Shown: piece by piece, positions 1-64,000 of the stretch | Position numbering within the stretch: position 1 is the first letter of the stretch | Layout: every line of letters starts with the position of its first letter | Assembly: GCA_964410945.1 (NCBI GenBank) | Contig: CAYPJE010000004.1 | Location: forward strand, 24,240-88,239 | Source: an uncultured bacterium | GTDB taxonomy: Bacteria > Fidelibacterota > Marinisomatia > Marinisomatales > TCS56 | DNA length: 64,000 nt | Direction: 5' to 3' | Program-made: the position numbers and the translations under genes | The notes under the pieces: generated by a model | The model's input: only the letters and a program-made list of their open reading frames with translations | Told to the model about the DNA's origin: nothing | Databases searched by the model: none

Positions 1-1704
1 CGGATTTACAGGTGTATCCACTGACCACCATATTGAATCTGATCCACCGATCAATTCCGGGTGGCCGTCATCATCAATATCAACCGATAAACGCAGATTC
101 AGAGTAGTATCGGGAAAACCGGTGACTATTAAATCAGAGTGAATGCTGATGGTCATAGTATCACCGGGGAAACCTATATCCTCAATAATAAGATGGCTGG
201 CAGCGCCCGAATTCGAGCGTGTATCAGGATAGGTATGGGGACCAAACACCAAGGGAAGGCCGGTCACATTCCGGTATAAATTTTCATACTCCGGATTCCC
301 CTGGTACCAGATATCACCAAAATAACCTGAGGTTGGATCGGTGAAAGTAAATACATTTATCTGTCCGATATCCTGGGCACCATCGGCCTCTTCCAGATCA
401 ACACCGCGGTGTTCCCGGTTCGCGTTTACGGTAAAATCCGCTATACCGGCATTAATCACATCTTCATCGATATGCCAGATCAAAAGACCCGATCCCGGTA
501 ATCCCAGATCATAATTTGGAATCTCGGTTACAACACCGATGGAATCAAATCCAATTGCGACCGAATCGAACAGTATTTCCACAAAAGGCGGATAACGAGG
601 ATTATCAATATCAGCTTCTTCTTCTGCCTTGTACATGGCCCAGCGGATCGAATCGATACTCACCTCCGGACGGAGCCAATTATTCCGGTTCTCGATCAAA
701 AAATATTCAGACTGGTTGAGATCCAGTTTTACCTGATTGCCATTCTCCCGCCGGATAACATCAATTTCATCGCCCGGGGCTGCGACTTCAGGTTCTTCCC
801 ATCCGGCATAGTAGCGCGCCCAGGCTACCGGCGGAGCAGGTATCAGTCCCCGGCCATTATTTGAACCCTGATCCATCAAACCGAAAATACCAACACCGGT
901 CTGCCCGGTTTCGATATTCCACAGCGGTGGAAATCCATTGGCAAAGCCAAACAACATAACAGCGGTACCCGTTAGACCGTACTGGTAATCACATGGTTCA
1001 CTGGCTCCGTAAAATATATCCTCGGAAATGGAATAAAGAAGGTGGTTCTGAGTTTCCGGTAGAATAATGCCCCGATCGATAATGTGACCGCCAACCGTGA
1101 TACCTGAAGATCCCAGATGTTCAGCGATCATATTCGGATCAACATAAGTTGAAGGAATGTCTTCCGGTGTCGGGTCAAGATAAGGCAGTTCAAAATCCTG
1201 GCCGATACCGGCATGATATACAATAACAACATCATAATCAGAGAAATCTATCTGATCTATAGAGTACGCCAATTCAACGGCATCCTTAAATAATTCCACC
1301 AACCTTAGTTCATGATTATCTTCATCACCGTAACCATGATAATAGGCCATCGAATCCGGTAATTCGTAACTGGCGTTTAGTCCAGCCGGGTATAAATCAG
1401 AATTATCCAGATCAATTCCAAACTGGTCTTTAGAAACCGAGCGGAAGTAATTATTCATCGCCTTAAGCTGGGCTTCGAAATATACTCGGTTATGCGGTGG
1501 CGGATCGATTGTGTAATTGCCACAGGTATCATAATCCGCATCGATCATGAATTGTCCAGTCCCGGTTGTGCCGGGATTTGAATCGGATTTAAATGATACC
1601 CGGAGTGCGGCCACTTTCCTGAAGCCGGTTATATCAGCATAAATCAATCCGGTTAATAGAATGAAGTAAAGTGCAACAGCCCTTTTTCTGGCGCTCACAA
1701 TCAT
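1..1704 (-). CDS. Secreted M6 (immune inhibitor A)-like protein. The 5' end is complete and the 3' end runs off the left window edge. The expected HExxH position reads MLFGF.
   Basis: This gene is absent from the ORF track because there is no stop codon inside the window. The minus frame is open from ATG 1704-1702 down to nt 1 (568 codons, hand-translated). The N-terminus MIVSARKRAVALYFILLTGLIYA looks like a signal peptide. The blocks GLMDQGSNNGRGLIPAPPVAWARYYAGW and GLLIWHIDEDVIN...GVDLEEADG resemble M6/InhA-type domains as I remember them. An Asp-rich DIDDDGHPELIGG segment lies near the window edge. Confidence 0.6.
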   Translation of the reverse strand, partial: MIVSARKRAVALYFILLTGLIYADITGFRKVAALRVSFKSDSNPGTTGTGQFMIDADYDTCGNYTIDPPPHNRVYFEAQLKAMNNYFRSVSKDQFGIDLDNSDLYPAGLNASYELPDSMAYYHGYGDEDNHELRLVELFKDAVELAYSIDQIDFSDYDVVIVYHAGIGQDFELPYLDPTPEDIPSTYVDPNMIAEHLGSSGITVGGHIIDRGIILPETQNHLLYSISEDIFYGASEPCDYQYGLTGTAVMLFGFANGFPPLWNIETGQTGVGIFGLMDQGSNNGRGLIPAPPVAWARYYAGWEEPEVAAPGDEIDVIRRENGNQVKLDLNQSEYFLIENRNNWLRPEVSIDSIRWAMYKAEEEADIDNPRYPPFVEILFDSVAIGFDSIGVVTEIPNYDLGLPGSGLLIWHIDEDVINAGIADFTVNANREHRGVDLEEADGAQDIGQINVFTFTDPTSGYFGDIWYQGNPEYENLYRNVTGLPLVFGPHTYPDTRSNSGAASHLIIEDIGFPGDTMTISIHSDLIVTGFPDTTLNLRLSVDIDDDGHPELIGGSDSIWWSVDTPVNP

Positions 1705-1730
1705 CGACCTTTTAGCTTAAATGGATAAAA

Positions 1731-3041
1731 TTAAAACTCGATATTCAACGAAAAACGCATGGTATTTGACAGGGCATCGTACTCATCACCATAGATATAG
1801 CCAAAATCAAAACCATAGCCTGAGAAACGCAGTCCGAAACCCAAGGTCATATTGCTGATTTTGCCGGTCTTATCGTAATAATAACCGGCGCGCAGAGCAA
1901 AATTGTTGGAATACCAGTATTCCATACCGATATTGTGGACCAGTTTATCAACCTCGTCCATGATCGAACGATCATCACCGGTGCCGACTTCCTTCTCACC
2001 ATCTTTATTATATTTGCCATAATCATCATCGCCATATGAACCACCGGATGGGACCCAATTGTCATCACCCTGTTTAACATAGCCACCGATTACACCGTCG
2101 GAATCCAAATCGATATCGCCGCCAAGCAGCCAGTCATCCACCCAGGAGGTAAATACCCCCAGATAGATCGGATCGGTGTGGGCTGTTTCGCGCTGACCAT
2201 CTTTATTGTATTCAGCATTGGCGGTTGACGGATGACCATCTTCATCAAATTGTCCAACCAACCCATCTCCATCCCAGTCCATGTCCGGATAGGATGCCAC
2301 CAGCATTTTATCAATATCATAGACCAGGCTGAGACGATTATAGGGAGTATCAACCAGTTTGTAGTTAAAGCCCAGTGTGAAATTGGTCGGCTGGGGATCG
2401 GCCTGGGCGGCATCGATAAAGGCCACCTTTGGTCCGATATTTGTCACAGTCAAACCAAGATCCAGTTTATTTCTTAATAATCCTTTACGCATATATCCAA
2501 TATCGAAACCGAAATCAGTAGATGTACCCTTACCAATCTCACCACCGGCACCAACATCGGTCAAATGTTGATAGGATATTTTTGCATTGATACCTATCGA
2601 TGAATTTTGCGACAAAAGTGCGCTGTAACTCCCTGCAATCGCAAACATATAGGTGGTGAAGGTTCCCAGATCTTCAGCTAATTCGCCGGTGCGCTGCTGT
2701 TCTCCGAGATTCAGGAAGATAAGGTGACCGCCAAGTGTACCCAGGTTTTCGACATGATCCCGATAAGCGAAAAATTCATAGTACAAATCATCGGCCAGAT
2801 TAGGCAGCCAGTTGACATGCATAACCGCCAATTCCGATCCCTTCAGGAAACCCAGTCCGGCCGGATTCCAGTAACTGGCATAGGCATCATTGGCGACTGC
2901 TACCTGGGCCTCACCCATACCGCCGGCACGAGCTCCGGGTGATATTAATAGAAATATGGCTCCTGCCTCACTCTGTGCCTGCAGGATTCCAAAGGTCGAC
3001 ATCAGTACTGACAACGACAATACGAGCAATTTAATCTTCAA
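1731..3041 (-). CDS. PorV/PorQ-family outer-membrane beta-barrel protein with an Asp-rich insertion
   Basis: 436-aa ORF with a TTG start, preceded by GGAGG (3052-3048) at a 6-nt spacing. Signal peptide MKIKLLVLSLSVLMSTFGILQA. The motif FLLISPGARAGGMGEAQVAVANDAYASYWNPAGLG is typical of PorV/PorQ-type barrels. The sequence alternates beta-strand-like segments and ends in Phe. Confidence 0.75.
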   Translation of the reverse strand: MKIKLLVLSLSVLMSTFGILQAQSEAGAIFLLISPGARAGGMGEAQVAVANDAYASYWNPAGLGFLKGSELAVMHVNWLPNLADDLYYEFFAYRDHVENLGTLGGHLIFLNLGEQQRTGELAEDLGTFTTYMFAIAGSYSALLSQNSSIGINAKISYQHLTDVGAGGEIGKGTSTDFGFDIGYMRKGLLRNKLDLGLTVTNIGPKVAFIDAAQADPQPTNFTLGFNYKLVDTPYNRLSLVYDIDKMLVASYPDMDWDGDGLVGQFDEDGHPSTANAEYNKDGQRETAHTDPIYLGVFTSWVDDWLLGGDIDLDSDGVIGGYVKQGDDNWVPSGGSYGDDDYGKYNKDGEKEVGTGDDRSIMDEVDKLVHNIGMEYWYSNNFALRAGYYYDKTGKISNMTLGFGLRFSGYGFDFGYIYGDEYDALSNTMRFSLNIEF

Positions 3042-3238
3042 TTGCGACCTCCATAAGTATGATTACCACAGTTGGGATAACCATTTTTTCGCAGATTTTT
3101 CTTAACGACGATTAACGTTGTCCTATCAGTACCTCCATAAAATGACGATAAACTTATTTTGGGTAGTTATATACAGTCAAGATATGATTTCTGTTTACTA
3201 ATGTTCCCGTTAATGAAGTGACTTACATCATCAGGTTG

Positions 3239-5047
3239 TTAAAACAATAATCCAATCGACAAAAACGGCAGGTAGGTAATCAATAAAACGACAGCCAGTC
3301 GTATCAGGAAAAATGGCAGGGTTGCTTTATATATTACCGGCATCGGTTCCTCGAACCGATAGGCCGACAGAAATAGGTTCATCCCAACAGGCGGGGTTAG
3401 AAAACCCAGCTCCAGGTTGGCAATAAAAATGATTCCCAGATGCACCGGATCGATTCCAAAATGAATACCTAACGGTGCGATCAAAGGAACGACCACGATA
3501 ATGGCTGAAAAAATATCCATTAAACAGCCAACGGCCAGCAAAAATACATTCAACAAGATCAGAAAGGCATACTTAGATGATATCATCGACTGAACCAGGT
3601 TAAGCAGGCGCATCGGTATTTGTGCATCCACCAGGTAGCTGGTCAATCCCATGGCGACACCAAGAATGATTAAAACGCCGCCAATCAGGGTCGCGCAATC
3701 AATAATAATTTTTGGAAGTTGCTTAACACTCAAGTCTTTATAAATAAATACTTCAACAATAAATACATATACCGTAGTAAAAGCCGCTGTTTCAACCAGG
3801 GTTGTAAAACCGCCAAAGATACCGGCCAGGATACCGATCGGAATAACCGCTTCCCATTTTGATTCCCATAGGACTTTCAAAGCTGTATTTGCATTAAATC
3901 CGGTTCGTTTAATATGATCGACGCGGCCCTGCCGTATTCCCCAAACTGCTATCGTTAATACCAGAATTAAACCCGGTATTAAACCGGCTATAAACATATT
4001 CTTTACTGAAACACCTGCCGTAACGCCATAGATTATCGCCGGTAAACTCGGTGGAAACAGTAATCCCAGTGATCCGGAAACTGTTACCAACCCGATTGCA
4101 AATACCCGGGAATACCCCTCACGAATCAGTAGTGGAACAAGCAATCCGCCCAGTGCCAGGATTGTTACTCCGGAACCACCTGTTAAAGTGGTGAAAAAAC
4201 CACAGAGAATTACGACTACCACCGGGGTTCCGCCAGGAATCCATCCGAACCAGGTCCTGAATAATTTCAACATGCGTCCCGAGGCACCGCCACCAGCCAG
4301 GATATATCCGGCCAGTGTGAACAGTGGTATCGTTGGTAATGTCGGTGAAACTACGATCCGGTAAGTTTCAGCTGGTATGGCCGATACCGGTACAAAGGAA
4401 TTCCAGAACAATAAAACCGCTGCTCCACCCAGTCCAATGAAGATGGGCATACCGAAAATGAAACCGGTCAGCAATAGTCCGATCCCCAGAACGATTGTGA
4501 TCGCACTGTCCTGCAGGAAACCAGTCATCCCCAGGACAAAGATGATAACCGTTGCTATCAATAACGTGGCGCGCTGGAGCCGGTCGGAATAACTGCTGTG
4601 GTAAATCTGGAGGGCGATCAATCCAAAACCCAGAGGCATGATGGATTGCGCCAGCCAGATCGGAATCCCCGGTGCAAGTTCCCGGGGATAGGCTAATTCA
4701 ACCTTAACCAGTTTCCAACTGCCCCACATCAAAGCCAGGACGATCATAAAGGATAATGTTTTTGCCAGCCAGCGTCCAGTGTGAATTTCATTTTCCTGTG
4801 TAAATAGCGGTTTTACAGTCAGTGACAGTAATTTATTCTGCCTGGTTGCCAGAACAGCTCCGATAAATCCAATCCATAGGGTCAGATGTTGCACGATCAT
4901 TGCGGAAGATGGGATTCCCGGACGGCCAAAAGCTCTGAGGACAGTCTCATTAACCGGTAAAAATGTGATTACAAAAAATACAATCAGAGCCAGGGTATCT
5001 TCCCCCCAGCGTACCCGATTAATAAAGTTGGTAGCCAGCTTATTCAA
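3239..5047 (-). CDS. TRAP transporter fused small/large permease (DctQ-DctM fusion)
   Basis: 602-aa polytopic membrane protein. An N-terminal DctQ-like four-helix part is followed by a DctM-like body. It lies directly downstream of a DctP-type binding-protein gene, with an 8-nt gap. Confidence 0.85.
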   Translation of the reverse strand: MNKLATNFINRVRWGEDTLALIVFFVITFLPVNETVLRAFGRPGIPSSAMIVQHLTLWIGFIGAVLATRQNKLLSLTVKPLFTQENEIHTGRWLAKTLSFMIVLALMWGSWKLVKVELAYPRELAPGIPIWLAQSIMPLGFGLIALQIYHSSYSDRLQRATLLIATVIIFVLGMTGFLQDSAITIVLGIGLLLTGFIFGMPIFIGLGGAAVLLFWNSFVPVSAIPAETYRIVVSPTLPTIPLFTLAGYILAGGGASGRMLKLFRTWFGWIPGGTPVVVVILCGFFTTLTGGSGVTILALGGLLVPLLIREGYSRVFAIGLVTVSGSLGLLFPPSLPAIIYGVTAGVSVKNMFIAGLIPGLILVLTIAVWGIRQGRVDHIKRTGFNANTALKVLWESKWEAVIPIGILAGIFGGFTTLVETAAFTTVYVFIVEVFIYKDLSVKQLPKIIIDCATLIGGVLIILGVAMGLTSYLVDAQIPMRLLNLVQSMISSKYAFLILLNVFLLAVGCLMDIFSAIIVVVPLIAPLGIHFGIDPVHLGIIFIANLELGFLTPPVGMNLFLSAYRFEEPMPVIYKATLPFFLIRLAVVLLITYLPFLSIGLLF

Positions 5048-5055
5048 AATATAAT

Positions 5056-6060
5056 TTATTCTGCTTCTGTTTCTTGGGCGCGGCGTTCTTCCATCAGCTG
5101 TACAACGCGATCAAATATTTCAGCGGGAATCAGGCTGCCCCTGATTTCAGGATAAAACGACCGGGTCAATTCCAACCAGGATTGATATTCTTCCGCAGTT
5201 GGATGATGGACCTTCAACCCGTATTCTTCCATCACTTCAATCGCCTTTTCATCCATATGGCGGTTTATTTCCTGCTGTTTCAATCCAATTTCCTTTGCGA
5301 TCACAAGCATTTGCTCACGATGCTCGGGACTGATCTTTTCCCAGGTCTTTTTATCTATTACCGTCCCACCGGTAACCAGCCCCCATTTCATCTCCAGCAT
5401 ATGGGGAGCCGGACCGAAAAACTGATTTGAAAGGGCCATAATAGCTGGTGTGGCCAACGCATCTATTAATCCGGTCTGTAAACCGGATAAGACATCGATA
5501 TAGGCCAGTTGCACTGACTCATAACCGGCGGTCTGCCAAAGTTTAGTACTTTGATAATCACCGGCCCAGGTAAAAATGCGCATTTTCTTCAAATCCTGGG
5601 GCAATATCAGCGGATCGCGAGCAAACCAGTAAGCCCAACCTACATCACCCCAATTTATTATTACAAAGCCATTGTCTTCAAATTCAGCCGCCAGACCAGG
5701 GGCAATGTGTTCCCGGATGTAATCGACATCATCGTAATCCTGGAAGATCATCGGAACCAGAAATCCGAATACATTACGGGAAATTTCCGAAAGCCCTTCC
5801 GTAGTTACTGCCGCACCGTGGATCTGTCCGATCCGGATTTTCCGAATCATGTCCCGTTCATCCCCTACTACGCCACTTGGATAAAGCCTTAACGCTACCT
5901 GCCCATCAGTAGCTTCCTTCCAGCGCTGGCCCATTTCAACCATCAGGCCATGCATATCCGATCCCTGGGGTGCCAACGTGGCCATTTTGATTATTACCGG
6001 CTTGGCCCAGGCCGATGTAAAAAGAAGTATTGCCAATAATGTTCTGGTATGCGATTTCAT
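5056..6060 (-). CDS. TRAP transporter substrate-binding protein (DctP family)
   Basis: 334 aa with a signal peptide (MKSHTRTLLAILLFTSAWA). Its size and periplasmic-binding-protein character fit the family, and it sits between a TatT-like gene and a DctQM gene. Confidence 0.85.
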   Translation of the reverse strand: MKSHTRTLLAILLFTSAWAKPVIIKMATLAPQGSDMHGLMVEMGQRWKEATDGQVALRLYPSGVVGDERDMIRKIRIGQIHGAAVTTEGLSEISRNVFGFLVPMIFQDYDDVDYIREHIAPGLAAEFEDNGFVIINWGDVGWAYWFARDPLILPQDLKKMRIFTWAGDYQSTKLWQTAGYESVQLAYIDVLSGLQTGLIDALATPAIMALSNQFFGPAPHMLEMKWGLVTGGTVIDKKTWEKISPEHREQMLVIAKEIGLKQQEINRHMDEKAIEVMEEYGLKVHHPTAEEYQSWLELTRSFYPEIRGSLIPAEIFDRVVQLMEERRAQETEAE

Positions 6061-6069
6061 AGTATCCTG

Positions 6070-6996
6070 TCAGTAAAAAAGTTCATCTTCACGGCTCAAC
6101 AGCCAACGGGCACGATCCTGGGCCAGTAAATTTGATAGACGATTTTCCGGTGCTGAATCAACATCAAAATCGATGGCAGTCTGCAAGAATTCAATGAATT
6201 CTTCCCGATTTTGATTACGGATTGAAAACGTCTCAGCCGCCGAGACATACAGGCTGCAATCCTTGCCAGCGCTGATTTCTATAGCCTTCTGAAAATATTT
6301 GCGGGCAATTTCCTCAGAATTAGCTTTCATATCCGGTCGACTCAATTCATAACTCATCATAGCGCTATAAATGGTACCATTTCCCCAATCGCTGTCCAAT
6401 TCCATAATTCGCTCGAACAGGTAGCCGACTTCAGGCAAATCTATCAGCAATTGCGGATTACCCTGACTGGCAATAATTGCACCGGCCTGGGCAGCCGCCA
6501 TCCAATACATTGCGTCAATCTGATCAACTTCCAACATCCCGACTGCTTGGACCGGGTCGAGTTTGAATGCTGCTCCAAAGCCATTCACCTGCGACTCCAG
6601 AGATCGCAGACCGTAGTTACGGCCCCTGAGCATCAATTTCTCGGCTCGTTTATAAAGCCGACGACTTGCCGCTATATCCTCAACTGCCATTCGATCAGCA
6701 TCTTCCATTATATAGGCATAGCCGTACATCGTAAAACCCGAAGCGGCAGCGGTCAGTAAATTAGAATTTTCCGGCGACTGCTGAATCAATAATTCAATGG
6801 CCTTTAAATTGAACGGGAAGGCTTCTCTGACCAACTCGGGATCGTCCTCAGTCAGATATAAATCACCGGCCGATCCAAATGAATTCCCAACTCGGTCAAT
6901 TATAAAAACAGTTGGCGAACAACCTGTAAGAACAATCAGAAAAATGAAAAATAAAAAAGGGCGGGCAATTATTCCGGGGTTAATCCGTCCAAGCAT
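6070..6996 (-). CDS. TatT-family TPR lipoprotein associated with the TRAP transporter (T-component of a TPAT system)
   Basis: The ORF track extends to 7095 and would then overlap glyA by 83 nt. The ATG at 6996 gives MLGRINPGIIARPFLFFIFLIVLTGC, which carries an LTGC lipobox. The body is helical and TPR-like. The gene order T-P-QM matches that described for Treponema TatT systems. Confidence 0.7.
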   Translation of the reverse strand: MLGRINPGIIARPFLFFIFLIVLTGCSPTVFIIDRVGNSFGSAGDLYLTEDDPELVREAFPFNLKAIELLIQQSPENSNLLTAAASGFTMYGYAYIMEDADRMAVEDIAASRRLYKRAEKLMLRGRNYGLRSLESQVNGFGAAFKLDPVQAVGMLEVDQIDAMYWMAAAQAGAIIASQGNPQLLIDLPEVGYLFERIMELDSDWGNGTIYSAMMSYELSRPDMKANSEEIARKYFQKAIEISAGKDCSLYVSAAETFSIRNQNREEFIEFLQTAIDFDVDSAPENRLSNLLAQDRARWLLSREDELFY

Positions 6997-7012
6997 CAAT
7001 AACCGGCTGCAA

Positions 7013-8326
7013 TCAATGAATTTCCCGGTAAAGCGGAAACGCATCACAGAGTGAATTGACATCTGATTTGGTTCGATCCAGGAAATCTTCATCATCGGGA
7101 TTACTGATTACCTGATCAATCAGGTCACAGATAACTTTGATTTCCGCTTCTTTCATCCCTCTGGTGGTAACTGCCGGTGTTCCGACCCGGATACCACTGG
7201 TAATAAAGGGACTTTTGGTATCAAATGGAACCATGTTCTTATTGACTGTTATCCCGGCTTTTTCCAAAGCGTTTTCAGCCTTTTTCCCGGAGATTCCCTT
7301 ATTCGTAAGGTCAATCAGCACCAAATGCGTATCAGTGCCTCCCGATATTAAATTATAATCCCGGTTCAGAAATTCTGTTGCCATAGTCTGTGCGTTAATG
7401 ATTACCTGTCTGGTATAGTCCTTGAATTCAGGCCTTAAAGCTTCACCGAAAGCAACTGCCTTGGCAGCTATCACATGCATTAAAGGTCCACCCTGGATTC
7501 CAGGCATAACCATTGAATCAATCAACTCGGAAACCATTTTTACCCGTCCGGACTTGGGAGCGACTTTACCCCAGACATTTTCCGTATCCTTGCCAAGCAG
7601 TATCATCCCCCCCCGGGGTCCGCGCAAGGTTTTGTGGGTAGTGGTGGTTACTACATCACAGTACTCCATTGGCGACGGATGAAGACCGGTAGCAACCAAT
7701 CCCGAAGGATGGGCTATATCGGCCATGAGAAAAGCTCCGCATTTATCGGCAACTTCCCGAAACTGCTCGAATTCGATAAACCGTGGGTAGGCGCTGCCAC
7801 CACAAATGATCAATTTGGGTTTATGTTCTCTGGCCAGTCGATTTACTTCGTCAAAATCAACCCGTCCGTTTTCTTTATCAACGTGATATGATATCACATT
7901 GAATAACCTTCCGGAGAAGTTGACCGGACTCCCATGGGTAAGATGTCCTCCATGGGATAGATCCAGCCCGAGGATCGTATCGCCTACTTCAAGGAATGTG
8001 AGTAAAGCGGCCATATTAGCCTGGGAACCGGAATGAGGCTGAACATTAGCATATTCAGCCCCAAATAATTCTTTGGCCCGGTCGCGGGCCAGATTTTCTG
8101 CTTCGTCCACATGCTGGCAACCACCGTAGTAGCGCTTGCCGGGGTAACCTTCCGCGTATTTATTGGTCATAACACCGCCCGCCATCTCCAATACCGGATA
8201 GCTGACAAAGTTCTCAGAAGCGATTAATTCCAGAGTGGAATCTTCACGGTTGATTTCTCGATCCAGAATTGCGTGCATTTCCGGATCGGAAGCCTTTAAA
8301 TGACTAAAAACGGAAGAAGTACTCAT
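7013..8326 (-). CDS. glyA: Serine hydroxymethyltransferase
   Basis: 437 aa. Motifs [16 protein letters not shown] and [14 protein letters not shown] (PLP lysine) are present. Confidence 0.97.
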
Positions 8327-8343
8327 TAATTTACCCTAACTAT

Positions 8344-9612
8344 TTACCAGGATGCATCTTTCGTGAGTTTTTCGCTAACCCATTCGTAGCAACCGTTTCC
8401 GGTTTCCACATAACCAATACTTTGCTGCTCGGGAGTCAACATGAACCACTGTTGTTTACGGAAGATGACATCTTTTTCATTCTCCTGCAACCAACGGCGA
8501 TTGCTGCTTTTCCTGGTAAAACCAAGTTTCTCAGCTTCCAGATAATTTCTCAATGCCAATGTTGCCACAATGCGATCCTCATCCCTGATACTGCTGGTAC
8601 GACAGGTATTGAAAGATTTATAGTACACATTCGCCTTCTGCGCAATAGCTGCCCCATCTTTTGGAGCAAGTGAGATAGCACGGTTTGCCCAGCGCATTGC
8701 TTTTTCAAAATCAAGAGCCAGCTCATTTATCTCAGAAATCTTAATTGCCAACTGTACGTCACGGGGATCAAGTTTGAACAGTTTCTCATAGGCCAGCGAC
8801 GATTCTTCCAGCTCATTTGCGGCAAACAGGGATTCTCCCTTCAAACGATACAGTGGCTTACTATTCGGATCCTCAATCAAACCATCTTCAATAAATTCGA
8901 CGGCATCAATCGCCCGGCCATTGTCAACCAGCCGGCGGGAAAGATCGATTATATATGAAATATTATCCGGGTTATCTTTTACTCGCTGAATATACCACTC
9001 CAATGGATCACCGCCAATCATCTCTGTAGCGATAGCAATTTCGCTGGTAGCTTCTTCGTTATTGGGGTCTATTTTCAGTAATTGTCTCAGGACGAAAATC
9101 TGATCTTTGTACAATTCCTGATCTTTGTATAAACCAGCTAATTCGGACATCGTCTCCGTATCGGTAGAATCAAGTCCGATCACTTTCTCATACTCATTGA
9201 TTTCCTGCTCAATTTTGCCCTGTTTCTTATAAGAATAAGCCAGACGTTTACGCAAGGGCAGATTATCAGGTAGTTTTTGCAGACCCTTAAGGAGAACATA
9301 TTCGGAGCTGTCGTAGTGGCTCATGAATTCATAAGCGATCGCATAATAAAGATATACTTCTTCCTCTTCTCCGCGGTCGCAACCCATCTCGACAATATCA
9401 TTATAAACGCGGACAGTCGATTTCCAGTCACGATTCTTATAGTACTCAGCTGCACTACTTAATAGACGGGGGCAACGAACCTGTCGTAGTGAATCCAAAC
9501 GTTTTTGCTCGGCCAGGGCAGCTGCATCGGCACCATCATCCGGCGGGACGCACATAGTAATAAATGCCAGTACCAAACTGAGTAAGGCGGTTTTTAAAAT
9601 AAACTGTTTCAT
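8344..9612 (-). CDS. Secreted or lipid-anchored TPR-repeat protein
   Basis: The ATG at 9612 gives MKQFILKTALLSLVLAFITMC, a signal peptide with Cys at the cleavage region. Multiple TPR-like repeats follow. The start lies 1 nt from the stop of the upstream barrel gene. Confidence 0.7.
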   Translation of the reverse strand: MKQFILKTALLSLVLAFITMCVPPDDGADAAALAEQKRLDSLRQVRCPRLLSSAAEYYKNRDWKSTVRVYNDIVEMGCDRGEEEEVYLYYAIAYEFMSHYDSSEYVLLKGLQKLPDNLPLRKRLAYSYKKQGKIEQEINEYEKVIGLDSTDTETMSELAGLYKDQELYKDQIFVLRQLLKIDPNNEEATSEIAIATEMIGGDPLEWYIQRVKDNPDNISYIIDLSRRLVDNGRAIDAVEFIEDGLIEDPNSKPLYRLKGESLFAANELEESSLAYEKLFKLDPRDVQLAIKISEINELALDFEKAMRWANRAISLAPKDGAAIAQKANVYYKSFNTCRTSSIRDEDRIVATLALRNYLEAEKLGFTRKSSNRRWLQENEKDVIFRKQQWFMLTPEQQSIGYVETGNGCYEWVSEKLTKDASW

Positions 9613-9613
9613 T

Positions 9614-10879
9614 TTATCGTTTTCTCCTTTTAACGAACCAGGTATCACCAATTGCTATTTGTATTTCTAATTTTTCCACTGTCTCTGTTTCATCTAAAAC
9701 CGGGCCTCGACGGCTCCCAATCGAGTATGCCAAATTAATAGAATTATTACTGAATCCAAATTTAAAACCGGCCCCCAGTGAAATTCCCGTTTCAATCAAT
9801 TTCTCATCAGCCGGTTTAATCTCCCAACCATCATAATAGACACCGGCGCGCAATTGGATTTTCTGCTTCAGGGCACGGGAAAGCGGTTTTGTAAATTTTA
9901 CAATTCCCAGGTTGAAATGACTGTAATTACCAAAATAATAATCATTAATCGGCTTAAGGAAATCCGGCAATTCACTGGAATTGAACTGAGCCAGGTATTC
10001 GGTGTTCAATTCAACCAGAGAAGCCAGCCGGTAACTGGCACCAATACTTAATTCAAAAGGATGATAGGTATCCTCATAAATTTCAGTTTCTTCCATCTTC
10101 GAACTGCTGATATACGGAAAATCATAGTAATCACTATAATAGCCGCTGCCATCCGAATCTTCATATAAATGGTATTGTACAGATCTGATTTTAAGTGGCT
10201 GTAAGGCAAGCCCCAAACTGAAGTATAAATTCAAAGGACGATTTTGGATCGTATAACGGTGTGAATTCAGGTAATAGTTAACATTCATACCAGTGTATGA
10301 ATCATGTCGGCTATAGTAATAGTTATCATCGTCCAGACTGATAATCGAACTATGCCGTGACGAACCAAACATTACCTCCAGCTGCAGCGCCTGGTGCTCA
10401 TATTCTGTTAGTGGAAAACCAACCGCCGTTTCAATCGAGCTGATTCCCCCGGCACCTTCGATGGAATATTGTGCCGATAATGTATCTTCAAAAAACACAT
10501 AGTCGGCAACGCTGGTCAATAAATTGTAATTATTATTTGTAATTGGCCTGATATTAATTCCCCAGGAATATTTGCCTGCAATGGGAAGGATCAATTGAAG
10601 CGGGCCAATGTCAGCGTAGGAATTGGAACCTGATCCCACATCTACCATTTGACTGGAAAAATTACCACCGAGGATAGCATATCTGCTGTTGTGCCAGGTA
10701 GACGGATTGCTAACGGAAAGTTGCCGGTCAAATGCAGGTACTAAGCCCAACGAACCGGTTCCGGATGACGCCGCATCGCTATAACCGGAATATAACCCAA
10801 GCCCAATCGAATTGTGAATACTTTGCCCGAAGACCAGAGTGCTGACAACTGATATCAGTAATAGTTTACGGAAGTACAT
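9614..10879 (-). CDS. Predicted outer-membrane beta-barrel protein of unknown function
   Basis: 421 aa with signal peptide MYFRKLLLISVVSTLVFGQS. It is rich in Gly, Ser, Tyr and Asn with alternating beta-strand pattern. The C-terminal segment is LEIQIAIGDTWFVKRRKR. It overlaps the upstream lipoprotein gene by 14 nt. Confidence 0.6.
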   Translation of the reverse strand: MYFRKLLLISVVSTLVFGQSIHNSIGLGLYSGYSDAASSGTGSLGLVPAFDRQLSVSNPSTWHNSRYAILGGNFSSQMVDVGSGSNSYADIGPLQLILPIAGKYSWGINIRPITNNNYNLLTSVADYVFFEDTLSAQYSIEGAGGISSIETAVGFPLTEYEHQALQLEVMFGSSRHSSIISLDDDNYYYSRHDSYTGMNVNYYLNSHRYTIQNRPLNLYFSLGLALQPLKIRSVQYHLYEDSDGSGYYSDYYDFPYISSSKMEETEIYEDTYHPFELSIGASYRLASLVELNTEYLAQFNSSELPDFLKPINDYYFGNYSHFNLGIVKFTKPLSRALKQKIQLRAGVYYDGWEIKPADEKLIETGISLGAGFKFGFSNNSINLAYSIGSRRGPVLDETETVEKLEIQIAIGDTWFVKRRKR

Positions 10880-12122
10880 ATATCACCTCCAGACGTGGGC
10901 GTTTTTCTGTAACAGGAGATTTTTCGGAGTGAAAATGATAGGTTTTGAAGGGATTATTACTTGTAGTACTGAACAGTTTCATTCCATAATTACCGGCCTG
11001 TTCCAACACGACGGCCTGCATCATGATTCTGGTTTCCAACTCCACTGTACCGTCAGCTTCAAAATTATCAGGCAGTTCCAATTGAGCTGTGTAAGGATCT
11101 TCTTCACTGCTGAAGTAATGGTAATCACTGTACTCGGTCGTATCGATTGAGTAAATGCCTACGGTGAATCCGGAATCTGCCTCACTGGCTGTATCTTTCC
11201 ACAACACCAGATTGGCAGATTTGATCAATGCCTCCGGAGCAAGGAAAGTACTGTCATAGTCCAGCATCAGAACCGACCTGACGCCTAAGGCGGTCCCTAG
11301 GCTGATTGTTGTCGTATCCACATCTGTAATAGCCGGGGGAATAACCACACTCAGGTCACTTCCGACATAAAATGTATAATCCAATGTATCTATATCGCTT
11401 TCTTCGGAAGCCTGGTATTGAAAAGTTATATCCATATATGGTTGGTAGGAGGATTCCTCGGAGCTGCGAAAAGCCTGCCGACCTTCGGTGGGATTATCAC
11501 GCCAAACGATGAATGTTCGATTGGTTACACCATCGGTTGTTTTTGCAAAATCGGCCAAAATTGTATCCGCTTCAGAGGTCAAGTCGAATTTTAAATAGGG
11601 ATAATATGAGGCCGTATCGCTGGTAAGCCTGGTGGTCGCAATCGGGAATCCCATCCGGCTCTTTATGTAAGCCGTATCCAGGTTTAAATAATTACTTGCC
11701 GATTCATCGAAGACAGAATCCATTTCAGCCACAGGTATATTGGTGATATGATAATCATATAATTGGTCCGGCAGTACCGTATCACGATATGTCAAATACA
11801 GAAACAGACTGTCTATCCCCAGAACTAACGAAGTATCCAGCGATAAAACTGAAATTTCATATCCTGAGGAGTAAAAGCCCATATTCAATAATGTATACGG
11901 GCATTGAAAAGTCGAATCCGTACCAAAATACAAGCTGTTGATTGCTCCCATGGCAGGTGGTATTCGATAAGTGAATGAGTTGATATCTAAAAGCAGGGTG
12001 TCCCCCACCAAGAATTCGATATCAGATATTAAATCGGAAGTTATTGGGTCGTCCATGCAACTAGTAAACAGCAGCAGAAATGACATTAATAGGACAAGTC
12101 CAATCATTTTGGATAAGGCCAT
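10866..12122 (-). CDS. Lipoprotein of unknown function
   Basis: 418 aa. The N-terminus MALSKMIGLVLLMSFLLLFTSCMDD has an FTSC lipobox. It is acidic and Ser/Thr/Tyr-rich. It might belong to the DUF4270 lipoprotein family, which I recall next to short GlgA-like genes in Bacteroidota. That recollection is unverified. Confidence 0.6.
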   Translation of the reverse strand: MALSKMIGLVLLMSFLLLFTSCMDDPITSDLISDIEFLVGDTLLLDINSFTYRIPPAMGAINSLYFGTDSTFQCPYTLLNMGFYSSGYEISVLSLDTSLVLGIDSLFLYLTYRDTVLPDQLYDYHITNIPVAEMDSVFDESASNYLNLDTAYIKSRMGFPIATTRLTSDTASYYPYLKFDLTSEADTILADFAKTTDGVTNRTFIVWRDNPTEGRQAFRSSEESSYQPYMDITFQYQASEESDIDTLDYTFYVGSDLSVVIPPAITDVDTTTISLGTALGVRSVLMLDYDSTFLAPEALIKSANLVLWKDTASEADSGFTVGIYSIDTTEYSDYHYFSSEEDPYTAQLELPDNFEADGTVELETRIMMQAVVLEQAGNYGMKLFSTTSNNPFKTYHFHSEKSPVTEKRPRLEVIYVLP

Positions 12123-12146
12123 AAAGATGTTCCCCGGTTTACGTAT

Positions 12147-12968
12147 TTAAGCGATTTTTTCCAGTGTTTCTTCTAACCAGGCGGCAATATTTGTATGAGC
12201 ATCGGGTGAGTCTTCAAATTTTACCGATGTTATTTTGCTCTTTACGTTCTTTAAACCGGGAAGTTTCGCTAATTCCCCACTGATATTATATTCCTCGCTG
12301 TCAATGGCAATTATACCATCGGCGAATTCAGCGGCAGCTTCATACACATTGATCTCATCCCCTTCAATACTATCCGGTAACTGTAATCCGGATTTTTCGA
12401 AGGTCTGTCGACTGAAAGTGTCATATTCACCCATCGAGTGGACCAGCAGGACTACTTTAATATCCTGGTAAAATTCCTGATCAGCAAACTGCTGTTTATA
12501 GAACATCGGTACTAGAGCAGAATTCCAGTCATTGCAGATAATAATATCCGGTTTCCAGAACAGATGCGGCAAAGTAGCCAAAGTTGCTTTACTGAAGAAT
12601 GCATACCGATCATCATTGTCGCTGTATGGTCGGCCATTCTTCGATTTATAAAGAAGATTGGTCAGTGGTTTGAACCACTCTACATGCTCCAGAAAATACA
12701 CCTGTACCCTGGTCTTCGGGATGAAGGCACTTTTGGCCGACGCATTCTGTTCAGTCCCGTCGAATTCGAAAGGGATTTCACGCAGGCGAATTACTTCTCT
12801 CAATATGTATTTACGTTCACTGACAAATCCGTATTTGGGAATAATAGTACGGATATCGTGTCCGTTTTCCTGCAGAGCCAAAGGAACCTTAGCCGAGAAC
12901 TGTCCCAGATTCGAGGTATTGGCAAAAGGTGTTATTTCTGTTGTTAAATAAAATATTTTATGTGACAT
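12147..12968 (-). CDS. Glycogen/starch-synthase N-terminal-domain-only protein (short GlgA-like)
   Basis: 273 aa. The N-terminus MSHKIFYLTTEITPFANTSNLGQFSAKVPLALQENGHDIRTIIPKYG matches the starch-synthase catalytic domain (Glyco_transf_5) pattern. No C-terminal GT1 domain is encoded. Confidence 0.7.
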   Translation of the reverse strand: MSHKIFYLTTEITPFANTSNLGQFSAKVPLALQENGHDIRTIIPKYGFVSERKYILREVIRLREIPFEFDGTEQNASAKSAFIPKTRVQVYFLEHVEWFKPLTNLLYKSKNGRPYSDNDDRYAFFSKATLATLPHLFWKPDIIICNDWNSALVPMFYKQQFADQEFYQDIKVVLLVHSMGEYDTFSRQTFEKSGLQLPDSIEGDEINVYEAAAEFADGIIAIDSEEYNISGELAKLPGLKNVKSKITSVKFEDSPDAHTNIAAWLEETLEKIA

Positions 12969-12970
12969 AT

Positions 12971-13792
12971 TTATTCCAAATTCAATTTTTTAAGAGCTTC
13001 TTTTGCTTTCTGGTAATATTCGCTATTGGGGAAATAATCCAGCAACCGGGTGTATTCATCGCGCGCTTTTTCAATATTCCCCATACTCTGATAAGCCAGT
13101 CCCAATTTCAGCTGGGCATCATCATCCTTGTCGGTACCAACAAATGAAAATACCTTTTCAAATTCAATAATCGAGCGCTTGAAATTCTTGGAAGAATAAT
13201 AACATTCCGCCAGCCAATATTGACTATTATCCGCTAAATCGTGGGTCGGATCACCGATAACCAATTTTGAAAAACCCTTAATAGCATTTTGAAAATCACC
13301 ATTTTGATAATGTCCGAGATTCTCAAGATACAGTTTTTTGTATTCGACAGCTGAGAGTTTTGTCCCTGTTGGTTGAGAAGGAGATTCTGATTTCAAGTTA
13401 TACATTTCAGTAAAACTATTGGTCAAGGTAACAATTTTGTTTTCAATCATAACCAGTTGTGACAGTATCTCAAAATCAGTGCTGTCAGAGTATTCGGCTT
13501 TATCCTCTAAAATGCTGATCTTGTTTTGAAGCGTATTAATTCGGTTGACCAAAATAATCGCTATCGAATCGGTCTGCTTCTTTGCTCTGACAGTTGCCTC
13601 GAGTGCATTTTTCAACTCCGGTAACAGGATCCTGATCTGTGTTTCCAGTGAATCAACCCTAACCTTCTCACGTTCCAGTTTTGCATTGAGTCGACGTAAT
13701 TCACGCTGTGTATCTGTCTGGGCTGGTAGAACCTCCAAAAGAGCCGTCATAACGATAATCAAAGAAACAAGCTGTAATATAATCCGCTTCAT
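12971..13792 (-). CDS. YbgF/CpoB-like protein (coiled coil plus C-terminal TPR)
   Basis: The ORF extends to 13873. The ATG at 13792 gives the signal/anchor MKRIILQLVSLIIVMTALLEVLPAQ. A long coiled-coil region follows. The C-terminal TPR block is YQNGDFQNAIKGFSKLV...SQYWLAECYYSSKNFKRSIIEFEKV...AQLKLGLAYQSMGNIEKARDEYTRLLDYFPNSEY. Confidence 0.7.
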   Translation of the reverse strand: MKRIILQLVSLIIVMTALLEVLPAQTDTQRELRRLNAKLEREKVRVDSLETQIRILLPELKNALEATVRAKKQTDSIAIILVNRINTLQNKISILEDKAEYSDSTDFEILSQLVMIENKIVTLTNSFTEMYNLKSESPSQPTGTKLSAVEYKKLYLENLGHYQNGDFQNAIKGFSKLVIGDPTHDLADNSQYWLAECYYSSKNFKRSIIEFEKVFSFVGTDKDDDAQLKLGLAYQSMGNIEKARDEYTRLLDYFPNSEYYQKAKEALKKLNLE

Positions 13793-13872
13793 ATTGGATA
13801 CCTTTTTTGTAAAAAATGGTTTTTTTCCTGCTACAAATTTACCCTCACCGTCGGGAAGCAGCAATGTTTTCA

Positions 13873-15099
13873 TTATTCCTTGTAGTTAATCCCCAAATTC
13901 ATGACCAATCCGATCATCATATAACATGATAACAGGAAAGAACCCCCATAGGAAATAAAGGGTAATGGCAGACCTTTTACCGGTATTAATCCGATGGCCA
14001 TTGCCATGTTTACGAAGATATGAGCCAGGAACAAGGTTGTAACACCCACAATCACCAGGCTGGAAAAGCGATTATCCGATTCCTGGGCGGTGTTCAGCAT
14101 TTTAATTAACAACAATGCAAATAACACGATTATTACGAAAATCATAATAAAACCAAATTCTTCACCGATTACCGAAACGATAAAATCTGTTTCCTGCACC
14201 GGAAGATATTTTAATTGTGTTTGTGTCCCCTGGGCCCACCCTTTACCGAAAAAACCACCCGATCCAATCGCCGTTTGACTCTGGATAATCTGGTAACCGG
14301 CGCCCAATGGATCCAGTGATGGATCAAAAACTGTTAAAATTCTTTGCTGCTGATAGGAATGCAATGAATTCCACAACGTTGGTGCCAGCAAGCCTAGAAA
14401 AATATTTCCAAAATATATTGCCACACCGATAATTAGAGTTGGTCTGGAAAGATATAATACCGCCAGCAGCACTACGGCCCAGGCTCCAAAGCTGATACTG
14501 TGGAAAGCGGTAAGTATTGAAAACAAGGGGGCAATCAGAATGAATAAATGATAGGGGCGTATCCCGGACCAGTACATCATGATTATTACCGGGGTTGCCA
14601 TTATTATTGCTGTCCCCAGATCAGGTTGCTGCAACACAATCAATGCCGGAACTGCTGTAATCAGAATCGGTACCACAACAGCCGAAAACCGGTCCAGCTT
14701 CACCTGGGGGTTTGATAAATGCTTCGCCAGTGCCAGTACAATAATAAATTTAGCGATTTCTGAAGGTTGAAAGTTTATTCCTCCAATAGCGATCCAGCGA
14801 TTGGTACCGGCAACCGGTGCCATAAAATATGGAATAATCAGTAATAGAATTATTCCTGCATAGGCAAAATTTGTAAATCGATAGATATTTTTCCTGGTCA
14901 ACGAAAACATTATCAAAAACATGAATATAGAAGGTATTACCCAGATCGACTGCTTAAATACGGATGTTGCAAACAGTCTCAATTCCTGATGATGGGATAC
15001 ACTGCTCAGACTGATCAGTCCGATAATTGTCAATGATACCATATAGACAATAATAATAATCTGCGAGTCTAAAATATTTTTGATGATCCGGTTAAACAT
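13873..15099 (-). CDS. rodA: Rod-shape-determining protein RodA (SEDS family)
   Basis: 408-aa polytopic membrane protein of the FtsW/RodA/SpoVE family. It lies downstream of mrdA in the mre cluster. Confidence 0.9.
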   Translation of the reverse strand: MFNRIIKNILDSQIIIIVYMVSLTIIGLISLSSVSHHQELRLFATSVFKQSIWVIPSIFMFLIMFSLTRKNIYRFTNFAYAGIILLLIIPYFMAPVAGTNRWIAIGGINFQPSEIAKFIIVLALAKHLSNPQVKLDRFSAVVVPILITAVPALIVLQQPDLGTAIIMATPVIIMMYWSGIRPYHLFILIAPLFSILTAFHSISFGAWAVVLLAVLYLSRPTLIIGVAIYFGNIFLGLLAPTLWNSLHSYQQQRILTVFDPSLDPLGAGYQIIQSQTAIGSGGFFGKGWAQGTQTQLKYLPVQETDFIVSVIGEEFGFIMIFVIIVLFALLLIKMLNTAQESDNRFSSLVIVGVTTLFLAHIFVNMAMAIGLIPVKGLPLPFISYGGSFLLSCYMMIGLVMNLGINYKE

Positions 15100-15109
15100 T
15101 TCTGCTGTG

Positions 15110-16876
15110 TCAACTACTTGAGGATTGATATTTCCTGAAGAATTTTCGGTATATTTTACGGGCTATCGGTGCCGCAACATCACCTCCGTGACCGGAATTT
15201 TCCAGGAGAATAGTAACTGTAATTGTTTTCTCCTGACCTTTGGCCCAACCGATGAACCAGGCATGTGGTTCACCATGCGGATTCTCGGCAGTTCCGGTCT
15301 TACCACCAGTATCCACACCTTCAATCTTTGGTTCAGCCAACTTTCCTGTCCCCTCAGACGACTGGGTGACCATACGCATATAATCAAGCAATAACTGCCA
15401 ATATTCATCCTTGAAATTGATTGAATTGTTCTGATCGGAGATCTGGTTTTTCGAGGCAATTTTCAAAGGCGGACTGGTTCCTTTTGTGATTACCTGATTA
15501 ATAAATCTGCACATCTGCAGGGGTGTGACCAGAATATCACCCTGCCCAATCCCGATATTCAACAGGTGTCCCCGGGTCCATTTTTTTTCACCGTATTTCT
15601 TATTCATAAACTCAACGCAAGGAATTACACCGACCGATTCACCGGGCAAATCAATATTCACTTCCATTCCGAATCCGAACTCCTGACAAATAGCAGCCCA
15701 GTCATCCAATTCCATTTTCTGAATCATGTTGTAGAAATACACATTGCAGGATTGCTGGATGGCTTTCCGCAAATTAACTTTCCCATGCCCGGCAGGATTC
15801 CAGCACTCAAAAGTTCTCCGGCCAAGCCGATAATGACCATTACAGGTAATGGTTTGATTAGTATCGACCAGTTCATGCTCCAGCAGGCCAAGCATTACTA
15901 ACGGCTTAAAGGTAGATCCAGGTGGATATTGACCGTTCAGTATCCGGTTATGCAATGGTTTGGTCTGGTCCTCGGCATACTGCTGCCAGCGATCCTGCAA
16001 AGTAAGGCCAGTAAACAGGTCCGGTGGATAATCAGGGGCACTGGCAATCGCCAGGATTTCTCCACTCAGCGGGTCAGACACTATAATGACTCCCCGATAA
16101 CCAACCAGTTCCTGTTCTGCCAATGCTTGAATGTCACTATCAATAAACAGATATAAATCATCGCCCGGAATAGGTTTTACATCCTGTAATTCAATTAATT
16201 GCTCAACTTCCCGGCCATAAGCATCAACCTGCATATAGTTGACACCATCTTTGCCCCTTAAGATCGGTTCGTACATCTTTTCCAGGCCACTCCAGCCTTT
16301 CATATCCCCCAGACGATACTTATCCTTCTGGGTCGATGTCTCCAGAAATTTCCGGTCAACCTCACGAATATACCCCAAAGTATGGCTGAGATGAATATCA
16401 GCCGGATAATACCGCTCCGGGACCTGAATGTAACTGATTCCGGGCAGGTCAGCGGAATGTTCTGCCACACGACTGATCTGCTGAATTGTAAGGTCCTTTA
16501 CCAGGCGAGTCGGAATAAATCGTCCTCGATAGTTTTTCTGGTAATTTGATTCCAACACATCGATTCCGATACCCAAATGTCGATTTATATTATTGAAAGT
16601 ACTTTCCCGGTCCTGTAATTCGATAGGAATTGCAGTTAGTATGTAGGTGGGGTGATTGTCAACCAGGATATATCCCTCGCGATCATAAATAACACCTCGA
16701 GGAGCTTGAATACTATGTGGCCTGATAATATTCGCTTCGGACTTCAAGCGGTATTTTTCATATGACAGAATCTGGAGTTGAAAAAACCGCAGGACTAAAA
16801 TAAATAATACTATCAAAACCATACCACTCAAGACGAAAAACCGTGTTCGTGGTATCAGGTTCTCAGTTTTAAGCAT
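15110..16876 (-). CDS. mrdA: Penicillin-binding protein 2 (transpeptidase)
   Basis: 588 aa with an N-terminal membrane anchor. Motifs STFKP (SxxK), SCN (SxN) and KTGTA (KTG) are present. Confidence 0.92.
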   Translation of the reverse strand: MLKTENLIPRTRFFVLSGMVLIVLFILVLRFFQLQILSYEKYRLKSEANIIRPHSIQAPRGVIYDREGYILVDNHPTYILTAIPIELQDRESTFNNINRHLGIGIDVLESNYQKNYRGRFIPTRLVKDLTIQQISRVAEHSADLPGISYIQVPERYYPADIHLSHTLGYIREVDRKFLETSTQKDKYRLGDMKGWSGLEKMYEPILRGKDGVNYMQVDAYGREVEQLIELQDVKPIPGDDLYLFIDSDIQALAEQELVGYRGVIIVSDPLSGEILAIASAPDYPPDLFTGLTLQDRWQQYAEDQTKPLHNRILNGQYPPGSTFKPLVMLGLLEHELVDTNQTITCNGHYRLGRRTFECWNPAGHGKVNLRKAIQQSCNVYFYNMIQKMELDDWAAICQEFGFGMEVNIDLPGESVGVIPCVEFMNKKYGEKKWTRGHLLNIGIGQGDILVTPLQMCRFINQVITKGTSPPLKIASKNQISDQNNSINFKDEYWQLLLDYMRMVTQSSEGTGKLAEPKIEGVDTGGKTGTAENPHGEPHAWFIGWAKGQEKTITVTILLENSGHGGDVAAPIARKIYRKFFRKYQSSSS

Positions 16877-17352
16877 TATTCTGCTTTACCTAAAGGTAAA
16901 AATAGATTAGTTATTAATATCAGCACTATTCCGTAAACGGCAGTACCTACAATATTGGTCCAATAAGTGGCAGGATTGTGCAGCAACACTTCCTGTTGTG
17001 TTATTATCGATCGGATAAAACTGTTAAGTATGACAAACATTACCCACGTAAAATGAAAAAGAAATGGTGGCCATTTGGAAAAACGTCCATGCAGATTGCC
17101 GGCTAAATAGCTGAAAATAGAATATGTCAGTGAACTTAACCCAAAATACGATCCTACCCCGCTGAAATCTACCAGCAGACCAAAAACAAAACCGACAATG
17201 ACTCCCCAAAACCGTCCTTCCCATACGGCAATATATAATATAAAAATCAGGATAAAGTCCGGCCTGATCAACCTTATGGAAAGTGGATTCGACAAAACAA
17301 ACTGCAGCAGAATAGCTACAGTGGCCATAATAAAATAATTACGGATTTTCAT
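16876..17352 (-). CDS. mreD: Rod-shape-determining protein MreD
   Basis: 158-aa multi-pass membrane protein located between mreC and mrdA. Confidence 0.8.
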   Translation of the reverse strand: MKIRNYFIMATVAILLQFVLSNPLSIRLIRPDFILIFILYIAVWEGRFWGVIVGFVFGLLVDFSGVGSYFGLSSLTYSIFSYLAGNLHGRFSKWPPFLFHFTWVMFVILNSFIRSIITQQEVLLHNPATYWTNIVGTAVYGIVLILITNLFLPLGKAE

Positions 17353-18142
17353 CAGCCTGGTCTATTACAACAAAAACATATTCTAGGGTACTTATCGAAA
17401 AATTGGTTTCCATGGTTAAACGCTTCTGGAAACTTCCCCGCTCATCATAAATTGCCACAACCTCGCCGACCGGAATATTGGGAGGATAAATATCGCTGAA
17501 GCGCGAAGTATACACCTGATCACCGATTTGCACATGGGCATTTTTATTTATTTCACGGATTTCACATTTATTATTCCCTAACCAGCTCATGATCCCTACC
17601 GCACCGGATGGCTCAATTATTACTCCCAATCTGAAATCCGGATCACTCAGCAGCTGAACGACACTTGTCTCCTCACCAACAACAATAGCTTTTCCAACGA
17701 CACCTTCAGCAATGACAACCGGATCATTAATGGCTACACCGTCATTACTACCCACATCAATACTGAATGATGAAAAACTGGTAGTGATTCCCCTTCCCTG
17801 AATCGTGGCCGGAAGAAGATTCAGACGTGTCTTCCGATGAAAATCGAGCAAATTCCGTAAATCCTGATTTTCATACTCCAGATGCAGCACTTCATCCAAT
17901 AACATTTTCAGCTGCATATTGCTATTTCGCAATTCAGCATTTTCATTATTCAAACTACGTTTTGATTCAAACCATATTTTCGGTAAACGGGTAAATGATA
18001 AAGTTGAATTAACCTGCTCGCGCAGCATATAAATTGCTGGTGATTCATCAGAAAATAGAATTAATACGGAGACAGTAAAGGCGAATATAAAAATTACATG
18101 GTCTTTTTGACGAAGTAGGGCGAAATATAAAGACCGCATCAA
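17339..18142 (-). CDS. mreC: Rod-shape-determining protein MreC
   Basis: 267 aa with an N-terminal anchor, a coiled coil and beta-rich C-terminal domains. It lies directly after mreB. Confidence 0.88.
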   Translation of the reverse strand: MMRSLYFALLRQKDHVIFIFAFTVSVLILFSDESPAIYMLREQVNSTLSFTRLPKIWFESKRSLNNENAELRNSNMQLKMLLDEVLHLEYENQDLRNLLDFHRKTRLNLLPATIQGRGITTSFSSFSIDVGSNDGVAINDPVVIAEGVVGKAIVVGEETSVVQLLSDPDFRLGVIIEPSGAVGIMSWLGNNKCEIREINKNAHVQIGDQVYTSRFSDIYPPNIPVGEVVAIYDERGSFQKRLTMETNFSISTLEYVFVVIDQADENP

Positions 18143-18144
18143 TA

Positions 18145-19173
18145 CTACATTAACACAGCTTCGAATTTCTTAACATCTTCAAGAACTAAACCAGTGCCCC
18201 GGACAACAGATAACAGGGGCTCTTCCGCTACATTAACCGGAATACCGGTGCGTTCCCGGATAATCTGATCGATTCCTCTCAGCAGACTGCCGCCACCGGT
18301 CATAATGATTCCCCGGTCAAGAATGTCCGATGCCAACTCCGGCGGGGTTTGCTCCAGTGCCCGTTTTACAGCTTCCACGATGCCATTAATCGGATCTTTC
18401 AGAGCATGACGAATTTCATCGGAAGATACTTCGGCTGTTTTCGGGATACCGGAAACCAAATCACGCCCTTTTACGAAAATCGGCTCAGATTTCATTCGCA
18501 TGGCCGAGCCGACCGTCTTTTTGATTCGTTCGCCTGTAGCCAGTCCGATATCAAGCTTGTGTTCGTTGCGGAACCACTGGACAATGGCATCATCCATTTC
18601 GTCACCGGCGATCCGGATGGTTTCCTTGGTAACAACACCATTCAGAGCAATTACCGCAATTTCAGTTGTACCACCCCCGATATCTACAATTATATTCCCA
18701 ACCGGTTGACTGATATCCAGTCCAATTCCAATAGCGGCCGCCACCGGCTCTTCGATCAAATATACTTCGCGGGCGTTGGAACGATCTCCACTATCCTTGA
18801 CTGCCCGACGCTCGACTTCAGTGACACCAGAGGGCACACAGATAACCATCCGCGGCCGTGCCAGTCGATTCAGATTCATTTTCCGGATGAAGCCCTGCAA
18901 CATTCCATCGGTCATATTGAAATCAGCGATTACACCATCCTGGACCGGACGAATTGTTTCGATTTCACGATGGGTTCGTCCGAGCATGACTTTAGCATCA
19001 TTTCCAACGGCAATAATTTTACCATCATGTACCGAACGGGCAATTATTGACGGTTCATTGATTACTATCCCCCGGCCTTTCAGCCAGATCAGTGTATTGG
19101 CCGTGCCCAGATCAATGGCAACATCGCCTGAAACCCATGAAAGTGTATTTTTTACCGAATCAAATAAGCCCAT
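18145..19173 (-). CDS. mreB: Rod-shape-determining actin homolog MreB
   Basis: 342 aa. Motifs DLGTANT and DIGGGTTE are present. Confidence 0.97.
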   Translation of the reverse strand: MGLFDSVKNTLSWVSGDVAIDLGTANTLIWLKGRGIVINEPSIIARSVHDGKIIAVGNDAKVMLGRTHREIETIRPVQDGVIADFNMTDGMLQGFIRKMNLNRLARPRMVICVPSGVTEVERRAVKDSGDRSNAREVYLIEEPVAAAIGIGLDISQPVGNIIVDIGGGTTEIAVIALNGVVTKETIRIAGDEMDDAIVQWFRNEHKLDIGLATGERIKKTVGSAMRMKSEPIFVKGRDLVSGIPKTAEVSSDEIRHALKDPINGIVEAVKRALEQTPPELASDILDRGIIMTGGGSLLRGIDQIIRERTGIPVNVAEEPLLSVVRGTGLVLEDVKKFEAVLM

Positions 19174-19326
19174 TATAATGCCAAATTAATTGAATATGTT
19201 GTGATTATCGACGGTAAAATTAGTATTTATTGCTTTCATTCCATAAGGGAATAAACACTAATTCAATAATTTTAGTAAACAGTGGTATCGCCTCCCTTAC
19301 AACAATCCTGTTTCGGAATGGAACAG

Positions 19327-19857
19327 TCAGGCCTTGTTAAGCCCCTCCTTGCTTAATTTATCAGCTACGGTATTTTTCTCGCGCCGTACGTGATTGATTT
19401 CCCATGAGCTGAACTTCTCCAATAGCATCTTGACCTTTTTGTGAAGTGGAATCATGCGCTCATTTTTCACTCTATAGACACCATTGATCTGACGAACTAC
19501 CAGTTCGCTGTCCATAAAAATGCTGATTTGGTTAATTTTTCTATTTATTGCCAGGTCCAAACCATAAATCAAGGACTGGTATTCGGCCTGGTTGTTAGTG
19601 GCGTCTGGTAAATATTCAGCAAAACTGAAAACTTCATCTTCTCCACAATACGCAATACCACCGATACCAGCCTTCTTTTTATTCAAATCAGCAGCACCAT
19701 CGACAAATAAACGAATGGAGTCCGAATCATCGATCCTGGATCTCAATTGATTCAGAATGTCCAATTCACGTTTATTCAAATCCAAAGGTATCTTATTGAT
19801 TATCCCTTTATCCAGTATTCTTGATAATAATTCCATTTCCCGGGAATCCAACTTCAT
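19327..19857 (-). CDS. RNase H (type 1, RVT_3-like) with a roughly 50-aa N-terminal helical extension
   Basis: 176 aa. DEDD-type residues appear in FVDGAA, NNQAEYQSL, MDSELV and EKNTVADKLSKEG. Confidence 0.8.
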   Translation of the reverse strand: MKLDSREMELLSRILDKGIINKIPLDLNKRELDILNQLRSRIDDSDSIRLFVDGAADLNKKKAGIGGIAYCGEDEVFSFAEYLPDATNNQAEYQSLIYGLDLAINRKINQISIFMDSELVVRQINGVYRVKNERMIPLHKKVKMLLEKFSSWEINHVRREKNTVADKLSKEGLNKA

Positions 19858-19874
19858 CGTTCCGTATCCTATGT

Positions 19875-20915
19875 TTAATCAATTAATTGAGAAATTTTAC
19901 TGCAGATAAAATCGCCGACCTCAGAAGTGCCCATACTGCCCCCCAAGTCCCTGGTAGACCAACCTGCTTCCAGGGCTAGCCCTATCGATTCATCGAGCAC
20001 AGCGGCCAGCTTGTCCTGTTTCAGATGCTGCAGAATGGCAACCAGAGACCGAAAGGTGCCCAAGGGATTGGCAGCATCTTTTCCGGTGAACCGTTCCGAC
20101 GGTGGATGGAGCACATGAAACAGCCGTTGTCCTTCCGGACTGCGGTAGGACTCATATGCCAGACCGAGCCCGCCTTCCATGGCAGCAGCTAACTTAGAGA
20201 TCAGTTGGCCAAACGGTGGCACGGTGAGTATCAGATCAAGATCATCAGGTTTATGGAGTAATTTGAACAAGAGAAAATCAATACTCAAATATACCGGCAT
20301 AATATCATGATCATTGAGAAGATCATTAATCCTTCGCAACCAGGGATTATCCTTATTCAGTTGTGAATCAAGCAGCGCAACCGTCAATCGGCTATGTATT
20401 TTATTATCGATCTGTGATTTGATATATTCAACAATTGGATCAATCGATATAGAGGTTGAGATATCAAGATTCAGAAATGCACTTTCATTATCTGACAGTC
20501 TTGTTGCCAAATATGGTGAAACAGTAAAGGAATTGCTCACATCCTGTAAAACCCGGATATTATATACATCATCATTCAGTAGACCGCCCGAGGGATTAAA
20601 TGATAAAACAGCACGGTCCAGTATTGTCAAATTAAGTCGTTCGATGAATGACTTGAATATCCCGTTCTTCAATTTGGTACCGTCAGCGGCCTTTTCAGCC
20701 AGCGGGCCGATCCAGATTGCATCAGAATTACGGCACTCATCGATCACGGTACTGGAAACCGGAAATCCAGTCTCCTGATAATAGGCTTTACCCAGATCAA
20801 ACTCATGCAGGTTAAACTTGATTCTGGTATATGACTCCAGTGCAGAAAATATTTTATGAATTTCCCGTGCGATCTCTGGCCCGACACCATCACCCGGGAT
20901 AATCGCCAGCTTCAC
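19875..20915 (-). CDS. Isocitrate/isopropylmalate dehydrogenase-family homolog, probably non-catalytic
   Basis: 346 aa with a GTG start that overlaps the upstream stop (GTGA). The N-terminus MKLAIIPGDGVGPEI is typical of the family. The canonical G-D-I-L-S-D block reads PFGQLISK, so both Asp residues are lost. HGSAPD reads HPPSER. Confidence 0.75.
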   Translation of the reverse strand: MKLAIIPGDGVGPEIAREIHKIFSALESYTRIKFNLHEFDLGKAYYQETGFPVSSTVIDECRNSDAIWIGPLAEKAADGTKLKNGIFKSFIERLNLTILDRAVLSFNPSGGLLNDDVYNIRVLQDVSNSFTVSPYLATRLSDNESAFLNLDISTSISIDPIVEYIKSQIDNKIHSRLTVALLDSQLNKDNPWLRRINDLLNDHDIMPVYLSIDFLLFKLLHKPDDLDLILTVPPFGQLISKLAAAMEGGLGLAYESYRSPEGQRLFHVLHPPSERFTGKDAANPLGTFRSLVAILQHLKQDKLAAVLDESIGLALEAGWSTRDLGGSMGTSEVGDFICSKISQLID

Positions 20916-22174
20916 CAGATCGTTTCTCCAAAATACGGCGTTGCCAAACGATAATCTCCAAAACCGGTGGCGTCAATAAATGTAAATGATCTGTTAACGG
21001 AATAATAATGCCAAATCTGTCCGGCCGCATTGGAGATTGAGGAATATGCGCGCTCTATATCATCGGGAGCCCCGAATAGAATATAGATCATTCCCATATC
21101 CGATCGCCAGCCTGGTAGAAATGTCGAAAACTGTTTGTTTGCAAACCGAACCCGGTGGTAGTATTCTTCCATCAGTTCATTCTTAACGGTGTGCGGAGTT
21201 GGATCATGTTTATCCCAGAATTCCTTGAATAATATCTCCTTCTCACTGACGTTTGCCCGTTTAAATCTCTTAATATCGTCTTCGTCCAGAATATATCTCA
21301 GTTGATCAACGGCCAGCTCGATATCGCTGATTGTGGCCGGTATACCAGGATGCGTAATTGACAGTCGCAATGTCTCGCTAAATGTTTCCTTATCCTGGTG
21401 AAGGCTAACAATAAAATGTACATTCAAATCCCTGAGTATTTCCTGGGGGATGTGCATTATTGTTGAGAACAGGCTTGATTCATCAAGGTTGTTGTATTCC
21501 AGATTATTATCCAGAAGAACACTGTCCGAGTTATTTATAGCCACTACGGTAATGCTGAAGGGTTTGGTTTCAATTTTTCCGCTTGCCAGCAAGTAGTAAT
21601 TATCGTTCTCCTCGGGAATCCTAAAATTCATTACCGGAATCATATCATCACCAATCCCCCAATTGCCCGGCTTCTTTTTCAACAGGATAATCGGAAAAAG
21701 GAAGACACCATCCAGATATGGTGTCATATCCAGCTCAATCTCTTCCCGGCTGGCATTGTGGGTATCCCGATCCAGGACCTCAGCCGATACTATCAATTCC
21801 TCGGTTGGCAATACCAGGTTAGCATACAGGGTTGTAAACAACGTTGTCGAGACTGTCTCACGGTAATCGACTATATCAACTGAACGGGTCCATAATTGAC
21901 GGCCTTTTTGAAACCCATCTTTATTTTTTATAGAAACAGTCGCTTCAAATCGCGCCTGAAACCCTGAATCATTTTTAACAAATTGCAGCGAGGAATTAGG
22001 AATTTCCAGATAGATCACTGTTTTAACCGAATCAACGGCAATTGCCTCAATCGGCATGGCAGTCAAATGGAACGGGTTACGATTTTCTTCTTCATTCCGC
22101 CCGAAGTTCCCCCCGTCCTGAGCCATAAGAAATTGCATGGCAATAATTGTATAGATAACTGTTTTTACTTTCAT
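20912..22174 (-). CDS. GWxTD domain-containing secreted protein
   Basis: The ATG at 22174 forms an ATGA overlap with the upstream stop and gives MKVKTVIYTIIAMQFLMAQ, a signal peptide. The C-terminal motif is FLPGWRSDMGMIYILFGAPDDIE. Confidence 0.8.
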   Translation of the reverse strand: MKVKTVIYTIIAMQFLMAQDGGNFGRNEEENRNPFHLTAMPIEAIAVDSVKTVIYLEIPNSSLQFVKNDSGFQARFEATVSIKNKDGFQKGRQLWTRSVDIVDYRETVSTTLFTTLYANLVLPTEELIVSAEVLDRDTHNASREEIELDMTPYLDGVFLFPIILLKKKPGNWGIGDDMIPVMNFRIPEENDNYYLLASGKIETKPFSITVVAINNSDSVLLDNNLEYNNLDESSLFSTIMHIPQEILRDLNVHFIVSLHQDKETFSETLRLSITHPGIPATISDIELAVDQLRYILDEDDIKRFKRANVSEKEILFKEFWDKHDPTPHTVKNELMEEYYHRVRFANKQFSTFLPGWRSDMGMIYILFGAPDDIERAYSSISNAAGQIWHYYSVNRSFTFIDATGFGDYRLATPYFGETIW

Positions 22175-23823
22175 TGATCTATCCGCCAAATGAATTTTAT
22201 TAATCCTTCCGTGGTTCCAATCCAAATCTCGTCACCGGAAATATACACATCATTCATATTACCCATGAAATTATAATCATATTCCCTGTACGAACCGGTT
22301 TCAGTGCTGATGCGGAACAACCCGTCATTCACTGCCAGCCATAGATAGTTGTCATCTCTATCCATTGATCGTATATATTTTCCTTTGTAAATCACCGGAC
22401 TCAAGATTTTTGACCATTGGCCGGATGTTTTGTTAAAGGAAAGAATTCCGGTAGATGTTCCAACCAGCAGAGAATCACCATTGATGGTCAGGGAGGTAAA
22501 TCCGCTGAAAGTATCAAATTCCGGTTGAAATGATTCGTTCCGATAGTACTGTTTATATTCCATCAGCCGATTGTCATCAAACTCCAGTATTCGCAGGTTT
22601 TGAACCGAGGCAATCCAGAGACTATTTCCATAAACCGCCAGATCAGAGATGTATTGTTCGCTATAAACGGACTCTAATCCGGTCAACAATTTTTGATAAC
22701 TGCCGACTGCCAAACATCCGATCCCCCGGGAGGATCCAATCCAAACCCTGGATTTACTGTGTACCAGTACATTTATCCGGCCAGGTGGAACACCGTTGGC
22801 TTCATTCAGAGTCCGCCATGAGTCAAGATTTTTATTGTAAACCAGAATCTGTCCGTTTCCACCAAACCACAATTCATCACCGATAGACATTGCAGAATAC
22901 AATGGCTGAGGGGCCATATTGATAATATTTCTGGAATAAAAATTATCATATACATTACGCTTAATATCGATTCTGCTAACGCCAGCCTCGTTTTGGGTAC
23001 CGGGTCGGCCGCTCACCCATAATCCATGGTAGGGTAAGATAAACTGGATATCAGCCGTCACCAGACCGATTGGAATATTCTCGAAGGTATTCATCTGGGG
23101 ACTGCTTTTAAATACTGTTCCCCGGTCAGTCCCAATCCAACTGTCACCCAGTCTGGTTCTGTAAAATGTGGTTATACCGTGATATTCACCTTTTGGATCC
23201 AACAAACCGCGGTCAAACAGATCCCACCCCCCAAACAGGCTATAATCGCTGAGAATATCAACAGGATCGATGTAGGTGGGTATAAAACCACCACTCCAGT
23301 CAATTGTATCCGAGTCGGGGTTGATCATTTGGCCGATCATAATCCCGGAATTTCGATCGCATTTGATAACCAGAGTTCTGGTCCGGCACCAAAGATAACT
23401 TTCATCTGAACCAATCTGAATGATCCGGTCTGACCGGCCCAGGCCAAGATCATCGAAACCAATCTTCTGCCAGCCACCTTCCCGGTCAAAGCTATAACAC
23501 AAGAATCTTGGCGTTGCCACCCAGATAATTCCGGTATTGCTGTCAACATGAACGGCCGTGGTTCTATTAGCCGGTAATCCCTGGGCCGTGCTCAGTGGTT
23601 CCTCAAACTGAAAGGCATAATTATTATAACGCCAGACACCACCGGATTCAGTGGCGATATAGGTAAACAACGTACCTTCAGTGATAGCATTGATTTGACC
23701 TGTTGGTCGATATAGGACCCAATCAAAAGGATGATGATGGGGAGCAGGCTGGCAATAAACCATCGCGCATAAAATGGTTACCAGTCTAATCAGGTATTTA
23801 AGTACTGTGAGTCCTTTAAGCAT
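22171..23823 (-). CDS. Secreted beta-propeller protein (two-component-regulator-propeller-like repeats)
   Basis: 550 aa with a signal peptide. Repeats of the type (L/I)W(I/V)G(T/S)xxG recur: SWIGTDRGTVF, LWFGGNGQILVY, VWIGSSRGIGC, LWLAVNDGLFRI and IWIGTTEGLIKF. Confidence 0.7.
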   Translation of the reverse strand: MLKGLTVLKYLIRLVTILCAMVYCQPAPHHHPFDWVLYRPTGQINAITEGTLFTYIATESGGVWRYNNYAFQFEEPLSTAQGLPANRTTAVHVDSNTGIIWVATPRFLCYSFDREGGWQKIGFDDLGLGRSDRIIQIGSDESYLWCRTRTLVIKCDRNSGIMIGQMINPDSDTIDWSGGFIPTYIDPVDILSDYSLFGGWDLFDRGLLDPKGEYHGITTFYRTRLGDSWIGTDRGTVFKSSPQMNTFENIPIGLVTADIQFILPYHGLWVSGRPGTQNEAGVSRIDIKRNVYDNFYSRNIINMAPQPLYSAMSIGDELWFGGNGQILVYNKNLDSWRTLNEANGVPPGRINVLVHSKSRVWIGSSRGIGCLAVGSYQKLLTGLESVYSEQYISDLAVYGNSLWIASVQNLRILEFDDNRLMEYKQYYRNESFQPEFDTFSGFTSLTINGDSLLVGTSTGILSFNKTSGQWSKILSPVIYKGKYIRSMDRDDNYLWLAVNDGLFRISTETGSYREYDYNFMGNMNDVYISGDEIWIGTTEGLIKFIWRIDQ

Positions 23824-23884
23824 TACAAGAACTCAATATTAGCAAGAATATTATCGTAACGCTATATGATTGATGTAAATCAAC

Positions 23885-24865
23885 TCAATTAACTGATTGA
23901 TACATTGCAGTGAGCATCTTGTGATCTACCGGAACGGCACCAACCTCAGCACATACACGTCCAGCAGCCAGATTTGCGATTTCTGCAGCCTCGACAACCG
24001 TTGCCCCACTCAGATCAGCCAGGGTAAACACAGCGATCACCGTATCCCCAGCCCCGGAAACATCATGTACCTTCCGGGCTTTGGTAGGAATTGTATTATC
24101 CATATTATCATGGAAAACAGTAATGCCATCCTGTCCCCTGGTAACCATTACAACTTCGGCCTGTAATTTTTTATGCAGGCGGTCCCCCAATTCCAGAAAT
24201 TCCTGTTCATTTGAAGGCATGGTATTCACAGCCGTGAGAAATTCCTTTGTGTTTGGCTTAAACAGGCGGACCTGCTGGTAGGAGAAAAAATTATCAAATT
24301 TAGGATCAACATAAACCGGGACACCCAGTCGATTGGCAGTGGATAAAACATGCTCAATGACATCAGCCGTCAATAACCCTTTGTTATAATCGGCAATTAT
24401 AACAGCATCGCAACCGGAGATATTAACCTCCAGATTATCAATCAGATTCCTGATAACAACGGGATCATGCCAATCCTTGTTTTCACGGTCGGTGCGCAAA
24501 ATCTGCTGGTTCTGCGCAATAATCCTGGTCTTAACGGTTGTCAGTCGCCTGGGATCAATTATAAAACCGCCCGTGTCGATTGCATTCGCTTTAAAAAGAT
24601 TGATCAACTCATCACCGGCGTTATCTTTACCAATAACACCAACTACTTTAACTTTGGCATCCATTTTCGCCAGATTAAGAACAACATTGCCTGCCCCTCC
24701 GGCAGTTGTTTCGATCCGTTCAACATCGACAATCGGCACCGGTGCCTCGGGGGAAATACGACTGGTTGATCCCCAGTAGTATTCGTCCAACATGAAGTCA
24801 CCAATCACCAGGATTGTTTTTTCCTGGAACTGGTTGGTAATTTCCTCAAACCTGTTTATATCCAC
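23885..24865 (-). CDS. D-glycero-beta-D-manno-heptose-7-phosphate kinase (RfaE/HldE domain I, PfkB family)
   Basis: 326 aa. The block ILVIGDFMLDEYYWGSTSRISPEAPVPIVDVERIETTAGGAGNV is present, along with the C-terminal motif DVSGAGDTV. Confidence 0.85.
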   Translation of the reverse strand: MDINRFEEITNQFQEKTILVIGDFMLDEYYWGSTSRISPEAPVPIVDVERIETTAGGAGNVVLNLAKMDAKVKVVGVIGKDNAGDELINLFKANAIDTGGFIIDPRRLTTVKTRIIAQNQQILRTDRENKDWHDPVVIRNLIDNLEVNISGCDAVIIADYNKGLLTADVIEHVLSTANRLGVPVYVDPKFDNFFSYQQVRLFKPNTKEFLTAVNTMPSNEQEFLELGDRLHKKLQAEVVMVTRGQDGITVFHDNMDNTIPTKARKVHDVSGAGDTVIAVFTLADLSGATVVEAAEIANLAAGRVCAEVGAVPVDHKMLTAMYQSVN

Positions 24866-24868
24866 ATG

Positions 24869-25489
24869 TTACTCCGAATCCAGTCTTGGCAGAATAAAGG
24901 CAAAAATGACATACAGAACGATACCGGCACCAATACTCATGATCGTACCGAAAGCCCAGATCAACCTCACCAGGGTTGGGTCAAGATTTACACTTTCTGC
25001 AATACCTCCGCAAACGCCGTACAGTACTTTGTCTTCCTTGGACAAATGATAGGGCATCGAATTCTTAATCCCAATTTTCTTTGCCAGGTTTGTTCGACGG
25101 TTGCTGAGGTAGTATACACCCAAACCTATAATTACCAAGGCAAAGATAAGGTTAAAACCAAAACCCCAGAAGCGGGTAATAAATACCCCGATTGCATGAT
25201 TATACTGGAATATTAATATGATACCGATAATGATGAATACAATACCCCAGATATTTGATTTATCGAATCGGATATTAAGGTTCTTATAAAACGGCTTACC
25301 GTCAATGTTATTTTGATCTGGTATGAAAATCACACCAAGGATATAGGCAATTATACCGGATCCACCAAAGAGCGTCAGAAAGACCCAGCCAAGCCTGACA
25401 ATCATCGGATCAATCTTGAAATATTCACCAAAACCGCCACAGACACCGGCAATTATTCTTTCATTTTGCGAACGATATATGTGTTTCAT
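24869..25489 (-). CDS. Membrane protein with two PspC domains
   Basis: The two PspC-like blocks are RSQNERIIAGVCGGFGEYFKIDPMIVRLGWVFLTLFG and SKEDKVLYGVCGGIAESVNLDPTLVRLIWAFGTIMS. The ATG at 25489 avoids an overlap with the HDAC gene. The ORF track extends to 25528. Confidence 0.8.
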   Translation of the reverse strand: MKHIYRSQNERIIAGVCGGFGEYFKIDPMIVRLGWVFLTLFGGSGIIAYILGVIFIPDQNNIDGKPFYKNLNIRFDKSNIWGIVFIIIGIILIFQYNHAIGVFITRFWGFGFNLIFALVIIGLGVYYLSNRRTNLAKKIGIKNSMPYHLSKEDKVLYGVCGGIAESVNLDPTLVRLIWAFGTIMSIGAGIVLYVIFAFILPRLDSE

Positions 25490-25490
25490 C

Positions 25491-26441
25491 TTATCCCTCC
25501 AACAATGAATTAAGATGGACTTCCACACTGGCGCTTAAACCATCCAGGTCATATCCACCTTCCAGGACCGACAGAACCCTTCCATTACAGCATTCGTTAC
25601 TGATCCTGACTAAAATTCTGGATAACTCCCAAAAACCTTCGGTGGTAACTTGCATTCCACCGATTGGATCAAGAATATGAGCATCAAAACCAGCCGATAG
25701 TATCATCAAATCCGGGTTAAAGCTAAGTATTTTTTCGGCCACGGAATTTTCCATTAGATCCAGATATACTTTATCCCCTGTCCCCTGTGATAAGGGATAG
25801 TTTACAGTAGTACCGGCTCCGGCACCACGACCAGTTTCATTTTCAGACCCGGTACCCGGATAAAACGGGTAGCGATGCATACTGATGTACAATACATCCG
25901 GATCATCCTCGAACAGATGCTGTGTCCCATTACCATGATGAACATCAAAATCTATAATCGCTATTTTCTGCTGATCGTATTTGGCCTGTGCATACCGTGC
26001 GGCGATAGCCACATTATTGAACAGACAAAATCCCATTGCCTGATTATATTCAGCGTGATGGCCGGGGGGACGTGGCAATACCATGACTCTCGGATTGTTG
26101 TTATCACCGTAAATATAATCAATTCCCTGGGCGGTGGCATTAGCAGCCAGAACAGCAATCCGGAATGAATCATGGCAAATCGGATTATCAAAAGTATCAA
26201 TATGCTGATCACCCCGGTCACAGGTTAAGCTGACCCGCTTTATATAGGCCGGATCATGAATAATTGTGGGCAAATTGAAATCGATTATTTCCGGTTCAAC
26301 CAATTCAAGTTTTTCTTTAATTCCTGATTGCTCAATATGGTCCATCACTGCCTTCAGGCGTGCCGGGCTCTCCGGATGTCCAAATCCCGTATCATGATCC
26401 AAAAAGCGTTTTGAGTAGAATAACCCAAGTCCCATAGTCAC
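25491..26441 (-). CDS. Histone-deacetylase-family amidohydrolase (AcuC/acetylpolyamine-amidohydrolase-like)
   Basis: 316 aa. Motifs PPGHHA, DFDVHHGNGTQ and EGGY are present. Confidence 0.85.
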   Translation of the reverse strand: MTMGLGLFYSKRFLDHDTGFGHPESPARLKAVMDHIEQSGIKEKLELVEPEIIDFNLPTIIHDPAYIKRVSLTCDRGDQHIDTFDNPICHDSFRIAVLAANATAQGIDYIYGDNNNPRVMVLPRPPGHHAEYNQAMGFCLFNNVAIAARYAQAKYDQQKIAIIDFDVHHGNGTQHLFEDDPDVLYISMHRYPFYPGTGSENETGRGAGAGTTVNYPLSQGTGDKVYLDLMENSVAEKILSFNPDLMILSAGFDAHILDPIGGMQVTTEGFWELSRILVRISNECCNGRVLSVLEGGYDLDGLSASVEVHLNSLLEG

Positions 26442-26447
26442 CTCAAA

Positions 26448-27149
26448 TCAATAATTCCGTCGCCGTTGATTCCGGTTAGAGCGTCCTTTACCAGGCCGTA
26501 TCTTGCATATATGCCCATTATCCAGATAAATCAGGACCGAAGCTATCGTCTGGATATTATCGTTGCTGGCCGAAGTCATAATGATTGTTGTACCTAATTC
26601 CCGAGTCATTTTCTGGAGGGTCCGATTAAATTCCTGACTCATAGTATAATCGAATCGAATGCCATAGTCATCGATTAAAAGTACCCGGGGATCGGATTCC
26701 GCAGCTACAATTAATTTTAACCAGGTCTGTTCACCGGGGGATAATTCGTTGGCGGGTACATTCAACAATTGTTTCTGGCTGCCATTATTAAATTGGCGGT
26801 TGATCACTCTTTTAGAAGTCTTAGGAACATTTTGTTCAATATAATTCTGGACCGGCAAGCGGCTGGTTATTGGTTTGTGGTCAACCAAATGAATGGTATC
26901 ATCCAGTTTGATTTTCCCCAGCCAATTAGTCGTAAATTCTTCATTATCATATTTCAGTGTACCGCTGTCTGGCTTGACCTCCCCGGCCAGAACCTGCATC
27001 AGGCTTGATTTTCCGGAACCGACCGGTCCGATGATTCCGTATATCGTGCCCCGGTGGACCTGCAGATTGCCAACCTGGAGGATATTACGCCCCCTCCTGG
27101 AAAGTTTCAGGCCCTTTATATCATAAATTAAAGTCGCTGCTTGATTCAT
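26448..27149 (-). CDS. Orphan ABC-type ATPase-like protein with degenerate catalytic motifs
   Basis: Walker A is GPVGSGKSS, the signature-like motif is LSPGEQ, and Walker B is VLLIDDYG (Asp where the catalytic Glu is expected). No H-loop His is seen (IIMTSASND). The C-terminal tail is basic: GKGRSNRNQRRRNY. No permease gene is adjacent. The ORF track extends to 27182. Confidence 0.7.
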   Translation of the reverse strand: MNQAATLIYDIKGLKLSRRGRNILQVGNLQVHRGTIYGIIGPVGSGKSSLMQVLAGEVKPDSGTLKYDNEEFTTNWLGKIKLDDTIHLVDHKPITSRLPVQNYIEQNVPKTSKRVINRQFNNGSQKQLLNVPANELSPGEQTWLKLIVAAESDPRVLLIDDYGIRFDYTMSQEFNRTLQKMTRELGTTIIMTSASNDNIQTIASVLIYLDNGHICKIRPGKGRSNRNQRRRNY

Positions 27150-27215
27150 CGTCAATTCCTTTCTCCAACGGTTTCCCGTCAAACGATGAATCGAATCACC
27201 AATATCGAGATAGAT

Positions 27216-28136
27216 TTACTGCTCTAAGAAACGCTCCGCATCAATTGCTGCCATACAACCGGTTCCAGCGGCTGTGATAGCTTGACGATAAACATGATCC
27301 TGAACATCACCGCAGGCAAATACACCAGGTGTCGATGTAAATGTACGGCCTTCTTTAGTAATAATATATCCTGTTTCGTCCAGGTTCAGTTGGCCTTCAA
27401 ATAACTGAGTATTGGGTTGATGGCCGATAGCCAGGAAAATACCGTCGCAGTTGTCTTCCCTGGTCTCTCCAGTCACGGTGTCTTTCAATATTACACCGGT
27501 TACACCGGTTTCCTTTGATCCCAACACTTCGGTAATGGTTGAATTCCAATGCACTTTGATCTTCGGATTAGCCAATACACGTTCCTGCATAATCTTGGAA
27601 GCACGCAGTTCATCACGACGATGAACGACCCATACTTCGGATGCGAATTTGGTCAGGAAGCTGGCTTCTTCCATGGCAGAATCTCCACCACCCACAACTA
27701 GAACCTTTTTATCCCGATAGAAAAAACCATCACAGGTTGCACATGCAGAGACACCAAAACCCATCAACTTCTGTTCAGATTCCAATCCCAGCCAGCGGGC
27801 GGTTGCCCCGGTCGAAATAATTACTGAATCGCTGGTATAAACTTCATCACCAGCCCAAACTTTAAATGGCTTTTGTGTCAAGTCGACTTTGGTTATTGAT
27901 TTAAACACTGTTTCAGCTCCGAAACGTTTGGCTTGCTCCCGCAGGGAATCCATCAGTTCCGGGCCGGTTATCCCTTCTGGAAAGCCGGGGAAATTCTCCA
28001 CTTCAGTGGTAATCGTCAATTGTCCCCCCGGTTGATTTCCTTCAAAAACAATGGGATTTAAATTGGCACGTGCAGTATAAATAGCAGCCGTCAAACCGGC
28101 TGGTCCAGATCCTATGATGATGACTTTCCGATTCAT
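27216..28136 (-). CDS. trxB: Thioredoxin-disulfide reductase
   Basis: 306 aa. Motifs GSGPAG, redox-active CATCDG and [10 protein letters not shown] are present. Confidence 0.95.
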
Positions 28137-28146
28137 CTGATTATTT

Positions 28147-28473
28147 TTATAAAACCTCTTCTAAAAGTTTTGTTATATTGGTTTTTGGAACCGCTCCAAC
28201 AATTTGATGAGCAACGGATCCATTATTGAAAATCAATAAACTGGGAATACTGCGTATTCCAAATTTCATCGCTGAATCACGATTATTATCTACATTCAGC
28301 TTACCTACCTTGACCTTTCCGGTATATTCCCCGGCGATCTCAGCAATAGTCGGTGCGATTGCTTTACATGGGCCGCACCATTCTGCCCAAAAATCCACCA
28401 AAACTGGCAGGTCGGAGTTCAGTACTTCTTGGTCAAAATTAGCGTCATTAAACTCCACTAGTTCCTGTGGCAT
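28147..28473 (-). CDS. trxA: Thioredoxin
   Basis: 108 aa with the WCGPC active site. An AGGAGG sequence lies 5 nt upstream of the ATG. Confidence 0.95.
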
Positions 28474-28718
28474 ACAACCTCCTAATGTCTGGTATAACGA
28501 GTTCTAGATTAATCCGATTAGGCGGATTGAATAATTGATAATCGGCCCATTTGCGCCGTTTAACACGGTTTAATTTCGGTCAACTAATCGAAAGTTGCCT
28601 ATACAAATTTCCAATGAATCAATATTGCTTCATTAAATTTTCGGGATCGTTTCAAAAAGCATTTTCATCTTTTGATGTGATGCAATCCCATCGGTTACAG
28701 ATTAAATCAGGCCACTGA

Positions 28719-29930
28719 TTATTTTGCTGACAGTTTAAGAAACCTGCGCTTCCCAACTTTAATAATTATATTTTCACCTGGAAGCAGTTCATGTTGAATA
28801 TCAGTGCATTGTTCACCGTTTAGCCGCACCGCACCCTGTTTGATCATTCGACGGGCATTTGATTTACTGTCAACTAACTGATTATCAAATATTACATCCA
28901 CCAGCAACTGGGCCTCATTCAAACAAATCTCAGCAATATCGTTCGGAATACCCTTCTGAATAAAAATATTATCGAAATGTTGTTCAGCTGCTATGGCGGC
29001 ATCGGAATCATGGTACAGTTCCACAATCATCCGCGCCAGACGGCGTTTTATATCGCGGGGATTAACAGCCGGATCGGCCAGTAGAGCCTTAATATCTGCC
29101 TGGACCGTATCGTCAGCATCGGCCGCTAACACATAATATTTGTAAATCAGTTCATCAGGAATCGAAAGCGTACGGCCATAGATGTCCGCCGGAGAATCCT
29201 GTAATCCGATATGATTGTCGTAGGATTTCGACATTTTCTCCTTACCATCAGTTCCTTCCAACAATGGCAAAGTGATAATTACCTGTGGCGCCTGTCCGTA
29301 TTCACGCTGTAGATCGCGCCCGACAAGTAAATTGAATTTCTGGTCGGTTCCGCCCAGCTCAACATCGGCCCTGAGCTCAACTGAATCCATTCCCTGGGCC
29401 AGCGGGTAAAGAAATTCATGTACTGAAATTGGAATCTCGGCCTTGAAACGTTTCGTAAAATCATCCCTCTCAAGCATTCTTGCCACCGTATAACGGCTGG
29501 CCAGTTTGATGACATCATTGAATGACATGGCTCCCAGCCAATCATTGTTATACACGATTTTCAGTCGCTCGATATCAAGAATTTTCTCGGCCTGTTCCAC
29601 ATAGCTGTCAGCATTTCGTTTCGTATCCTCAAGGGTCAGCTGTGGACGAGTCTTATTACGGCCGGACGGATCGCCGATCATGGCGGTAAAGTCACCGATA
29701 ACCAGGACAGCCTGATGTCCCAGATCCTGGAAATGGCGTAATTTCCTCAAGACAACACCATGTCCAATATGCAGATCAGGCCGGCTGGGATCGCACCCCA
29801 ATTTGACAATCAACGGTTGGCCGGTCTGTTCCGCCTGTTTTAATTTATGGACCAGCTCATCTTCGGGGATAATTTCTTCGGCACCCCGGCGAATTACCGC
29901 CATCTGTTCATCAATCGATAAAAATGTCAT
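28719..29930 (-). CDS. tyrS: Tyrosine--tRNA ligase
   Basis: 403 aa with the HIGH motif (LHIGHG), KMSKS and a C-terminal S4-like domain. Confidence 0.95.
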   Translation of the reverse strand: MTFLSIDEQMAVIRRGAEEIIPEDELVHKLKQAEQTGQPLIVKLGCDPSRPDLHIGHGVVLRKLRHFQDLGHQAVLVIGDFTAMIGDPSGRNKTRPQLTLEDTKRNADSYVEQAEKILDIERLKIVYNNDWLGAMSFNDVIKLASRYTVARMLERDDFTKRFKAEIPISVHEFLYPLAQGMDSVELRADVELGGTDQKFNLLVGRDLQREYGQAPQVIITLPLLEGTDGKEKMSKSYDNHIGLQDSPADIYGRTLSIPDELIYKYYVLAADADDTVQADIKALLADPAVNPRDIKRRLARMIVELYHDSDAAIAAEQHFDNIFIQKGIPNDIAEICLNEAQLLVDVIFDNQLVDSKSNARRMIKQGAVRLNGEQCTDIQHELLPGENIIIKVGKRRFLKLSAK

Positions 29931-30379
29931 CAGTAATTGCCCATTTCCCTTTCTGATTGTCGCTTTAAGTCTTTTGCTTTAAGGGCTTCCTTCTTGTCAT
30001 AGGAATGTTTTCCTTTAGCTACTGCAATCTCAAGTTTAGCCCATCCATCTTTAAAATATAACCGGACCGGTACGATCGTCATACCCTTCTGTTCCACTGC
30101 CCGCTGCAGTTTCGAAATTTCACGCCGATTCAGTAAAAGCTTCCGGTCGCGTACCGGTTCATGTCCCTGGTAACCGGTATGCGAATAAGGGCTGATATGT
30201 AACCCGACAGCCCAGGCTTCATTGGACCGGATAGTGATATATCCTTCCTTCAGATTGGCATGGCCCTCACGTAGACTTTTAACCTCACTGCCGGTCAATT
30301 CCAGTCCCGCTTCGTATTTTTCCAGCAGGAAATACTCATGAAAAGCCTTTCGGTTGGTAGCAATATTATGCGTGCTCAT
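29930..30379 (-). CDS. smpB: SsrA-binding protein
   Basis: 149 aa. The blocks NRKAFHEYFLLEKYEAGLELTGSEVKS and a basic C-terminal tail are present. Confidence 0.95.
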   Translation of the reverse strand: MSTHNIATNRKAFHEYFLLEKYEAGLELTGSEVKSLREGHANLKEGYITIRSNEAWAVGLHISPYSHTGYQGHEPVRDRKLLLNRREISKLQRAVEQKGMTIVPVRLYFKDGWAKLEIAVAKGKHSYDKKEALKAKDLKRQSEREMGNY

Positions 30380-30421
30380 TTCAGATTAACTGGTAATTGA
30401 TTATAATTTACAACTTATCGG

Positions 30422-30904
30422 TCATTTTTTAAATATACGTCGCCAGACTTCCATATCCACCGGCTTCATTTCCGGCTTTTTTTCTTCGGGCGGGTTCGAT
30501 CTGCCCTTTTTTTGATGCAATATTTTAATGAATTCCTGTGATGTGATGCTTTTCGATCCCCAATACTTTATTCCCCGTGCTACTGCCTTATCGGATGATA
30601 CGACTGAACAGGCTTTAGGATTATTCTGGGCCTGGATCAACTCTATTATTATCGTGTCGGCTTTTTTATGGGGTGGCGAAAACCGGACCTGCACATTCTG
30701 GCTGATTGGCGCTTCCAGACTGATAACATCGTCCTGGATACCATCGAAGACTACAATAATGTCCAGATTGCGGCGTTCGCTGAAGGCTACGATCATATCC
30801 AATAGCTTTTCCCTGGATTTTTCCAGGTTGTCTCTGGAAGAATCCAGCATTCCGGGAATGGCATGGATCAGATTATATCCATCAATTATGAGTTTTTCGC
30901 GCAT
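30422..30904 (-). CDS. NYN-domain (YacP/Rae1-like) predicted RNase
   Basis: 160 aa. The N-terminus MREKLIIDGYNLIH and the block VVFDG are typical of the YacP-like NYN family. Confidence 0.75.
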   Translation of the reverse strand: MREKLIIDGYNLIHAIPGMLDSSRDNLEKSREKLLDMIVAFSERRNLDIIVVFDGIQDDVISLEAPISQNVQVRFSPPHKKADTIIIELIQAQNNPKACSVVSSDKAVARGIKYWGSKSITSQEFIKILHQKKGRSNPPEEKKPEMKPVDMEVWRRIFKK

Positions 30905-30944
30905 TACTGTCAGTAAATCAATATTCGATCATTTGGGAATAAAT

Positions 30945-31030
30945 GGAGCGGGAAATTAATTTACTGATTTGAGAATTAAAATCACTATTCCCTGCTAACA
31001 ATAATTCACCTAAATTCCCGCTCCGCTTTT
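30945..31030. repeat. Long-range inverted repeat enclosing about 54 nt, followed by TTTT
   Basis: The arms are GGAGCGGGAAATT (30945-30957) and AAATTCCCGCTCC (31012-31024). They give 10 perfect base pairs, one mismatch and 2 further pairs. An inner hairpin pairs TGATTT (30965-30970) with AAATCA (30979-30984). Confidence 0.4.
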
Positions 31031-31049
31031 ATTCAAATTAAATTGATTT

Positions 31050-31133
31050 GCCCGGGTGGTGAAATTGGTAGACACGCTAGGTTCAGGGTCTAGTGATCGC
31101 GAGGTCGTGCTGGTTCAAGTCCAGTCCCGGGCA
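31050..31133 (+). tRNA. tRNA-Leu (anticodon CAG), class II with a long variable arm, no encoded CCA
   Basis: The cloverleaf was read by eye. The acceptor is GCCCGGG/CCCGGGC, the anticodon stem-loop is CTAGG-TTCAGGG-TCTAG, and the T-loop is GGTTCAAGTCC. Confidence 0.9.
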
Positions 31134-31284
31134 CAATTTTTCCTCTGATTTATATTTTATGGTTAAATATTCTTAATATCATCCTGCCATACTGCTCTGG
31201 AAGCAGTGTGTATAAAATTCATATGTTGATTTATTAATTCTGCTTAAGATTCCGGAATATTTACACCGAAAAACTGAGGCATAT

Positions 31285-32526
31285 ATGACTCCTTTAATTA
31301 CCAACGATGCAATTGTACTGGGTATTCTCATGGCAATCCTGGTATTCGTTTTCCGATCATCGCGCAGTTCACATCCCTTCTGGAAAAAATTCTATAAATA
31401 TGTGCCAACCCTGTTGATGTGTTATTTCCTGCCATCGATCCTCAACTCGATGGGCATCATTTCCGGGGAAGAATCAAAATTATACTTCGTTGCTTCCCGC
31501 TATCTGTTACCAACCAGTCTGGTTCTGTTGACGATCAGCATTGATCTTAAAGAGGTCATGCGCCTGGGACCGAAAGCATTGATTATGTTCTTTACCGGTA
31601 CCCTGGGAATCATTATTGGCGGTCCGTTGGCGATTCTGGTGGTATCCGCTTTTGCACCTGAAATTGTCGGTGGGGCCGGTCCCGATGCCGTCTGGCGCGG
31701 ATTAACTACCGTAGCCGGCAGCTGGATCGGTGGCGGTGCCAATCAGGCGGCCATGAAAGAAGTATTCGGAGTCAGTGACAATCTATTTTCAGCCATGATT
31801 GCAGTCGACGTAATTGTCGCAAATATCTGGATGGCCTTCCTGCTGTATGGTGCCGGAATCCACGAGCGGGTCGACGGCTGGTTTAAAGGCGATACTTCCG
31901 CTATCACCCATCTGCAGAAAAAAATTGAGGACTACCGGCTACAAATCAGTAAAATTCCCGATCTGACCGATGCAATAACTGTTGTTGGTGTTGGATTTGC
32001 CGTTACGGCCGTATCACATTTGCTGGCCGATCAAATCGCTCCCTGGATAAGTACCAACGCTCCTTACCTGGCAAAATTCAGTCTCACCTCCGGCTTTTTC
32101 TGGCTGATTGTTTCTGCCACGACTATTGCCCTTCTACTGTCTTTTACCAAACTCAGGAATCTGGAAGGGGTAGGCGCATCACGATTTGGCAGCCTGTTCC
32201 TTTATGTTCTGGTGGCTACCATCGGTATGAAAATGAATATCCTGGCGATATTCGATAATCCCGGTCTCTTTCTGGTAGGTATAATCTGGATGGCCTTCCA
32301 CGCCTCAATTCTGATCCTGGTGGCAAAGTTAATCAAAGCACCGTTTTTCTTCATGGCGGTGGGCAGCCAGGCCAATGTCGGTGGAGCAGCCTCGGCACCG
32401 ATCGTCGCGTCAGCTTTCCACTCATCATTAGCGCCCGTGGGGGTTCTGCTGGCGGTGCTGGGTTACGCCGTGGGGACCTATGGTGCCTGGCTCTGTGGTA
32501 TTATCATGCAGTTTGCCTCTCCCTGA
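31285..32526 (+). CDS. Polytopic membrane protein, probably DUF819 (YjcL-like) family
   Basis: 413 aa with roughly 11-12 predicted TM segments. The N-terminus MTPLITNDAIVLGILMAIL resembles DUF819 proteins as I recall them. Confidence 0.6.
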   Translation: MTPLITNDAIVLGILMAILVFVFRSSRSSHPFWKKFYKYVPTLLMCYFLPSILNSMGIISGEESKLYFVASRYLLPTSLVLLTISIDLKEVMRLGPKALIMFFTGTLGIIIGGPLAILVVSAFAPEIVGGAGPDAVWRGLTTVAGSWIGGGANQAAMKEVFGVSDNLFSAMIAVDVIVANIWMAFLLYGAGIHERVDGWFKGDTSAITHLQKKIEDYRLQISKIPDLTDAITVVGVGFAVTAVSHLLADQIAPWISTNAPYLAKFSLTSGFFWLIVSATTIALLLSFTKLRNLEGVGASRFGSLFLYVLVATIGMKMNILAIFDNPGLFLVGIIWMAFHASILILVAKLIKAPFFFMAVGSQANVGGAASAPIVASAFHSSLAPVGVLLAVLGYAVGTYGAWLCGIIMQFASP

Positions 32527-33114
32527 TCAATTTTCTGGATCAAGGGCGGCATATTGCTGCCAGAAACGGACTGCTTCGGCCCATTCGTCGGTAGAATATT
32601 CAGCTTTAGTTCCACCGGGCAACTCCAGCTGATTGCGCATCATTGTGACTGGCCCCATTGGCAGCATTTCTACGCCAACTGGAACGGCATTAATACTGAT
32701 CAGTTCCCAATCGGCGTTGGTTGTATGCTCATCATTTTCAGCCAGAACGGAATGACTGTATAAAACCAGTTCAACTTTTCCCGCCGGCAACGGTGTACCC
32801 TTCAGGGCGCGAATCTGAATATAGGGTTCCTCTCCCTCGCGCCGTGAAACAGTCCGGGCAGTCAATTGTGTTGTTTCATCAATCTTTACGAAAGGACAGT
32901 GGAATTTTCCGGTTAACTCCGGGCTAACCTGCACCAGAACAACCCCACGCCGATATCCCTGCCGGTAATATCCAGCCCCCAGTTGCTTGGCAGCATGGTC
33001 TGCGATTTGTTCAAAGGTCAGTTCTTCAGCGTAGGTTTTACCGGAGCCTTTGACCTGTCGCCGAACAAAATCATTTACCGCGACGGCTGGTTGAGATGAC
33101 AACCTGTCACCCAT
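32527..33114 (-). CDS. Hypothetical protein (195 aa), family not assignable from memory (possibly DUF3228-like)
   Basis: A long ORF with normal-looking codon usage. Its start overlaps the stop of the upstream 88-aa ORF by 8 nt. Confidence 0.55.
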   Translation of the reverse strand: MGDRLSSQPAVAVNDFVRRQVKGSGKTYAEELTFEQIADHAAKQLGAGYYRQGYRRGVVLVQVSPELTGKFHCPFVKIDETTQLTARTVSRREGEEPYIQIRALKGTPLPAGKVELVLYSHSVLAENDEHTTNADWELISINAVPVGVEMLPMGPVTMMRNQLELPGGTKAEYSTDEWAEAVRFWQQYAALDPEN

Positions 33115-33373
33115 TTGCAGAATTTATCTTTTCAATATTCATATATACCGGCTTATTTCCCATAAAATAATGATAATCGAGAATTCCATAACCTTCCTGG
33201 TGCCTGGTTGGACAGGAGGCACAGGCCGGTCGGCCGTCAACTTTGTGGCGCAGTACTTTTAAGATTTTATCATCGGTTTCCCTGGCACCCGGTACTAATT
33301 CTTCATCGGTTTCAACATACCAGCGTAAGGTTACCAGATAGCGGTTTTTATTTTCCATAGATTTCTCCATCAA
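33107..33373 (-). CDS. Hypothetical small protein (88 aa)
   Basis: The ORF lies 70 nt downstream of dinB on the same strand and overlaps the next ORF. It contains CASCPTRH. I recognise no family. Confidence 0.4.
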   Translation of the reverse strand: MMEKSMENKNRYLVTLRWYVETDEELVPGARETDDKILKVLRHKVDGRPACASCPTRHQEGYGILDYHYFMGNKPVYMNIEKINSANG

Positions 33374-33443
33374 CTATTGCCCCTGCTGATTAAAATTTAG
33401 ATTCAGTTAATAGAGATACACAAGACCAGGAAATGTTCCCGGA

Positions 33444-34517
33444 TTATTTACCATTGAAATTCAATGCCAACTGGCTGATAACCGGTTCGAAATTGCTCAC
33501 ACCCACTCCCAGTAATCTGATAGGGCGTGCAGATTTCCATTCTTTAAGGAATAAATCACGCGCAGCCCTGGCAATTTCCTTTTCCGAGCAGGTATAGGTT
33601 GATATGGATAATTGCCGCGTGATAGTTTTGAAATCCAGATACCTGATTTTGACAGTTATTGTTTTCCCCTTGAAATTATTCCGGTTGAGCTGTGTCGCCA
33701 CTTCTGCACTCATATGGTCAAGTTTATCGAGTAATTCATCTTCTGAATCGATATCATCCTTAAACGTTCGTTCGGTACTGATCGATTTAGCAGCCTGTTC
33801 CTCACATACTGCCCTATCATCAAACCCCCGCGACCAACGATACATATCACGGCCCATTTTTCCGAATACCTTGATTAATACCAGTTCGGACTGACTTTGC
33901 AGATCGTTCACCGTTACCACACCCATCGATTTTAGCTTATCAGCTGTTTTCGGGCCAATACCAGGAATTTTATTGACCGTCAGTGGTGCCAGAAATGATT
34001 TTTCCTTTCCCGGTGCCACAATGGTCATTCCTTCCGGCTTTTCAAAATCGGATGCAATTTTAGCAATCATCTTATTAGTACTCAGACCCACAGATACGGA
34101 TAGACCGATATCCCTCTTAATGCGGTGCTGAATATTTTTTACCGCCGCAATTCCGTCATCCCAATGCTCAAGACAATCGGATAAATCCAGATATGCTTCA
34201 TCCACACTTACCTGCTGAACCTGGTCGGAATGGGATCTCAGGATACCCATGATGATTTTTGAATATGTGCGGTAAGCCTTAAAGCGCGGTGGTTTTATAA
34301 CTAAATCGGAGCAAAGTTTCTGGGCTTTGAACATCGACATGGCCGAATGAATGCCAAACTCGCGTGCCGGGTAAGATGCGGCGGCCACCACACCTCGTTC
34401 TTCCGCTAATCCTCCTACTACGAGGGGCTGGCCTTTCAGGCTGGGATCCAACAATACTTCTACAGAACAGAAAAAGGCATCCAGGTCAAAATGTGCTATG
34501 GAACGAATGTTAGAAAT
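33444..34517 (-). CDS. dinB: DNA polymerase IV (Y-family), probable non-canonical ATT start
   Basis: The body contains SVDEAYLDL and a little-finger region. The ORF track begins at TTG 34454. The in-frame upstream codons encode SNIRSIAHFDLDAFFCSVEVL, which includes the catalytic-Asp motif, and contain no ATG/GTG/TTG. ATT at 34517 lies 6 nt after AGGAG (34528-34524). Confidence 0.9.
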   Translation of the reverse strand: MSNIRSIAHFDLDAFFCSVEVLLDPSLKGQPLVVGGLAEERGVVAAASYPAREFGIHSAMSMFKAQKLCSDLVIKPPRFKAYRTYSKIIMGILRSHSDQVQQVSVDEAYLDLSDCLEHWDDGIAAVKNIQHRIKRDIGLSVSVGLSTNKMIAKIASDFEKPEGMTIVAPGKEKSFLAPLTVNKIPGIGPKTADKLKSMGVVTVNDLQSQSELVLIKVFGKMGRDMYRWSRGFDDRAVCEEQAAKSISTERTFKDDIDSEDELLDKLDHMSAEVATQLNRNNFKGKTITVKIRYLDFKTITRQLSISTYTCSEKEIARAARDLFLKEWKSARPIRLLGVGVSNFEPVISQLALNFNGK

Positions 34518-34537
34518 CAGCTGCTCCTGAAAAATGA

Positions 34538-35134
34538 CTAATCCATTTTATCCATGAAACTGGCTATACCACTCAACAGCATCTCAACTGAGATAGTGGT
34601 TAGTATCATCCCCATCAATCGTTCAATGGCGGCCAATCCCCGCTTTCTGATAATTTTTCGTAGACCTTCCGAAAAATACAGCAGGACCGATGAAACCAGC
34701 CAGGCTCCCAGCATGGCCACCATTATTTCCCATTTCTGGTTCGATTGTTTGGATACCATTAACAGGATTGTGGCAATGGTTGAAGGCCCTGCCACCAATG
34801 GAATCGCCAGAGGAACAATGAACGGTTCCAGTTCAGGATCCTCCCCCATCAGTCCCTGGTGGCGCAGGGGAAATATCATCCGGATTGCAATAATGAACAG
34901 AATTATCCCACCGGCAATGCTCAACGACGGCTCACTGATCGATAAAGCACGCATCATTGGTGTTCCAAAAAAGAAAAAACACAGCATTATTACCAGGGCA
35001 ATCAACAACTCCCGGATAATGATTTTCCTGCGTCGATCTTCATCGACATAGTTCAAGACGGATAAAAATACCGGAATGTTACCCAGAGGGTCCATTACCA
35101 GGAACAGTGTTATTGCTGCGGTCCAGATCGTCAT
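34538..35134 (-). CDS. MarC-family (UPF0056) membrane protein
   Basis: 198 aa with 6 TM segments. The N-terminus carries LFLVMDPLGNIPVFLSVL. Confidence 0.8.
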   Translation of the reverse strand: MTIWTAAITLFLVMDPLGNIPVFLSVLNYVDEDRRRKIIIRELLIALVIMLCFFFFGTPMMRALSISEPSLSIAGGIILFIIAIRMIFPLRHQGLMGEDPELEPFIVPLAIPLVAGPSTIATILLMVSKQSNQKWEIMVAMLGAWLVSSVLLYFSEGLRKIIRKRGLAAIERLMGMILTTISVEMLLSGIASFMDKMD

Positions 35135-35347
35135 ATTTTACCTGCTCGGTTAAGTAGCTAAAATTACTGGAAATTTAGACCACAATACAATTTTAGACTT
35201 GTAAATACAGGAGAAATAATTATCAGGATTGCCCGTATGTCATACTTAGGAATTGTCAGTATGTTATATATGCAAACAGTGCTGTCAAATAGGAATAATT
35301 CCTTGTGGCAATATTTTTTCCATGTAAACCTGGCAGTAAATGTTCAC

Positions 35348-35363
35348 TGGCATGCAGCTTGTT
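35348..35363 (+). promoter_or_regulatory. Candidate sigma-54 (-24/-12) promoter upstream of the small HSP gene
   Basis: TGGCATGCAGCTTGTT compared with the consensus TGGCACG-N4-TTGCW shows two C-to-T deviations, one of them in the -12 GC. The element ends about 50 nt upstream of the ATG at 35413. Confidence 0.3.
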
Positions 35364-35412
35364 CCAATAGAGTCGTGAAAGAAAAAACTTAATCTTGAAA
35401 AGGAGAATAAAA

Positions 35413-35859
35413 ATGACATTAGTAAAATGGCATCCAAACACGACTTTAAGGCCCCGGAATTCATTCGATCGTTTAGTACGGGATTTCTTTAACGACAGCT
35501 ATGGCTACGAAGAGGAATCAACTGGCCTGAACTGGGCCCCTTCCACCGACATCCAGGAAGATGAGAAGAAATTCACTGTCACTGCCGATTTACCTGGCCT
35601 GGATAAAAAAGACGTTCACATTCATGTAAAAGATAATGTGTTAACCATTAAAGGAGAGCGCGTCCTGGCGAAGGAAGATAAAAACACCAACTACCACCGC
35701 CGTGAACGCTCCAGCGGGAATTTCCAACGTTGCTTCCGCCTGCCAGACATGGTGAATGAAGACCAGATTGGTGCCAAATTCAAGAATGGGATATTGTCAA
35801 TAGAGCTTCCAAAAACTGAAGCCGTACAGCCCAAAGAAATTGAAATCAAAGTCGCTTAA
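35413..35859 (+). CDS. Hsp20/alpha-crystallin family small heat-shock protein
   Basis: The alpha-crystallin domain reads DIQEDEKKFTVTADLPGLDKKDVHIHVKDNVLTIKGER...FQRCFRLP...GILSIELPK. AAGGAG lies 8 nt upstream of the ATG at 35413. The ORF track starts at TTG 35395. Confidence 0.92.
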   Translation: MTLVKWHPNTTLRPRNSFDRLVRDFFNDSYGYEEESTGLNWAPSTDIQEDEKKFTVTADLPGLDKKDVHIHVKDNVLTIKGERVLAKEDKNTNYHRRERSSGNFQRCFRLPDMVNEDQIGAKFKNGILSIELPKTEAVQPKEIEIKVA

Positions 35860-35880
35860 TTAGTTCGATCCATCCCCCAC

Positions 35881-35917
35881 AAAAAAGCCCGGTGCGAAAG
35901 CATCGGGCTTTTTTTAT
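35881..35917. terminator. Bidirectional rho-independent terminator between the convergent hsp20 and SDR genes
   Basis: The sequence is AAAAAA-GCCCGGTGC-GAAA-GCATCGGGC-TTTTTTT. The stem is 9 bp including one G.U pair, the loop is a GNRA tetraloop, and A and T tracts sit on either side. Confidence 0.75.
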
Positions 35918-35931
35918 TCAAAATATGATGG

Positions 35932-36675
35932 TCAGGTTACTGTTCCACCATCGACATTTAAGACCGCCCCGGTTATATAGCTGGCCTCATCACTGGCCAG
36001 GAAACAATAGGCATTGGCTATTTCGATGCTTTCTCCCATACGGCCCAGCGGAACCCTCTGCAACATCATGTCCATAACCTTATCGGGAATCCCGGCTGTC
36101 ATTTCGGTTTTGATAAAACCGGGAGCAACCGCATTAACACGGATATTCTTACGTCCCAGCTCCCTGGCCCAGACCTTTGACATCCCAATAACACCAGCCT
36201 TAGTGGCAACGTAATTGGTCTGTCCGAAATTACCTGTATGGGCGACAACCGAGGAAGCGTTGAGGATTACACCACCATTTTCAGGATCCATTAAAGCGAC
36301 GGCCGCCTGAGTACACAGAAATACACCTTTCAGATTAACATCGATAACCTTATCAAATTTATCAACATCCAGCTTCTTCAGAGTACTGTCCATTAGGATA
36401 CCGGCATTATTAACCAGGATGTCGACCCGACCATAGTTCTGTTCAATCATGCCAAACAGATTCCCTACACTTTCAATATCGCTGACATCGGTTTTGACGA
36501 AATCGGTCTTACCACCCTGATCGGCAATATCACTGGCGGTTTTCAGTCCGTTTTCTTCATCGTAATCGGCAATAATAACCGTGGCTCCCTCTTCGGCAAA
36601 TTTCAGAGCGGTTGATCTTCCAATCCCCCGTGCCGCACCTGTAATAACAGCAATTTTATCTTTAAGACGCTGCAT
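35932..36675 (-). CDS. SDR-family oxidoreductase, FabG-like 3-oxoacyl-ACP reductase
   Basis: 247 aa. Motifs TGAARGIG, NNAG and YVATKAG (YxxxK) are present. Confidence 0.85.
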   Translation of the reverse strand: MQRLKDKIAVITGAARGIGRSTALKFAEEGATVIIADYDEENGLKTASDIADQGGKTDFVKTDVSDIESVGNLFGMIEQNYGRVDILVNNAGILMDSTLKKLDVDKFDKVIDVNLKGVFLCTQAAVALMDPENGGVILNASSVVAHTGNFGQTNYVATKAGVIGMSKVWARELGRKNIRVNAVAPGFIKTEMTAGIPDKVMDMMLQRVPLGRMGESIEIANAYCFLASDEASYITGAVLNVDGGTVT

Positions 36676-36787
36676 GTGAATACCCCTTTATTCTTTTGTT
36701 TGGAACAATTTTATTAAAATTCTTTAGAAAATCTCATTAGGTTGTGAAATTTAGCCTTCTCAAACAGCATTAATCCAATAAAAAGCT

Positions 36788-37750
36788 ATGATGATTGAAA
36801 ACATAACCCAAGCAATCGGGGACACCCCGGTAGTAAAACTTAATCGTGTTGGCCAGGAACTGGACTGCGACTTTTATGCCAAATGTGAATTCCTCAACGC
36901 CGGCGGATCACTAAAGGACCGGATTGGCGTTCGAATGATTCTCGCGGCCCAGGCCAGTGGACGGATAAAACCCGGTGATACCTTGATCGAACCAACCTCT
37001 GGCAATACTGGTATCGGGATGGCGGTAACCGCAGCAGCACTGGGCTATCGGTTGATTATTACCATGCCGGAAAAAATGAGCCAGGAGAAACAGGTCGTTC
37101 TGGAAGCCCTGGGTGCTGAAATTGTGCGCACGCCCACTGGTGCAGCTCACGATTCACCGGACAGTGAAGCCAGCGTTGCAAAACGACTGCAAGCCGAAAT
37201 ACCGGGCTCGCACATTCTGGATCAATATTCAAATCCCGATAATCCCGATGCCCATTATCATGGCACGGCCGAAGAAATCCTGGCTGATTACGGAACCAAC
37301 CTGGATATGGTAGTAATTGGAGTTGGAACAGGCGGGACAATAACCGGTGTTTCCAGAAAGCTGAAGGAAAAATTGCCGGATATTCAAATTGTTGGTGTCG
37401 ATCCCTTCGGTTCCATCCTCGGTGGCGGCGATGATGTGCATACTTATATGGTGGAGGGTATTGGATATGATTTTTTCCCGGATGTGCTCGACAATTCACT
37501 GGTGGATTCCTACATCAAGGTTAACGACAGGGATTCATTCCTGATGGCACGCCGTCTGATTCGTGAGGAGGGTCTGCTGGTAGGTGGATCGAGCGGATCG
37601 GTAATGTGGGGAGCTTTACAAGCGGCGAAAACGCTGCAGGCTGGTCAAAAATGTCTGGTTATCCTGCCTGATAACATCCGCAATTATCTGACCAAATTCG
37701 TTTCTGATGATTGGATGATCACAAATGGTTTTTTGGAACGGGACGAATAG
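36788..37750 (+). CDS. PLP-dependent cysteine synthase / cystathionine beta-synthase-family enzyme (no CBS regulatory domains)
   Basis: 320 aa. The block [16 protein letters not shown] carries the PLP Lys, and TSGNTGIG and [10 protein letters not shown] are also present. Confidence 0.85.
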
Positions 37751-37756
37751 GATCAG

Positions 37757-39628
37757 CTATTTCAGTGACTTCAATTCGATCATTCGCAAGATATCCATTA
37801 CGTCCAGGCTGCCATTGAAATCCATATCTCCTGATGAAGAATCCTTCACCGTTGATTCAATTTCTCCCAATACTATCCCCAGCATACGGTTGATATCGTA
37901 GTCAGACAGATATCCGTCACCATCGATATCTCCAAGTAATCCATCCGGTCCCGGAACAACTGCCTGTGCATAGATGGGTATGCTGGTTGAATCATTTTCA
38001 GCTAATCGAACGGTAACCGTATATAAGTATTCCCTGCCACCAGGTAAATTGGTATCAGTATACTCCTGCATGCCATTATTCACCGTTGCAAGATAGTCAC
38101 CATCACGCCGGATATCGATCATGAATGAATCAATTGGATCACCGTTTATTAATGTATCCGGATCCTCCCAGGACAGATGAATCGCATACCAGTAACTTGT
38201 ATCAACGGCCAGATTGGTAATGCTTCCCGGGTCCAGCGTGTCAACTGACAGGTAGTGTTTTGCCTGCAACAAAGCCTTGAACAGATTTAACCTTCCACTA
38301 CTGACGGTAATATCATTTAGGGCCGGAATTGTATCCACAGTGGATAAAATCATATCCTTGATTTTAAGTGCGCCTGTTGCAGGATAGTTTCTATAGATAT
38401 TGGCAAAATCAGGTGTAAAAACGGTATGCAGAAGCCCGATCGTACCAGCAACATGGGGGGTTGCCATCGATGTGCCCGTTTTTGTCCCGGTGGCTGCATC
38501 ATCGACTATTGACAATATGTTTGTTCCCGGAGCACCAAGATCAATGGATTCTCTTCCATAAGCAGCCGTTGACTGCAATTCATCGCGGTGGGTCGTATTA
38601 GTTACCGTAACCAGATAGTCACTATCGCACCCCGAAGGAACATCACCCTGGGTATCCACATCGGCGGTAATGTTCATTGTTGCCACCGCATTCAGAATAC
38701 CTGCTACGCCAAGGGCATCATACATATCATTCCATAACGGATAACTACCCGAATTACAATCGGCATAATTGATACCAAAACTACTATTGGTAGCTACAAT
38801 ATACGCCCCGGCTGTCCCTCCGCTGGCGTTATACAGCAGGCGCTGTTCGAGAATATAATTATAGGCCTGCATTGCCGTTGAAGTGTATGATGATGCACCG
38901 GCGACTGGCATAACCTTGACATTCCAGTTGACTCCGCTGACCTGGTTGGTATTATTGCCATCGGCCCCGATTATACCACAGACATGAGTACCATGATCAT
39001 CATTAGGAATAATCCCGGTGGAATCAAAAGCATTCCACCCATGAATATCGTCAACATAACCATTATTGTCATCATCAACCAGACTGTCACCATAGAATTC
39101 AGTCCAGTTTGTCCACAAATTAGCCTTTAAATCGGGATGTATCAGCTCACAGCCGTCGTCAATAACTGCGACTACGATTGTATCACTGTTTAGATTTATA
39201 CCACCGGTAGCTATATCCCAGGCTTCCGGGGCATCGATATCAGCATCTTCAAGTCCCCCGGTTTGACCGGAATTTTCCAATGCCCACTGGTTGCCGAATA
39301 ATGGATCGCTGGGATAAGACGAGCGCCTGGTCAGCCGATGATCATACTGCGCCGCTTCAACCCAGGGATTCGCTTGGATATCAGCCAGGGCCTGCGCCGG
39401 AGATACGGTTTGAGTATCTATTTTTACTGTAACAATATTCAATCGCGGGACAATTTCCCTATCGACCGCATAGGATAGCCGGTCGGCAGTAGCATCGAAA
39501 CCTATCCGTCCCACAACCGGTGCCAGTTTGACCAGAATTCGGTCACTGGCATATTCCTGGCCGAAGGTAATACTCAGTCCGGTTATTATCAGCAGTATTG
39601 AGATAATCTTGTGATTAATGTGGTTCAT
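37757..39628 (-). CDS. Secreted subtilisin-like serine protease (S8) with an FN3-like domain and a C-terminal dockerin-like domain
   Basis: The catalytic triad sits in VAVIDDG, HGTHVCGIIGA and GTSMATPHVAGT. The C-terminus reads GDIDGDGYLSDYDINRMLGIVLG...GDMDFNGSLDVMDILRMI, two dockerin-type Ca-binding repeats. The ATG at 39628 gives the signal peptide MNHINHKIISILLIITGLSITFG. The ORF track extends to 39661. Confidence 0.9.
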   Translation of the reverse strand: MNHINHKIISILLIITGLSITFGQEYASDRILVKLAPVVGRIGFDATADRLSYAVDREIVPRLNIVTVKIDTQTVSPAQALADIQANPWVEAAQYDHRLTRRSSYPSDPLFGNQWALENSGQTGGLEDADIDAPEAWDIATGGINLNSDTIVVAVIDDGCELIHPDLKANLWTNWTEFYGDSLVDDDNNGYVDDIHGWNAFDSTGIIPNDDHGTHVCGIIGADGNNTNQVSGVNWNVKVMPVAGASSYTSTAMQAYNYILEQRLLYNASGGTAGAYIVATNSSFGINYADCNSGSYPLWNDMYDALGVAGILNAVATMNITADVDTQGDVPSGCDSDYLVTVTNTTHRDELQSTAAYGRESIDLGAPGTNILSIVDDAATGTKTGTSMATPHVAGTIGLLHTVFTPDFANIYRNYPATGALKIKDMILSTVDTIPALNDITVSSGRLNLFKALLQAKHYLSVDTLDPGSITNLAVDTSYWYAIHLSWEDPDTLINGDPIDSFMIDIRRDGDYLATVNNGMQEYTDTNLPGGREYLYTVTVRLAENDSTSIPIYAQAVVPGPDGLLGDIDGDGYLSDYDINRMLGIVLGEIESTVKDSSSGDMDFNGSLDVMDILRMIELKSLK

Positions 39629-39657
39629 ATCGGATTTATAATCAGGTAAATTTAGTT

Positions 39658-41520
39658 TCAAGCCGTTTTAGTTCCAGAACTCTTCTTCAGTAAATATTTT
39701 TTTGCGACCTGGATCACCTGTATAGCTATTTCCTCGGTCATTCCGGTCCGCAAGGCAATTGAAGCGGGCTCATCCCCGGCAATAGTTTTGACATCAGGGT
39801 AAGTTGTAAGAAGCTTTTGTAACCGTACCGGCCCAATACCGGGAATGGAAGAAAATATTGACCTGGTTGCCACAGAATCACGTTTCTGCCTTTGGAAAGT
39901 CACCGCAAACCGGTGTGCTTCATCCCTGATCCGGCGTAATAAAATGAGGCCTGGAGATGTTTTAGGAATCGACTGGGGATCAGACATTCCGGGTAAATAA
40001 ACTTCTTCCAGGCGCTTGGCCAATCCGACTACCGGCAAATAATCCAGACCGATTTCCCGCAGGGCTGAGACAGCCATTCCCAGTTGCCCCTTGCCACCAT
40101 CGATTAATATCAAATCCGGTAGTACTTTATTCTCTTTTTTCAGGCGTGTATAGCGCCGGAGAACCACCTCACGCATGGCGGCAAAATCGTCGATTCCCTT
40201 AACTGTTTTAACATTGAATTTCCGATATTCTGTTTTACGGGGCTTTCCATCCGAAAAACATACCATCGAAGCCACAGTGTTGGTCCCGCCCAGATGTGAA
40301 ATATCAAACCCTTCAATCCGGCGAGGTGGTGTCTGCAATTGAAATTCTTCCTGTAACTGGATAACCGATGCCGGTACAAAATCGCGCTGCCTGATCCGTT
40401 CCACAACCCACTCGCTGAGTAATAGTTTGGCATTACTGACCGCCATTTCAAGCAGGTGAGCCTTTTCTCCCCGCTTTGGCAGCAGCATATTAACCGTCCC
40501 CCCACGCTTCTCTTTAAACCAGGCAATCAGCTCCTCAGGATCATCCGGAGCAAATGGCATCAGAATTTCCCGGGGTACAAAATCTCCCTCCAGGTAGAAG
40601 CGGGCTAAAAAATGCTTCAGTACCTCACCATCACTACTATCCAGATTCCGGAGACGGAATTTTTCCCGGGAAAATATGCGCCCCTGGCGAATCCGGATGA
40701 CCGAAGCCAGGCCGATATTTTCCTGACGCTCCAGAGCAATCACATCGCGATCGGTGAAATCGGCAGCGATTTTCCGCTGACGGGCTTTAAAACTTTCTAT
40801 AGCGTTCAACTGATCACGGAATTGGGCCGCATCCTCAAAATTTAAATCAGCTGCTGCCGCCTTCATGCGCATTGTGACATATTCTTCTGTCGCGGCTGTA
40901 TCGCCCTGCAATACCTGGGCGACATGATAGACCATCTTGTTATAATCCTCATGGGAGACCTGTCCTTCACAGGGACCTTCGCATTTCTTAATATGATAAT
41001 CCAGACAAAGCCTAACTTTTCCTGATATGATAGCTTCTTCATCCAGATAATAACTGCAACTGCGGATCGGAAACACTTTATATACCGCCTCCATCGTTCT
41101 GCGCAGGAGACCTACATCGGTGTAAGGGCCATAGTATTTTGAGCCATCACGGACGATTTTCCGCGTAATAAAGACCTGGGGATAAGGTTCGCTGGTAATC
41201 CTGATAAATGGAAAAGATTTATCATCCTTTAGATCGATATTATAGTGGGGGCGGTACTCCTTTATCATATTTGCTTCGGATAACAACGCTTCTACTTCGT
41301 TGCGAACTACAATCCATTCCAAATCGGTTATTTGTCGTACCATTGATATAGTCTTGGCCTGCTGGTGCTTCTTACTCTGAAAATATGATCGTACACGGCT
41401 GCGCAGACTTTTGGCTTTTCCGATATAGATAATTTCACCTTTTTCATTCTTAAAAAGGTAGACACCGGGTTTCGCCGGTACCTGCTTAAGTTTATCGGAA
41501 ATGTTCGACTGAGTAGTCAT
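39658..41520 (-). CDS. uvrC: Excinuclease ABC subunit C
   Basis: The GIY-YIG block is PGVYLFKNEKGEIIYIGKA, and a C-terminal RNase-H-like domain and a (HhH)2 region follow. The ORF track extends to 41586. The ATG at 41520 gives a typical N-terminus. Confidence 0.95.
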   Translation of the reverse strand: MTTQSNISDKLKQVPAKPGVYLFKNEKGEIIYIGKAKSLRSRVRSYFQSKKHQQAKTISMVRQITDLEWIVVRNEVEALLSEANMIKEYRPHYNIDLKDDKSFPFIRITSEPYPQVFITRKIVRDGSKYYGPYTDVGLLRRTMEAVYKVFPIRSCSYYLDEEAIISGKVRLCLDYHIKKCEGPCEGQVSHEDYNKMVYHVAQVLQGDTAATEEYVTMRMKAAAADLNFEDAAQFRDQLNAIESFKARQRKIAADFTDRDVIALERQENIGLASVIRIRQGRIFSREKFRLRNLDSSDGEVLKHFLARFYLEGDFVPREILMPFAPDDPEELIAWFKEKRGGTVNMLLPKRGEKAHLLEMAVSNAKLLLSEWVVERIRQRDFVPASVIQLQEEFQLQTPPRRIEGFDISHLGGTNTVASMVCFSDGKPRKTEYRKFNVKTVKGIDDFAAMREVVLRRYTRLKKENKVLPDLILIDGGKGQLGMAVSALREIGLDYLPVVGLAKRLEEVYLPGMSDPQSIPKTSPGLILLRRIRDEAHRFAVTFQRQKRDSVATRSIFSSIPGIGPVRLQKLLTTYPDVKTIAGDEPASIALRTGMTEEIAIQVIQVAKKYLLKKSSGTKTA

Positions 41521-41675
41521 AATCGGTGCGAGTTTATTCAGTGTAAAGTAATTGGGCAAGCCTGGAGAATATAAAATATCCGCCATTCAGCTTGAAATAT
41601 GCATCCATTCTGGTTAAAATGACTTTACTAATAACTCATTTTGCATTTGAAACATCGATCCAAATACAGCCGGGA

Positions 41676-42713
41676 ATGAAGAATTTCGATATATCATGGA
41701 ATACGGCCGCAGCATTGATGGGACCGGTATATTTCCTAATTAATGGCAGATACATTTTAGGATTCAATCTGATTGCTTCCTTCCTGCTTCTTGTATACTG
41801 GCTTCCGGATTTAATGTATCCGATAATGGTATTACTGGCAATACTAGCCGGTCTATCAGCTGATTATTTTTGTGAACAATCACTGATCAAACGCCGCCAG
41901 AGACTATTTAATAAATTGTCAAATAAGGGCTACTCGGGATCGATTCTCCGTACCGAGCTGCGCAAGCGTGAAACCAGCAGCCTCTACAATTTTACCCGCC
42001 TCTTAACTGGAGTTATAATCTATTGGATTTTTGTATTAATTATCACAAACCAAATATATATGCGATTTGAGCAAGAGACACAAACAGAAAACCAGATCGA
42101 AATCCATACATATGAATTCATTGAACGAATGGGCCGGGCTAATGATACGACACCAAATGAGGAATTATTCATTGCTTCAACCATAGAATATTTCGGGGAT
42201 TATCAAACAGCATATGAATATTATTTGCAACAGGCTCAATCATGGTATGACAAAAATTTACCAGATAGTTTTGCCGTCAGTATCATGAAAGCCTATCAGT
42301 TCAATCCAGGTGACTATAAACAGTTCTGGTTGGCAGGAAAATTTCTATATCGGCAGGAAATGCTCCTGGAGGCCGATCGGTTTCTGACAATTGCCAATCA
42401 GATTAATCCTTTCAACTGTAAGTTAAAGTCCGATCTGGCCAAATCATGCGCCAGATTATCCCATCTTTCCTTTATTGATCAGGAAACTCGCGAAATATAT
42501 GCCTATCAATCTGAAATATTCCTCTGGGATGCTAACGATAAATGCCCACGGAATGACTATATTTATAATAACTGGGCTGAAGCTTTCTATTGGGATGGTG
42601 AATATAAAAAAGCGCACGAAACACTGCAGAGAATTATCCAGATGGGCGGTAAAATAGACTCAACCACACAAGTACTTATCAGTGCTAAAATTCAAACTGA
42701 AATTGAGGATTAA
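41676..42713 (+). CDS. Hypothetical membrane protein (DUF2628-like N-terminus, helical-repeat C-terminus)
   Basis: The ATG at 41676 gives MKNFDISWNTAAALMGPVYFLINGRY. Three TM segments are followed by a TPR-like Tyr/Trp-rich region. The ORF track starts at TTG 41592. Confidence 0.5.
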   Translation: MKNFDISWNTAAALMGPVYFLINGRYILGFNLIASFLLLVYWLPDLMYPIMVLLAILAGLSADYFCEQSLIKRRQRLFNKLSNKGYSGSILRTELRKRETSSLYNFTRLLTGVIIYWIFVLIITNQIYMRFEQETQTENQIEIHTYEFIERMGRANDTTPNEELFIASTIEYFGDYQTAYEYYLQQAQSWYDKNLPDSFAVSIMKAYQFNPGDYKQFWLAGKFLYRQEMLLEADRFLTIANQINPFNCKLKSDLAKSCARLSHLSFIDQETREIYAYQSEIFLWDANDKCPRNDYIYNNWAEAFYWDGEYKKAHETLQRIIQMGGKIDSTTQVLISAKIQTEIED

Positions 42714-42717
42714 TTTC

Positions 42718-43521
42718 ATGCCCGTCAAATTGTTAATTAGCAGAATACTATTAACGCTCCTGTTGTTGATTACCGGCATAGTCAGTGCTCAAGCAATTGA
42801 TAGTAATGGTAATACTCTAAGAATAATGACCTTCAATATTTATCATGGGGCAACCATGAAAGGTGACTACGACCTGGATCATATCGCAGGCGTAATCAAT
42901 ACGTACAAGCCAGATCTGGTAGCGCTTCAGGAAGTCGATCGGAACACTAATCGTTGCGGGAATCTTGACCTGGCACAGGAGTTGGAACAAAGAACCGACA
43001 TGTATTATTTATTCGGTAAGGCAATGAATTTTGATGACGGTCAATATGGAGTGGCTGTACTTTCGCAGACACCGATCCATAACCATCAGAATCATCCCCT
43101 GCCCCATCAAAAAGGCAACGAGCCCCGCACCGCCCTGATGATCACTACAATAATCTCACCCGGAGATACAATATCCTTTGTCTGCACCCATCTTGATTAT
43201 AAACCGGATGATTCAGAAAGGATTGAACAGGTCCGGGACATTAACCAAATATTGCTTCCAGCGCGATACCCGATCATATTAGCCGGCGACCTGAACGATA
43301 CTCCCGGCAGCAGGCCAATTTCCATTCTAGAACAGCAGTGGGAGTCTACCTATGACAATAATAATCCCAAACCGACTTTTCCGTCCCACCAGCCTGCAAG
43401 GAAAATTGATTATATCATGTTTGCGCCACTTAATTACTGGCACACCAGTAGTTCTACAGTCATCCCGGATTCAGTAGCATCCGATCATTGTGCCTACCTG
43501 GTTGAACTTGCACGCAATTAA
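42718..43521 (+). CDS. Secreted endonuclease/exonuclease/phosphatase (EEP) family protein
   Basis: Signal peptide MPVKLLISRILLTLLLLITGIVSAQA. Motifs RIMTFNIYHG, ALQEVD, GDLND and SDHCAY are present. GAGGA lies 8 nt upstream of the ATG. Confidence 0.8.
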   Translation: MPVKLLISRILLTLLLLITGIVSAQAIDSNGNTLRIMTFNIYHGATMKGDYDLDHIAGVINTYKPDLVALQEVDRNTNRCGNLDLAQELEQRTDMYYLFGKAMNFDDGQYGVAVLSQTPIHNHQNHPLPHQKGNEPRTALMITTIISPGDTISFVCTHLDYKPDDSERIEQVRDINQILLPARYPIILAGDLNDTPGSRPISILEQQWESTYDNNNPKPTFPSHQPARKIDYIMFAPLNYWHTSSSTVIPDSVASDHCAYLVELARN

Positions 43522-43589
43522 TTCTCTGCTGCATATACTTGTTGTTCCTAACTTCCGCCCCACGATTCACCTAAACAACTCTGCAATCA

Positions 43590-44111
43590 ATGAAGAAATC
43601 AAATATTGTACTGATCGGAATGCCCGGAGCCGGGAAAAGCACAATTGGTGTTATCCTGGCCAAACAATTATCATTTGAATTTGTCGATACTGATATCCTG
43701 ATCCAAACGGTCCACGAACGTTTATTGCAGGATATTGTCGATAACGATGGACATTTTGCCTTGCGCAAAATTGAAGAGGATATTCTTTGTGGCCTGAACC
43801 TTCAACACCATGTGATAGCCACCGGAGGAAGTGCAGTCTACAGTCAGGCAGCCATGGAGCATCTAAGCGAAAGCAGCATCACTGTATTCCTGGATGTCAG
43901 TTTGAATTCTTTAAAACAACGGATCAATAATTACGAAACCAGAGGCCTGGCCAAACACCCGGATCAGAGTTTCCAGGAATTATTCGAAGAACGTACTATT
44001 CTGTACAATAAATATGCTGACCTGGTGATCAAATCTGATAATATTGCCCAGGAAAAAGCTTCAGAATTAATTGCACAGAAACTGAGTAAAGCTGGCTTAC
44101 AGCAGCTTTAA
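43590..44111 (+). CDS. aroK: Shikimate kinase
   Basis: 173 aa. The P-loop is GMPGAGKST and the FVDTD motif is present. Confidence 0.9.
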   Translation: MKKSNIVLIGMPGAGKSTIGVILAKQLSFEFVDTDILIQTVHERLLQDIVDNDGHFALRKIEEDILCGLNLQHHVIATGGSAVYSQAAMEHLSESSITVFLDVSLNSLKQRINNYETRGLAKHPDQSFQELFEERTILYNKYADLVIKSDNIAQEKASELIAQKLSKAGLQQL

Positions 44112-44515
44112 CCTTTCTTCTGGGCCAGTTCCAGTAAAACACCGCCACTTTTCTGGGGATGAATAAAATTAATCAGGAATCCCTCCGCGCCGATCTTAGG
44201 CTCATCATAAATCAGGCTGATACCCCTTTTCTCCAGCTCCTGCATTGCCGCTTTAATATCGGCCACTTCCAAACAGATATGGTGAATACCCGGGCCATTC
44301 TTCTTTAAATACTTAGCAATCGGGCTATCATCATTAAGACTGTTCAGCAGTTCAATCTTTCCTCGGTCAGTTTTATAGATCGACGTCTCAACACCCTGTT
44401 CGGTAATGGTTTCCTTGACGGGATCTGATATCCCAAAAATTACGTTCCAGAATTGCCCGGCCTCAGAATCACTGCTAACGGCAATACCTATATGTTCGAT
44501 ACCCAGGATTTCCAC
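44108..44515 (-). CDS. mce: Methylmalonyl-CoA epimerase (VOC/glyoxalase family)
   Basis: 135 aa. The blocks IEHIGIAV and GPGIHHICLEV are present, and the gene is adjacent to a crotonase gene. Confidence 0.8.
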   Translation of the reverse strand: MEILGIEHIGIAVSSDSEAGQFWNVIFGISDPVKETITEQGVETSIYKTDRGKIELLNSLNDDSPIAKYLKKNGPGIHHICLEVADIKAAMQELEKRGISLIYDEPKIGAEGFLINFIHPQKSGGVLLELAQKKG

Positions 44516-44520
44516 TGATT

Positions 44521-45291
44521 CTATTTCCTGAAGTCCGGATTTCTTTTCTCAATGAAGGCTTTTGTGCCCTGTTTCATTTCCGGTGTTTCGAAGAGGCTGC
44601 TGAAAGCATGGAGTTCATATTTCAATCCTTCTTCAAGCGTCATATCCATACCTTTTCGAATACATTCCAGTGCCACCGTGATCGCTTCCGGTCCATTAGA
44701 CAGGATTCGCTGGGCCAATTTTGTTACCGTCGTTATCAATTCGGTCTGGGGAACAACTTGCTCAACCAGTCCGATCCGGAGCGCTTCATCAGCTTTGATA
44801 TTGCCCCCACCGGTGATCATTTCAATCGCCTTACCTTTGCCAACCAACCGTGCCAGTCGCTGGGTACCACCCCAGCCAGGGATCAATCCCAGATGCACTT
44901 CCGGTTGCCCGAAGATTGCATTATCGCTGGCAATTCTGATATGACAGGCCAGACTGATTTCCGTTCCCCCACCCAAAGCGAAACCGTTAATGGCAGCAAT
45001 GACCGGCTTATGCGATTTTTCGATCAGGCACAACAGATGATGTGCCAAACCACCAAATTCCAACGCTTGTTTTGGTGTCATCTCCGACATGGCCTTAATG
45101 TCGGCACCGGCAACAAATGATTTTTCTCCCGCCCCGGTAATAATTATTACTCCAATATCATCATCGGCCAGACAATCATCAAGTGCTGCCTGCATTCCAT
45201 TCAGCAACTCCAGATTCATGGCATTCAACGCCTCGGGCCGGTCAACAATAATCGTGGCAAATTGATTGGTTTTCTTTATCTGAATCGGCAT
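44521..45291 (-). CDS. Enoyl-CoA hydratase (crotonase family)
   Basis: 256 aa. Motifs ITGAGEKSFVAGADI and AINGFALGGGTE are present. Confidence 0.88.
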   Translation of the reverse strand: MPIQIKKTNQFATIIVDRPEALNAMNLELLNGMQAALDDCLADDDIGVIIITGAGEKSFVAGADIKAMSEMTPKQALEFGGLAHHLLCLIEKSHKPVIAAINGFALGGGTEISLACHIRIASDNAIFGQPEVHLGLIPGWGGTQRLARLVGKGKAIEMITGGGNIKADEALRIGLVEQVVPQTELITTVTKLAQRILSNGPEAITVALECIRKGMDMTLEEGLKYELHAFSSLFETPEMKQGTKAFIEKRNPDFRK

Positions 45292-45308
45292 CTCATCCCT
45301 CCGCTAAA

Positions 45309-46781
45309 TCAGGTACGCCAGAAAGTGCGACTGAAAATGACCATCACAGTGTATATTTCCAGTCGGCCCAGTAACATACAGAATGACAACAGCCATTTCC
45401 CCAATGGATGTAACAGGGCATAATTGTCGGTTGGACCAAAATCACCCAAAGCCGGGCCGATATTCCCCAGGGCTGATGCGGCTGCACCGATCGATGATTG
45501 AATATCCCAGCCCAGGGCTGTCAGTACAATCGATGTCAATGCGAATATCATTAAATAAAACATGAAAAAGCCAATCGTATTCCGGATAATATCCTCACTG
45601 ATATACCGTCGGCCGATCCTGATTGGGAAAATGGCCCGGGAATGCAGCATCCGCCGTGTTTCCAGCAAAATATATTTTACAATCAGCATGATACGGACGA
45701 TTTTCATCCCACCGCCAGTCGAGCCGCCCATTCCACCCACAAACATCATGAGAAATAATAACAATTGGGCAAAGTATACCCAGGTTTCATAGTCGGCCGT
45801 ACCATATCCGGTGGTAGTCACAATCGAAACTGTCTGAAAAAGTGAATCTCTGAAATTGATTGAATTCCAGCTCCCGCTGTCAGCACTGACACTCAGGAAA
45901 ATGAAAAATGTGACCAGCGCTATCAATCCGAAATAATTTAAAAATTCCTTATCCCTGAAATAAGCTTTCAGATTACCAGACAATGCTCTGAAATGCAGGC
46001 TGAAGTTGATCCCTGCCATGAACATGAAAAATATTATGATATAGTGAATGGTCGAGCTGTCATAATGCCCGATGCTGGCATTCTTGGTTGAAAAGCCACC
46101 GGTAGGCATGGTGGTAAAAGTATGGCAGACAGAATCAAATAGACTCATCCCGGCAAACAACAGCAGGATAATCTCCGCCATGCTGATTCCCAGATAGACC
46201 AGCCAGAGAATCTTGGCTGTTTCACGAACCCGCGGACGAATCTTGTCGGCCACCGGACCCGGTACCTCCGCCTTGAACAACTGAACGCCCCCCATTCCAA
46301 GCAGTGGAAGGATTGCGATATAAAAGACAATGATTCCCATTCCGCCGATCCATTGGATAAATGAACGCCAGTACAGGGTGGCCATCGGCAGGCTTTCGAT
46401 CCCATTGGGCAGGTGGGGCAGGTTGACCGGACTGCCGATAATGGTAGCACCGGTGGTCGTGACTCCCGACATCGATTCAAAGAAAGCATCGGTAAAATTG
46501 GGGATCATTCCACTAAGTATGAATGGCAGAGAACTCACCAGCGCCGTTGTAATCCAGGCAAAAGTGACGACCGCAAAGCCGTCCTTGATCGTAAGTTTTT
46601 TATTCTTTCGCGATACAAGCCACACCGGGATTCCAAAGACCAGGCACAGTGCTGAAGACTGGATGAAGCCCATCAGATCCGGTTCATGATTGAACCAGGC
46701 AATCAGGATTGGCGCTATCATAGCCACACCCAACATAACAACCAGGATGGCCAGAATATTGATCGTAGTTTTTACATTCAT
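45309..46781 (-). CDS. trkH: Potassium uptake protein TrkH
   Basis: 490-aa polytopic protein. It overlaps trkA by 4 nt. Confidence 0.9.
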   Translation of the reverse strand: MNVKTTINILAILVVMLGVAMIAPILIAWFNHEPDLMGFIQSSALCLVFGIPVWLVSRKNKKLTIKDGFAVVTFAWITTALVSSLPFILSGMIPNFTDAFFESMSGVTTTGATIIGSPVNLPHLPNGIESLPMATLYWRSFIQWIGGMGIIVFYIAILPLLGMGGVQLFKAEVPGPVADKIRPRVRETAKILWLVYLGISMAEIILLLFAGMSLFDSVCHTFTTMPTGGFSTKNASIGHYDSSTIHYIIIFFMFMAGINFSLHFRALSGNLKAYFRDKEFLNYFGLIALVTFFIFLSVSADSGSWNSINFRDSLFQTVSIVTTTGYGTADYETWVYFAQLLLFLMMFVGGMGGSTGGGMKIVRIMLIVKYILLETRRMLHSRAIFPIRIGRRYISEDIIRNTIGFFMFYLMIFALTSIVLTALGWDIQSSIGAAASALGNIGPALGDFGPTDNYALLHPLGKWLLSFCMLLGRLEIYTVMVIFSRTFWRT

Positions 46782-48127
46782 CGCGAAATAAACAGTTTCC
46801 GCAGTTTTGGAATGGCAGCTTTCTTGGCAAATACCAGAACAGTATCTTCCTCAGTTAATTGGGAAGAGCCGCGGGCAATACTCAGATGTCCGTGATGGTT
46901 AATAACACCAACAATGCTTTCCTCGGGGAACTTCAGGTCTTTCAGCTGTCCGGTTGTGACTTTACTACCCGGTTCGGGATTGAATTCCAGTACATCAACG
47001 TCAATTTCATCGAAGGTAGTAACCGATGTTTCAGATTGATCGCTCCTGATGTAGCGCAGGATTGCATTGACGGTAGAGATATTCTTACTTATCACAGCAT
47101 CCAGACCGATTTCCTTGATAATCGGAAGATATTCGGTAGTGGATATGTGGATTATAGTCTGTTTTACACCCAGGTGGCGCGCCAGCAGGCCCGACAACAG
47201 ATTGGTCTGTTCATTATGGGCAACGGCAATAAAACTGTCCAACTCACTGATGTTCTCCGAACGCAGAAATTCCACATCGGTCCCATCCCCGTTTAAAATC
47301 ATGGCCTCAGTCAATTCGGTGGCAATCGATTCGGCTTTGCTCCGGTCCACTTCCACTAAACGAACGGACATTTCATCCTGTAACTCTTCCGCCAGTGAAC
47401 GACCAATCTTGGTTCCGCCCATTACCATTATCCGTTTGGTCTTCGAGGCTTGTTTTCCCAGCAATTGCATCAGATCTTCAACCCGGTCGGTCCGGATCAG
47501 AAAGTACCCGGTGTCGCGTTCCTGAAATATGAAATCCCCCCAGGGAACGTAACTGTCGCCATTCCGGGTGATAGTAACCACACCAAATTTGAAACCGACC
47601 TCACTCTCGCAGAATTCCTTAACTGATTTACCGATAATCGGTGATTTGCTGTGCAGCCGGATTCCCAGTAATTGAAGGCGCCCGCCCTCGAATTCCATCA
47701 CCTGTGAGGCATAGGTCCGCCGGACCAGGCGCACGATCTCCTGACAGGCGGCTTTCTCCGGATGGATAACCATATCAATTCCAAACCGTTCGGGTCGGAT
47801 AATCGATTCGCGGGTTGTGTACTGCTGGTTTCTCAGACGTGAAATTATTTTCTTTGCGCCTAATTCATGAGCCTGCTGGGATGCAATCAGATTCACCTCG
47901 TCAACTCGTGTTACACAAACAACATAATCGGCTTCCTGGACGCGTGCTCTGGTGAGGTTTCGCGGACTGGCACCATGGCCTTCCACTACAATCACGTCCA
48001 GTGTTTCTGCAATCCGCCGGCATTTCTCAGGATCGAGTTCGATAACAGTAATATCAAAATCTTCCTGACTCAGAGCACGGGCGACATGAAAGCCCACTTC
48101 ACCAGCTCCAATGATAACAATTTTCAT
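46778..48127 (-). CDS. trkA: Potassium uptake protein TrkA (tandem RCK/NAD-binding)
   Basis: 449 aa. The Rossmann motifs MKIVIIGAGEVG and a second IMVMGGTKIG are present. Confidence 0.92.
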   Translation of the reverse strand: MKIVIIGAGEVGFHVARALSQEDFDITVIELDPEKCRRIAETLDVIVVEGHGASPRNLTRARVQEADYVVCVTRVDEVNLIASQQAHELGAKKIISRLRNQQYTTRESIIRPERFGIDMVIHPEKAACQEIVRLVRRTYASQVMEFEGGRLQLLGIRLHSKSPIIGKSVKEFCESEVGFKFGVVTITRNGDSYVPWGDFIFQERDTGYFLIRTDRVEDLMQLLGKQASKTKRIMVMGGTKIGRSLAEELQDEMSVRLVEVDRSKAESIATELTEAMILNGDGTDVEFLRSENISELDSFIAVAHNEQTNLLSGLLARHLGVKQTIIHISTTEYLPIIKEIGLDAVISKNISTVNAILRYIRSDQSETSVTTFDEIDVDVLEFNPEPGSKVTTGQLKDLKFPEESIVGVINHHGHLSIARGSSQLTEEDTVLVFAKKAAIPKLRKLFISR

Positions 48128-48144
48128 CTCCTGCTATTCTCCCT

Positions 48145-49395
48145 CTATTCCTTATCCCGGCGGATATCGGCACCGAGTGATCTGAATTTTGCTTCAATAT
48201 TTTCATAACCGCGGTCGATATGATATACCCGGCTGATATCGGTACGGCCCTCCGCTGCCAAACCGCCCAGGATCAGGGCCGCGCTGGCGCGGATATCGGT
48301 TGACATGACCGGAGCCCCTTTCAGTCGAGGCTGACCATGCACAATCGCAACATTTTTCTCTAATTTAATATTTGCTCCCAGCCGGGCCAGCTCGGGAATA
48401 TGCGAAAAACGGTCCTGATAAATTGTATCGGTGACAACAGCCGTGCCACTGGAACGGCTCATAAGAGCAATCCACTGGGCCTGGAGATCGGTGGGAAATC
48501 CGGGGTATACCGCCGTCGTTACGTCAACCGGTTCGATTCTATCTGCTGCCCGTACACGAATGTGATTTTCCCCAACTTCAATCTGTGCTCCCGTATCGGA
48601 TAATTTATCCAGCACGTTCACCAGGTGATTCGGATTAACATCCTGCAGCGTAATATCACCCAGCATGGCGCCAGCCATCAGGAAAGTACCGGCTTCAATC
48701 CGATCCGGAATTACCGTGATCGAATGCGGTTCAAGAGAAGTCACACCTTCGATGACCAACTCATCGGTACCGATTCCCTCTATTTTGGCACCCATAATAT
48801 TCAGGAATTCACATAGTTGAACAATCTCCGGTTCACGGGCGGCATTTTCGATTGTAGTTGTCCCATCGGCCAAAACAGCAGCCATGGCGATATTTCCAGT
48901 GGCCCCTACCGAAGGGATCTCAAAACTGATTTTATTGCCTTTCAGGCGCTTTGCTTCAGCCAGAATATAGCCACCCTCCAAAGTAATCTTTGCACCGAGT
49001 TTTTCCAGACCTTTCAGATGAAAATCAACCGGACGGGGACCCCATGCGCAGCCGCCGGGTAATGAAACCCGGGCTGTTCCATGCTTAGCCACCAGGGGAC
49101 CAAGAACATAAAACGAGGCCCGCATCGTCTTTACCAACTCATACGGTGCTTCAGGATTATTAACTGACCCACCATCAATCGTAAGTACATCATCGTGCAA
49201 CTCAGTGGATGCCCCGATAATATTCAGCAGCTTAATCATTGTCATGGTATCGCGCAACCGGGGGACTTTTCTGATATCCAGACTCCCATCCACCAGTAAC
49301 GCGGCTGTCATGATCGGTAAAACGGCGTTTTTCGCCCCACTGATAGATACCTGCCCGTTTAATTCTTTTCCGCCGTTTATGACCAGTTTATCCAT
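48145..49395 (-). CDS. murA: UDP-N-acetylglucosamine 1-carboxyvinyltransferase
   Basis: 416 aa. The block ISGAKNA is present, and LPGGCAWGPRPVD carries the active-site Cys. Confidence 0.96.
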   Translation of the reverse strand: MDKLVINGGKELNGQVSISGAKNAVLPIMTAALLVDGSLDIRKVPRLRDTMTMIKLLNIIGASTELHDDVLTIDGGSVNNPEAPYELVKTMRASFYVLGPLVAKHGTARVSLPGGCAWGPRPVDFHLKGLEKLGAKITLEGGYILAEAKRLKGNKISFEIPSVGATGNIAMAAVLADGTTTIENAAREPEIVQLCEFLNIMGAKIEGIGTDELVIEGVTSLEPHSITVIPDRIEAGTFLMAGAMLGDITLQDVNPNHLVNVLDKLSDTGAQIEVGENHIRVRAADRIEPVDVTTAVYPGFPTDLQAQWIALMSRSSGTAVVTDTIYQDRFSHIPELARLGANIKLEKNVAIVHGQPRLKGAPVMSTDIRASAALILGGLAAEGRTDISRVYHIDRGYENIEAKFRSLGADIRRDKE

Positions 49396-49408
49396 ATTAT
49401 CCTTTATT

Positions 49409-51043
49409 CTATGCCTGAGTTAAGACGACTTCGTCTTTCGATTTCGATTCACCGGCAACCAGTCGGGCTACTGCAGCAGCACTATCCCTTTTATCAAGGT
49501 ATCGTACCTTTACGTCGGTTGCGGTTGCGGTTAATTTCTTTTCCACTTCCAGATGCTGTTGAGCCCGCCTGGCGATCTGCGGTAAATGAGTAATACAGAT
49601 TACCTGCTTGTTTCTGGCCAGATTGACCAGGCTATCGGCAACCTTTTCAGCCGCTGATCCGGATATACCGGTATCAATTTCATCAAAGATCAGGATTTCT
49701 ACCGGATCGCTGGCCTGAAGGATGGTCTTTATAGCCAGCATGATCCTTGATATTTCTCCCCCGGATGCAATTTGATCCATGGGCTTCAATTTCTCCCCGG
49801 GATTGGCGCTAAGATAGAACTGGACCACATCATACCCACCAGGATTGATTTTTACCGGGTTATTCTCAAACAAAATGGCCGATTGATCGTCAGCTGCCTG
49901 GGAAATTCTTATTTCGAAACGGCCGCCTAGCATATTGAGTTTATGCATTTCAGCTTCGATCGCCATCGACAATCGCGGTGCCGTATCAATCCGTTTTTTA
50001 TGCAGTTTATCGGCCTGTGCTTGAAATTTTCCCTGCAATCTGGCAATCTGTTGCTTCTGGGTAATTATCTTGTCCTCCAACTGCTCCAGTTCGTCAAGTT
50101 CCAGCTGATTGGAATTACGGTACTCCAATACCGCTTCCAAAGCACCACCATATTTCCTTTTAAGGGTTTCTATAGCCTGGATACGGTCCTGCAACTCCAA
50201 CAAGCGTTCGTTGTCAGAATCTAATCCCTGACTGTGAATCCGTAAGCTGTTATCGGCATCCTGTAAAATGATTACCGCTTCAGAAATCATCTGGGCGAAC
50301 TGGTGCATTCCGGAGTCGAATTTCCCCAGACGCTCAAGTAATTTTAGAGCCTGTTGCAGACCGGGGATCAGGGCATTCTCGCCGGATATCAACTGATCAT
50401 TCAAAGTGGCAATCGAACTGATCATTTCTTCAGCGTGGCTCAACCGGCTATATTCCTCATTTAGGGTTATATCTTCTCCGGTCACGGGGTCAACTGCCGC
50501 TATCTCCTTCAATTGAAATTCCAGTAAATCAGCCCGGTCCCTGGCCTGGGACAGTTTCTCAATCAGATGCTGGAGCCTGATTCTGGAGTTCTCCAGGTCG
50601 CGATAAACAATATTTAATTCAGCTACGGTGGTTCCGGTACCGGCGAAATCATCCAGGTAATTGATATGAGTGGCCTGATCCATAATCAGCTGCTGTTCAT
50701 GTTGGCCGTGAAAATCCGCAACCGGGGCTGCGGTCTGTTTAAATAATTTTTCGTTTACCGGTTCATCATTGACATAGTTTTTAATCCGGCCTTTACTGGG
50801 AATAATCCGATAAAGCGTCAACTGCTGTTCGGCATTGTTGATATTAGTCTCAACCGTTGCACGATCACTATCCGATTTAACCATCGTACGGGTTGGTTTC
50901 ATTCCCAGGGAAACTGCCAGGGCTTGCAGGATTATTGACTTGCCGGAACCGGTTTCACCGGTAATAATTGTCAGACCAGGCTTAAAATTCAATTTAAGAT
51001 CGTCGATTATAGCGAAATTTCGGATATGTAATTGTTCAATCAT
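49409..51043 (-). CDS. recN: DNA repair protein RecN
   Basis: The N-terminus is MIEQLHIRNFAII. Walker A is GETGSGKS, followed by a long coiled coil, ASGGEISR and FDEIDTG. The ORF track extends to 51082. Confidence 0.93.
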   Translation of the reverse strand: MIEQLHIRNFAIIDDLKLNFKPGLTIITGETGSGKSIILQALAVSLGMKPTRTMVKSDSDRATVETNINNAEQQLTLYRIIPSKGRIKNYVNDEPVNEKLFKQTAAPVADFHGQHEQQLIMDQATHINYLDDFAGTGTTVAELNIVYRDLENSRIRLQHLIEKLSQARDRADLLEFQLKEIAAVDPVTGEDITLNEEYSRLSHAEEMISSIATLNDQLISGENALIPGLQQALKLLERLGKFDSGMHQFAQMISEAVIILQDADNSLRIHSQGLDSDNERLLELQDRIQAIETLKRKYGGALEAVLEYRNSNQLELDELEQLEDKIITQKQQIARLQGKFQAQADKLHKKRIDTAPRLSMAIEAEMHKLNMLGGRFEIRISQAADDQSAILFENNPVKINPGGYDVVQFYLSANPGEKLKPMDQIASGGEISRIMLAIKTILQASDPVEILIFDEIDTGISGSAAEKVADSLVNLARNKQVICITHLPQIARRAQQHLEVEKKLTATATDVKVRYLDKRDSAAAVARLVAGESKSKDEVVLTQA

Positions 51044-51416
51044 CCCTGTTTCCGAAATTGAAAGATATACCAAATCCGGCACCTAACCAAATCCCAAAAT
51101 TATCGGCCAGAAAATCCAGCCAGTCCGGCATTCGGCCGGGAATCAGCGATTGGTAGAATTCATCCAGACCGGCGAAAAACAGGCAGATACCAACCCCCAG
51201 GAAAAAACTTTTCACAGTTCGCTGGCCAATACTTTTCATAATCAGATAGCCCAGCAGAAAATATTCGATTATATGCAATAATTTATCATTGGCGAATAGT
51301 CGGGAATCCGGAATATGATCAGCCGGGATACTGGATCCGACAAATATCAGGACCAGATATGAAACAAAAAGAATCCTGTAATGCCGTGGAGACAGATTCA
51401 GAATTAATATATTCAT
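51036..51416 (-). CDS. VanZ-like membrane protein
   Basis: 126 aa with 4 TM segments. The block DKLLHIIEYFLLGYL is present. Confidence 0.7.
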   Translation of the reverse strand: MNILILNLSPRHYRILFVSYLVLIFVGSSIPADHIPDSRLFANDKLLHIIEYFLLGYLIMKSIGQRTVKSFFLGVGICLFFAGLDEFYQSLIPGRMPDWLDFLADNFGIWLGAGFGISFNFGNRDD

Positions 51417-51793
51417 CAGCTGGATTCTTTCTGTACAATTGCCGCTGCCACTGCATATTCGGGGATATGCGAAATACTTACCCGACAGACAATTTTTTCG
51501 TTTGTCTTAAAATGCAGATTCACTGATGGGCGGCCATCAGGTTCGGGTATTATTTCAATTTTCTTCAAAGATGGGCTTACTGCTATCCCAGCTGACATTA
51601 AAGCTTTTTTAACCGCTTCTTTGGCAGCAAAACGACCGGCAAAATGTTCGGCACTGCGGGGGCGGCTGTCACAGTAATCTATCTCAACTTTGGTAAAAGT
51701 GTGCTGACGAAATTTTTCGTGATATTTATTCAGGAGACGTTCAATATTCGGCACCGATACTATATCGGTACCTATGAAACACTCATCCAGCAT
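51416..51793 (-). CDS. acpS: Holo-[acyl-carrier-protein] synthase
   Basis: 125 aa. Motifs IGTDIVSV and RFAAKEAVKKAL are present. Confidence 0.88.
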   Translation of the reverse strand: MLDECFIGTDIVSVPNIERLLNKYHEKFRQHTFTKVEIDYCDSRPRSAEHFAGRFAAKEAVKKALMSAGIAVSPSLKKIEIIPEPDGRPSVNLHFKTNEKIVCRVSISHIPEYAVAAAIVQKESS

Positions 51794-52469
51794 TTATATC
51801 CCGGACAATTTTTACCAGTTCATATATATCATCGATATCCCAGTTGGCCCCGGAATTCTCAACCGGATCAAAGGCATTACCGTACCGGGCGAAAATTGTT
51901 CGGATTCCCAGCTGACTGGCACCAACCACATCCCGCTCTGGCCAGTCACCGATCATAATGGCCTCATCCGGTTTTATCTTTAAAGTATCCAGTGCCAGTT
52001 GGAAAGGTTTTGGTGATGGTTTATGAGTTCCCGTATCATCATGTGTAATCACCAGGTCAAATACATGGTGCAGGTTTAAATAATAGATCCTCAACCATGC
52101 CTCACGGCTGGGTGCATCTGAGACTACCGCCAGTCTGATTCCCATTTTCATCAGTTTGATCAGGGTGCGATTGACATTGGGATAAGTCCGCAAGCTGGCT
52201 TCACGATTCCGTCGGTAAGCTACGACTCCGGCAGCCAGATACTTGTTATTTACCCGGCCTTCAACAGCTTTAAGGTAATCATCAAAGACCAGTTGATTTT
52301 CCCACCCATGGTCCTGGTATAGTTTAATAATCTGATCGAATGCTTCCTGCTCGTCCACATCCAGACCGGCTTCGATCATTGCATGGACTGCGGCCCGGAC
52401 GGCCTGGTATTTCATGGTGACAAAATCCAGCAGGGTATTGTCGAGGTCGAATATTACAGCTTTAATCAC
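51783..52469 (-). CDS. HAD-superfamily hydrolase (subfamily IA)
   Basis: 228 aa. Motifs FDLDNTLLDF, VVSDA, KPSP and GDWPERDV are present. Confidence 0.8.
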   Translation of the reverse strand: MIKAVIFDLDNTLLDFVTMKYQAVRAAVHAMIEAGLDVDEQEAFDQIIKLYQDHGWENQLVFDDYLKAVEGRVNNKYLAAGVVAYRRNREASLRTYPNVNRTLIKLMKMGIRLAVVSDAPSREAWLRIYYLNLHHVFDLVITHDDTGTHKPSPKPFQLALDTLKIKPDEAIMIGDWPERDVVGASQLGIRTIFARYGNAFDPVENSGANWDIDDIYELVKIVRDINAG

Positions 52470-52513
52470 TGCAGATGCCGTAATTACTTACGGTTAAAGA
52501 ACAATCAGTCTGT

Positions 52514-53827
52514 CTACTCTTCGTATTTGGCCGGATTCTTGATTCGATCGATCTCGTATTCGGCTACCCGGCGCCATTGACTGTCATTTCGGGCTTTTTC
52601 CAGGGAGTTCAAGGCCCTGGTTTTATCACCTTTACCATTACAGTAATAGGCCACTCCCATTTCGATAAGAGCCGGTGCATAATTATTACGAACATCAACG
52701 GCTGTTTTGGCGGCGTCAAGGGCATTTTCGCAATCGCCCAGCTGATTGTAGGATTGTGAAAGATAATACCATCCATTCAATGACTTGGCATTGAAGGCTA
52801 CCGCCTGGGTCAGATACTGGACCGCATCTTCCCATTGTTCCAATTTGGTATATGTTAAACCGAGATTTTCATAGGCTTTAGCATAGGTTGGATCGACAGA
52901 GATTGCCAGCTGGAACCGATCGATGGCTTTTTCATATTCCTGCCGGTCGACATAGATCTCGCCCATGCTGGAATAAGACTTGGCATGGGTTGGATCGACA
53001 TTGACTGCATTCTGAAATGTCTCTAATGCCGCATCGATATCACCGATTTTTTTGTAGGCTAAACCCAGCCCAAATAAAACACGAGCAGAATTGGGCTGAA
53101 ACTCTAATGCTTTTTTATACAGTATGATGGCCTTATCCACATCTCCTAAACGACCCGAAATTACACCGATTTGATAATGGGCCTGGAAAAAGGTTGAATC
53201 ATACTCAAGCACTTTATAGTATGATTCCATGGCACCTTCCAAATCACCCATCTTATATAAACGATTACCATCGTTAAATTTATTCTTCACTACATTCTGG
53301 ATAGCGGAATGGGCATTAGCGAATTCTGGATTGATTGTCAGGGTCCGCTGAAAATCGGCAATGGCGCCATCGTAATCCTTACGACGCATATTGACCCCCC
53401 CCATGTTATAGGCTGCTTTGGCAAAATGCGGAAAATCAACCAGAACATTTTCAAAGGTGGCATAGGCATCATCGAGATCACCGCTGTTCATATACCGGAT
53501 TGCCTCACTCATCATGGAAAGCAGTTCGGTCACCTTTTCGTATTCGGCCCGATATTCTTCATTTTCCGGTTCGGTCTCAATTGCGGTTCGGAAAAATTCA
53601 CCGGCCTTTTCCATATCACCCGAGCGGATATAGACCTGAGCCAGAAGGAACAATGCAGGTGCGAACGTCGGATCAGCCTTAATGGCCTGGTCGAGCTGCT
53701 CCTGTGCTGCTGAAAATTGCTTGGCAGCTATGCTTGCTTCAGCAGAATTAAATAAATCCTGCGGTGATTGTGCGAATGAAAAGGATATTAATATCAGCGC
53801 AAAGATCAGTGTTCTTGCTGCGTTCAT
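52514..53827 (-). CDS. Secreted TPR-repeat protein
   Basis: The ATG at 53827 is preceded by AGGAGG and gives the signal peptide MNAARTLIFALILISFSFAQS, followed by 10 or more TPR units. The ORF-track extension to 53884 would run into the tRNA gene. Confidence 0.75.
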   Translation of the reverse strand: MNAARTLIFALILISFSFAQSPQDLFNSAEASIAAKQFSAAQEQLDQAIKADPTFAPALFLLAQVYIRSGDMEKAGEFFRTAIETEPENEEYRAEYEKVTELLSMMSEAIRYMNSGDLDDAYATFENVLVDFPHFAKAAYNMGGVNMRRKDYDGAIADFQRTLTINPEFANAHSAIQNVVKNKFNDGNRLYKMGDLEGAMESYYKVLEYDSTFFQAHYQIGVISGRLGDVDKAIILYKKALEFQPNSARVLFGLGLAYKKIGDIDAALETFQNAVNVDPTHAKSYSSMGEIYVDRQEYEKAIDRFQLAISVDPTYAKAYENLGLTYTKLEQWEDAVQYLTQAVAFNAKSLNGWYYLSQSYNQLGDCENALDAAKTAVDVRNNYAPALIEMGVAYYCNGKGDKTRALNSLEKARNDSQWRRVAEYEIDRIKNPAKYEE

Positions 53828-53843
53828 TGGGACCTCCTGTTTG

Positions 53844-53927
53844 TGCCGAAGGCGGGACTCGAACCCGCACGCCCGGATGAGCACTACCCCCTCAAGATAG
53901 CGTGTCTACCAGTTCCACCACTTCGGC
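53844..53927 (-). tRNA. tRNA-Leu (anticodon GAG), class II, no encoded CCA
   Basis: The minus-strand sequence is GCCGAAGTGGTGGAACTGGTAGACACGCTATCTTGAGGGGGTAGTG...GGGTTCGAGTCCCGCCTTCGGCA. The anticodon loop is TTGAGGG. Confidence 0.9.
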
Positions 53928-53936
53928 AATTTCCGG

Positions 53937-54278
53937 TTATTCCAGAATTAGTTGATCATCCTGCCCGGCGGGACGGGATAAATCTGAACCAGGTGAGATC
54001 ACCCGTTCTTCTGCTTCCTGCTTAATGATCGAGCGCGACTCAGCCATCCGTGTGGATGACAACAGGCTGATCAATACAGCCAGGGACATGAAGGCTACTG
54101 CCAGTCCAGTGGTGACCTTGCTCAGAAAAGAAGCCGCACCACGGCCTCCCAGAACCTGGTTAGTAATACCACCACCAATTGATCCTGCCAGACCGCCGCC
54201 CTGGCTGGCCTGCATCAAAATCACTGTAATCAACAATATTGAAACCAGGGTTTCAACAACTAATAAAAATCCGTACAC
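53937..54278 (-). CDS. secG: Preprotein translocase subunit SecG
   Basis: 113 aa. The N-terminus is MYGFLLVVETLVSILLITVILMQASQGGGLAG. Confidence 0.88.
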   Translation of the reverse strand: MYGFLLVVETLVSILLITVILMQASQGGGLAGSIGGGITNQVLGGRGAASFLSKVTTGLAVAFMSLAVLISLLSSTRMAESRSIIKQEAEERVISPGSDLSRPAGQDDQLILE

Positions 54279-54281
54279 GGG

Positions 54282-55058
54282 TTATTCCTCTTTATAATTT
54301 TCCTGCACTAATTGAGCTATCGATGTAAATGAGTCAACTTTAAGACTGGCGCCCCCAATCAAAAATCCATCTACACCCGGTGCCTGAATTAATTCTGCGG
54401 CATTGTCCGGTTTCACGGAACCGCCATATAAAATGGCTGTATTCCGGGCAACAGCATCGGTAAACAGATCGGATAATACCAGTCTGACAACCTGATGTGC
54501 CTCGCTGGCCTGATCGACACTGGCGGTAACGCCGGTACCAATCGCCCAAACCGGTTCATAGGCAACCACAATTCGATCCATCTCTTCGGCACTGACGTCA
54601 GCAAGACCAGCCACCAATTGATCGCGCAGTACTTTTTCTGTATCACCAGCCTGACGCTGCTCCAGAGTCTCACCGATACAAAGGATTGGCAGCATCTTTG
54701 AATTGAGCACGGCTTTGACCTTGGCATTGATCCATTCTTCCGGTTCATTAAAAACATGACGCCGTTCGGAATGACCGATAATGACATAGTCTACGCCACA
54801 GGCTTCCAGCATACTGATCGATATTTCACCAGTGAAAGCACCCTTGTCTTCATAATGACAATTCTGGGCAGCCAACGACAGCGATGGAACATTCAATAAA
54901 CTTTTTATGTTAAAGAGCGCCGTAAAAGGCGGGCTGAATATAATGTTCACCCCTTCTATATTCAAAAGTAATTTGCGACATTCTTCGACGAACGAATACC
55001 CCTCCTGCGGGGTCATATGCATTTTCCAGTTTCCTGCGACAATAGGTTTAGTAATCAT
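54282..55058 (-). CDS. tpiA: Triosephosphate isomerase
   Basis: 258 aa. Motifs AGNWKMH, IGHSERR, AYEPVWAIGTG and GGASLK are present. Confidence 0.96.
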   Translation of the reverse strand: MITKPIVAGNWKMHMTPQEGYSFVEECRKLLLNIEGVNIIFSPPFTALFNIKSLLNVPSLSLAAQNCHYEDKGAFTGEISISMLEACGVDYVIIGHSERRHVFNEPEEWINAKVKAVLNSKMLPILCIGETLEQRQAGDTEKVLRDQLVAGLADVSAEEMDRIVVAYEPVWAIGTGVTASVDQASEAHQVVRLVLSDLFTDAVARNTAILYGGSVKPDNAAELIQAPGVDGFLIGGASLKVDSFTSIAQLVQENYKEE

Positions 55059-56246
55059 TTAGCGCTCCAATACGGTTAAAGCCGGCAGTGATACACCACT
55101 CAGTAATTCCAGTGATGCACCTCCGCCTGTTGATACGTGAGACATTTTTTCCATTAAATTATAGCCTTTTACTGCTGCGGCCGAGTCACCTCCACCTACG
55201 ACAGATATCGCACCATTGTCGGTAGCATTGGCTAATTCTTCTGCCAGGGTTCTGGTTCCCTGATCAAAACCGGGAATCTCGAATACACCCATGGGACCAT
55301 TCCAGATAATCGTACTGGCCTTGTGAACGATATTCACGAAAGAAGTGGTTGTTTCCGGGCCAATATCCAATCCCATCTGGTCATCCGGTATTTTATCAAT
55401 TGAGAATACAGTTTTTTCCTCGTGGTCATCCAGTGAATTAGCACACAGAACGTCACTGGGAAAATGCAGGTTGATTTTTTTCTGATTGGCGTCGGCAATT
55501 ATTTTCTCAGCCGTCCTTAACATTGATTTATCAACCAGCGATCCACCCACATTTTTTCCCATGGCCTGTAAAAATGTAAAAGCCATTCCGCCACCGATGA
55601 TAATATCATCGGCCTCATCCAGGAAGCGGTTGATCAGGCTTAATTTCGAACCGACTTTGGCACCTCCCAGAATCACGACCAGCGGCCTGTTCGGCCTTTT
55701 GATCACATCGCTTAAAAACCTGACTTCCCGCTCGACCAGATTCCCGATGCCACGTTGCGCAAAATGAGCGGCAACGCCCACATTACTGGCATGGGCCCGG
55801 TGGGCAGTACCAAAAGCGTCATTAATATAAACGCTGCCATGCTTGGACAGCAAAGCTCCAAATTGTGATTCGTTGGAGGTTTCTTCCTTATGGAATCTCA
55901 GGTTTTCCAGCAGATGAACTTCCCCTGCACTTAGACCCAGCGATACATCCCGGGCGTCTTCGGAAACACAGTCATGGGAAAATTTGATGGACTTTTCCAG
56001 CAGATCAGCCAGTGTTTCACCAACCGGAACCAGGCTTAATTCAGGAATCACCTTCCCTTTGGGTCGACCCAGGTGGGACATCAGAACAACCGAAGCACCG
56101 GTATTCAGACAGTGCTGGATAGTCGGTAGCGCAGCCCTGATCCTGAAATCATCAGCCACAACACCATTTTTTAAAGGCACATTGAAATCAACACGGATTA
56201 AAACGCGTTTCCCTTTCAAGTCAAATGAATTTAAAGTATTTAACAT
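55059..56246 (-). CDS. pgk: Phosphoglycerate kinase
   Basis: 395 aa. Motifs RVDFNVP, SHLGRPKG and STGGGASLE are present. Confidence 0.97.
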   Translation of the reverse strand: MLNTLNSFDLKGKRVLIRVDFNVPLKNGVVADDFRIRAALPTIQHCLNTGASVVLMSHLGRPKGKVIPELSLVPVGETLADLLEKSIKFSHDCVSEDARDVSLGLSAGEVHLLENLRFHKEETSNESQFGALLSKHGSVYINDAFGTAHRAHASNVGVAAHFAQRGIGNLVEREVRFLSDVIKRPNRPLVVILGGAKVGSKLSLINRFLDEADDIIIGGGMAFTFLQAMGKNVGGSLVDKSMLRTAEKIIADANQKKINLHFPSDVLCANSLDDHEEKTVFSIDKIPDDQMGLDIGPETTTSFVNIVHKASTIIWNGPMGVFEIPGFDQGTRTLAEELANATDNGAISVVGGGDSAAAVKGYNLMEKMSHVSTGGGASLELLSGVSLPALTVLER

Positions 56247-56261
56247 AAGTAAACATCCTAT

Positions 56262-56966
56262 CTAATTATCAATTCTTGGAGTGCTGCAAGTAAAAGCCGT
56301 TATTAATTCAGCACCAGATTTACGCAGTGCAGTGGCACAGGCCGAAATGGTAGCTCCGGTCGTAAGAACATCATCAATTACGGCAATCCGGTCATAGTCC
56401 AAATTTTTTGAGGCCTTGAAAGCCTGCGACATATTTACAAAACGCTCATCACTTTTTAAAGTGGTTTGAGTTTTGGTTACTTTAATTCTTTTTAACAGGT
56501 CAAAATCATAGTGCAATCCGGTAACTTTACTGATACCACGGACGATCCATTCAGCCTGATTATAACCTCTTTCCCGTCTTTTCACAGGGTGCAGGGGAAC
56601 AGCCGTCAGAATCGACATCTGCGTAAACTCTTTTTCAAACAACCGGCCCAGTTCCGCGCCTAAAAGAACACCGAATTTAGCATAATCTGAATATTTAAGT
56701 GTATGAATAATATCCTGTAAAACGGCAGTGAAATACCAGCCCGAATAAGCTCCATCCAGATCGGTGTTATAGGTAATCCTGTCTATCCAGTTTCCCAATC
56801 CCGTTAACTCCAGGTTTGTCAGGCAGGCGTCGCAAATCACCTCCTGATCGGCTGTCATCTGGTCACCACAAGCCCGGCAGGTTCGCGGATATATTAAATC
56901 CAGAGAATAATTTATTAAATATTTTAACTTCAGATAATCCTTAACCAGCCTGTTATCGAATAGAAT
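56262..56966 (-). CDS. comF: ComF-family protein (amidophosphoribosyltransferase-like); the start codon is uncertain
   Basis: The PRTase motif is IAVIDDVLTTGATI. The first ATG is at 56858. The in-frame upstream codons, open back to the TAA at 56969-56967, encode ...LINYSLDLIYPRTCRACGDQ, the first CxxC of the zinc finger, and contain no ATG/GTG/TTG. Confidence 0.8.
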   Translation of the reverse strand: MLFDNRLVKDYLKLKYLINYSLDLIYPRTCRACGDQMTADQEVICDACLTNLELTGLGNWIDRITYNTDLDGAYSGWYFTAVLQDIIHTLKYSDYAKFGVLLGAELGRLFEKEFTQMSILTAVPLHPVKRRERGYNQAEWIVRGISKVTGLHYDFDLLKRIKVTKTQTTLKSDERFVNMSQAFKASKNLDYDRIAVIDDVLTTGATISACATALRKSGAELITAFTCSTPRIDN

Positions 56967-57046
56967 TTAGGAACAGAAAGGGTTGTTAGAGTAATAAAAT
57001 TCAACTCAGGTATTTCATATTTACCCTGCAGATTCTAAAATTGAAC

Positions 57047-60000
57047 ATGCTAAAATATGATTCCACATCGAAGCCCAAGTTCAGATTTCAGGACCTCATG
57101 CTGCACCGGGTTTATGAAATCCTGCTCGTGGCCAGCCCATATGATGCTTATATCCTGGAAGAAGACGGCCAGTTAGCTGAACAGATCATAAACGAATACC
57201 TGGGGATGAATTTTACCGCCGCGCCCCGGCTATGGGTATCACCCACCGCCAGCGATGCGCTGGAATTTTTAACCAAACGCAAATTTGACCTGATCATTGT
57301 CATGTCGCGCATTTCGGACATGGATCCCATTACATTCAGTAAAAAAATCAAAGAACTATATCCCAAGAAACCAATCATTCTACTGGCAGCCGATGAGTCC
57401 GAATTAAATCAACTGCCGGCTTTCGACCTTCAATCCAGTAAACCGATCAACAAGGTCTTTATCTGGACCGGAAACGCCAACCTGTTCCCAACCATTATCA
57501 AATATTACGAAGACCGGAAAAATGTCAAGCGCGATGTTAAGCTGGGTGAAGTACGTATTATCATCGTAATTGAGGATACTCCACGCGATTATTCGGTCAT
57601 TCTGCCACTGATCTATAAAACCATTGTCGAATATACCAATCAGCTGATGTCTAAAAGCCTGAATGCAGGGCAGAGATTGCTGCATTTACGGGGCCGGCCA
57701 AAGATCATTCTCACCAGCAATTATGAAGAGGCTCAGAGGTACTACCGCAAATATAGATCAAACGTACTGGGAATTATCTCCGACATCAATTTCCCTAAGG
57801 ACGGGAAAAAGGATCCTCTGGCGGGAGTTAAATTCGCCAAATGGGTGCGTAAACAGGAATCGACAATGCCCATCATGCTACAATCCAGGAATCAGGATGT
57901 TCATGAACTGGCCGAGGAAATCAATGCACATTTCCTGTATAAAAAATCCACCCGCCTGCTGCGGGACATCCAGGAATTCGTGATTACAAATTTTGGGTTT
58001 GGCAATTTCATTTTCCGTTCGCCTGACGGAACACCTATTGCGATGGCAGCTAACCTGGATGAATTGATGCAAATCCTGGGCACCATCAACGATGAATCTT
58101 TCGCCTACCATTCCAGTTATAATCATTTTTCCAACTGGCTGTCGGCTCGCGGCGAATTCCTGGCTGCGTCAAAAATCCGACCTCTCAAGCAGGAAGACTT
58201 CGATACAATCGAAGAACACCGAAATGAAATCATCCGCTTTATTGAAGAAAGTCAGGTCAAACATCTTGACGAAGAACTGGTAGATTTTTCAGTTGATTCA
58301 TTCAATGCTTCAATCAATTTCACACGCTTCGCATCCGGATCGCTGGGTGGTAAGGCCCGGGGGCTGACCTTTGCTGGACAATTATTAGTTGATTCTGGGA
58401 TTCGTGGGAAATACCCGGAAATAACGATCCGAGTTCCCCAGGTGGCAATCATTGGAACCGATGAATTCGACCGCTTCATGAATGACAACCAGCTATGGGG
58501 ACCGGTTCTATCGGTTACCGATAATCAAGAAATAAACAGACTTTTTCTCGAAGCCCGGTTTTCAAATGAACTGATCAATCCGCTAAAAATCTATCTTTCT
58601 AAAATAAACTATCCCGTTGCAGTTCGTTCCTCAAGCCTGCTTGAGGACTCCCAGTACCAGCCTCTGGCAGGTCTGTACACCACTTATATGTACCCTAATA
58701 ATAATGAGTCACTGGACATTCGCGTGGCTGAATTATGCATTCTGATCAAACTTGTCTATGCGTCGATGTTCCATAAAGAACCCCGGGCTATCCTTACCAA
58801 CAGTACCCGTCGCCTGGAAGAAGAAAAAATGGCGGTAGTGATACAGGAATTAATCGGTCAGAAACATGCTGATTATTTCTATCCGACTTTCAGCGGGGTT
58901 TGCCAGAATTATAATTATTATCCGGTTTCCTATATGAAACGTGAAGAGGGTGCCGCCTTTCTCGCACTTGGCTTGGGGCGAACGGTAGTCGAAGGGGAAA
59001 AAGCTCTCCGGTTTTCGCCAAAATACCCGGCAATCCTACCTCAGTTTTATTCGGTCAGGGCAACGATTGCCTCCTCGCAGAATTCCTTCTATGCCCTGAA
59101 ATTAATCGAAAAACAGTATAAATCGGATTATTCCGAATTGATCGACCTGGAGAAGCTTCCCCTGTCGGTTGCTGAACAGGACGGTGTCCTGAAACATGTT
59201 GCCAGCGTGGTCTGTTCACAGGATTCGGTAATTCGCGATTCTTTGAGTTATGACGGAACCCGGGTAGTTACTTTTGCACCTATTCTCAAATGGCGGAAAA
59301 TTCAATTGGCTGAAATTCTGAATGAGATTCTGGATATTGGTCGCCATGCTTTGGGTGGCCCGGTCGAGATTGAGTTTGCCGTAAATATCTTCCCGGGCAC
59401 GAGCCGCAAACCGGAATTCTGCCTGCTGCAGATCCGCCCCATGCATTCATCCAATCTGAACACTGATATCGATCTGATCACAGCCGAATCCGAAGATATT
59501 GTTGCCCGCAGCCACATTACACTCGGGGATGGTACCATTGACAATATTTACAATATTGTTTTCATTGATAAGGATAGTTTTAATCCAGCCAAAAGCGAAG
59601 ATATCGCCCGTGAAATCGATACTTTCAACCAACGGCTGGGAAATCAAAGACCCTATATATTGATCGGTCCGGGACGCTGGGGATCGGCTGATCCATGGTT
59701 AGGTGTTCCGGTCCGCTGGGACCAGATCAGCAATGCTAAAGTGATAGTTGAGGTAGGGTTAGATAAGTATAATATTGATCCATCTTTCGGTAGTCATTTT
59801 TTCCAGATTGTAACAGGAATGAAAATCGCTTACTTCACGATCAACCCCAAAAATAAGGAAGACTCAATCAACTGGGATTGGCTTGCAGATAAAGAGCCTG
59901 TCGACAGTACCGAATTCATCCGTTGGATTCAGCTGGATCAACCAATTACCGTGCATGTTGACGGCATATCCGGAAAGGGCGTAATTAAAAAACCGGATGA

Positions 60001-60052
60001 AAACATAACCGATTTTGAACCAATGGATGAGCAGGAATCCACCGGGATCTGA
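57047..60052 (+). CDS. Large protein with a pseudo-receiver, a receiver and a PPDK/PEP-synthase-type ATP-grasp (PEP/pyruvate-binding) domain
   Basis: 1001 aa counted from the ATG at 57047. REC-like domain 1 contains ILLVASPYD and DLIIVMSRISD, where Met occupies the acceptor position. REC-like domain 2 contains IIIVIEDTP, LGIISDINFP, PIMLQS and FLYKK. The ATP-grasp motifs are SLGGKARGL and VAVRSSSLLEDSQYQPLAGLYTTY. I saw no GGxTSHAAI phosphohistidine motif. Confidence 0.8.
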   Translation: MLKYDSTSKPKFRFQDLMLHRVYEILLVASPYDAYILEEDGQLAEQIINEYLGMNFTAAPRLWVSPTASDALEFLTKRKFDLIIVMSRISDMDPITFSKKIKELYPKKPIILLAADESELNQLPAFDLQSSKPINKVFIWTGNANLFPTIIKYYEDRKNVKRDVKLGEVRIIIVIEDTPRDYSVILPLIYKTIVEYTNQLMSKSLNAGQRLLHLRGRPKIILTSNYEEAQRYYRKYRSNVLGIISDINFPKDGKKDPLAGVKFAKWVRKQESTMPIMLQSRNQDVHELAEEINAHFLYKKSTRLLRDIQEFVITNFGFGNFIFRSPDGTPIAMAANLDELMQILGTINDESFAYHSSYNHFSNWLSARGEFLAASKIRPLKQEDFDTIEEHRNEIIRFIEESQVKHLDEELVDFSVDSFNASINFTRFASGSLGGKARGLTFAGQLLVDSGIRGKYPEITIRVPQVAIIGTDEFDRFMNDNQLWGPVLSVTDNQEINRLFLEARFSNELINPLKIYLSKINYPVAVRSSSLLEDSQYQPLAGLYTTYMYPNNNESLDIRVAELCILIKLVYASMFHKEPRAILTNSTRRLEEEKMAVVIQELIGQKHADYFYPTFSGVCQNYNYYPVSYMKREEGAAFLALGLGRTVVEGEKALRFSPKYPAILPQFYSVRATIASSQNSFYALKLIEKQYKSDYSELIDLEKLPLSVAEQDGVLKHVASVVCSQDSVIRDSLSYDGTRVVTFAPILKWRKIQLAEILNEILDIGRHALGGPVEIEFAVNIFPGTSRKPEFCLLQIRPMHSSNLNTDIDLITAESEDIVARSHITLGDGTIDNIYNIVFIDKDSFNPAKSEDIAREIDTFNQRLGNQRPYILIGPGRWGSADPWLGVPVRWDQISNAKVIVEVGLDKYNIDPSFGSHFFQIVTGMKIAYFTINPKNKEDSINWDWLADKEPVDSTEFIRWIQLDQPITVHVDGISGKGVIKKPDENITDFEPMDEQESTGI

Positions 60053-60073
60053 TCAACCCAAAGGGTATGAAAT

Positions 60074-60105
60074 AAAAAACGGGAGCAAATTGCTCCCGTT
60101 TTTTA
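60074..60105. terminator. Bidirectional rho-independent terminator between the convergent REC-PPDK_N gene and gdhA
   Basis: The sequence is AAAAAA-CGGGAGCA-aat-TGCTCCCG-TTTTTTA. The stem is a perfect 8 bp. Confidence 0.8.
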
Positions 60106-60120
60106 TTGATAAATGGTCTA

Positions 60121-61488
<1,368 letters not shown>

Positions 61489-61536
61489 TTATTTATGTAA
61501 AAGAACCAGCCTATTGAATATTTATCCAATATTTAC

Positions 61537-61552
61537 TGTGAATGAGTTTACA
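61537..61552. promoter_or_regulatory. CRP/FNR-family-type palindrome upstream of gdhA
   Basis: TGTGA-ATGAGT-TTACA matches TGTGA-N6-TCACA at 9 of 10 positions. It also reads GTG-N8-TAC, one mismatch from the NtcA-type GTA-N8-TAC. It lies about 80 nt upstream of the gdhA ATG at 61458. Confidence 0.25.
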
Positions 61553-61721
61553 AAGAAAAAATAATTCGCAACTATAAATACCGGATAAACAGGTATTATT
61601 TTTAGGGGATAATTTCATGGCCGGAATTTGGGCTGAACGGTCGATGTTTTCCTTTGTTATCTGCTCACGCAGAAATAATTTCAGCGCGCTTATTAACAGC
61701 TCATTTTACAAATTCAGCATT

Positions 61722-61795
61722 GGCGGAGTAGCTCAGTTGGTTAGAGCAGCGGAATCATAATCCGCGTGTCGGGGGTTCGAGTCCCTCCTCCGCTA
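61722..61795 (+). tRNA. tRNA-Met (anticodon CAT), elongator-type; tRNA-Ile2 (lysidine) cannot be excluded
   Basis: The sequence is GGCGGAGTAGCTCAGTTGGTTAGAGCAGCGGAATCATAATCCGCGTGTCGGGGGTTCGAGTCCCTCCTCCGCTA. The anticodon stem lacks the three G:C pairs of initiator tRNA. No CCA is encoded. Confidence 0.88.
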
Positions 61796-61915
61796 CACTC
61801 TTCATGCAACAGGCTACTTAATCATCTTCCAACTAATTGGAATTTCGCATAGCAAACAATCCTGATAGCTTTTTTTACTTATTACTGATTACTCCTCACT
61901 CATAACCCAAAGAAT

Positions 61916-62986
61916 ATGAAAATCGGACTCACCGGACTTCCCAACTGCGGCAAAACTACAATCTTCAATGCTTTAACCGAATCAGATGTCCCGATCGGTT
62001 CATATGCGGACGGGAAAGCAGAACCGCTGCAGGCAATTATTAAAGTGCCGGATCAACGTATCGATGCCTTATCCGATCTCTACCAGCCAAAGAAAACAAC
62101 TTATGCCACCGTGGAATTGACTGATTTTCCAGCCACCCTTGATAAAACTGATGATTCCGCTGCCTTGAGTCCGAATACAATCCGACTGAGTAAAAACCTC
62201 GATGCCCTGGCCATTGTGATACGGAATTTTGAAGATGAACTGCTTGGTGCACCGGAACCACTCAATGATCTGTCGGCTATTTACAGTGAACTGCTGCTGT
62301 CAGACCTGTTACTGGTCGAGAACCGCCTGGAAAAGATCGCCTGGTCCCAGCAGAGAGGTTTGAAATCAGGAGAGATGGAAAATGAAGAAAAGATACTCCT
62401 GCATCTCAAAGACCAGTTGGATCAGGAATTACCCCTGTCTTCACTTGTAATATCAGCTGCTGACCAGAAGATCATCCGGGGATTTCAATTCCTGACTCAG
62501 AAACCGACAATCCTGGTATTAAACTCCGGGGAGGGCCGTTTCAATACCGAAGCCAGGCTGCTTGATCAGCTCAACGCTAATTACCCAACAATCGAATTCG
62601 CCGGTAAATTCGAAATGGAATTGATTCAATTCGATGACCTGGAAGAAAAGATGCTGTTCATGGATGATATGGGGATCAGTGCATCGGCCCGTGACCGCCT
62701 GGCCCGCACAGTCTATGACATCTTGGGATATATCAGTTTTTTCACCGTGGGCGAAGATGAAGTCCGGGCCTGGAATGTTAAAAACGATGCTACGGCTGTC
62801 GATGCCGCCGGCACCATTCACACCGATCTGGCCCGCGGATTCATCCGGGCCGAATGTTTCCATTATGACGATCTGATGACTGCCGGCAGTGAAGCCGGTG
62901 TGAAGAAAAGCGGCCGCTTCCGCCTGGAGGGGAAAACTTACCTGGTACAAGATGGAGATATACTCAGTATCCGCTTTAATGTCTAA
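61916..62986 (+). CDS. ychF: YchF/OLA1-family P-loop protein with divergent switch regions
   Basis: 356 aa. The P-loop is GLPNCGKTTIFNALT. The C-terminal TGS-like block is RAWNVKNDATAVDAAGTIHTDLARGFIRAE...LEGKTYLVQDGDILSIRFNV. The G3 position reads TDFPA instead of VDIAG. Confidence 0.8.
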   Translation: MKIGLTGLPNCGKTTIFNALTESDVPIGSYADGKAEPLQAIIKVPDQRIDALSDLYQPKKTTYATVELTDFPATLDKTDDSAALSPNTIRLSKNLDALAIVIRNFEDELLGAPEPLNDLSAIYSELLLSDLLLVENRLEKIAWSQQRGLKSGEMENEEKILLHLKDQLDQELPLSSLVISAADQKIIRGFQFLTQKPTILVLNSGEGRFNTEARLLDQLNANYPTIEFAGKFEMELIQFDDLEEKMLFMDDMGISASARDRLARTVYDILGYISFFTVGEDEVRAWNVKNDATAVDAAGTIHTDLARGFIRAECFHYDDLMTAGSEAGVKKSGRFRLEGKTYLVQDGDILSIRFNV

Positions 62987-62994
62987 TTTAGAGC

Positions 62995-63546
62995 ATGCAT
63001 CGCCGAGCCCTGCTCAACTTACTAGACCGATACGAACCATTTAATGCCACTGACCAGGCGGCTTTATCAACCATCCGCGATTTTGTTCGATCCGGCCCCA
63101 ATTGTTTCCTTCGCAGCAACTTAACCGGCCATCTCACCGCTTCGGCCTGGATTGTTGATAAAGATTACACTTCCACCCTGCTGATACACCACCGCAAACT
63201 GGACAAGTGGATTCAATGCGGCGGCCATGCCGATGGTGAAACCGACCTGCTGGCCGCCAGTCTAAAGGAAGCCCGGGAAGAAACCGGTCTATCTTCTCTG
63301 GTAGCCGAAACCCCCTCCATTTTCGACCTGGACGTCCACTCAATTCCAAAACATGATTACGTACCTGAGCATCTGCATTATGACGTGCGCTACCTGTTAC
63401 AAGCGGATATTAGTGAAGCGTTACAACCCAATGATCGTGAAGCAATCGATCTGCGCTGGTTTGCGCTTAACGAAGTAGCAAAGATTAATAACAATGAATC
63501 GATAACCCGCATGGTACAAAAAACACGACAATGGAAATCCAAATGA
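62995..63546 (+). CDS. NUDIX hydrolase
   Basis: 183 aa. The Nudix box is GGHADGETDLLAASLKEAREETGL. Confidence 0.85.
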   Translation: MHRRALLNLLDRYEPFNATDQAALSTIRDFVRSGPNCFLRSNLTGHLTASAWIVDKDYTSTLLIHHRKLDKWIQCGGHADGETDLLAASLKEAREETGLSSLVAETPSIFDLDVHSIPKHDYVPEHLHYDVRYLLQADISEALQPNDREAIDLRWFALNEVAKINNNESITRMVQKTRQWKSK

Positions 63547-63878
63547 TATCTGCCCCAACCATGGCTGCCCTGCTGGACAGCATCAAAGACCCCATCCTGT
63601 TTGTAGATAATGGTCATACCATCCGTTACATGAATAAGGCCGCCGAAAAACATTATAAAGAAGGCCGCAGACTGCTGGGGCAGTCGATCATGGATTGCCA
63701 TAATAAGGAATCCTGTAAAATGATGTATGAGATATACGCAAAAATGCAGGCCGGCCTGGATGAGGAAAAAATAACGGATGATGAAAAGCAGCGCATTTTC
63801 ATGCGGGCTGTACGGGATGAAAATGGAATTTTGCTGGGATACTATGAACGGTACGAGTGGAAGAATCAAGATAAATGA
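63531..63878 (+). CDS. Small stand-alone PAS-like protein
   Basis: The block LLDSIKDPILFVDNGHTIRYMNKAAEKHYKEGRRLLGQSIMDCH...RAVRDENGILLGYYE resembles PAS_10-type domains. An alternative ATG at 63543 forms an ATGA overlap with the Nudix stop. Confidence 0.6.
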   Translation: MEIQMISAPTMAALLDSIKDPILFVDNGHTIRYMNKAAEKHYKEGRRLLGQSIMDCHNKESCKMMYEIYAKMQAGLDEEKITDDEKQRIFMRAVRDENGILLGYYERYEWKNQDK

Positions 63879-63897
63879 TAAAAGTAAAAAGATAAAC

Positions 63898-63999
63898 CTA
63901 ATAGGAATTGAATCTGTTAGTATTCACAAAACCCTTACCGAATAAATTATAGAGTAACATCCTAACTGCTTCCTGTCTCAATTGCTCCAATTCTTTACC
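63898..63999 (-). CDS. Possible 3' end of a minus-strand CDS that continues beyond the right window edge
   Basis: The minus frame is open from the window edge to the TAG at 63900-63898. The 33 codons read GKELEQLRQEAVRMLLYNLFGKGFVNTNRFNSY. This is too short to assess. Confidence 0.25.
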   Translation of the reverse strand, partial: GKELEQLRQEAVRMLLYNLFGKGFVNTNRFNSY

Positions 64000-64000
64000 G

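Follow-up and report, generated by a model that had tools for sequence, protein, structure and literature searches.

Active M6 peptidases such as immune inhibitor A of Bacillus and PrtV of Vibrio carry a catalytic scaffold that is followed by a β domain, and have discoidin-like or other domains as C-terminal modules. [quoted passage not shown] We found no paper on this T9SS-dependent, M6-like pseudoprotease family. From the side of secretion, the closest systems are PorZ and PorU of the Porphyromonas gingivalis attachment complex, which are likewise large surface proteins with a T9SS C-terminal domain (CTD) and are linked with a PorV-family barrel. PorU is an active C25-type sortase, while PorZ contains β-propellers and lacks a protease-like domain.

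Here we analysed a gene of a marine bacterium of the Marinimicrobia (Fidelibacterota) that encodes an M6-like pseudoprotease. Its first 568 codons occupy positions 1..1704 (minus strand) of the window, i.e. the whole 64,000-nt stretch of DNA under study, whose edge truncates the open reading frame. Translation from ATG 1704 exactly reproduced the peptide strings that had been obtained by hand in a preliminary description of this DNA. The public gene call instead chooses the alternative start GTG 1698, two codons after ATG 1704. The complete protein (P0001, 954 aa, 100% identical) is encoded on the public contig L001 in a reading frame that is unbroken across all 954 aa, and public records label it merely 'T9SS type A sorting domain-containing protein'. 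Its N-terminus, MIVSARKRAVALYFILLTGLIYA followed by D (1636..1704, minus strand), resembles a signal peptide, as proposed before: inspection of the sequence by eye reveals a basic n-region (RKR), a hydrophobic core and small residues (IYA) before the D, with a putative cleavage site. The AF2 model places a helix at residues 2-17 of this segment.

Profile matches and alignments show that an M6 zinc metallopeptidase of the InhA/thuringilysin type was the ancestor of the N-terminal ~520 residues. The homologous region comprises the metallopeptidase domain and the subsequent β domain and extends over 103..1467 (minus strand). Alignment of the family profile with three annotated M6 proteins by hhalign gave a probability of 99.9% and an E-value of 4.5e-32 over 336 columns, and the aligned stretch in P0001 corresponds to residues 78-532. 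The M6/InhA-like assignment of the preliminary description is further supported by a match to the M6 domain model TIGR03296 (E = 1.4e-16), with 61.2 bits for the window fragment and 58.1 bits for the full-length protein, both short of the curated cutoff of 110.8 bits. The Pfam model Peptidase_M6, also proposed as a check, gave no reported match to either the fragment or the full-length protein, and the homology thus rests on TIGR03296, NF052323 and the direct alignments. In a tblastn search, the family member P0245 matched plasmid-borne annotated Bacillus M6 proteases with an E-value of 9e-13. PDB sequence searches that started from the protein alone, from two family profiles or from a member carrying HQFGH reached no solved M6 structure and returned only propeller lectins and the CTDs of PorU and PorZ.

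The comparison set of active M6 proteins comprised B. toyonensis WP_259418087, C. felsineum WP_077834634 and S. mexicanum WP_245181567. Blocks common to active M6 peptidases and the pseudoprotease are FHAG, GxxxLM(x)GS, PxxPxAW..GW, YFLIENR, WHIDE and LEEADG/LEQADG. In contrast, the zinc ligands and the catalytic Glu are missing from the pseudoprotease, which adds an insert of ~55 aa after ENR and the family-invariant blocks TTGxGxF, IDPPPH, DPTPxDIPS and LPETQN (H69, H162, D168 and E215 included) that are not found in real M6 proteins. The C-terminal modules differ as well, the pseudoprotease carrying a propeller and a T9SS CTD.

The degenerate zinc motif MLFGFANGFPP maps to 925..957 (minus strand). 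Both MAFFT and hhalign align M-L-F-G-F (aa 250-254 counted from ATG 1704, nt 957-943) with H-E-x-G-H, the column in which it had been placed from the sequence alone. Relative to HExxHxxGxxD the changes are H to M, E to L, H to F and D to P; the MAFFT counterparts are HELGHSFGLPD in B. toyonensis and HESGHMIYGYPD in C. felsineum. The absence of both His ligands and of the catalytic Glu, as described before, extends to the third ligand, since the Asp column holds the second Pro of GFPPLW in both alignments. As judged from these alignments, none of the three zinc ligands is left and the catalytic glutamate is replaced as well, and the protein probably lacks protease activity. An HExxH elsewhere in the full-length protein had been named as evidence that would refute this reading; a search for HExxH or HxxEH throughout the 954 aa found none.

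The same loss is seen across the family. Among 145 diverse relatives no intact HExxH is present (0/145), and the column of the catalytic Glu reads M in 57, L in 49, N in 23 and Q in 11 of them, but never Glu. The old ligand columns vary (F, S, Y, H, N and P, D, A, S, N), and traces of the motif survive in some members (HQFGH, the second His or the Asp, for example), which shows descent from an active ancestor. The scaffold around the site is retained, including the helix glycines (Gly kept in 136/145 relatives), the WHID and EEADG blocks and the Met of GLMDQGS (874..876, minus strand; 142/145). This Met aligns with IMGNGS, LMASGS and LMSGA of real M6 proteins and is presumably that of the metzincin Met-turn, as in the InhA structure. 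The lack of HExxH in all 145 relatives, together with the retained Met-turn Met and helix glycines, argues that the family is a conserved pseudoenzyme and not a decaying gene. As the motif is missing family-wide while the protein is well conserved, the loss is old and the protein is under selection.

P0001 matches NF052323 over its full length with an E-value of 1.5e-117 (394.0 bits; window fragment 1.9e-96, 324.1 bits). Neither score reaches 600 bits, a cutoff that is exceeded by the relatives P0215 (614.5 bits) and P0245 (601.3 bits). Given 394 bits against a cutoff of 600, P0001 is best placed as a divergent Marinimicrobia branch of the NF052323-type family. It has the same architecture, and P0215 and P0245 share its gene order of PorV, pseudoprotease (M6i) and MA/TolB protein. 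The Marinimicrobia protein is ~70-90 aa shorter than the NF052323 kind, and its motif is more eroded, with MLFGF...P compared to HQFGH...S in P0215 and P0245. Relatives of P0215 carry the name candidate division KSB1. Clustering at 50% identity yields 2294 representative clusters at E<=1e-3 and 518 at E<=1e-30, and relatives occur in at least 200 species-level genomes. With NF052323, a curated model already covers this kind of inactive M6 homologue with a T9SS signal, and the reading given in the preliminary description is correct but not new.

Following the M6-derived part, an FG-GAP-like β-propeller begins at 1..124 (minus strand) and extends past the window edge, as indicated by PDB profile matches to the propellers of the lectins PVL and PHL (profile positions ~525-555 and 702-858). 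The AF2 model, built from a 75-sequence alignment, is confident (pLDDT 91.9, pTM 0.90), while single-sequence AlphaFold gave only a pLDDT of 33. It predicts an all-beta region at residues ~525-860 and then a CTD sandwich at 862-953. Extension of the contig to recover the C-terminus, as had been suggested, revealed a T9SS type A sorting domain at P0001 residues 870-949, outside the window, that scores above threshold with TIGR04183 (31.2 vs 23) and PF18962 (36.1 vs 27).

On its upstream side the pseudoprotease gene is preceded by a PorV/PorQ-family outer-membrane barrel gene (1731..3041, minus strand, 436 aa), identified by PF19572 PorV (E = 7.2e-26) and NF033709 (247.6 bits, cutoff 90); the score with the PorV equivalog NF033710 (190 bits) is below its threshold of 250. 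The position directly downstream of a PorV/PorQ-like barrel, which had been recognized before, is conserved well beyond the phylum. The gap between the two genes is, however, 26 nt from the stop to ATG 1704 (1705..1730, minus strand; 32 nt to GTG 1698) and not 27 nt as initially given. This spacer contains an AAAGG motif upstream of the pseudoprotease start, and no terminator-like site was found in it. The spacing suggests that both genes are co-transcribed. Ten further window ORFs compared with NCBIfam gave no T9SS family match. In one lineage (L090) a PorU sortase (NF033707, 666 bits) is encoded directly upstream of PorV. We also considered that the pseudoprotease replaces PorU where PorU is absent, and rejected this as a general claim, as L090 has a bona fide PorU beside PorV and M6i.

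The order PorV, M6i, MA/TolB/barrel protein, DUF5683 and BamD is kept in 80 Marinimicrobia loci, and the first three genes occur together in all six of six distant lineages with differing flanks. The downstream protein of ~1000 aa comprises an MA-clan protease with intact HExxH, a TolB-like propeller and a probable Omp85-like barrel, and the HExxH is preserved in 74/75 of its orthologues. Its gene, located beyond the window edge, is a tighter genetic partner of M6i than PorV, and the M6i stop abuts or overlaps the next start in 5/7 called loci. In two lineages the synteny also takes in SHMT and NrdR, which are unrelated housekeeping genes, and part of the conserved order may thus be inherited rather than functional. 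The conserved order of PorV, M6i and the ~1000-aa protein, the domain make-up of the latter, and the location of PorU upstream of PorV in one lineage are new here. The PorV synteny allows several readings, of which the earlier proposal that a cargo is co-expressed with its barrel is just one.

Taken together, P0001 is probably an exported, inactive, M6-derived T9SS surface protein with a non-catalytic binding or scaffold role. In this model the pseudoprotease would cross the inner membrane by Sec and would then use its CTD, bound by the PorV that is encoded 26 nt upstream, for export by the type IX system. At the surface, PorV would retain the protein or the PorU sortase would attach it, and its function there would be binding or scaffolding without catalysis, not proteolysis. 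Its most likely partner would be the product of the gene that abuts or overlaps the M6i stop, an outer-membrane protein in which a probable Omp85-type barrel is combined with a TolB-like propeller and an MA-clan protease domain that has an intact HExxH.

Alternatively, the protein could be a fixed component of the T9SS attachment/sorting machinery or of an outer-membrane biogenesis module, with a role like that of PorZ or PorU, held on PorV by an uncleaved CTD and not an ordinary cargo. We regard this as unlikely, although the M6i gene lies right after porV in every lineage examined, follows porU and porV in one row in L090, and is near-universal among the Marinimicrobia genomes sampled. A large domain combined with a β-propeller and a CTD recalls PorZ with its two propellers and CTD, the family CTD profile matches the PorU and PorZ (PG93) CTDs in the PDB, and the neighbouring genes encode the outer-membrane biogenesis proteins BamD, a weak BamG-like protein and an Omp85-like barrel. 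The neighbouring NCBIfam accession numbers belong to models called 'PorU2' and 'PorV2', which serves as a hint only. On the other hand, the CTD matches are generic, the same region of P0001 also matching other T9SS cargo models such as NF038113. The name 'T9SS-dependent' chosen by the NCBI curators means cargo, and PorU was not found in the window or the locus flanks. Outside the CTD the pseudoprotease has no homology to PorU or PorZ, and a functional analogy to these proteins is a conjecture.

An elaborated form of this idea appears similarly doubtful. Here the pseudoprotease would be a fixed surface subunit, with its CTD on PorV, of a conserved outer-membrane module that includes the translationally coupled Omp85-type barrel with its active MA-clan protease and TolB-like propeller, in T9SS phyla outside Bacteroidota (Marinimicrobia, KSB1 and relatives). 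It might then serve the PorU sortase as a PorZ-like adaptor, or form an extracellular 'canopy' of the Omp85 machine. Such a canopy would be loosely comparable to surface subunits that have recently been described for the BAM complex of Bacteroidota (PMC12611786); we found no link to the pseudoprotease family in that paper.

It is considerably less probable that the protein is still an enzyme, either a hydrolase that uses other ligands or a new catalytic centre formed by family-invariant His, Asp and Glu residues, or a protease with an unconventional metal site. Such a function could draw on polar residues beyond the old motif that are fully or nearly invariant (H69, H162, D168, D175, D180, E215, E331, E336, H409 and D411) and on the four invariant blocks without counterpart in real M6 proteins. 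However, H162 (HAG), E336 (ENR), H409/D411 (WHID) and the EEADG block are common to active M6 proteins and are probably structural. The freedom of the old ligand columns to vary indicates a relaxed rather than a re-tooled site, and Pfam and NCBIfam scans gave no match to any other enzyme family. A decaying relic or mis-called ORF without function, for which the loss of all catalytic residues could be cited, is rejected as next to impossible on the conservation data, given the intact frame, full-length relatives with 39-62% identity within the phylum, thousands of relatives with the same architecture across phyla, the confident AF2 model and the conserved operon position.

As an inactivated M6 homologue that carries a T9SS signal is already covered by a curated model, the result is correct but modest. 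Marinimicrobia (SAR406), which are believed to feed in part on proteinaceous matter, abound in the dark ocean, and a cultured isolate of the Fidelibacterota has reportedly been described. Genome surveys that tally 'peptidases' should leave this pseudoprotease out of the active count. Furthermore, the gene marks a deeply conserved, unstudied cluster in which PorV and the inactive M6 protein are joined by a third protein, where a live metalloprotease and a TolB propeller are fused to an Omp85-like barrel; PorU and BamD are sometimes included. If the proteins of this cluster work together, the locus could reveal the organisation of type IX secretion or of outer-membrane assembly in phyla other than Bacteroidota, the group in which, to our knowledge, nearly all experiments have been done.

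Read from ATG 1704, the minus-strand gene that encodes the pseudoprotease stays open for 568 codons until it reaches the window edge. Its translation is identical to the peptide strings quoted in the preliminary description and places MLFGF (nt 957-943) at residues 250-254 counted from this ATG. The protein begins with MIVSARKRAVALYFILLTGLIYA, followed by D, an N-terminus that looks like a Sec signal peptide. A 67-residue plus-strand ORF (516-719) lies antisense within the gene without any support, and we regard it as fortuitous.

The protein had been described as an M6/InhA-like homologue in which MLFGF replaces the zinc-binding HExxH. A Pfam scan of the fragment and the full-length protein reports no match over the N-terminal part, but the NCBIfam M6 domain model TIGR03296 matches with E 1.4e-16, and NF052323 with E 1.9e-96 (window fragment) and 1.5e-117 (full-length protein). 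A tblastn search of plasmids, with a family member as query, supplied real M6 references annotated 'M6 family metalloprotease domain-containing' from Bacillus (E 9e-13), Sinorhizobium and Clostridium; the motif is intact in all three (HELGHSFGLPD, HEWGH, HESGHMIYGYPD). Comparison with these proteins by hhalign gives a probability of 99.9% and E 4.5e-32 over 336 columns. MAFFT and hhalign agree that MLFGFANGFPP occupies the HExxHxxGxxD columns, with H replaced by M, E by L, the second H by F and D by P, and neither HExxH nor HxxEH occurs anywhere in the full-length 954-residue protein. Since the M6 matches are significant and no HExxH lies elsewhere, the observation of an M6 homologue with MLFGF at the HExxH position is confirmed, and its interpretation as a pseudoprotease is supported.

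The full-length protein (P0001, 954 aa) occurs in public assemblies, is 100% identical to the window fragment and starts at GTG 1698; its gene lies on a 47.6 kb public contig, L001, which reaches beyond the window edge. Extending the contig, a check proposed in the preliminary description, recovers the C-terminus, where a T9SS type A sorting domain exceeds both curated cutoffs (TIGR04183, 31.2 versus 23; PF18962, 36.1 versus 27). AlphaFold modelled P0001 with pLDDT 91.9 and pTM 0.90 from a 75-sequence alignment, compared with pLDDT 33 from single-sequence input. In the model an N-terminal alpha/beta region, in which helix 243-253 bears the MLFGF stretch, extends to about residue 345; it is followed by a helical insert, a beta domain ending near residue 520, an all-beta region (about 525-860) and a beta-sandwich (862-953). 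PDB profile searches identify the all-beta region as a beta-propeller of FG-GAP or lectin type and match the beta-sandwich to the C-terminal domains of PorU and PorZ (PG93). Foldseek with the whole predicted model returned propellers as the only matches. From this domain evidence we infer that the protein would be exported by Sec and then by the T9SS, its C-terminal domain being handled by PorV.

The gene indeed lies directly downstream of a PorV-like barrel gene, as had been noted. The minus-strand ORF at 1731-3041 belongs to the PorV/PorQ family (PF19572, E 7.2e-26; NF033709, 247.6 bits versus a cutoff of 90) and reaches 190 bits against the PorV equivalog NF033710 (cutoff 250). It is separated from ATG 1704 by 26 nt, and this spacer contains no terminator-like site. 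The PorV-family protein has 436 residues, about 85 beyond the 326-position PorV model spanned. Further upstream lie a TRAP transporter operon (3239-7095, minus) with a fused DctQ-DctM permease, a DctP binding protein and a TAtT-type T-component, and then serine hydroxymethyltransferase (7013-8326). A TPR protein (8344-9651, minus) adjoins a 421-residue protein (9614-10879, minus) weakly similar to BamG, a Bacteroidota BAM subunit (NF053685, 103 bits versus 250). Outer-membrane biogenesis genes abound here, with this weak BamG-like gene and a BamD gene downstream of the cluster (L001:16760-17557). Envelope or secreted candidates on the minus strand are a DNRLRE-domain protein (10866-12122), a GWxTD-domain protein (20912-22225) and a subtilisin-like protein weakly similar to mycosin/PrtP (37757-39661); the plus strand encodes a 1003-residue protein with a segment resembling PEP-utilising enzymes or PigC (57041-60052).

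Immediately past window position 1, on the same strand as the pseudoprotease gene, follows a protein of about 984 residues (L001:12868-15822) that no curated family covers; of the two proteins it may well be the greater novelty here. It combines a Peptidase_MA_2 (MA-clan) domain, with HExxH intact in 74 of 75 orthologues (HEFSH in the L001 copy), a TolB-like propeller (PDB TolB match, E 1e-27) and a C-terminal region with an aromatic end (ILFGF in the L001 copy). Weak similarity of this last region to Omp85 (PF01103, E 6e-5 in two of ten members) and TamA (E 0.2-0.5) is no more than suggestive of an Omp85-type barrel.

The order DctQM, PorV, pseudoprotease, ~980-residue protein, DUF5683 and BamD is constant in 80 species-level Marinimicrobia genomes, as far as the contigs reach. 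Because gene order within one phylum could be mere inheritance, six distant relatives, 28-34% identical within the family alignment, were examined. PorV, the pseudoprotease and a protein of about 1000 residues are consecutive in all six, with different flanks in four. At one distant locus (L090:508-4389) a bona fide PorU sortase gene (NF033707, 666 bits versus 420) directly precedes PorV, followed by the pseudoprotease. In every lineage examined the downstream gene is the immediate neighbour of the pseudoprotease gene; in five of seven called loci its start directly follows or overlaps the pseudoprotease stop, suggesting coupled translation. We infer that the pseudoprotease would serve as a non-catalytic binding or scaffold protein at the cell surface, its partner probably being the neighbouring outer-membrane protease-propeller-barrel protein. 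Gene position and architecture would also be compatible with a fixed, PorZ-like subunit of the T9SS or of an outer-membrane machine, but the similarity of the C-terminal domain is generic and we consider such a role unlikely.

The protein belongs to a large family: at E<=1e-3 an exhaustive HMMER search collects 2294 representative clusters (50% identity), of which 518 also reach E<=1e-30. HExxH is found at the motif column in none of the 145 diverse full-length relatives that were aligned. The catalytic Glu column contains M (57), L (49), N (23) or Q (11) and never E; the first His column is L, S, F, I or A in most, the second F, S, Y, H or N, and the Asp ligand column P, D, A, S or N. Remnants of the motif persist in some members, for example as HQFGH or as a lone second His or a lone Asp. 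The helix Gly (136/145), the Gly at +3 (138/145) and the Met of GLMDQGS (142/145) are retained. This pattern is that of a site inactivated long ago, whose former ligands then drifted under relaxed constraint while the scaffold was preserved. The relatives further share invariant blocks without counterpart in active M6 proteins (TTGxGxF, IDPPPH, DPTPxDIPS and LPETQN; residues 44-50, 65-69, 175-183 and 213-218), which could constitute a binding surface, a calcium site or a new active site. As these blocks lack an explanation, we keep a small probability for an enzyme with a re-tooled site, against which stand the free variation of the former ligand columns and the lack of a match to any other family. 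A relic is excluded by the conservation.

NCBIfam release 20.0 includes NF052323 under the name 'T9SS-dependent M6-like inactivated metalloprotease', a name that states precisely the interpretation of the preliminary description. With 394 bits, the protein encoded in the window stays below the model's cutoff of 600; in a scan of nine distant relatives, P0215 (614.5) and P0245 (601.3), the two with HQFGH, pass and the other seven fall below. Relatives of P0215 carry the name candidate division KSB1, and the Marinimicrobia proteins are publicly named only 'T9SS type A sorting domain-containing protein' or 'hypothetical'. The adjacent accessions NF052324 ('PorU2') and NF052325 ('PorV2') hint that a similar gene neighbourhood had come to the curators' attention. 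A literature search found no paper on the pseudoprotease family. Given the existing model, the score below its cutoff and this search, the protein is, as far as we found, a divergent addition to a kind already curated, apparently without a describing paper. The concept of a dead M6 protease already sits in a curated database, to which the present analysis adds a rigorous assignment of the columns and a cluster that is deeply conserved; it is this cluster of PorV, dead M6 protein and Omp85-type protease that deserves follow-up.

Follow-up and report, generated by a model that had tools for sequence, protein, structure and literature searches.

A probably catalytically dead isopropylmalate dehydrogenase-family protein tied to a GWxTD and beta-propeller gene module in Marinimicrobia/Fidelibacterota

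What does a member of the isopropylmalate/isocitrate dehydrogenase (Iso_dh) family do once the residues that define its chemistry have been replaced? This question is raised by a gene on the minus strand (19875..20915) of the 64-kb window, i.e., the whole stretch of 64,000 nucleotides from an uncultured Fidelibacterota bacterium that was analysed here, which starts with GTG, encodes 346 aa, and is the third gene of a three-gene module.

Family membership and fold

The family assignment, which a sequence-only reading had drawn from the N-terminus and the overall length, is borne out by the PF00180 (Iso_dh) Pfam profile, which matches the 346-aa protein at exactly these ORF coordinates with 110.7 bits (cutoff 27, E = 1.2e-31), above the gathering threshold. 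Meanwhile, the protein misses all the NCBIfam equivalog models compared, whose cutoffs are 3–5 times its scores: the LeuB models NF002898 (110.4 vs. a cutoff of 393 bits) and TIGR00169 (85 vs. 353.2 bits); the isocitrate dehydrogenase models, the best of which is NF006673 (76.8 vs. 509 bits), with TIGR00175 at 69.3 vs. 432 bits; and the tartrate dehydrogenase/decarboxylase model TIGR02089 (103.5 vs. 470.4 bits), whose catalytic set is absent from the protein. Family members are publicly labelled "3-isopropylmalate dehydrogenase", "isocitrate/isopropylmalate family dehydrogenase", or K00052, and the identical protein (P0001) is found on 9–10 public contigs. Unlike LeuB, the degenerate gene stands outside any leu operon; the scanned ORFs of the window included no leuA, leuC, or leuD, and tblastn with eight family members as queries found no second Iso_dh gene in the 64-kb window.

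The two-domain fold is conserved, as the sequence-only reading had supposed: the AF2 model of the protein has a pLDDT of 84.8 and a pTM of 0.85, with low confidence at residues 275–281 and 321–324, and Foldseek aligns it with structures of IPMDH, tartrate dehydrogenase, homoisocitrate dehydrogenase, and IDH3 at TM 0.78–0.88, including 3flk, 1w0d, and 5j33, as well as the IDH3 subunits 8grd, 5gre, and 6kdf (TM about 0.78–0.84). The LeuB/tartrate dehydrogenase subfamily with the "TRDLGG...T-E-VGD" signature (3FLK, 1W0D) has the same fold (TM 0.84–0.88) and the same length, and shares with the degenerate protein the GDGxG loop, W195, N286-P287, and the C-terminal T-R-D-L-G-G...T-x-E-x-G-D, but its R94, R132, Y139, K185, N187, D241, D245, and E270 are missing in the degenerate protein. 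The closest sequence relative is P0028, which is 27–53% identical to all degenerate proteins compared; P0028-type enzymes, named LeuB, occur in Ignavibacteria, Bacteroidota, and KSB1 MAGs.

Loss of the active-site residues

It has been reported that Asp217', Asp241, and Asp245 are the divalent-metal ligands in IPMDH, that each active site spans the dimer, K185' and D217' being contributed by the partner subunit, and that Lys232 of AtIPMDH2, the same catalytic Lys, activates the general-base water (PMC8468904). Residues are numbered here after Thermus thermophilus IPMDH, whose sequence is that of PDB 1HEX_A, and were mapped with pairwise phmmer alignments to PDB chains and with four MAFFT alignments, all of which agree. 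All coordinates below are on the minus strand. The metal-binding block N-x-F-G-D-I-L-S-D has degenerated to PPFGQLISK (20193..20219), where D241 is replaced by Q237 and D245 by K241 in every alignment, confirming the earlier observation that the string VPPFGQLISK lacks both metal Asp residues. Similarly, D-K-A-N has given way to LLDS (20364..20375), as had been read from the letters, with the catalytic K185 replaced by L182 and N187 by S184. The segment at 20523..20546 contains Q124 at the position of the substrate Arg R132 and T131 at that of the catalytic Tyr139; R94 is replaced by Ile, and E270 has no equivalent. The coenzyme loop, canonically H-G-S-A-P-[DK]-[IY], reads HPPSERF (20088..20108), so the change noted earlier in the H-G-S-A-P-D block is present, with G274, A276, and D278 replaced by Pro, Ser, and Arg, respectively. 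In E. coli IDH, the 2'-phosphate of NADP is bound by K344, Y345, Y391, and R395 (PMC6313988), and R275 and F276 of the degenerate protein would lie at the positions of K344 and Y345.

The residues retained in the protein are R104 (as R101), D217 (as D213), H273, and N286. The retained D217 is the Asp of "SID" (20277-20279), in agreement with the suggestion that the first metal Asp survives in SIDFLL, but only about two thirds of the clade members still have it. One of the three metal ligands (D217) and one of the three substrate-carboxylate Arg residues (R104) are thus left, and the Tyr139/Lys185 pair is gone; the earlier proposal of a pseudoenzyme, with the fold kept and the chemistry-defining residues lost, agrees with this pattern. 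The N-terminal glycine loop of the coenzyme domain, GDGVG (20880..20894), is invariant in both degenerate clades described below and in the canonical enzymes. The most conserved stretch of the family is WSTRDLGGSMGTSEVGDFIC (19902..19961), and within block 321–330 the mean top-residue frequency is 0.96 in the degenerate family vs. 0.68 in the canonical enzymes.

One explanation of these losses is that the gene is a decaying pseudogene, or else a fast-evolving functional LeuB or ICDH whose residues have been misaligned. Identity to canonical enzymes of only 20–27% makes alignments fragile in principle, and the name "3-isopropylmalate dehydrogenase" is given to members by several source databases. 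Against this, five independent alignments concur, their columns are anchored by flanking motifs (the F-G before D241, H273, N286-P287, and W195), and the protein scores far under every equivalog cutoff, as given above. The comparison with Thermus IPMDH, which could have exposed shifted Asp or Lys residues, revealed none, and neither the pairwise phmmer alignments nor several MAFFT runs contained a shifted Asp or Lys that would rescue the motifs. Canonical relatives were defined by the joint presence of R104, R132, Y139, K185, D217, D241, and D245, and all candidate relatives, 93 in one alignment and 173 in another, carry this set; these seven residues are 100% conserved in canonical relatives because they defined the class, while R94, which stands outside the definition, is conserved in 92% of the 93-candidate set. 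In site tables covering 26 proteins and 29 GTDB loci, the syntenic orthologues are all degenerate and the non-syntenic relatives all have the full residue set. Judged from these alignments, the substitutions in the protein lie far beyond chance.

Purifying selection and two degenerate clades

The orthologous family spans Marinimicrobia/Fidelibacterota (SAR406) and comprises about 45 distinct full-length orthologues. All of their ORFs are intact, with lengths of 344–357 aa and no internal stops, and a further copy runs off the end of its contig. With a clade profile at >300 bits, about eight clusters at 50% identity were obtained among 1.84 billion representatives. For genome pairs in which synonymous sites are unsaturated, dN/dS is 0.093 (dS 0.34), 0.042 (dS 0.80), and 0.29 (dS 0.23), and the same pairs gave comparable values for the genes of the rfaE kinase, the GWxTD protein, and RNase HI. 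Purifying selection, for which the sequence-only reading had called for a test, is therefore as strong as on neighbouring genes (0.04–0.29), and the gene is not decaying. Together with the site tables, the intact, stop-free ORFs and these dN/dS values effectively refute a pseudogene or a misaligned enzyme.

A second, more distant clade (clade B) contains the same module with another pattern of lost residues and in other genomic surroundings. Among the housekeeping proteins encoded next to clade-B loci, an exact look-up named only one, a LeuRS labelled Marinimicrobia/Neomarinimicrobiota. Y139, K185, D245, E270, and N187 are lost in both clades, whereas the losses of clade A are R94, R132, G274→P, and A276→S, and those of clade B are R104 and H273→Q. 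Among the sequences of the Marinimicrobia clade, 9% still have K185 and 11% still have Y139. The only residues conserved in both clades yet non-canonical are P71, G286, and G329. The clade-B members P0297 and P0298 retain R94, R132, K185, D217, D241, and D245, which means that residual or altered chemistry is possible for the family as a whole.

Conservation is distributed unevenly over the fold. Relative to canonical enzymes, the clade is conserved at a ratio of 0.93–0.96 in domain 1, which binds the coenzyme, but 0.74 in domain 2, which binds the substrate and metal. The features preserved in domain 1 include the GDGxG loop, G-P at 70–71, N-P at 283–284, and the T-x-D-x-G-G-x-x-G-T-x-E segment, which borders the NAD(P) adenosine ribose in genuine enzymes, and P271 and S273 of the coenzyme loop are near-invariant in the Marinimicrobia clade. 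By contrast, the 33 positions that are at least 85% conserved in canonical enzymes and changed here are nearly all variable within the clade and not newly fixed.

Strong purifying selection would also be expected of a neofunctionalised enzyme, in which the IPMDH scaffold with new residues catalyses a metal-independent reaction, for example on a sugar, a sugar phosphate, or an envelope precursor. A few clade-specific invariants (P71, S240, P271, S273, W319, S327-M328-G329, and C338) fit such an enzyme, as do the heptose-7-phosphate kinase gene rfaE and other envelope genes beside the Marinimicrobia module, and the metal Asp triad with K185 in some clade-B members. This explanation is nevertheless unlikely, since the lining of the old active site varies within the clade with no new fixed set, the two clades lost different residues and have no new polar constellation in common, and the clade invariants are mostly Gly, Pro, Trp, Ser, and Met, which are of a structural or binding type and not a catalytic one.

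The reading favoured here as probable is a selected, catalytically dead paralogue of the LeuB/tartrate dehydrogenase type, i.e., a true pseudoenzyme and not a pseudogene, which is tied to the propeller and GWxTD module. A LeuB-like gene would have been duplicated and then recruited to the operon, and the dehydrogenase chemistry would have been lost before the two clades split, because both lack Y139, K185, D245, E270, and N187. The substrate and metal site may afterwards have eroded differently in each lineage, while domain 1, which binds the coenzyme, presumably stayed under selection.

The three-gene module and its possible role

The first gene of the module (22171..23823, minus strand) encodes a protein of 550 aa, which has a signal-like sequence at its N-terminus and beta-propeller repeats and matches Reg_prop, PorZ_N_b_propeller, and WD40_2 with scores that stay under the thresholds; its orthologue in locus L042 passes the Pfam thresholds. 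The second gene (20912..22174, minus strand) encodes 420 aa from an ATG at 22174, and its product matches TIGR04514 (116 bits vs. a cutoff of 28) and PF20094. This protein has a signal-type helix at its N-terminus and the GWxTD domain at its C-terminus, along with two beta-sandwiches of the Ig/FN3 type; its AF2 pLDDT is 84.7, and Foldseek returned for it only generic beta-sandwich tandems (TM about 0.2) and no functional lead. The genes are joined by 4-nt overlaps on the minus strand: in ATGA (22171..22174) the propeller stop overlaps the GWxTD start, and in GTGA (20912..20915) the GWxTD stop overlaps the GTG start of the Iso_dh-like gene, 10 nt upstream of which lies GGAG. In locus L001, the propeller and GWxTD genes are called at 7093-8745 and 8742-10004.

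What goes beyond the sequence-only reading is that the degenerate protein represents a Marinimicrobia/Fidelibacterota-wide orthologous family which is bound into this three-gene module. A GWxTD gene lies directly upstream, at a gap of −7 to +60 nt, in 32 of the 33 degenerate loci with enough flanking sequence, and a PorZ/Reg_prop-like propeller gene of about 550 aa comes first in 30 of them. Overlaps of 1–7 nt are found at 23 of the 32 GWxTD/Iso_dh-like junctions, the commonest being the −4 overlap (13 of 32). As a negative control for synteny, a metagenome scan with the clade-B alignment was used, which followed a generic N-terminal pattern and yielded canonical genes at 79 of 80 loci; a GWxTD or propeller neighbour was present at none of the 57 canonical Iso_dh loci. 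The flanks of the module vary: in clade A it is accompanied by rfaE...RNaseH-mreBCD, in clade B by HtpG-Obg-DprA, and at locus L043 by iPGM. A degenerate Iso_dh gene outside the module occurs in locus L040 (candidate division LCP-89).

The two upstream genes belong with the GWxTD (TIGR04514/PF20094) and PorZ/Reg_prop proteins of bacteria with type IX secretion. PorZ has two propellers and a C-terminal secretion domain, whereas the propeller protein of the module has 550 aa. A PorV-like protein is encoded in the same genome. We know of no described link between the GWxTD or PorZ/Reg_prop families and a dehydrogenase homologue, and a literature search covering 8 million papers found no mention of GWxTD, TIGR04514, or PF20094; nor is a published function of GWxTD known to us.

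The family does contain non-catalytic members with a known role, and the protein could accordingly be imagined as a regulatory subunit that forms hetero-oligomers with a canonical LeuB or ICDH from another locus, like yeast Idh1 or human IDH3 beta/gamma. These are likewise catalytically deficient paralogues of the same family and fold that have been kept by selection, and IDH3 subunits are among the Foldseek matches listed above. The Idh1/IDH3 regulatory subunits bind effectors (citrate, ADP/AMP) through the remnant of the active site and coenzyme cleft, in agreement with PDB titles, and the regulatory effector site of NAD-IDH is expected to need substrate-type Arg residues. However, this Arg cluster is largely lost here (R94 and R132 in clade A; R104 in clade B), and the eukaryotic subunits keep most substrate-binding residues, whereas the substrate site of the present protein is almost erased. 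The eukaryotic subunits also function only when assembled into hetero-oligomers with a catalytic paralogue, but no such partner is linked here: an Iso_dh partner gene is found in none of roughly 40 module loci, and none lies in the window. The conserved genomic partners are instead the GWxTD and propeller genes, whose products are two exported non-enzymes, unlike the partners of NAD-IDH regulatory subunits. Furthermore, domain 2, which bears the dimer interface, is the relaxed part of the protein, and K185' crosses the dimer, so that in a heterodimer a protein without K185 would cripple its catalytic partner; on this ground the heterodimer is rejected as the main explanation, and a regulatory subunit of this kind is highly improbable. 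Compared with the eukaryotic NAD-IDH subunits, the degenerate family arose separately, in bacteria, from a LeuB-like ancestor.

For the selected pseudoenzyme, the loss of catalysis in a gene that is kept under selection within a tight cluster therefore probably means a new, non-enzymatic role. Speculatively, the protein may be a cytoplasmic, non-catalytic binding protein whose production is translationally coupled to that of the two envelope proteins. The most plausible ligands of its old coenzyme cleft would be adenine nucleotides or dinucleotides, or else a partner protein, and it might contribute regulation, sensing, or assembly to the function of the propeller and GWxTD proteins in the cell envelope. 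The candidate ligand site is itself altered: clade A has G274→P and A276→S, clade B has H273→Q, and neither has kept E270. Together with the low AF2 confidence there, this makes NAD(P) binding as such doubtful. Since the Iso_dh-like protein has no signal peptide and its two partners look exported, it is not obvious that the proteins are in direct physical contact, and the adjacency of the genes could reflect co-regulation only. It is conceivable, although we put it forward tentatively and as the less likely case, that the three genes form one unrecognised cell-envelope system, in which the dead IPMDH would remain in the cytoplasm, sense a nucleotide or metabolite or act in assembly, and couple the metabolic state to the exported proteins.

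SAR406/Marinimicrobia is an abundant ocean phylum, and because members of the family are labelled LeuB or K00052, metabolic reconstructions of these bacteria could wrongly credit them with leucine synthesis. Selected pseudoenzymes are well studied in eukaryotes, while few, to our knowledge, have been documented in bacteria, and the term "pseudoenzyme" was not found alongside IDH or IPMDH in the ten top-ranked of 171 literature matches. The clear ancestry of the family, the graded decay of the active site over two clades, and the conserved operon partners make it a tractable pseudoenzyme model. In addition, its strict linkage to GWxTD and a PorZ-like propeller provides a testable context for the GWxTD domain family. 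If the tentative envelope-system reading is true, it would be a case of a bacterial pseudoenzyme in signalling or scaffolding and would give a first functional handle on the GWxTD family.

Loss of the catalytic and metal sites on a retained fold

The gene at 19875–20915 (−) starts with GTG and encodes a 346-aa protein of the isopropylmalate/isocitrate dehydrogenase (Iso_dh) family, matching Pfam Iso_dh (PF00180) with 110.7 bits (E = 1.2e-31) in the profile search. Its scores lie three- to fivefold under the curated cutoff of all NCBIfam equivalogs: the top model, LeuB NF002898, gives 110 bits vs a cutoff of 393, the tartrate dehydrogenase equivalog 103.5 vs 470, and the ICDH equivalogs at most 77 bits vs cutoffs of at least 430. 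The closest solved structures by phmmer against PDB chains are IPMDHs (1VLC, E = 8e-24). Thermus thermophilus IPMDH served as the numbering reference (PDB 1HEX chain A, identical over 345 residues), and residues were mapped by pairwise phmmer alignments and four separate MAFFT alignments, all of which were concordant.

As the sequence-only reading had described, the metal-block aspartate pair is replaced by Gln and Lys (D241 by Q237 and D245 by K241; PPFGQLISK at 20193–20219 (−)); the D-K-A-N block is changed and its catalytic lysine lost (K185 by L182, N187 by S184; LLDS at 20364–20375 (−)); H-G-S-A-P-D-I is altered to H-P-P-S-E-R-F (20088–20108 (−)); and the first metal aspartate, D217, which was thought possibly retained, is kept as D213. 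R94, R132 and Y139 are replaced by I91, Q124 and T131, respectively, and R104 (query R101) and N286-P287 are kept. In Arabidopsis IPMDH2, the metal ligands are reported to be Asp288 and Asp292 from one subunit and Asp264 from its partner, with Lys232 activating the catalytic water (PMC8468904). In the pairwise phmmer alignment the query has a leucine opposite Lys232; entry 5J34, the K232M mutant, has Met there. The mapping, the located strings and the Lys232 alignment thus bear out the earlier observation in every detail, and the residues show a protein that, judged from its sequence, would be without capacity for Iso_dh-family chemistry.

The AlphaFold2 model, built with a 26-sequence alignment as input, has a mean pLDDT of 84.8 and a pTM of 0.85, with low confidence limited to residues 108–112, 275–281 and 321–324. 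Foldseek against the PDB gives TM values of 0.78–0.88 to IPMDH, tartrate dehydrogenase (3FLK, 0.88), M. tuberculosis LeuB (0.84), homoisocitrate dehydrogenase and IDH3 subunits. The model shows a protein predicted to be folded, and the claim of a conserved fold holds.

Orthologues and purifying selection

When relatives were searched among 5.8 billion proteins, an identical protein was found on 9–10 contigs and relatives graded from 60% to about 27% identity, with canonical enzymes next, below a drop in score. Relatives bearing names belong to Candidatus Marinimicrobia, Neomarinimicrobiota or Fidelibacterota, names for a single phylum that used to be called Marine Group A or SAR406 (PMC11652737). 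R94, R132, K185, N187, D241 and D245 are missing in 26/26 relatives (the K185 alignment is ambiguous in two), and all are present in the canonical sequences of the same alignment, except R94 in the canonical protein P0105. A GTDB scan with one genome per species returned 29 loci, among which degenerate-gene and canonical-gene loci separate without exception; complete gene copies are intact (344–357 aa, zero internal stops), and the copy at locus L031 is cut by the contig end.

Nei-Gojobori dN/dS, restricted to pairs with unsaturated synonymous sites, is 0.093 for loci L013–L030 (dS 0.34), 0.042 for L020–L021 (dS 0.80) and 0.29 for L025–L028 (dS 0.23). The same genome pairs give values in this range for genes nearby, namely those for heptose-7-phosphate kinase, GWxTD and RNase HI; therefore, purifying selection maintains the Iso_dh-like gene, which is no decaying pseudogene. 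A pseudogene or an alignment artefact is refuted by the intact copies, the dN/dS of 0.042–0.29 and the concordant alignments. The fold model, the lost residues and the purifying selection support the suggestion of a likely pseudoenzyme: the query is a selected pseudoenzyme from a known enzyme family.

No canonical leuB or icd lies within the 64-kb window, and no leu or TCA genes were seen among the window ORFs scanned. Elsewhere in the window, 57041–60052 (+) encodes a 1003-aa protein with an N-terminal response-regulator receiver and a PPDK_N (pyruvate phosphate dikinase AMP/ATP-binding) domain, an unusual fusion; 9614–12122 (−) holds two adjacent ORFs of 421 and 418 aa with no Pfam match, downstream of a Glyco_transf_5 gene and also paired in the distant Marinimicrobia loci L001 and L004; and 3239–7095 (−) is a TRAP-T type transporter operon (TAtT component, DctP-family binding protein, fused DctQ-DctM membrane protein).

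A conserved propeller-GWxTD-dead-dehydrogenase module

Beyond the sequence-only reading, the pseudoenzyme gene comes third in a conserved three-gene module. The gene directly upstream encodes a 420-aa GWxTD-domain protein (PF20094; TIGR04514, 116 bits vs 28), whose TGA stop overlaps the GTG start of the Iso_dh-like gene as GTGA; its own ATG overlaps the stop of the propeller gene as ATGA. In the AlphaFold2 model of the GWxTD protein (pLDDT 84.7), a signal-type helix at the N-terminus is followed by two Ig/FN3-like beta-sandwiches and, at the C-terminus, the alpha/beta GWxTD domain; Foldseek returned beta-sandwich tandems only and so gave no functional lead. The product of the first module gene is 550 aa long, begins with a signal-like sequence and matches Reg_prop, PorZ_N_b_propeller and WD40_2 weakly; its orthologue at locus L042 is above Pfam thresholds (Reg_prop, 42.5 vs 20.4; PorZ_N_b_propeller, 33.3 vs 27). 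A PorV-like outer-membrane protein (1731–3041 (−); PF19572, 91.6 bits) indicates type IX secretion components in the organism, which fits the PorZ-like propeller.

In all Marinimicrobia loci with enough flank the order is rfaE kinase, propeller, GWxTD, Iso_dh-like, sometimes PD-(D/E)XK, and RNase HI. Where the flank is long enough, mreBCD-PBP2-rodA comes next, sometimes with extra genes inserted, P0027-type loci excepted. The PD-(D/E)XK (Cas4-like) gene occurs in several Marinimicrobia (L004:11109–11897, L010:11083–11874), and in the window the RNase HI gene just downstream of the Iso_dh-like gene (19327–19857 (−)) encodes an N-terminal extension of ~45 aa. Locus L026 (PAWD01000046.1), labelled Thaumarchaeota archaeon SAT137, carries the full synteny (rfaE, propeller, GWxTD, Iso_dh-like, RNase HI), with an Iso_dh-like protein essentially identical to the one in L025, from a Marinimicrobia MAG; mis-binning of this contig into the archaeal MAG is almost certain.

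A clade profile searched against 1.84 billion cluster representatives exceeded 300 bits in only about eight; the next-ranked matches include many further Iso_dh proteins with degenerate sites, six of which were examined (P0133 at L041, P0284 at L042, P0126 at L043, P0272 at L044, P0297 at L125 and P0318 at L127). All six have the GWxTD and propeller genes directly ahead in differing surroundings, the upstream flank being HtpG-Obg-DprA or iPGM and the downstream genes mutually unrelated; the same arrangement was found at L045 in the metagenome scan. Of 36 distinct degenerate loci, 33 extend 1.5 kb or more upstream of the Iso_dh-like gene, and the GWxTD gene is directly upstream in 32 of these (gap −7 to +60 nt); it overlaps by 1–7 nt in 23 loci, and the propeller gene is also present in 30. 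Neither neighbour accompanies a canonical Iso_dh gene at any of the 57 loci compared (51 with flank from the metagenome scan, 6 from GTDB). A gene order kept in changing surroundings argues strongly for functional linkage: the Iso_dh-like gene is co-inherited with two predicted exported proteins, and is probably co-translated with both.

The sole exception is L040:8001–9071 (GCA_005223185.1, candidate division LCP-89), where the degenerate protein P0140 has no GWxTD or propeller neighbour and is preceded by an aminotransferase gene. P0137, P0142, P0170 and P0176 are 38–48% identical to P0140 and form with it a further degenerate lineage, which may be a pseudoenzyme of independent origin or an enzyme put to a new use.

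Domain-wise conservation, history and proposed role

Conservation was compared between 44 distinct degenerate and 93 canonical sequences. The query differs at 33 positions whose conservation among canonical enzymes is 85% or more. Nearly all of these vary within the clade (top-residue frequency 0.23–0.6), the exceptions being G274 to P (0.95), A276 to S (0.98) and K185 to P (0.77); in these alignments this looks like relaxation rather than substitution by a new catalytic set. The equivalent of Thermus 100–251, with the substrate/metal site and dimer interface, is relaxed (ratio to canonical 0.74), and the coenzyme domain (1–99 and 252–345) comes close to canonical conservation, with ratios of 0.93 and 0.96. 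Three observations make an IDH3-like regulatory subunit unlikely: the loci carry no linked partner gene, the protein lacks K185', and the relaxation falls on the domain that forms the dimer.

The segment W319-S-T-R-D-L-G-G-S-M-G-T-x-E-x-G-D-x-I-C338 is better conserved than in real enzymes (block 321–330, 0.96 vs 0.68). We take E. coli ICDH T390-Y391-D392-F393-E394-R395 to correspond to query T321-R322-D323-L324-G325-G326, and K344-Y345 to R275-F276; equal offsets in the query match to Sulfolobus ST2166 (2DHT) agree. These ICDH residues bind the NADP 2'-phosphate (PMC6313988), and the best-preserved surface of the query would therefore be that which, in real enzymes, lies around the coenzyme's adenosine end.

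Clade A, the Marinimicrobia core including the query, retains R104 and H273, with R94 and D241 gone; in clade B, the more distant proteins (L041, L042, L043, L044, L045 and L125–L128; gene at about 8001–9100 in most), R94 and usually D241 persist, R104 is lost and Q replaces H273. One clade-B gene neighbours a LeuRS labelled Marinimicrobia at NCBI. Y139, K185 (retained in about 30% of clade B), N187, D245 and E270 are lost in both, and new conserved residues common to both are almost none beyond P71, G286 and G329. The clade-B proteins P0297 and P0298 have R94, R132, K185, D217, D241 and D245 and lack Y139, R104 and H273. A new enzymatic activity on the old scaffold is possible, especially in clade B, but there is no new conserved polar constellation. 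The nearest canonical relative of all degenerate proteins is P0028, and in the simplest history a P0028-type LeuB-like gene would have been duplicated and the copy taken up into the module behind the GWxTD gene; early losses would have been the catalytic Tyr and some of the metal site, after which the remaining site would have eroded lineage by lineage, with domain 1 under continued selection.

It is proposed that the query is a cytoplasmic non-catalytic binding protein using the old coenzyme-domain surface. Speculatively, its ligand may be an adenine nucleotide or dinucleotide and its role may be to regulate the propeller/GWxTD pair or to serve in its assembly. NAD(P) itself is disfavoured on several counts, namely the altered H-G-S-A-P loop, the loss of E270 and the low AlphaFold2 confidence there. 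The literature searched yielded nothing on GWxTD, IDH/IPMDH pseudoenzymes in bacteria, or Marinimicrobia leucine or ICDH genes. The finding bears on the annotation of SAR406 genomes, and the module is an entry point to the uncharacterised GWxTD family.

Follow-up and report, generated by a model that had tools for sequence, protein, structure and literature searches.

A widespread response-regulator family with a dikinase-type ATP-grasp domain and its recurrent genomic pairing with glutamate dehydrogenase

Introduction

ATP-grasp domains of the PPDK_N type are found in several described enzymes. PEP synthase (PpsA) and PPDK combine this module with a mobile His domain (PF00391) and a TIM barrel (PF02896). 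Rifampin phosphotransferase (RPH; PDB 5hv1/5hv2/5fbs) has a swivel domain of the canonical PEP-utilizers type, with GGxxSH, and in addition a large domain for rifampin binding. In split dikinases, such as HpeI (PDB 9goj) and the ATP-binding subunit of phenylphosphate synthase, a partner subunit with the His and substrate domains is encoded next door. PEP synthase-like phosphotransferases include PigC/RedH and B. subtilis YvkC. The relatives known to be characterised, namely rifampin phosphotransferase, HpeI, PEP synthase, PPDK and PigC, all have small-molecule substrates. As for signaling proteins of comparable layout, PleD-type regulators couple one phospho-accepting and one degenerate receiver to an enzymatic output, GGDEF in the case of PleD.

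Glutamate dehydrogenase (GDH) is one of the two ammonium entry points into biomass. Little is understood of how bacteria regulate it rapidly, apart from a few model systems such as those of GarA/OdhI in actinobacteria and APRTh in Thermus, both acting on GDH. A reversible inactivation of GDH in Bacteroides was reportedly observed long ago and left unexplained. Signal-controlled switching of central-metabolic enzymes is also exemplified by GlnE, which acts on glutamine synthetase, and AceK, which acts on isocitrate dehydrogenase.

The 'REC-PPDK' architecture has already been listed in a census of response regulators (PMC5847659), and for aspartate-less receiver (ALR) domains an enrichment with effector domains of pyruvate phosphate dikinase has been reported (PMC4395418); neither report gives a function. 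No functional study of the family was found in the literature. Here, a member of this family is described from a 64,000-nucleotide stretch of DNA of an uncultured bacterium (GCA_964410945.1 CAYPJE010000004.1:24240-88239), hereafter the window. The reading that we prefer, at about even chances, is that of an orphan response regulator with an ATP-dependent phosphotransfer output, functionally tied to GDH; its chemistry and substrate are what we infer below.

The gene and its family

The open reading frame (57041/57047 to 60052, plus strand) encodes 1001 aa when counted from the ATG at 57047. This start is supported by the homologue P0002 (79% identity, 100% coverage), which is also 1001 aa long. 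More than 6000 homologues were found by homology search. The family comprises 811 clusters (50% identity) at E<1e-30, with at least 598 matches in species genomes. It is thus large, spread over many bacterial phyla and not a one-off. The architecture, noted in a reading of the window from its sequence alone, is as such nothing out of the ordinary, the family being abundant and catalogued as 'REC-PPDK' (PMC5847659, PMC4395418). The PADLOC anti-phage defence models gave no match to the protein at E<=0.01.

Pfam recognizes PPDK_N and two stretches of Response_reg in the whole protein (Table 1). The AF2 model of the full length has a mean pLDDT of 76.7, with the first 61 residues poorly modelled. 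The order of pseudo-receiver, receiver and PPDK-type ATP-grasp domain, proposed in the sequence-only reading, was borne out by profile searches and by structure search. Conservation is given below as counts in an alignment of 99 diverse family members with pairwise identities of at most 50%.

Table 1. Features of the REC-PPDK locus, in coordinates of the window
Feature	Position	Strand	Description	Evidence
ComF-like phosphoribosyltransferase gene	56262..56858	-	Divergent	TIGR00201 E 5e-24, below cutoff
Response-regulator ATP-grasp gene	57047..60052	+	Complete, 1001 aa; REC(pseudo)-REC-DUF5752-like-PPDK_N ATP-grasp-C-terminal His domain	ORF list, Pfam, homologues, AF2
REC1	57149..57541	+	~aa 35-165; aspartate-less pseudo-receiver	Pfam Response_reg E 1.9e-6, aa 40-136 (sub-sequence)
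REC2	57548..58000	+	~aa 168-318; receiver with complete acceptor set	REC2 profile against PDB, conservation
DUF5752-like domain	58004..58291	+	~aa 320-415; helical linker domain	Pfam DUF5752, conservation
PPDK/PEPS-type ATP-grasp domain	58340..59458	+	aa 432-804; nucleotide-binding	Pfam PPDK_N, hhalign, Foldseek
Linker, ATP-grasp to C-terminal domain	59450..59497	+	aa 802-817; variable, low confidence	pLDDT <50 at aa 802-809; variable alignment columns
C-terminal domain	59498..60001	+	aa 818-985; family-specific	Conservation, AF2
Intrinsic terminator	60074..60104	.	Bidirectional, AAAAAACGGGAGCAAATTGCTCCCGTTTTTT; common to the REC-PPDK gene and convergent gdhA	
gdhA, NADP-specific glutamate dehydrogenase	60121..61458	-	445 aa	NCBIfam PRK09414 765 bits (cutoff 536); Pfam ELFV_dehydrog_N and ELFV_dehydrog

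The ATP-grasp domain and the linker domain preceding it

With 117.7 bits (cutoff 27, E 8.7e-34), the match to PPDK_N (PF01326) covers profile positions 3-314 of 328. The alignment of the family to a PEP synthase MSA by hhalign (probability 99.6%, E 1.3e-24) spans the whole ATP-grasp domain, and the top Foldseek matches were rifampin phosphotransferase 5hv2 (E 4e-10), HpeI 9goj and PPDK 1kbl. The PPDK/PEP synthase motifs noticed earlier in the sequence are therefore strongly backed by profiles as well as by structure matches. The catalytic set consists of G434-G435-K436, R527-S528-S529, E533-D534, E776, Q795 and R797, all aligned with their PpsA counterparts. GGK, RSS, ED, E776 and Q795 are 100% conserved among the 99 sequences and R797 is 97% conserved. 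Judged by these residues, the ATP-grasp domain looks catalytically intact. It also carries family-specific insertions.

The closest relative, by profile (hmmsearch E 4e-12 to 2e-11) as well as by structure, is rifampin phosphotransferase. Both proteins have a PPDK_N-type ATP-grasp domain and a C-terminal domain after the nucleotide-binding module. However, neither the swivel domain nor the rifampin-binding domain is detectable in the 1001-aa protein, and RPH has no receiver domains, whereas the latter has two. With PpsA and PPDK, the protein shares the GGK, RSS-ED, E and Q-x-R catalytic positions. It differs from them in its additional 320-aa tandem-receiver N-terminus and DUF5752-like domain, and in lacking both the mobile His domain and the TIM barrel. 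HpeI, among the top matches in structure and in sequence, is an ATP-grasp module too and itself carries no His domain. Unlike in split dikinases, no counterpart of the partner-subunit gene is conserved beside REC-PPDK genes; GDH alone is conserved there.

Models of complete enzymes were rejected. The NCBIfam PEP synthase models scored 15-36 bits against cutoffs of 598-883. PigC (37.8 bits, cutoff 1300), RedH (24.1, cutoff 1350) and RPH (13.3, cutoff 999) matched in the N-terminal ATP-grasp region alone.

Upstream of the ATP-grasp domain, the isolated stretch of aa 321-451 weakly matches DUF5752 (PF19027), with 25.6 bits against a cutoff of 23 (aa 336-404, profile positions 22-104 of 208), and the full protein scores 18.7 bits against the same cutoff. 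The DUF5752-like domain carries the motif 'NFGFG...YHxxxNHFSNW', in which W364 is 98% conserved.

The C-terminal domain

The last part of the protein had been described as unfamiliar in the sequence-only reading, and it remains so: the C-terminal 217 aa hit no Pfam family even at E<=10, and the domain has no match in Pfam, PDB sequences or Foldseek. A Foldseek search against PDB, which holds PPDK structures, returned nothing better than E 0.07, with PPDK, EI and RPH absent among the matches. A scan at E<=10 detected PF00391 (PEP-utilizers, GGxTSHAAI) neither in the whole protein nor in 36 diverse C-terminal domains of the family, E. coli PpsA serving as positive control (E 1e-29). Comparison of the domain with a 94-sequence PEP-utilizers alignment by hhalign gave a probability of 0.09%. 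PF02896 (PEP-utilizers_C, the PEP/pyruvate TIM barrel), which the earlier reading had not found either, was likewise undetected in the protein and in these 36 domains, and the protein ends about 200 aa past the ATP-grasp domain. A complete dikinase (PEP synthase/PPDK) was rejected since PF00391 and PF02896 are both absent.

Nevertheless, the earlier statement that the protein has no phosphohistidine domain is true of the canonical PF00391 and too strong beyond it. In the hhalign alignment to PEP synthase, the first hairpin of the C-terminal domain runs co-linearly with the beginning of the swivel domain of PpsA. Moreover, R877, E902, S913, G915 and H917 (59795-59797) are kept in 99/99 sequences. 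The AF2 model of the isolated domain (pLDDT 89) places H917 at a helix N-terminus, after Gly-Ser/Thr. Further motifs are the 'LGDG..I.NIV' hairpin, 'GPGRWGSADPWLGVPV', 'VIVE', 'DPSFGSHFFQ' and 'VDGxxGxGVI'. The conservation and placement of the domain resemble those of a His carrier: as in PEP synthase, it is joined to the ATP-grasp domain by a variable linker. For the domain as a whole, the tests for homology to the swivel domain were negative; an alternative register sets 'GPGRWGSS..LGIPV' on 'GGRTCHAAI..LGIPAV', in which case the catalytic His would have been lost. His917 is put forward tentatively as a possible phospho-carrier. What is defined here is a 170-aa domain, as yet unclassified, whose Arg/Glu/Ser/His set is invariant.

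The absence of a canonical His domain would also suit a non-covalent regulator or sensor, whose ATP-grasp domain senses the ATP/AMP energy charge and whose phospho-REC2 form binds GDH or another partner allosterically, without phosphotransfer. The conserved adjacency to GDH described below fits a binding partner equally well, and adaptor response regulators exist, for instance RssB, which is among the weak REC matches. However, E776, Q795, the ED pair and the C-terminal His/Arg/Glu/Ser set are 100% conserved, and nucleotide binding usually requires less, which makes this explanation quite unlikely.

The receiver domains

Response_reg (PF00072) scores 39.4 bits over the two stretches of the whole protein, against a cutoff of 30.2; taken alone, REC1 (28.4 bits) and REC2 (18.4 bits) both stay under it. 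The REC2 sub-sequence matches at ~aa 209-294 (E 2.6e-3).

In REC1, Met86 (57302-57304) aligns with the acceptor Asp of PmrA. Asp occupies this position in 0/99 family members (Met in 53, Thr in 17, Phe in 7, and others), in agreement with the sequence-only reading. The same reading had considered the acidic pocket lost too, with beta-1 at 'ILLVASPYD'. The PmrA alignment instead places 'YILEEDG' (E38-D40) there, so that only the loss of the acceptor Asp is established. The pair E155/D156 (57509-57514), kept in 99/99 sequences, sits in the helix leading into REC2.

The REC2 profile finds the response regulator 3hdv in PDB (E 0.0045), with D246 (57782-57784) aligned to its acceptor Asp and S280 to its Thr/Ser residue. 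E176 (92 of the 99 sequences), D177 (86), D246 (90), S280 (91) and K299 (92) uphold the phospho-acceptor geometry proposed earlier for this domain. REC2 looks like a working receiver by its residues, with a long insertion in alpha-1 and another of 6 residues after the acceptor Asp. With acceptor residues at about 90% and ATP-grasp catalytic residues at 97-100% conservation, the description of the protein as a phosphorylation-controlled ATP-utilising enzyme was a reasonable one. Foldseek matches to PleD are consistent with a tandem-REC arrangement. One phospho-accepting and one degenerate receiver precede an enzymatic output in both, but the order of the receivers is reversed, the degenerate one coming first here, and the output is an ATP-grasp domain in place of GGDEF.

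Some family members without REC domains still keep the core, DUF5752-like domain included. REC is therefore regarded as an input and not as a substrate, and the core as having a REC-independent function. This weighs against a self-contained phosphorelay, in which the ATP-grasp and His917 domains would act as a non-canonical histidine kinase for Asp246 in REC2 of the protein itself, either in cis or between the subunits of a dimer, and phospho-REC would then act on GDH or another target. Such a relay would suit an orphan gene (by a crude search for G1/G2-box motifs, 1/83 loci has a candidate histidine kinase near the family gene), as well as the presence of an invariant His and a conserved acceptor Asp in one polypeptide. 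PTS enzyme I is a precedent for transfer from a phosphohistidine domain to a protein. Orphan response regulators with distant kinases are common, however, and with the complete core kept in REC-less members the relay appears very improbable.

Genomic pairing with glutamate dehydrogenase

The sequence-only reading placed the gene between a divergent comF gene and a bidirectional terminator. Both were seen, the terminator being absent from the list of a consensus terminator scan; the ComF-like gene merely provides context and does not recur alongside the family, and in two related Marinimicrobia loci its upstream place is taken by pgk or an SSF-family gene. That description stopped short of gdhA, just past the terminator, and so of the conserved pairing: GDH, the one widely conserved neighbour of the family, lies within ~6 kb of the REC-PPDK gene in 50/83 loci examined (~60%). 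In a well-flanked subset (58 loci whose flanks reach 2 kb or more on each side), 38 have GDH, 33 of them within 700 bp, and 20 do not. GDH is upstream on the same strand in 32 cases, downstream on the same strand in 14, convergent in 10 and divergent in 3. In some lineages the two genes are 12-22 bp apart, which suggests that they are co-transcribed. In the window, the two genes are not co-transcribed, as they are convergent with a terminator between them. Two GDH copies flank the family gene in 5 loci, and in L027, the locus checked, they belong to different GDH classes. The GDH-bearing loci come from ~13 phylum-level lineages: Marinimicrobia, Ignavibacteria/Bacteroidota, Acidobacteriota, Desulfobacterales, Eisenbacteria, Calditrichia, Gemmatimonadota, Planctomycetota, Bdellovibrionota, Zixibacteria, Thermoleophilia, Krumholzibacteriia and Fibrobacteraceae. 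The REC-PPDK-GDH link is strong.

The adjacency could still be functionally meaningless, reflecting inherited synteny or the co-location of highly expressed central-metabolism genes, with the target of the enzyme unrelated. In Marinimicrobia, the family gene also adjoins pgk-tpiA-secG, which looks like plain synteny. The well-flanked loci devoid of GDH and the convergent arrangement in the window point the same way. Yet the pairing recurs across these lineages in four relative orientations, sometimes with two GDH copies, while all other neighbours change (the second-commonest cluster after GDH occurs in 6/83 loci). This pattern is expected from selection for linkage, and a meaningless adjacency is considered improbable. 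With GDH adjoining in ~60% of loci, the protein becomes a candidate, previously unrecognised regulator of GDH. Gene adjacency alone does not show GDH to be the substrate.

The remaining neighbours bear on another explanation, a small-molecule dikinase or phosphotransferase of glutamate/2-oxoglutarate-linked metabolism with its substrate site in the DUF5752-like or the C-terminal domain. The role of the REC domains would be limited to tuning flux, and GDH, itself unmodified, would either provide the substrate or use it up. In 5 further loci, a GltD-like glutamate synthase subunit lies near the family gene (assigned by eye from one member's sequence), and an amino-acid decarboxylase-like protein, NadE and an SNF-type transporter were assigned by reading sequences; these neighbours are glutamate/nitrogen-related. 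The small-molecule enzymes among the matches (rifampin phosphotransferase, HpeI, PEP synthase, PPDK, PigC) favour this explanation too, and the ATP-grasp insertions and unclassified domains could form a substrate pocket. However, there is no recognisable substrate-binding domain, the PEP/pyruvate TIM barrel is absent, and two receivers, encoded by an orphan gene outside any operon, are rather what is expected of a regulator. To our knowledge, no phosphorylated metabolite adjoins the GDH reaction. This explanation is therefore judged unlikely.

Proposed function

In the preferred reading, that of an orphan response regulator tied to GDH, an unlinked histidine kinase or a small phosphodonor would phosphorylate D246 of REC2. 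The aspartate-less REC1 may serve as an adaptor or dimerisation module, by analogy with the second receiver of PleD. Phosphorylation of D246 would free the catalytic core, made up of the DUF5752-like, ATP-grasp and C-terminal domains. The ATP-grasp domain would bind MgATP and, in a dikinase-like manner, phosphorylate the invariant His917 on the tethered C-terminal domain. The phosphoryl group would then pass to the target, most likely NADP-GDH itself or else a metabolite of the glutamate/2-oxoglutarate node. Modification of NADP-GDH would amount to covalent control over ammonium assimilation versus glutamate catabolism. That GDH is the direct substrate is, on its own, rather unlikely.

GlnE, AceK, GarA/OdhI, APRTh and EI-Ntr, which regulate central nitrogen and carbon enzymes covalently or as partner proteins, have no sequence or domain relationship with the REC-PPDK protein, and the analogy is functional only. 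What they have in common with it is the concept, namely that a protein under signal control switches a central-metabolic enzyme whose gene lies close by.

Conclusion

The family would show the ATP-grasp domain of PEP synthase/PPDK rebuilt to serve as the output of a response regulator, with neither of the canonical domains (swivel-His and PEP) retained. In its furthest-reaching and rather unlikely form, the proposal makes the family an unrecognised post-translational GDH switch, two-component-controlled and dikinase-derived, whose new kind of His-carrier domain would phosphorylate NADP-GDH or modify it in another way and set the balance between assimilation and catabolism in at least a dozen phyla, the abundant Marinimicrobia of the ocean among them. 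If the GDH link were merely syntenic, the finding would reduce to an abundant 'PEP/pyruvate-binding domain-containing' response regulator.

The carriers include dominant lineages of soils (Acidobacteriota), of sediments (Ignavibacteria, Desulfobacterales) and of the dark ocean (Marinimicrobia). A widespread, signal-gated and predicted ATP-utilising protein encoded beside gdhA is a concrete candidate for the control of GDH.

Domain architecture of the 1001-aa protein

The open reading frame of the 1001-aa protein is real and lies where the sequence-only reading had placed it. The domains described there, a pseudo-receiver and a receiver followed by an ATP-grasp of the pyruvate phosphate dikinase (PPDK) type, are largely borne out by Pfam, profile and structure searches. 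Pfam detects both PPDK_N and Response_reg, the latter with 39.4 bits over two stretches. NCBIfam holds no model for the whole protein; its PigC, PEP synthase and rifampin phosphotransferase models reach 13-38 bits against cutoffs of ~600-1350 and match the first half of the ATP-grasp only. With PF00391 and PF02896 absent and NCBIfam scores this far under cutoff, a conventional dikinase was rejected. PADLOC defence models gave zero matches to the protein, so that a defence system was rejected.

Features of the window and domains of the 1001-aa protein (aa, residues of that protein)
Feature	Position	Strand	Basis or remark
1001-aa protein gene	57041/57047..60052	+	ORF list; 1001 aa counted from ATG at 57047
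REC1 (first receiver)	aa 40-136		Pfam on sub-sequence, E 1.9e-6
REC2 (second receiver)	~aa 209-294		Pfam on sub-sequence, E 2.6e-3
DUF5752 match, marginal	aa 336-404		Pfam on sub-sequence
PPDK_N	aa 432-804		Pfam, E 8.7e-34
ComF-like gene, divergent, upstream of the 1001-aa protein gene		-	
Terminator	60074-60104		Visible in sequence
gdhA, NADP-specific glutamate dehydrogenase, 445 aa	60121-61458	-	NCBIfam PRK09414, 765 bits vs cutoff 536
tRNA-Met(CAT)	61722-61796	+	Between gdhA and ORF 61916-62986
tRNA-Leu(GAG)	53843-53927	-	
tRNA-Leu(CAG)	31050-31134	+	

The two receivers differ in their acceptor sites. The phmmer alignment of REC1 with PmrA sets 'FDLIIVMSRISDMDP' opposite 'FDLILLDLELPMMDG', with Met86 at the acceptor position. 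Among 99 family sequences, at most ~50% identical to each other, this position is occupied by M, T, F, S, L or V and by Asp in 0/99; REC1 is therefore, by sequence, an aspartate-less receiver family-wide. PPDK is an effector class enriched for such receivers (PMC4395418). The acceptor loss claimed for REC1 in the sequence-only reading thus stands, but the accompanying loss of the acidic pocket is not secure, since the PmrA alignment sets beta-1 and the acidic pair at 'YILEEDG' and not at 'ILLVASPYD'. The stretch aa 1-61 (window 57047-57229), which includes 'LLVASPYD', has a pLDDT <50 in the AF2 model; this motif is among the better conserved ones of the N-terminus (L26 95%, Y32 96%, D33 90%).

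REC2 is too divergent for single-sequence searches. A profile of 23 sequences matches solved receivers (3hdv, E 0.0045), with D246 at the acceptor Asp and S280 at the Thr/Ser position, in line with the plausible phospho-acceptor geometry proposed earlier. The acceptor set is conserved in most of the 99 family sequences (E176 in 92, D177 in 86, D246 in 90, S280 in 91, K299 in 92). The pair E155-D156 (window 57509-57514; 'YYEDRKNVKRD'), on the helix that connects the two receivers, is present in 99/99 diverse members and is thus more strictly kept than the REC2 acceptor Asp, with no apparent role. In Foldseek searches, the N-terminal third of the predicted model matches PleD, likewise a tandem-receiver protein.

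The assignment of the ATP-grasp to the PPDK/PEP synthase type holds, both by the PPDK_N match and by a profile of 40 diverse cores, which aligns with PEP synthases at 99.6% probability (E 1.3e-24; aa 411-838 on PpsA 10-377). The nearest solved relatives are rifampin phosphotransferase (E ~1e-11), HpeI and PEP synthases by sequence profile, and rifampin phosphotransferase 5hv2 (E 4e-10), HpeI 9goj and PPDK 1kbl by structure (Foldseek). A small-molecule dikinase is a rival explanation. The residues G434-G435-K436, R527-S528-S529, E533-D534, E776 and Q795 are 100% conserved in the 99 sequences, and R797 is kept in 97%. Such conservation of catalytic residues favours a nucleotide site capable of catalysis; a rival explanation is an adaptor that senses ATP non-covalently.

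Distribution of the family

Homologues of the 1001-aa protein are numerous, with >6000 matches in a search space of 5.8 billion proteins. The closest are MAG proteins of Marinimicrobia / Neomarinimicrobiota / Fidelibacterota (e.g., MFH1851814.1, RMZ50057.1), annotated as 'PEP/pyruvate-binding domain-containing protein' or as 'CheY-like chemotaxis protein', and in some cases wrongly as 'histidine kinase'. A homologue search from an Ignavibacteria member returned MAG proteins only, cultured organisms being absent. An exhaustive search with aa 321-1001 gave 811 clusters (50% identity) with E<1e-30. In the best 150 of these, most proteins are ~1000 aa long and a few exceed 1100 aa, while some of 710-790 aa lack receivers and others of ~550-620 aa are the core only, or fragments. 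The length variants scanned with Pfam retain PPDK_N, and most have a DUF5752 match; informative sensor domains were not found in the longer ones. Three homologues of 1520-1650 aa (P0156, P0163, P0202) each align with the core query over two stretches; of these, P0156 was scanned with Pfam, which gave PPDK_N in two stretches, with receiver and PEP-utilizers domains absent.

In GTDB contigs, with one genome per species, at least 598 family matches were confirmed. The best 80 of them already span many bacterial lineages, namely Marinimicrobia, Ignavibacteria/Bacteroidota, Acidobacteriota, Desulfobacterales, Eisenbacteria, Calditrichia, Gemmatimonadota, Planctomycetota, Bdellovibrionota, Zixibacteria, Thermoleophilia, Krumholzibacteriia, Fibrobacteraceae and Clostridia, together with one Thermoplasmatota MAG. 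The copy in this MAG (contig JBLIRH010000001.1) is full-length and of bacterial type (42% identity), has no glutamate dehydrogenase (GDH) gene nearby, and could reflect horizontal transfer or a binning artefact. The REC-PPDK architecture itself is not new; Heimdallarchaeota proteins of this kind have been listed (PMC5847659). The literature search turned up census mentions only, and no paper on DUF5752, on a link with GDH or on what REC-PPDK proteins do.

Pairing with glutamate dehydrogenase

In the window, the family gene and gdhA converge. The sequence-only reading had also described the immediate surroundings correctly, with a terminator 3' of the family gene and a divergent comF gene, ComF-like in our analysis, upstream of it. 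In two further Marinimicrobia contexts (52-54% identity), the convergent GDH gene is kept and the upstream genes differ. Upstream of the family gene, window 52514-56246(-) carries pgk, tpiA, secG and TPR-protein genes, as does a Marinimicrobia contig (locus L003); in the window, the ComF-like gene additionally separates pgk from the family gene. Beyond gdhA, ORF 61916-62986 looks by eye like a YchF-type GTPase. Rfam scans of the family-gene flanks returned tRNAs only, with no riboswitch or other RNA family, and no sigma-54-type promoter was found in the relevant intergenic regions.

The pairing was surveyed at 83 loci (80 from genomes, two from metagenomes, and the window), in which ORFs were called and neighbours clustered by BLASTP. 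The sole widespread neighbour cluster besides the family itself is GDH, found at 50/83 loci; the next largest occurs at 6/83. Compared with the window GDH, all 59 members of the GDH cluster give a match, the weakest at E 7e-17, and the eight sampled all contain ELFV_dehydrog_N and ELFV_dehydrog. The arrangement varies: the GDH gene lies upstream on the same strand in 32 cases, downstream on the same strand in 14, convergent in 10 and divergent in three. The two genes are often 77-300 bp apart, and as close as 12-22 bp in certain loci of Acidobacteriota and Desulfobacterales. Both flanks extend for >=2 kb in 58 loci, of which 38 contain a GDH, in 33 of them <=700 bp away. No alternative conserved partner was found at loci lacking GDH, and a crude motif test for a cognate kinase gave a candidate histidine kinase nearby in only 1/83 loci.

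GDH synteny might carry no meaning. Nonetheless, the adjacency outlasts repeated rearrangement in ~13 phylum-level lineages, with all other neighbours changing, which is the signature of a functional link. In five loci of Ignavibacteria, Melioribacter and Calditrichaceae (L019, L027, L044, L053, L057), a GDH gene flanks the family gene on each side, on the same strand. The pair in L027 belongs to different classes, with a GdhA-type enzyme of ~453 aa upstream and one of another class (~415 aa) downstream, and such loci hint that an anabolic/catabolic pair of GDHs is being controlled. Moreover, a neighbour of ~467 aa, labelled by eye from one member's sequence as a GltD-like glutamate synthase small subunit, is encoded within a few kb in five loci, mostly from Acidobacteriota (L038, L043, L051, L069, L081).

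The C-terminal domain

The C-terminal ~200 aa, called unfamiliar in the sequence-only reading, have no detectable relative. The last 217 residues gave zero Pfam matches even at E<=10, Pfam scans of this domain in 36 family members were equally empty, and its profile found chance matches only among PDB sequences (hmmsearch). The isolated domain is confidently modelled (pLDDT 89), and Foldseek searches with this model in PDB and BFVD yielded no match with E <0.07. Yet, with the exception of the ATP site, no other part of the protein is conserved as sharply as this domain: R877, E902, S913, G915 and H917 are present in 99/99 family sequences, and N861, G876 and G879 in almost as many. In the predicted model, His917 lies at a helix N-terminus, after Gly-Ser/Thr. 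The linker from the ATP-grasp is variable and of low confidence. At the extreme C-terminus, the tail 'MDEQESTGI' (aa 993-1001, window 60023-60049) has M993, E995, G1000 and I1001 invariant across 38 close homologues, most of them from Marinimicrobia MAGs; it also occurs in one more distant representative, is missing from the remaining diverse members, and may be a docking peptide specific to one clade.

In where it lies, in its helix-N-terminal His and in a terminal 'VDGxxGxGVI' hairpin, the C-terminal domain is reminiscent of the swivel domain of PEP-utilizers. The PEP synthase alignment runs past the end of the ATP-grasp ('LQIRP' vs 'VQARP') into the first PpsA swivel hairpin, where 'IVARSHITLGDGTIDNIYNIV' pairs with 'IIAEGRAIGHRIGAGPVKVI' of PpsA. 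This first hairpin, at the trailing end of the alignment of the ATP-grasp, is the only part for which the likeness is supported. Five motifs could be aligned by eye with a divergent swivel domain, but this candidate was rejected, every test having failed. Probabilities in hhalign were at most 1.3% against single PpsA and PtsI domains and 0.09% against a 94-sequence PEP-utilizers alignment, and global hhalign against PEP-utilizers aligned three columns only. Low-stringency local hhalign chose another register ('GPGRWGSS..LGIPV' on 'GGRTCHAAI..LGIPAV'), in which the catalytic His would be lost. The PEP-utilizers sequences had been gathered from IMG/VR by a DNA pattern for GGxT[S/C]HAAIxAR; it matches 118 stretches (loci L087-L166 and further loci), many of which lie on contigs binned as giant-virus MAGs (GVMAG), and in 108 cases the reading frame is that of a PEP synthase-like ORF. 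By Pfam, hhalign and Foldseek, a canonical phosphohistidine domain is absent, as the sequence-only reading had stated; a derived one is possible, though unproven.

Proposed role

What has been observed of the 1001-aa protein is its set of parts and its gene linkage. It is best read as an orphan response regulator with REC2 as input, REC1 as adaptor and, as output, a PPDK/PEPS-derived ATP-utilising core, which is retained in REC-less relatives; its biological role is best read as concerning GDH. The reaction chemistry, the substrate and the part played by His917 are inferred by analogy. As in dikinases and PTS enzyme I, His917 would be phosphorylated at the expense of ATP, and the phosphoryl group would then pass either to GDH or to a metabolite linked with glutamate/2-oxoglutarate. 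In PTS enzyme I, the His domain donates to a protein. A self-contained His-to-Asp relay, from the invariant His917 to the acceptor Asp of REC2, is a rival explanation.

As far as can be told, the strong and phylogenetically broad pairing of the family with gdhA is new, and so is the definition of an unclassified C-terminal domain with an invariant His. The 1001-aa protein is a dikinase-derived response-regulator output, and it yields a directly testable hypothesis on the regulation of a central nitrogen enzyme.
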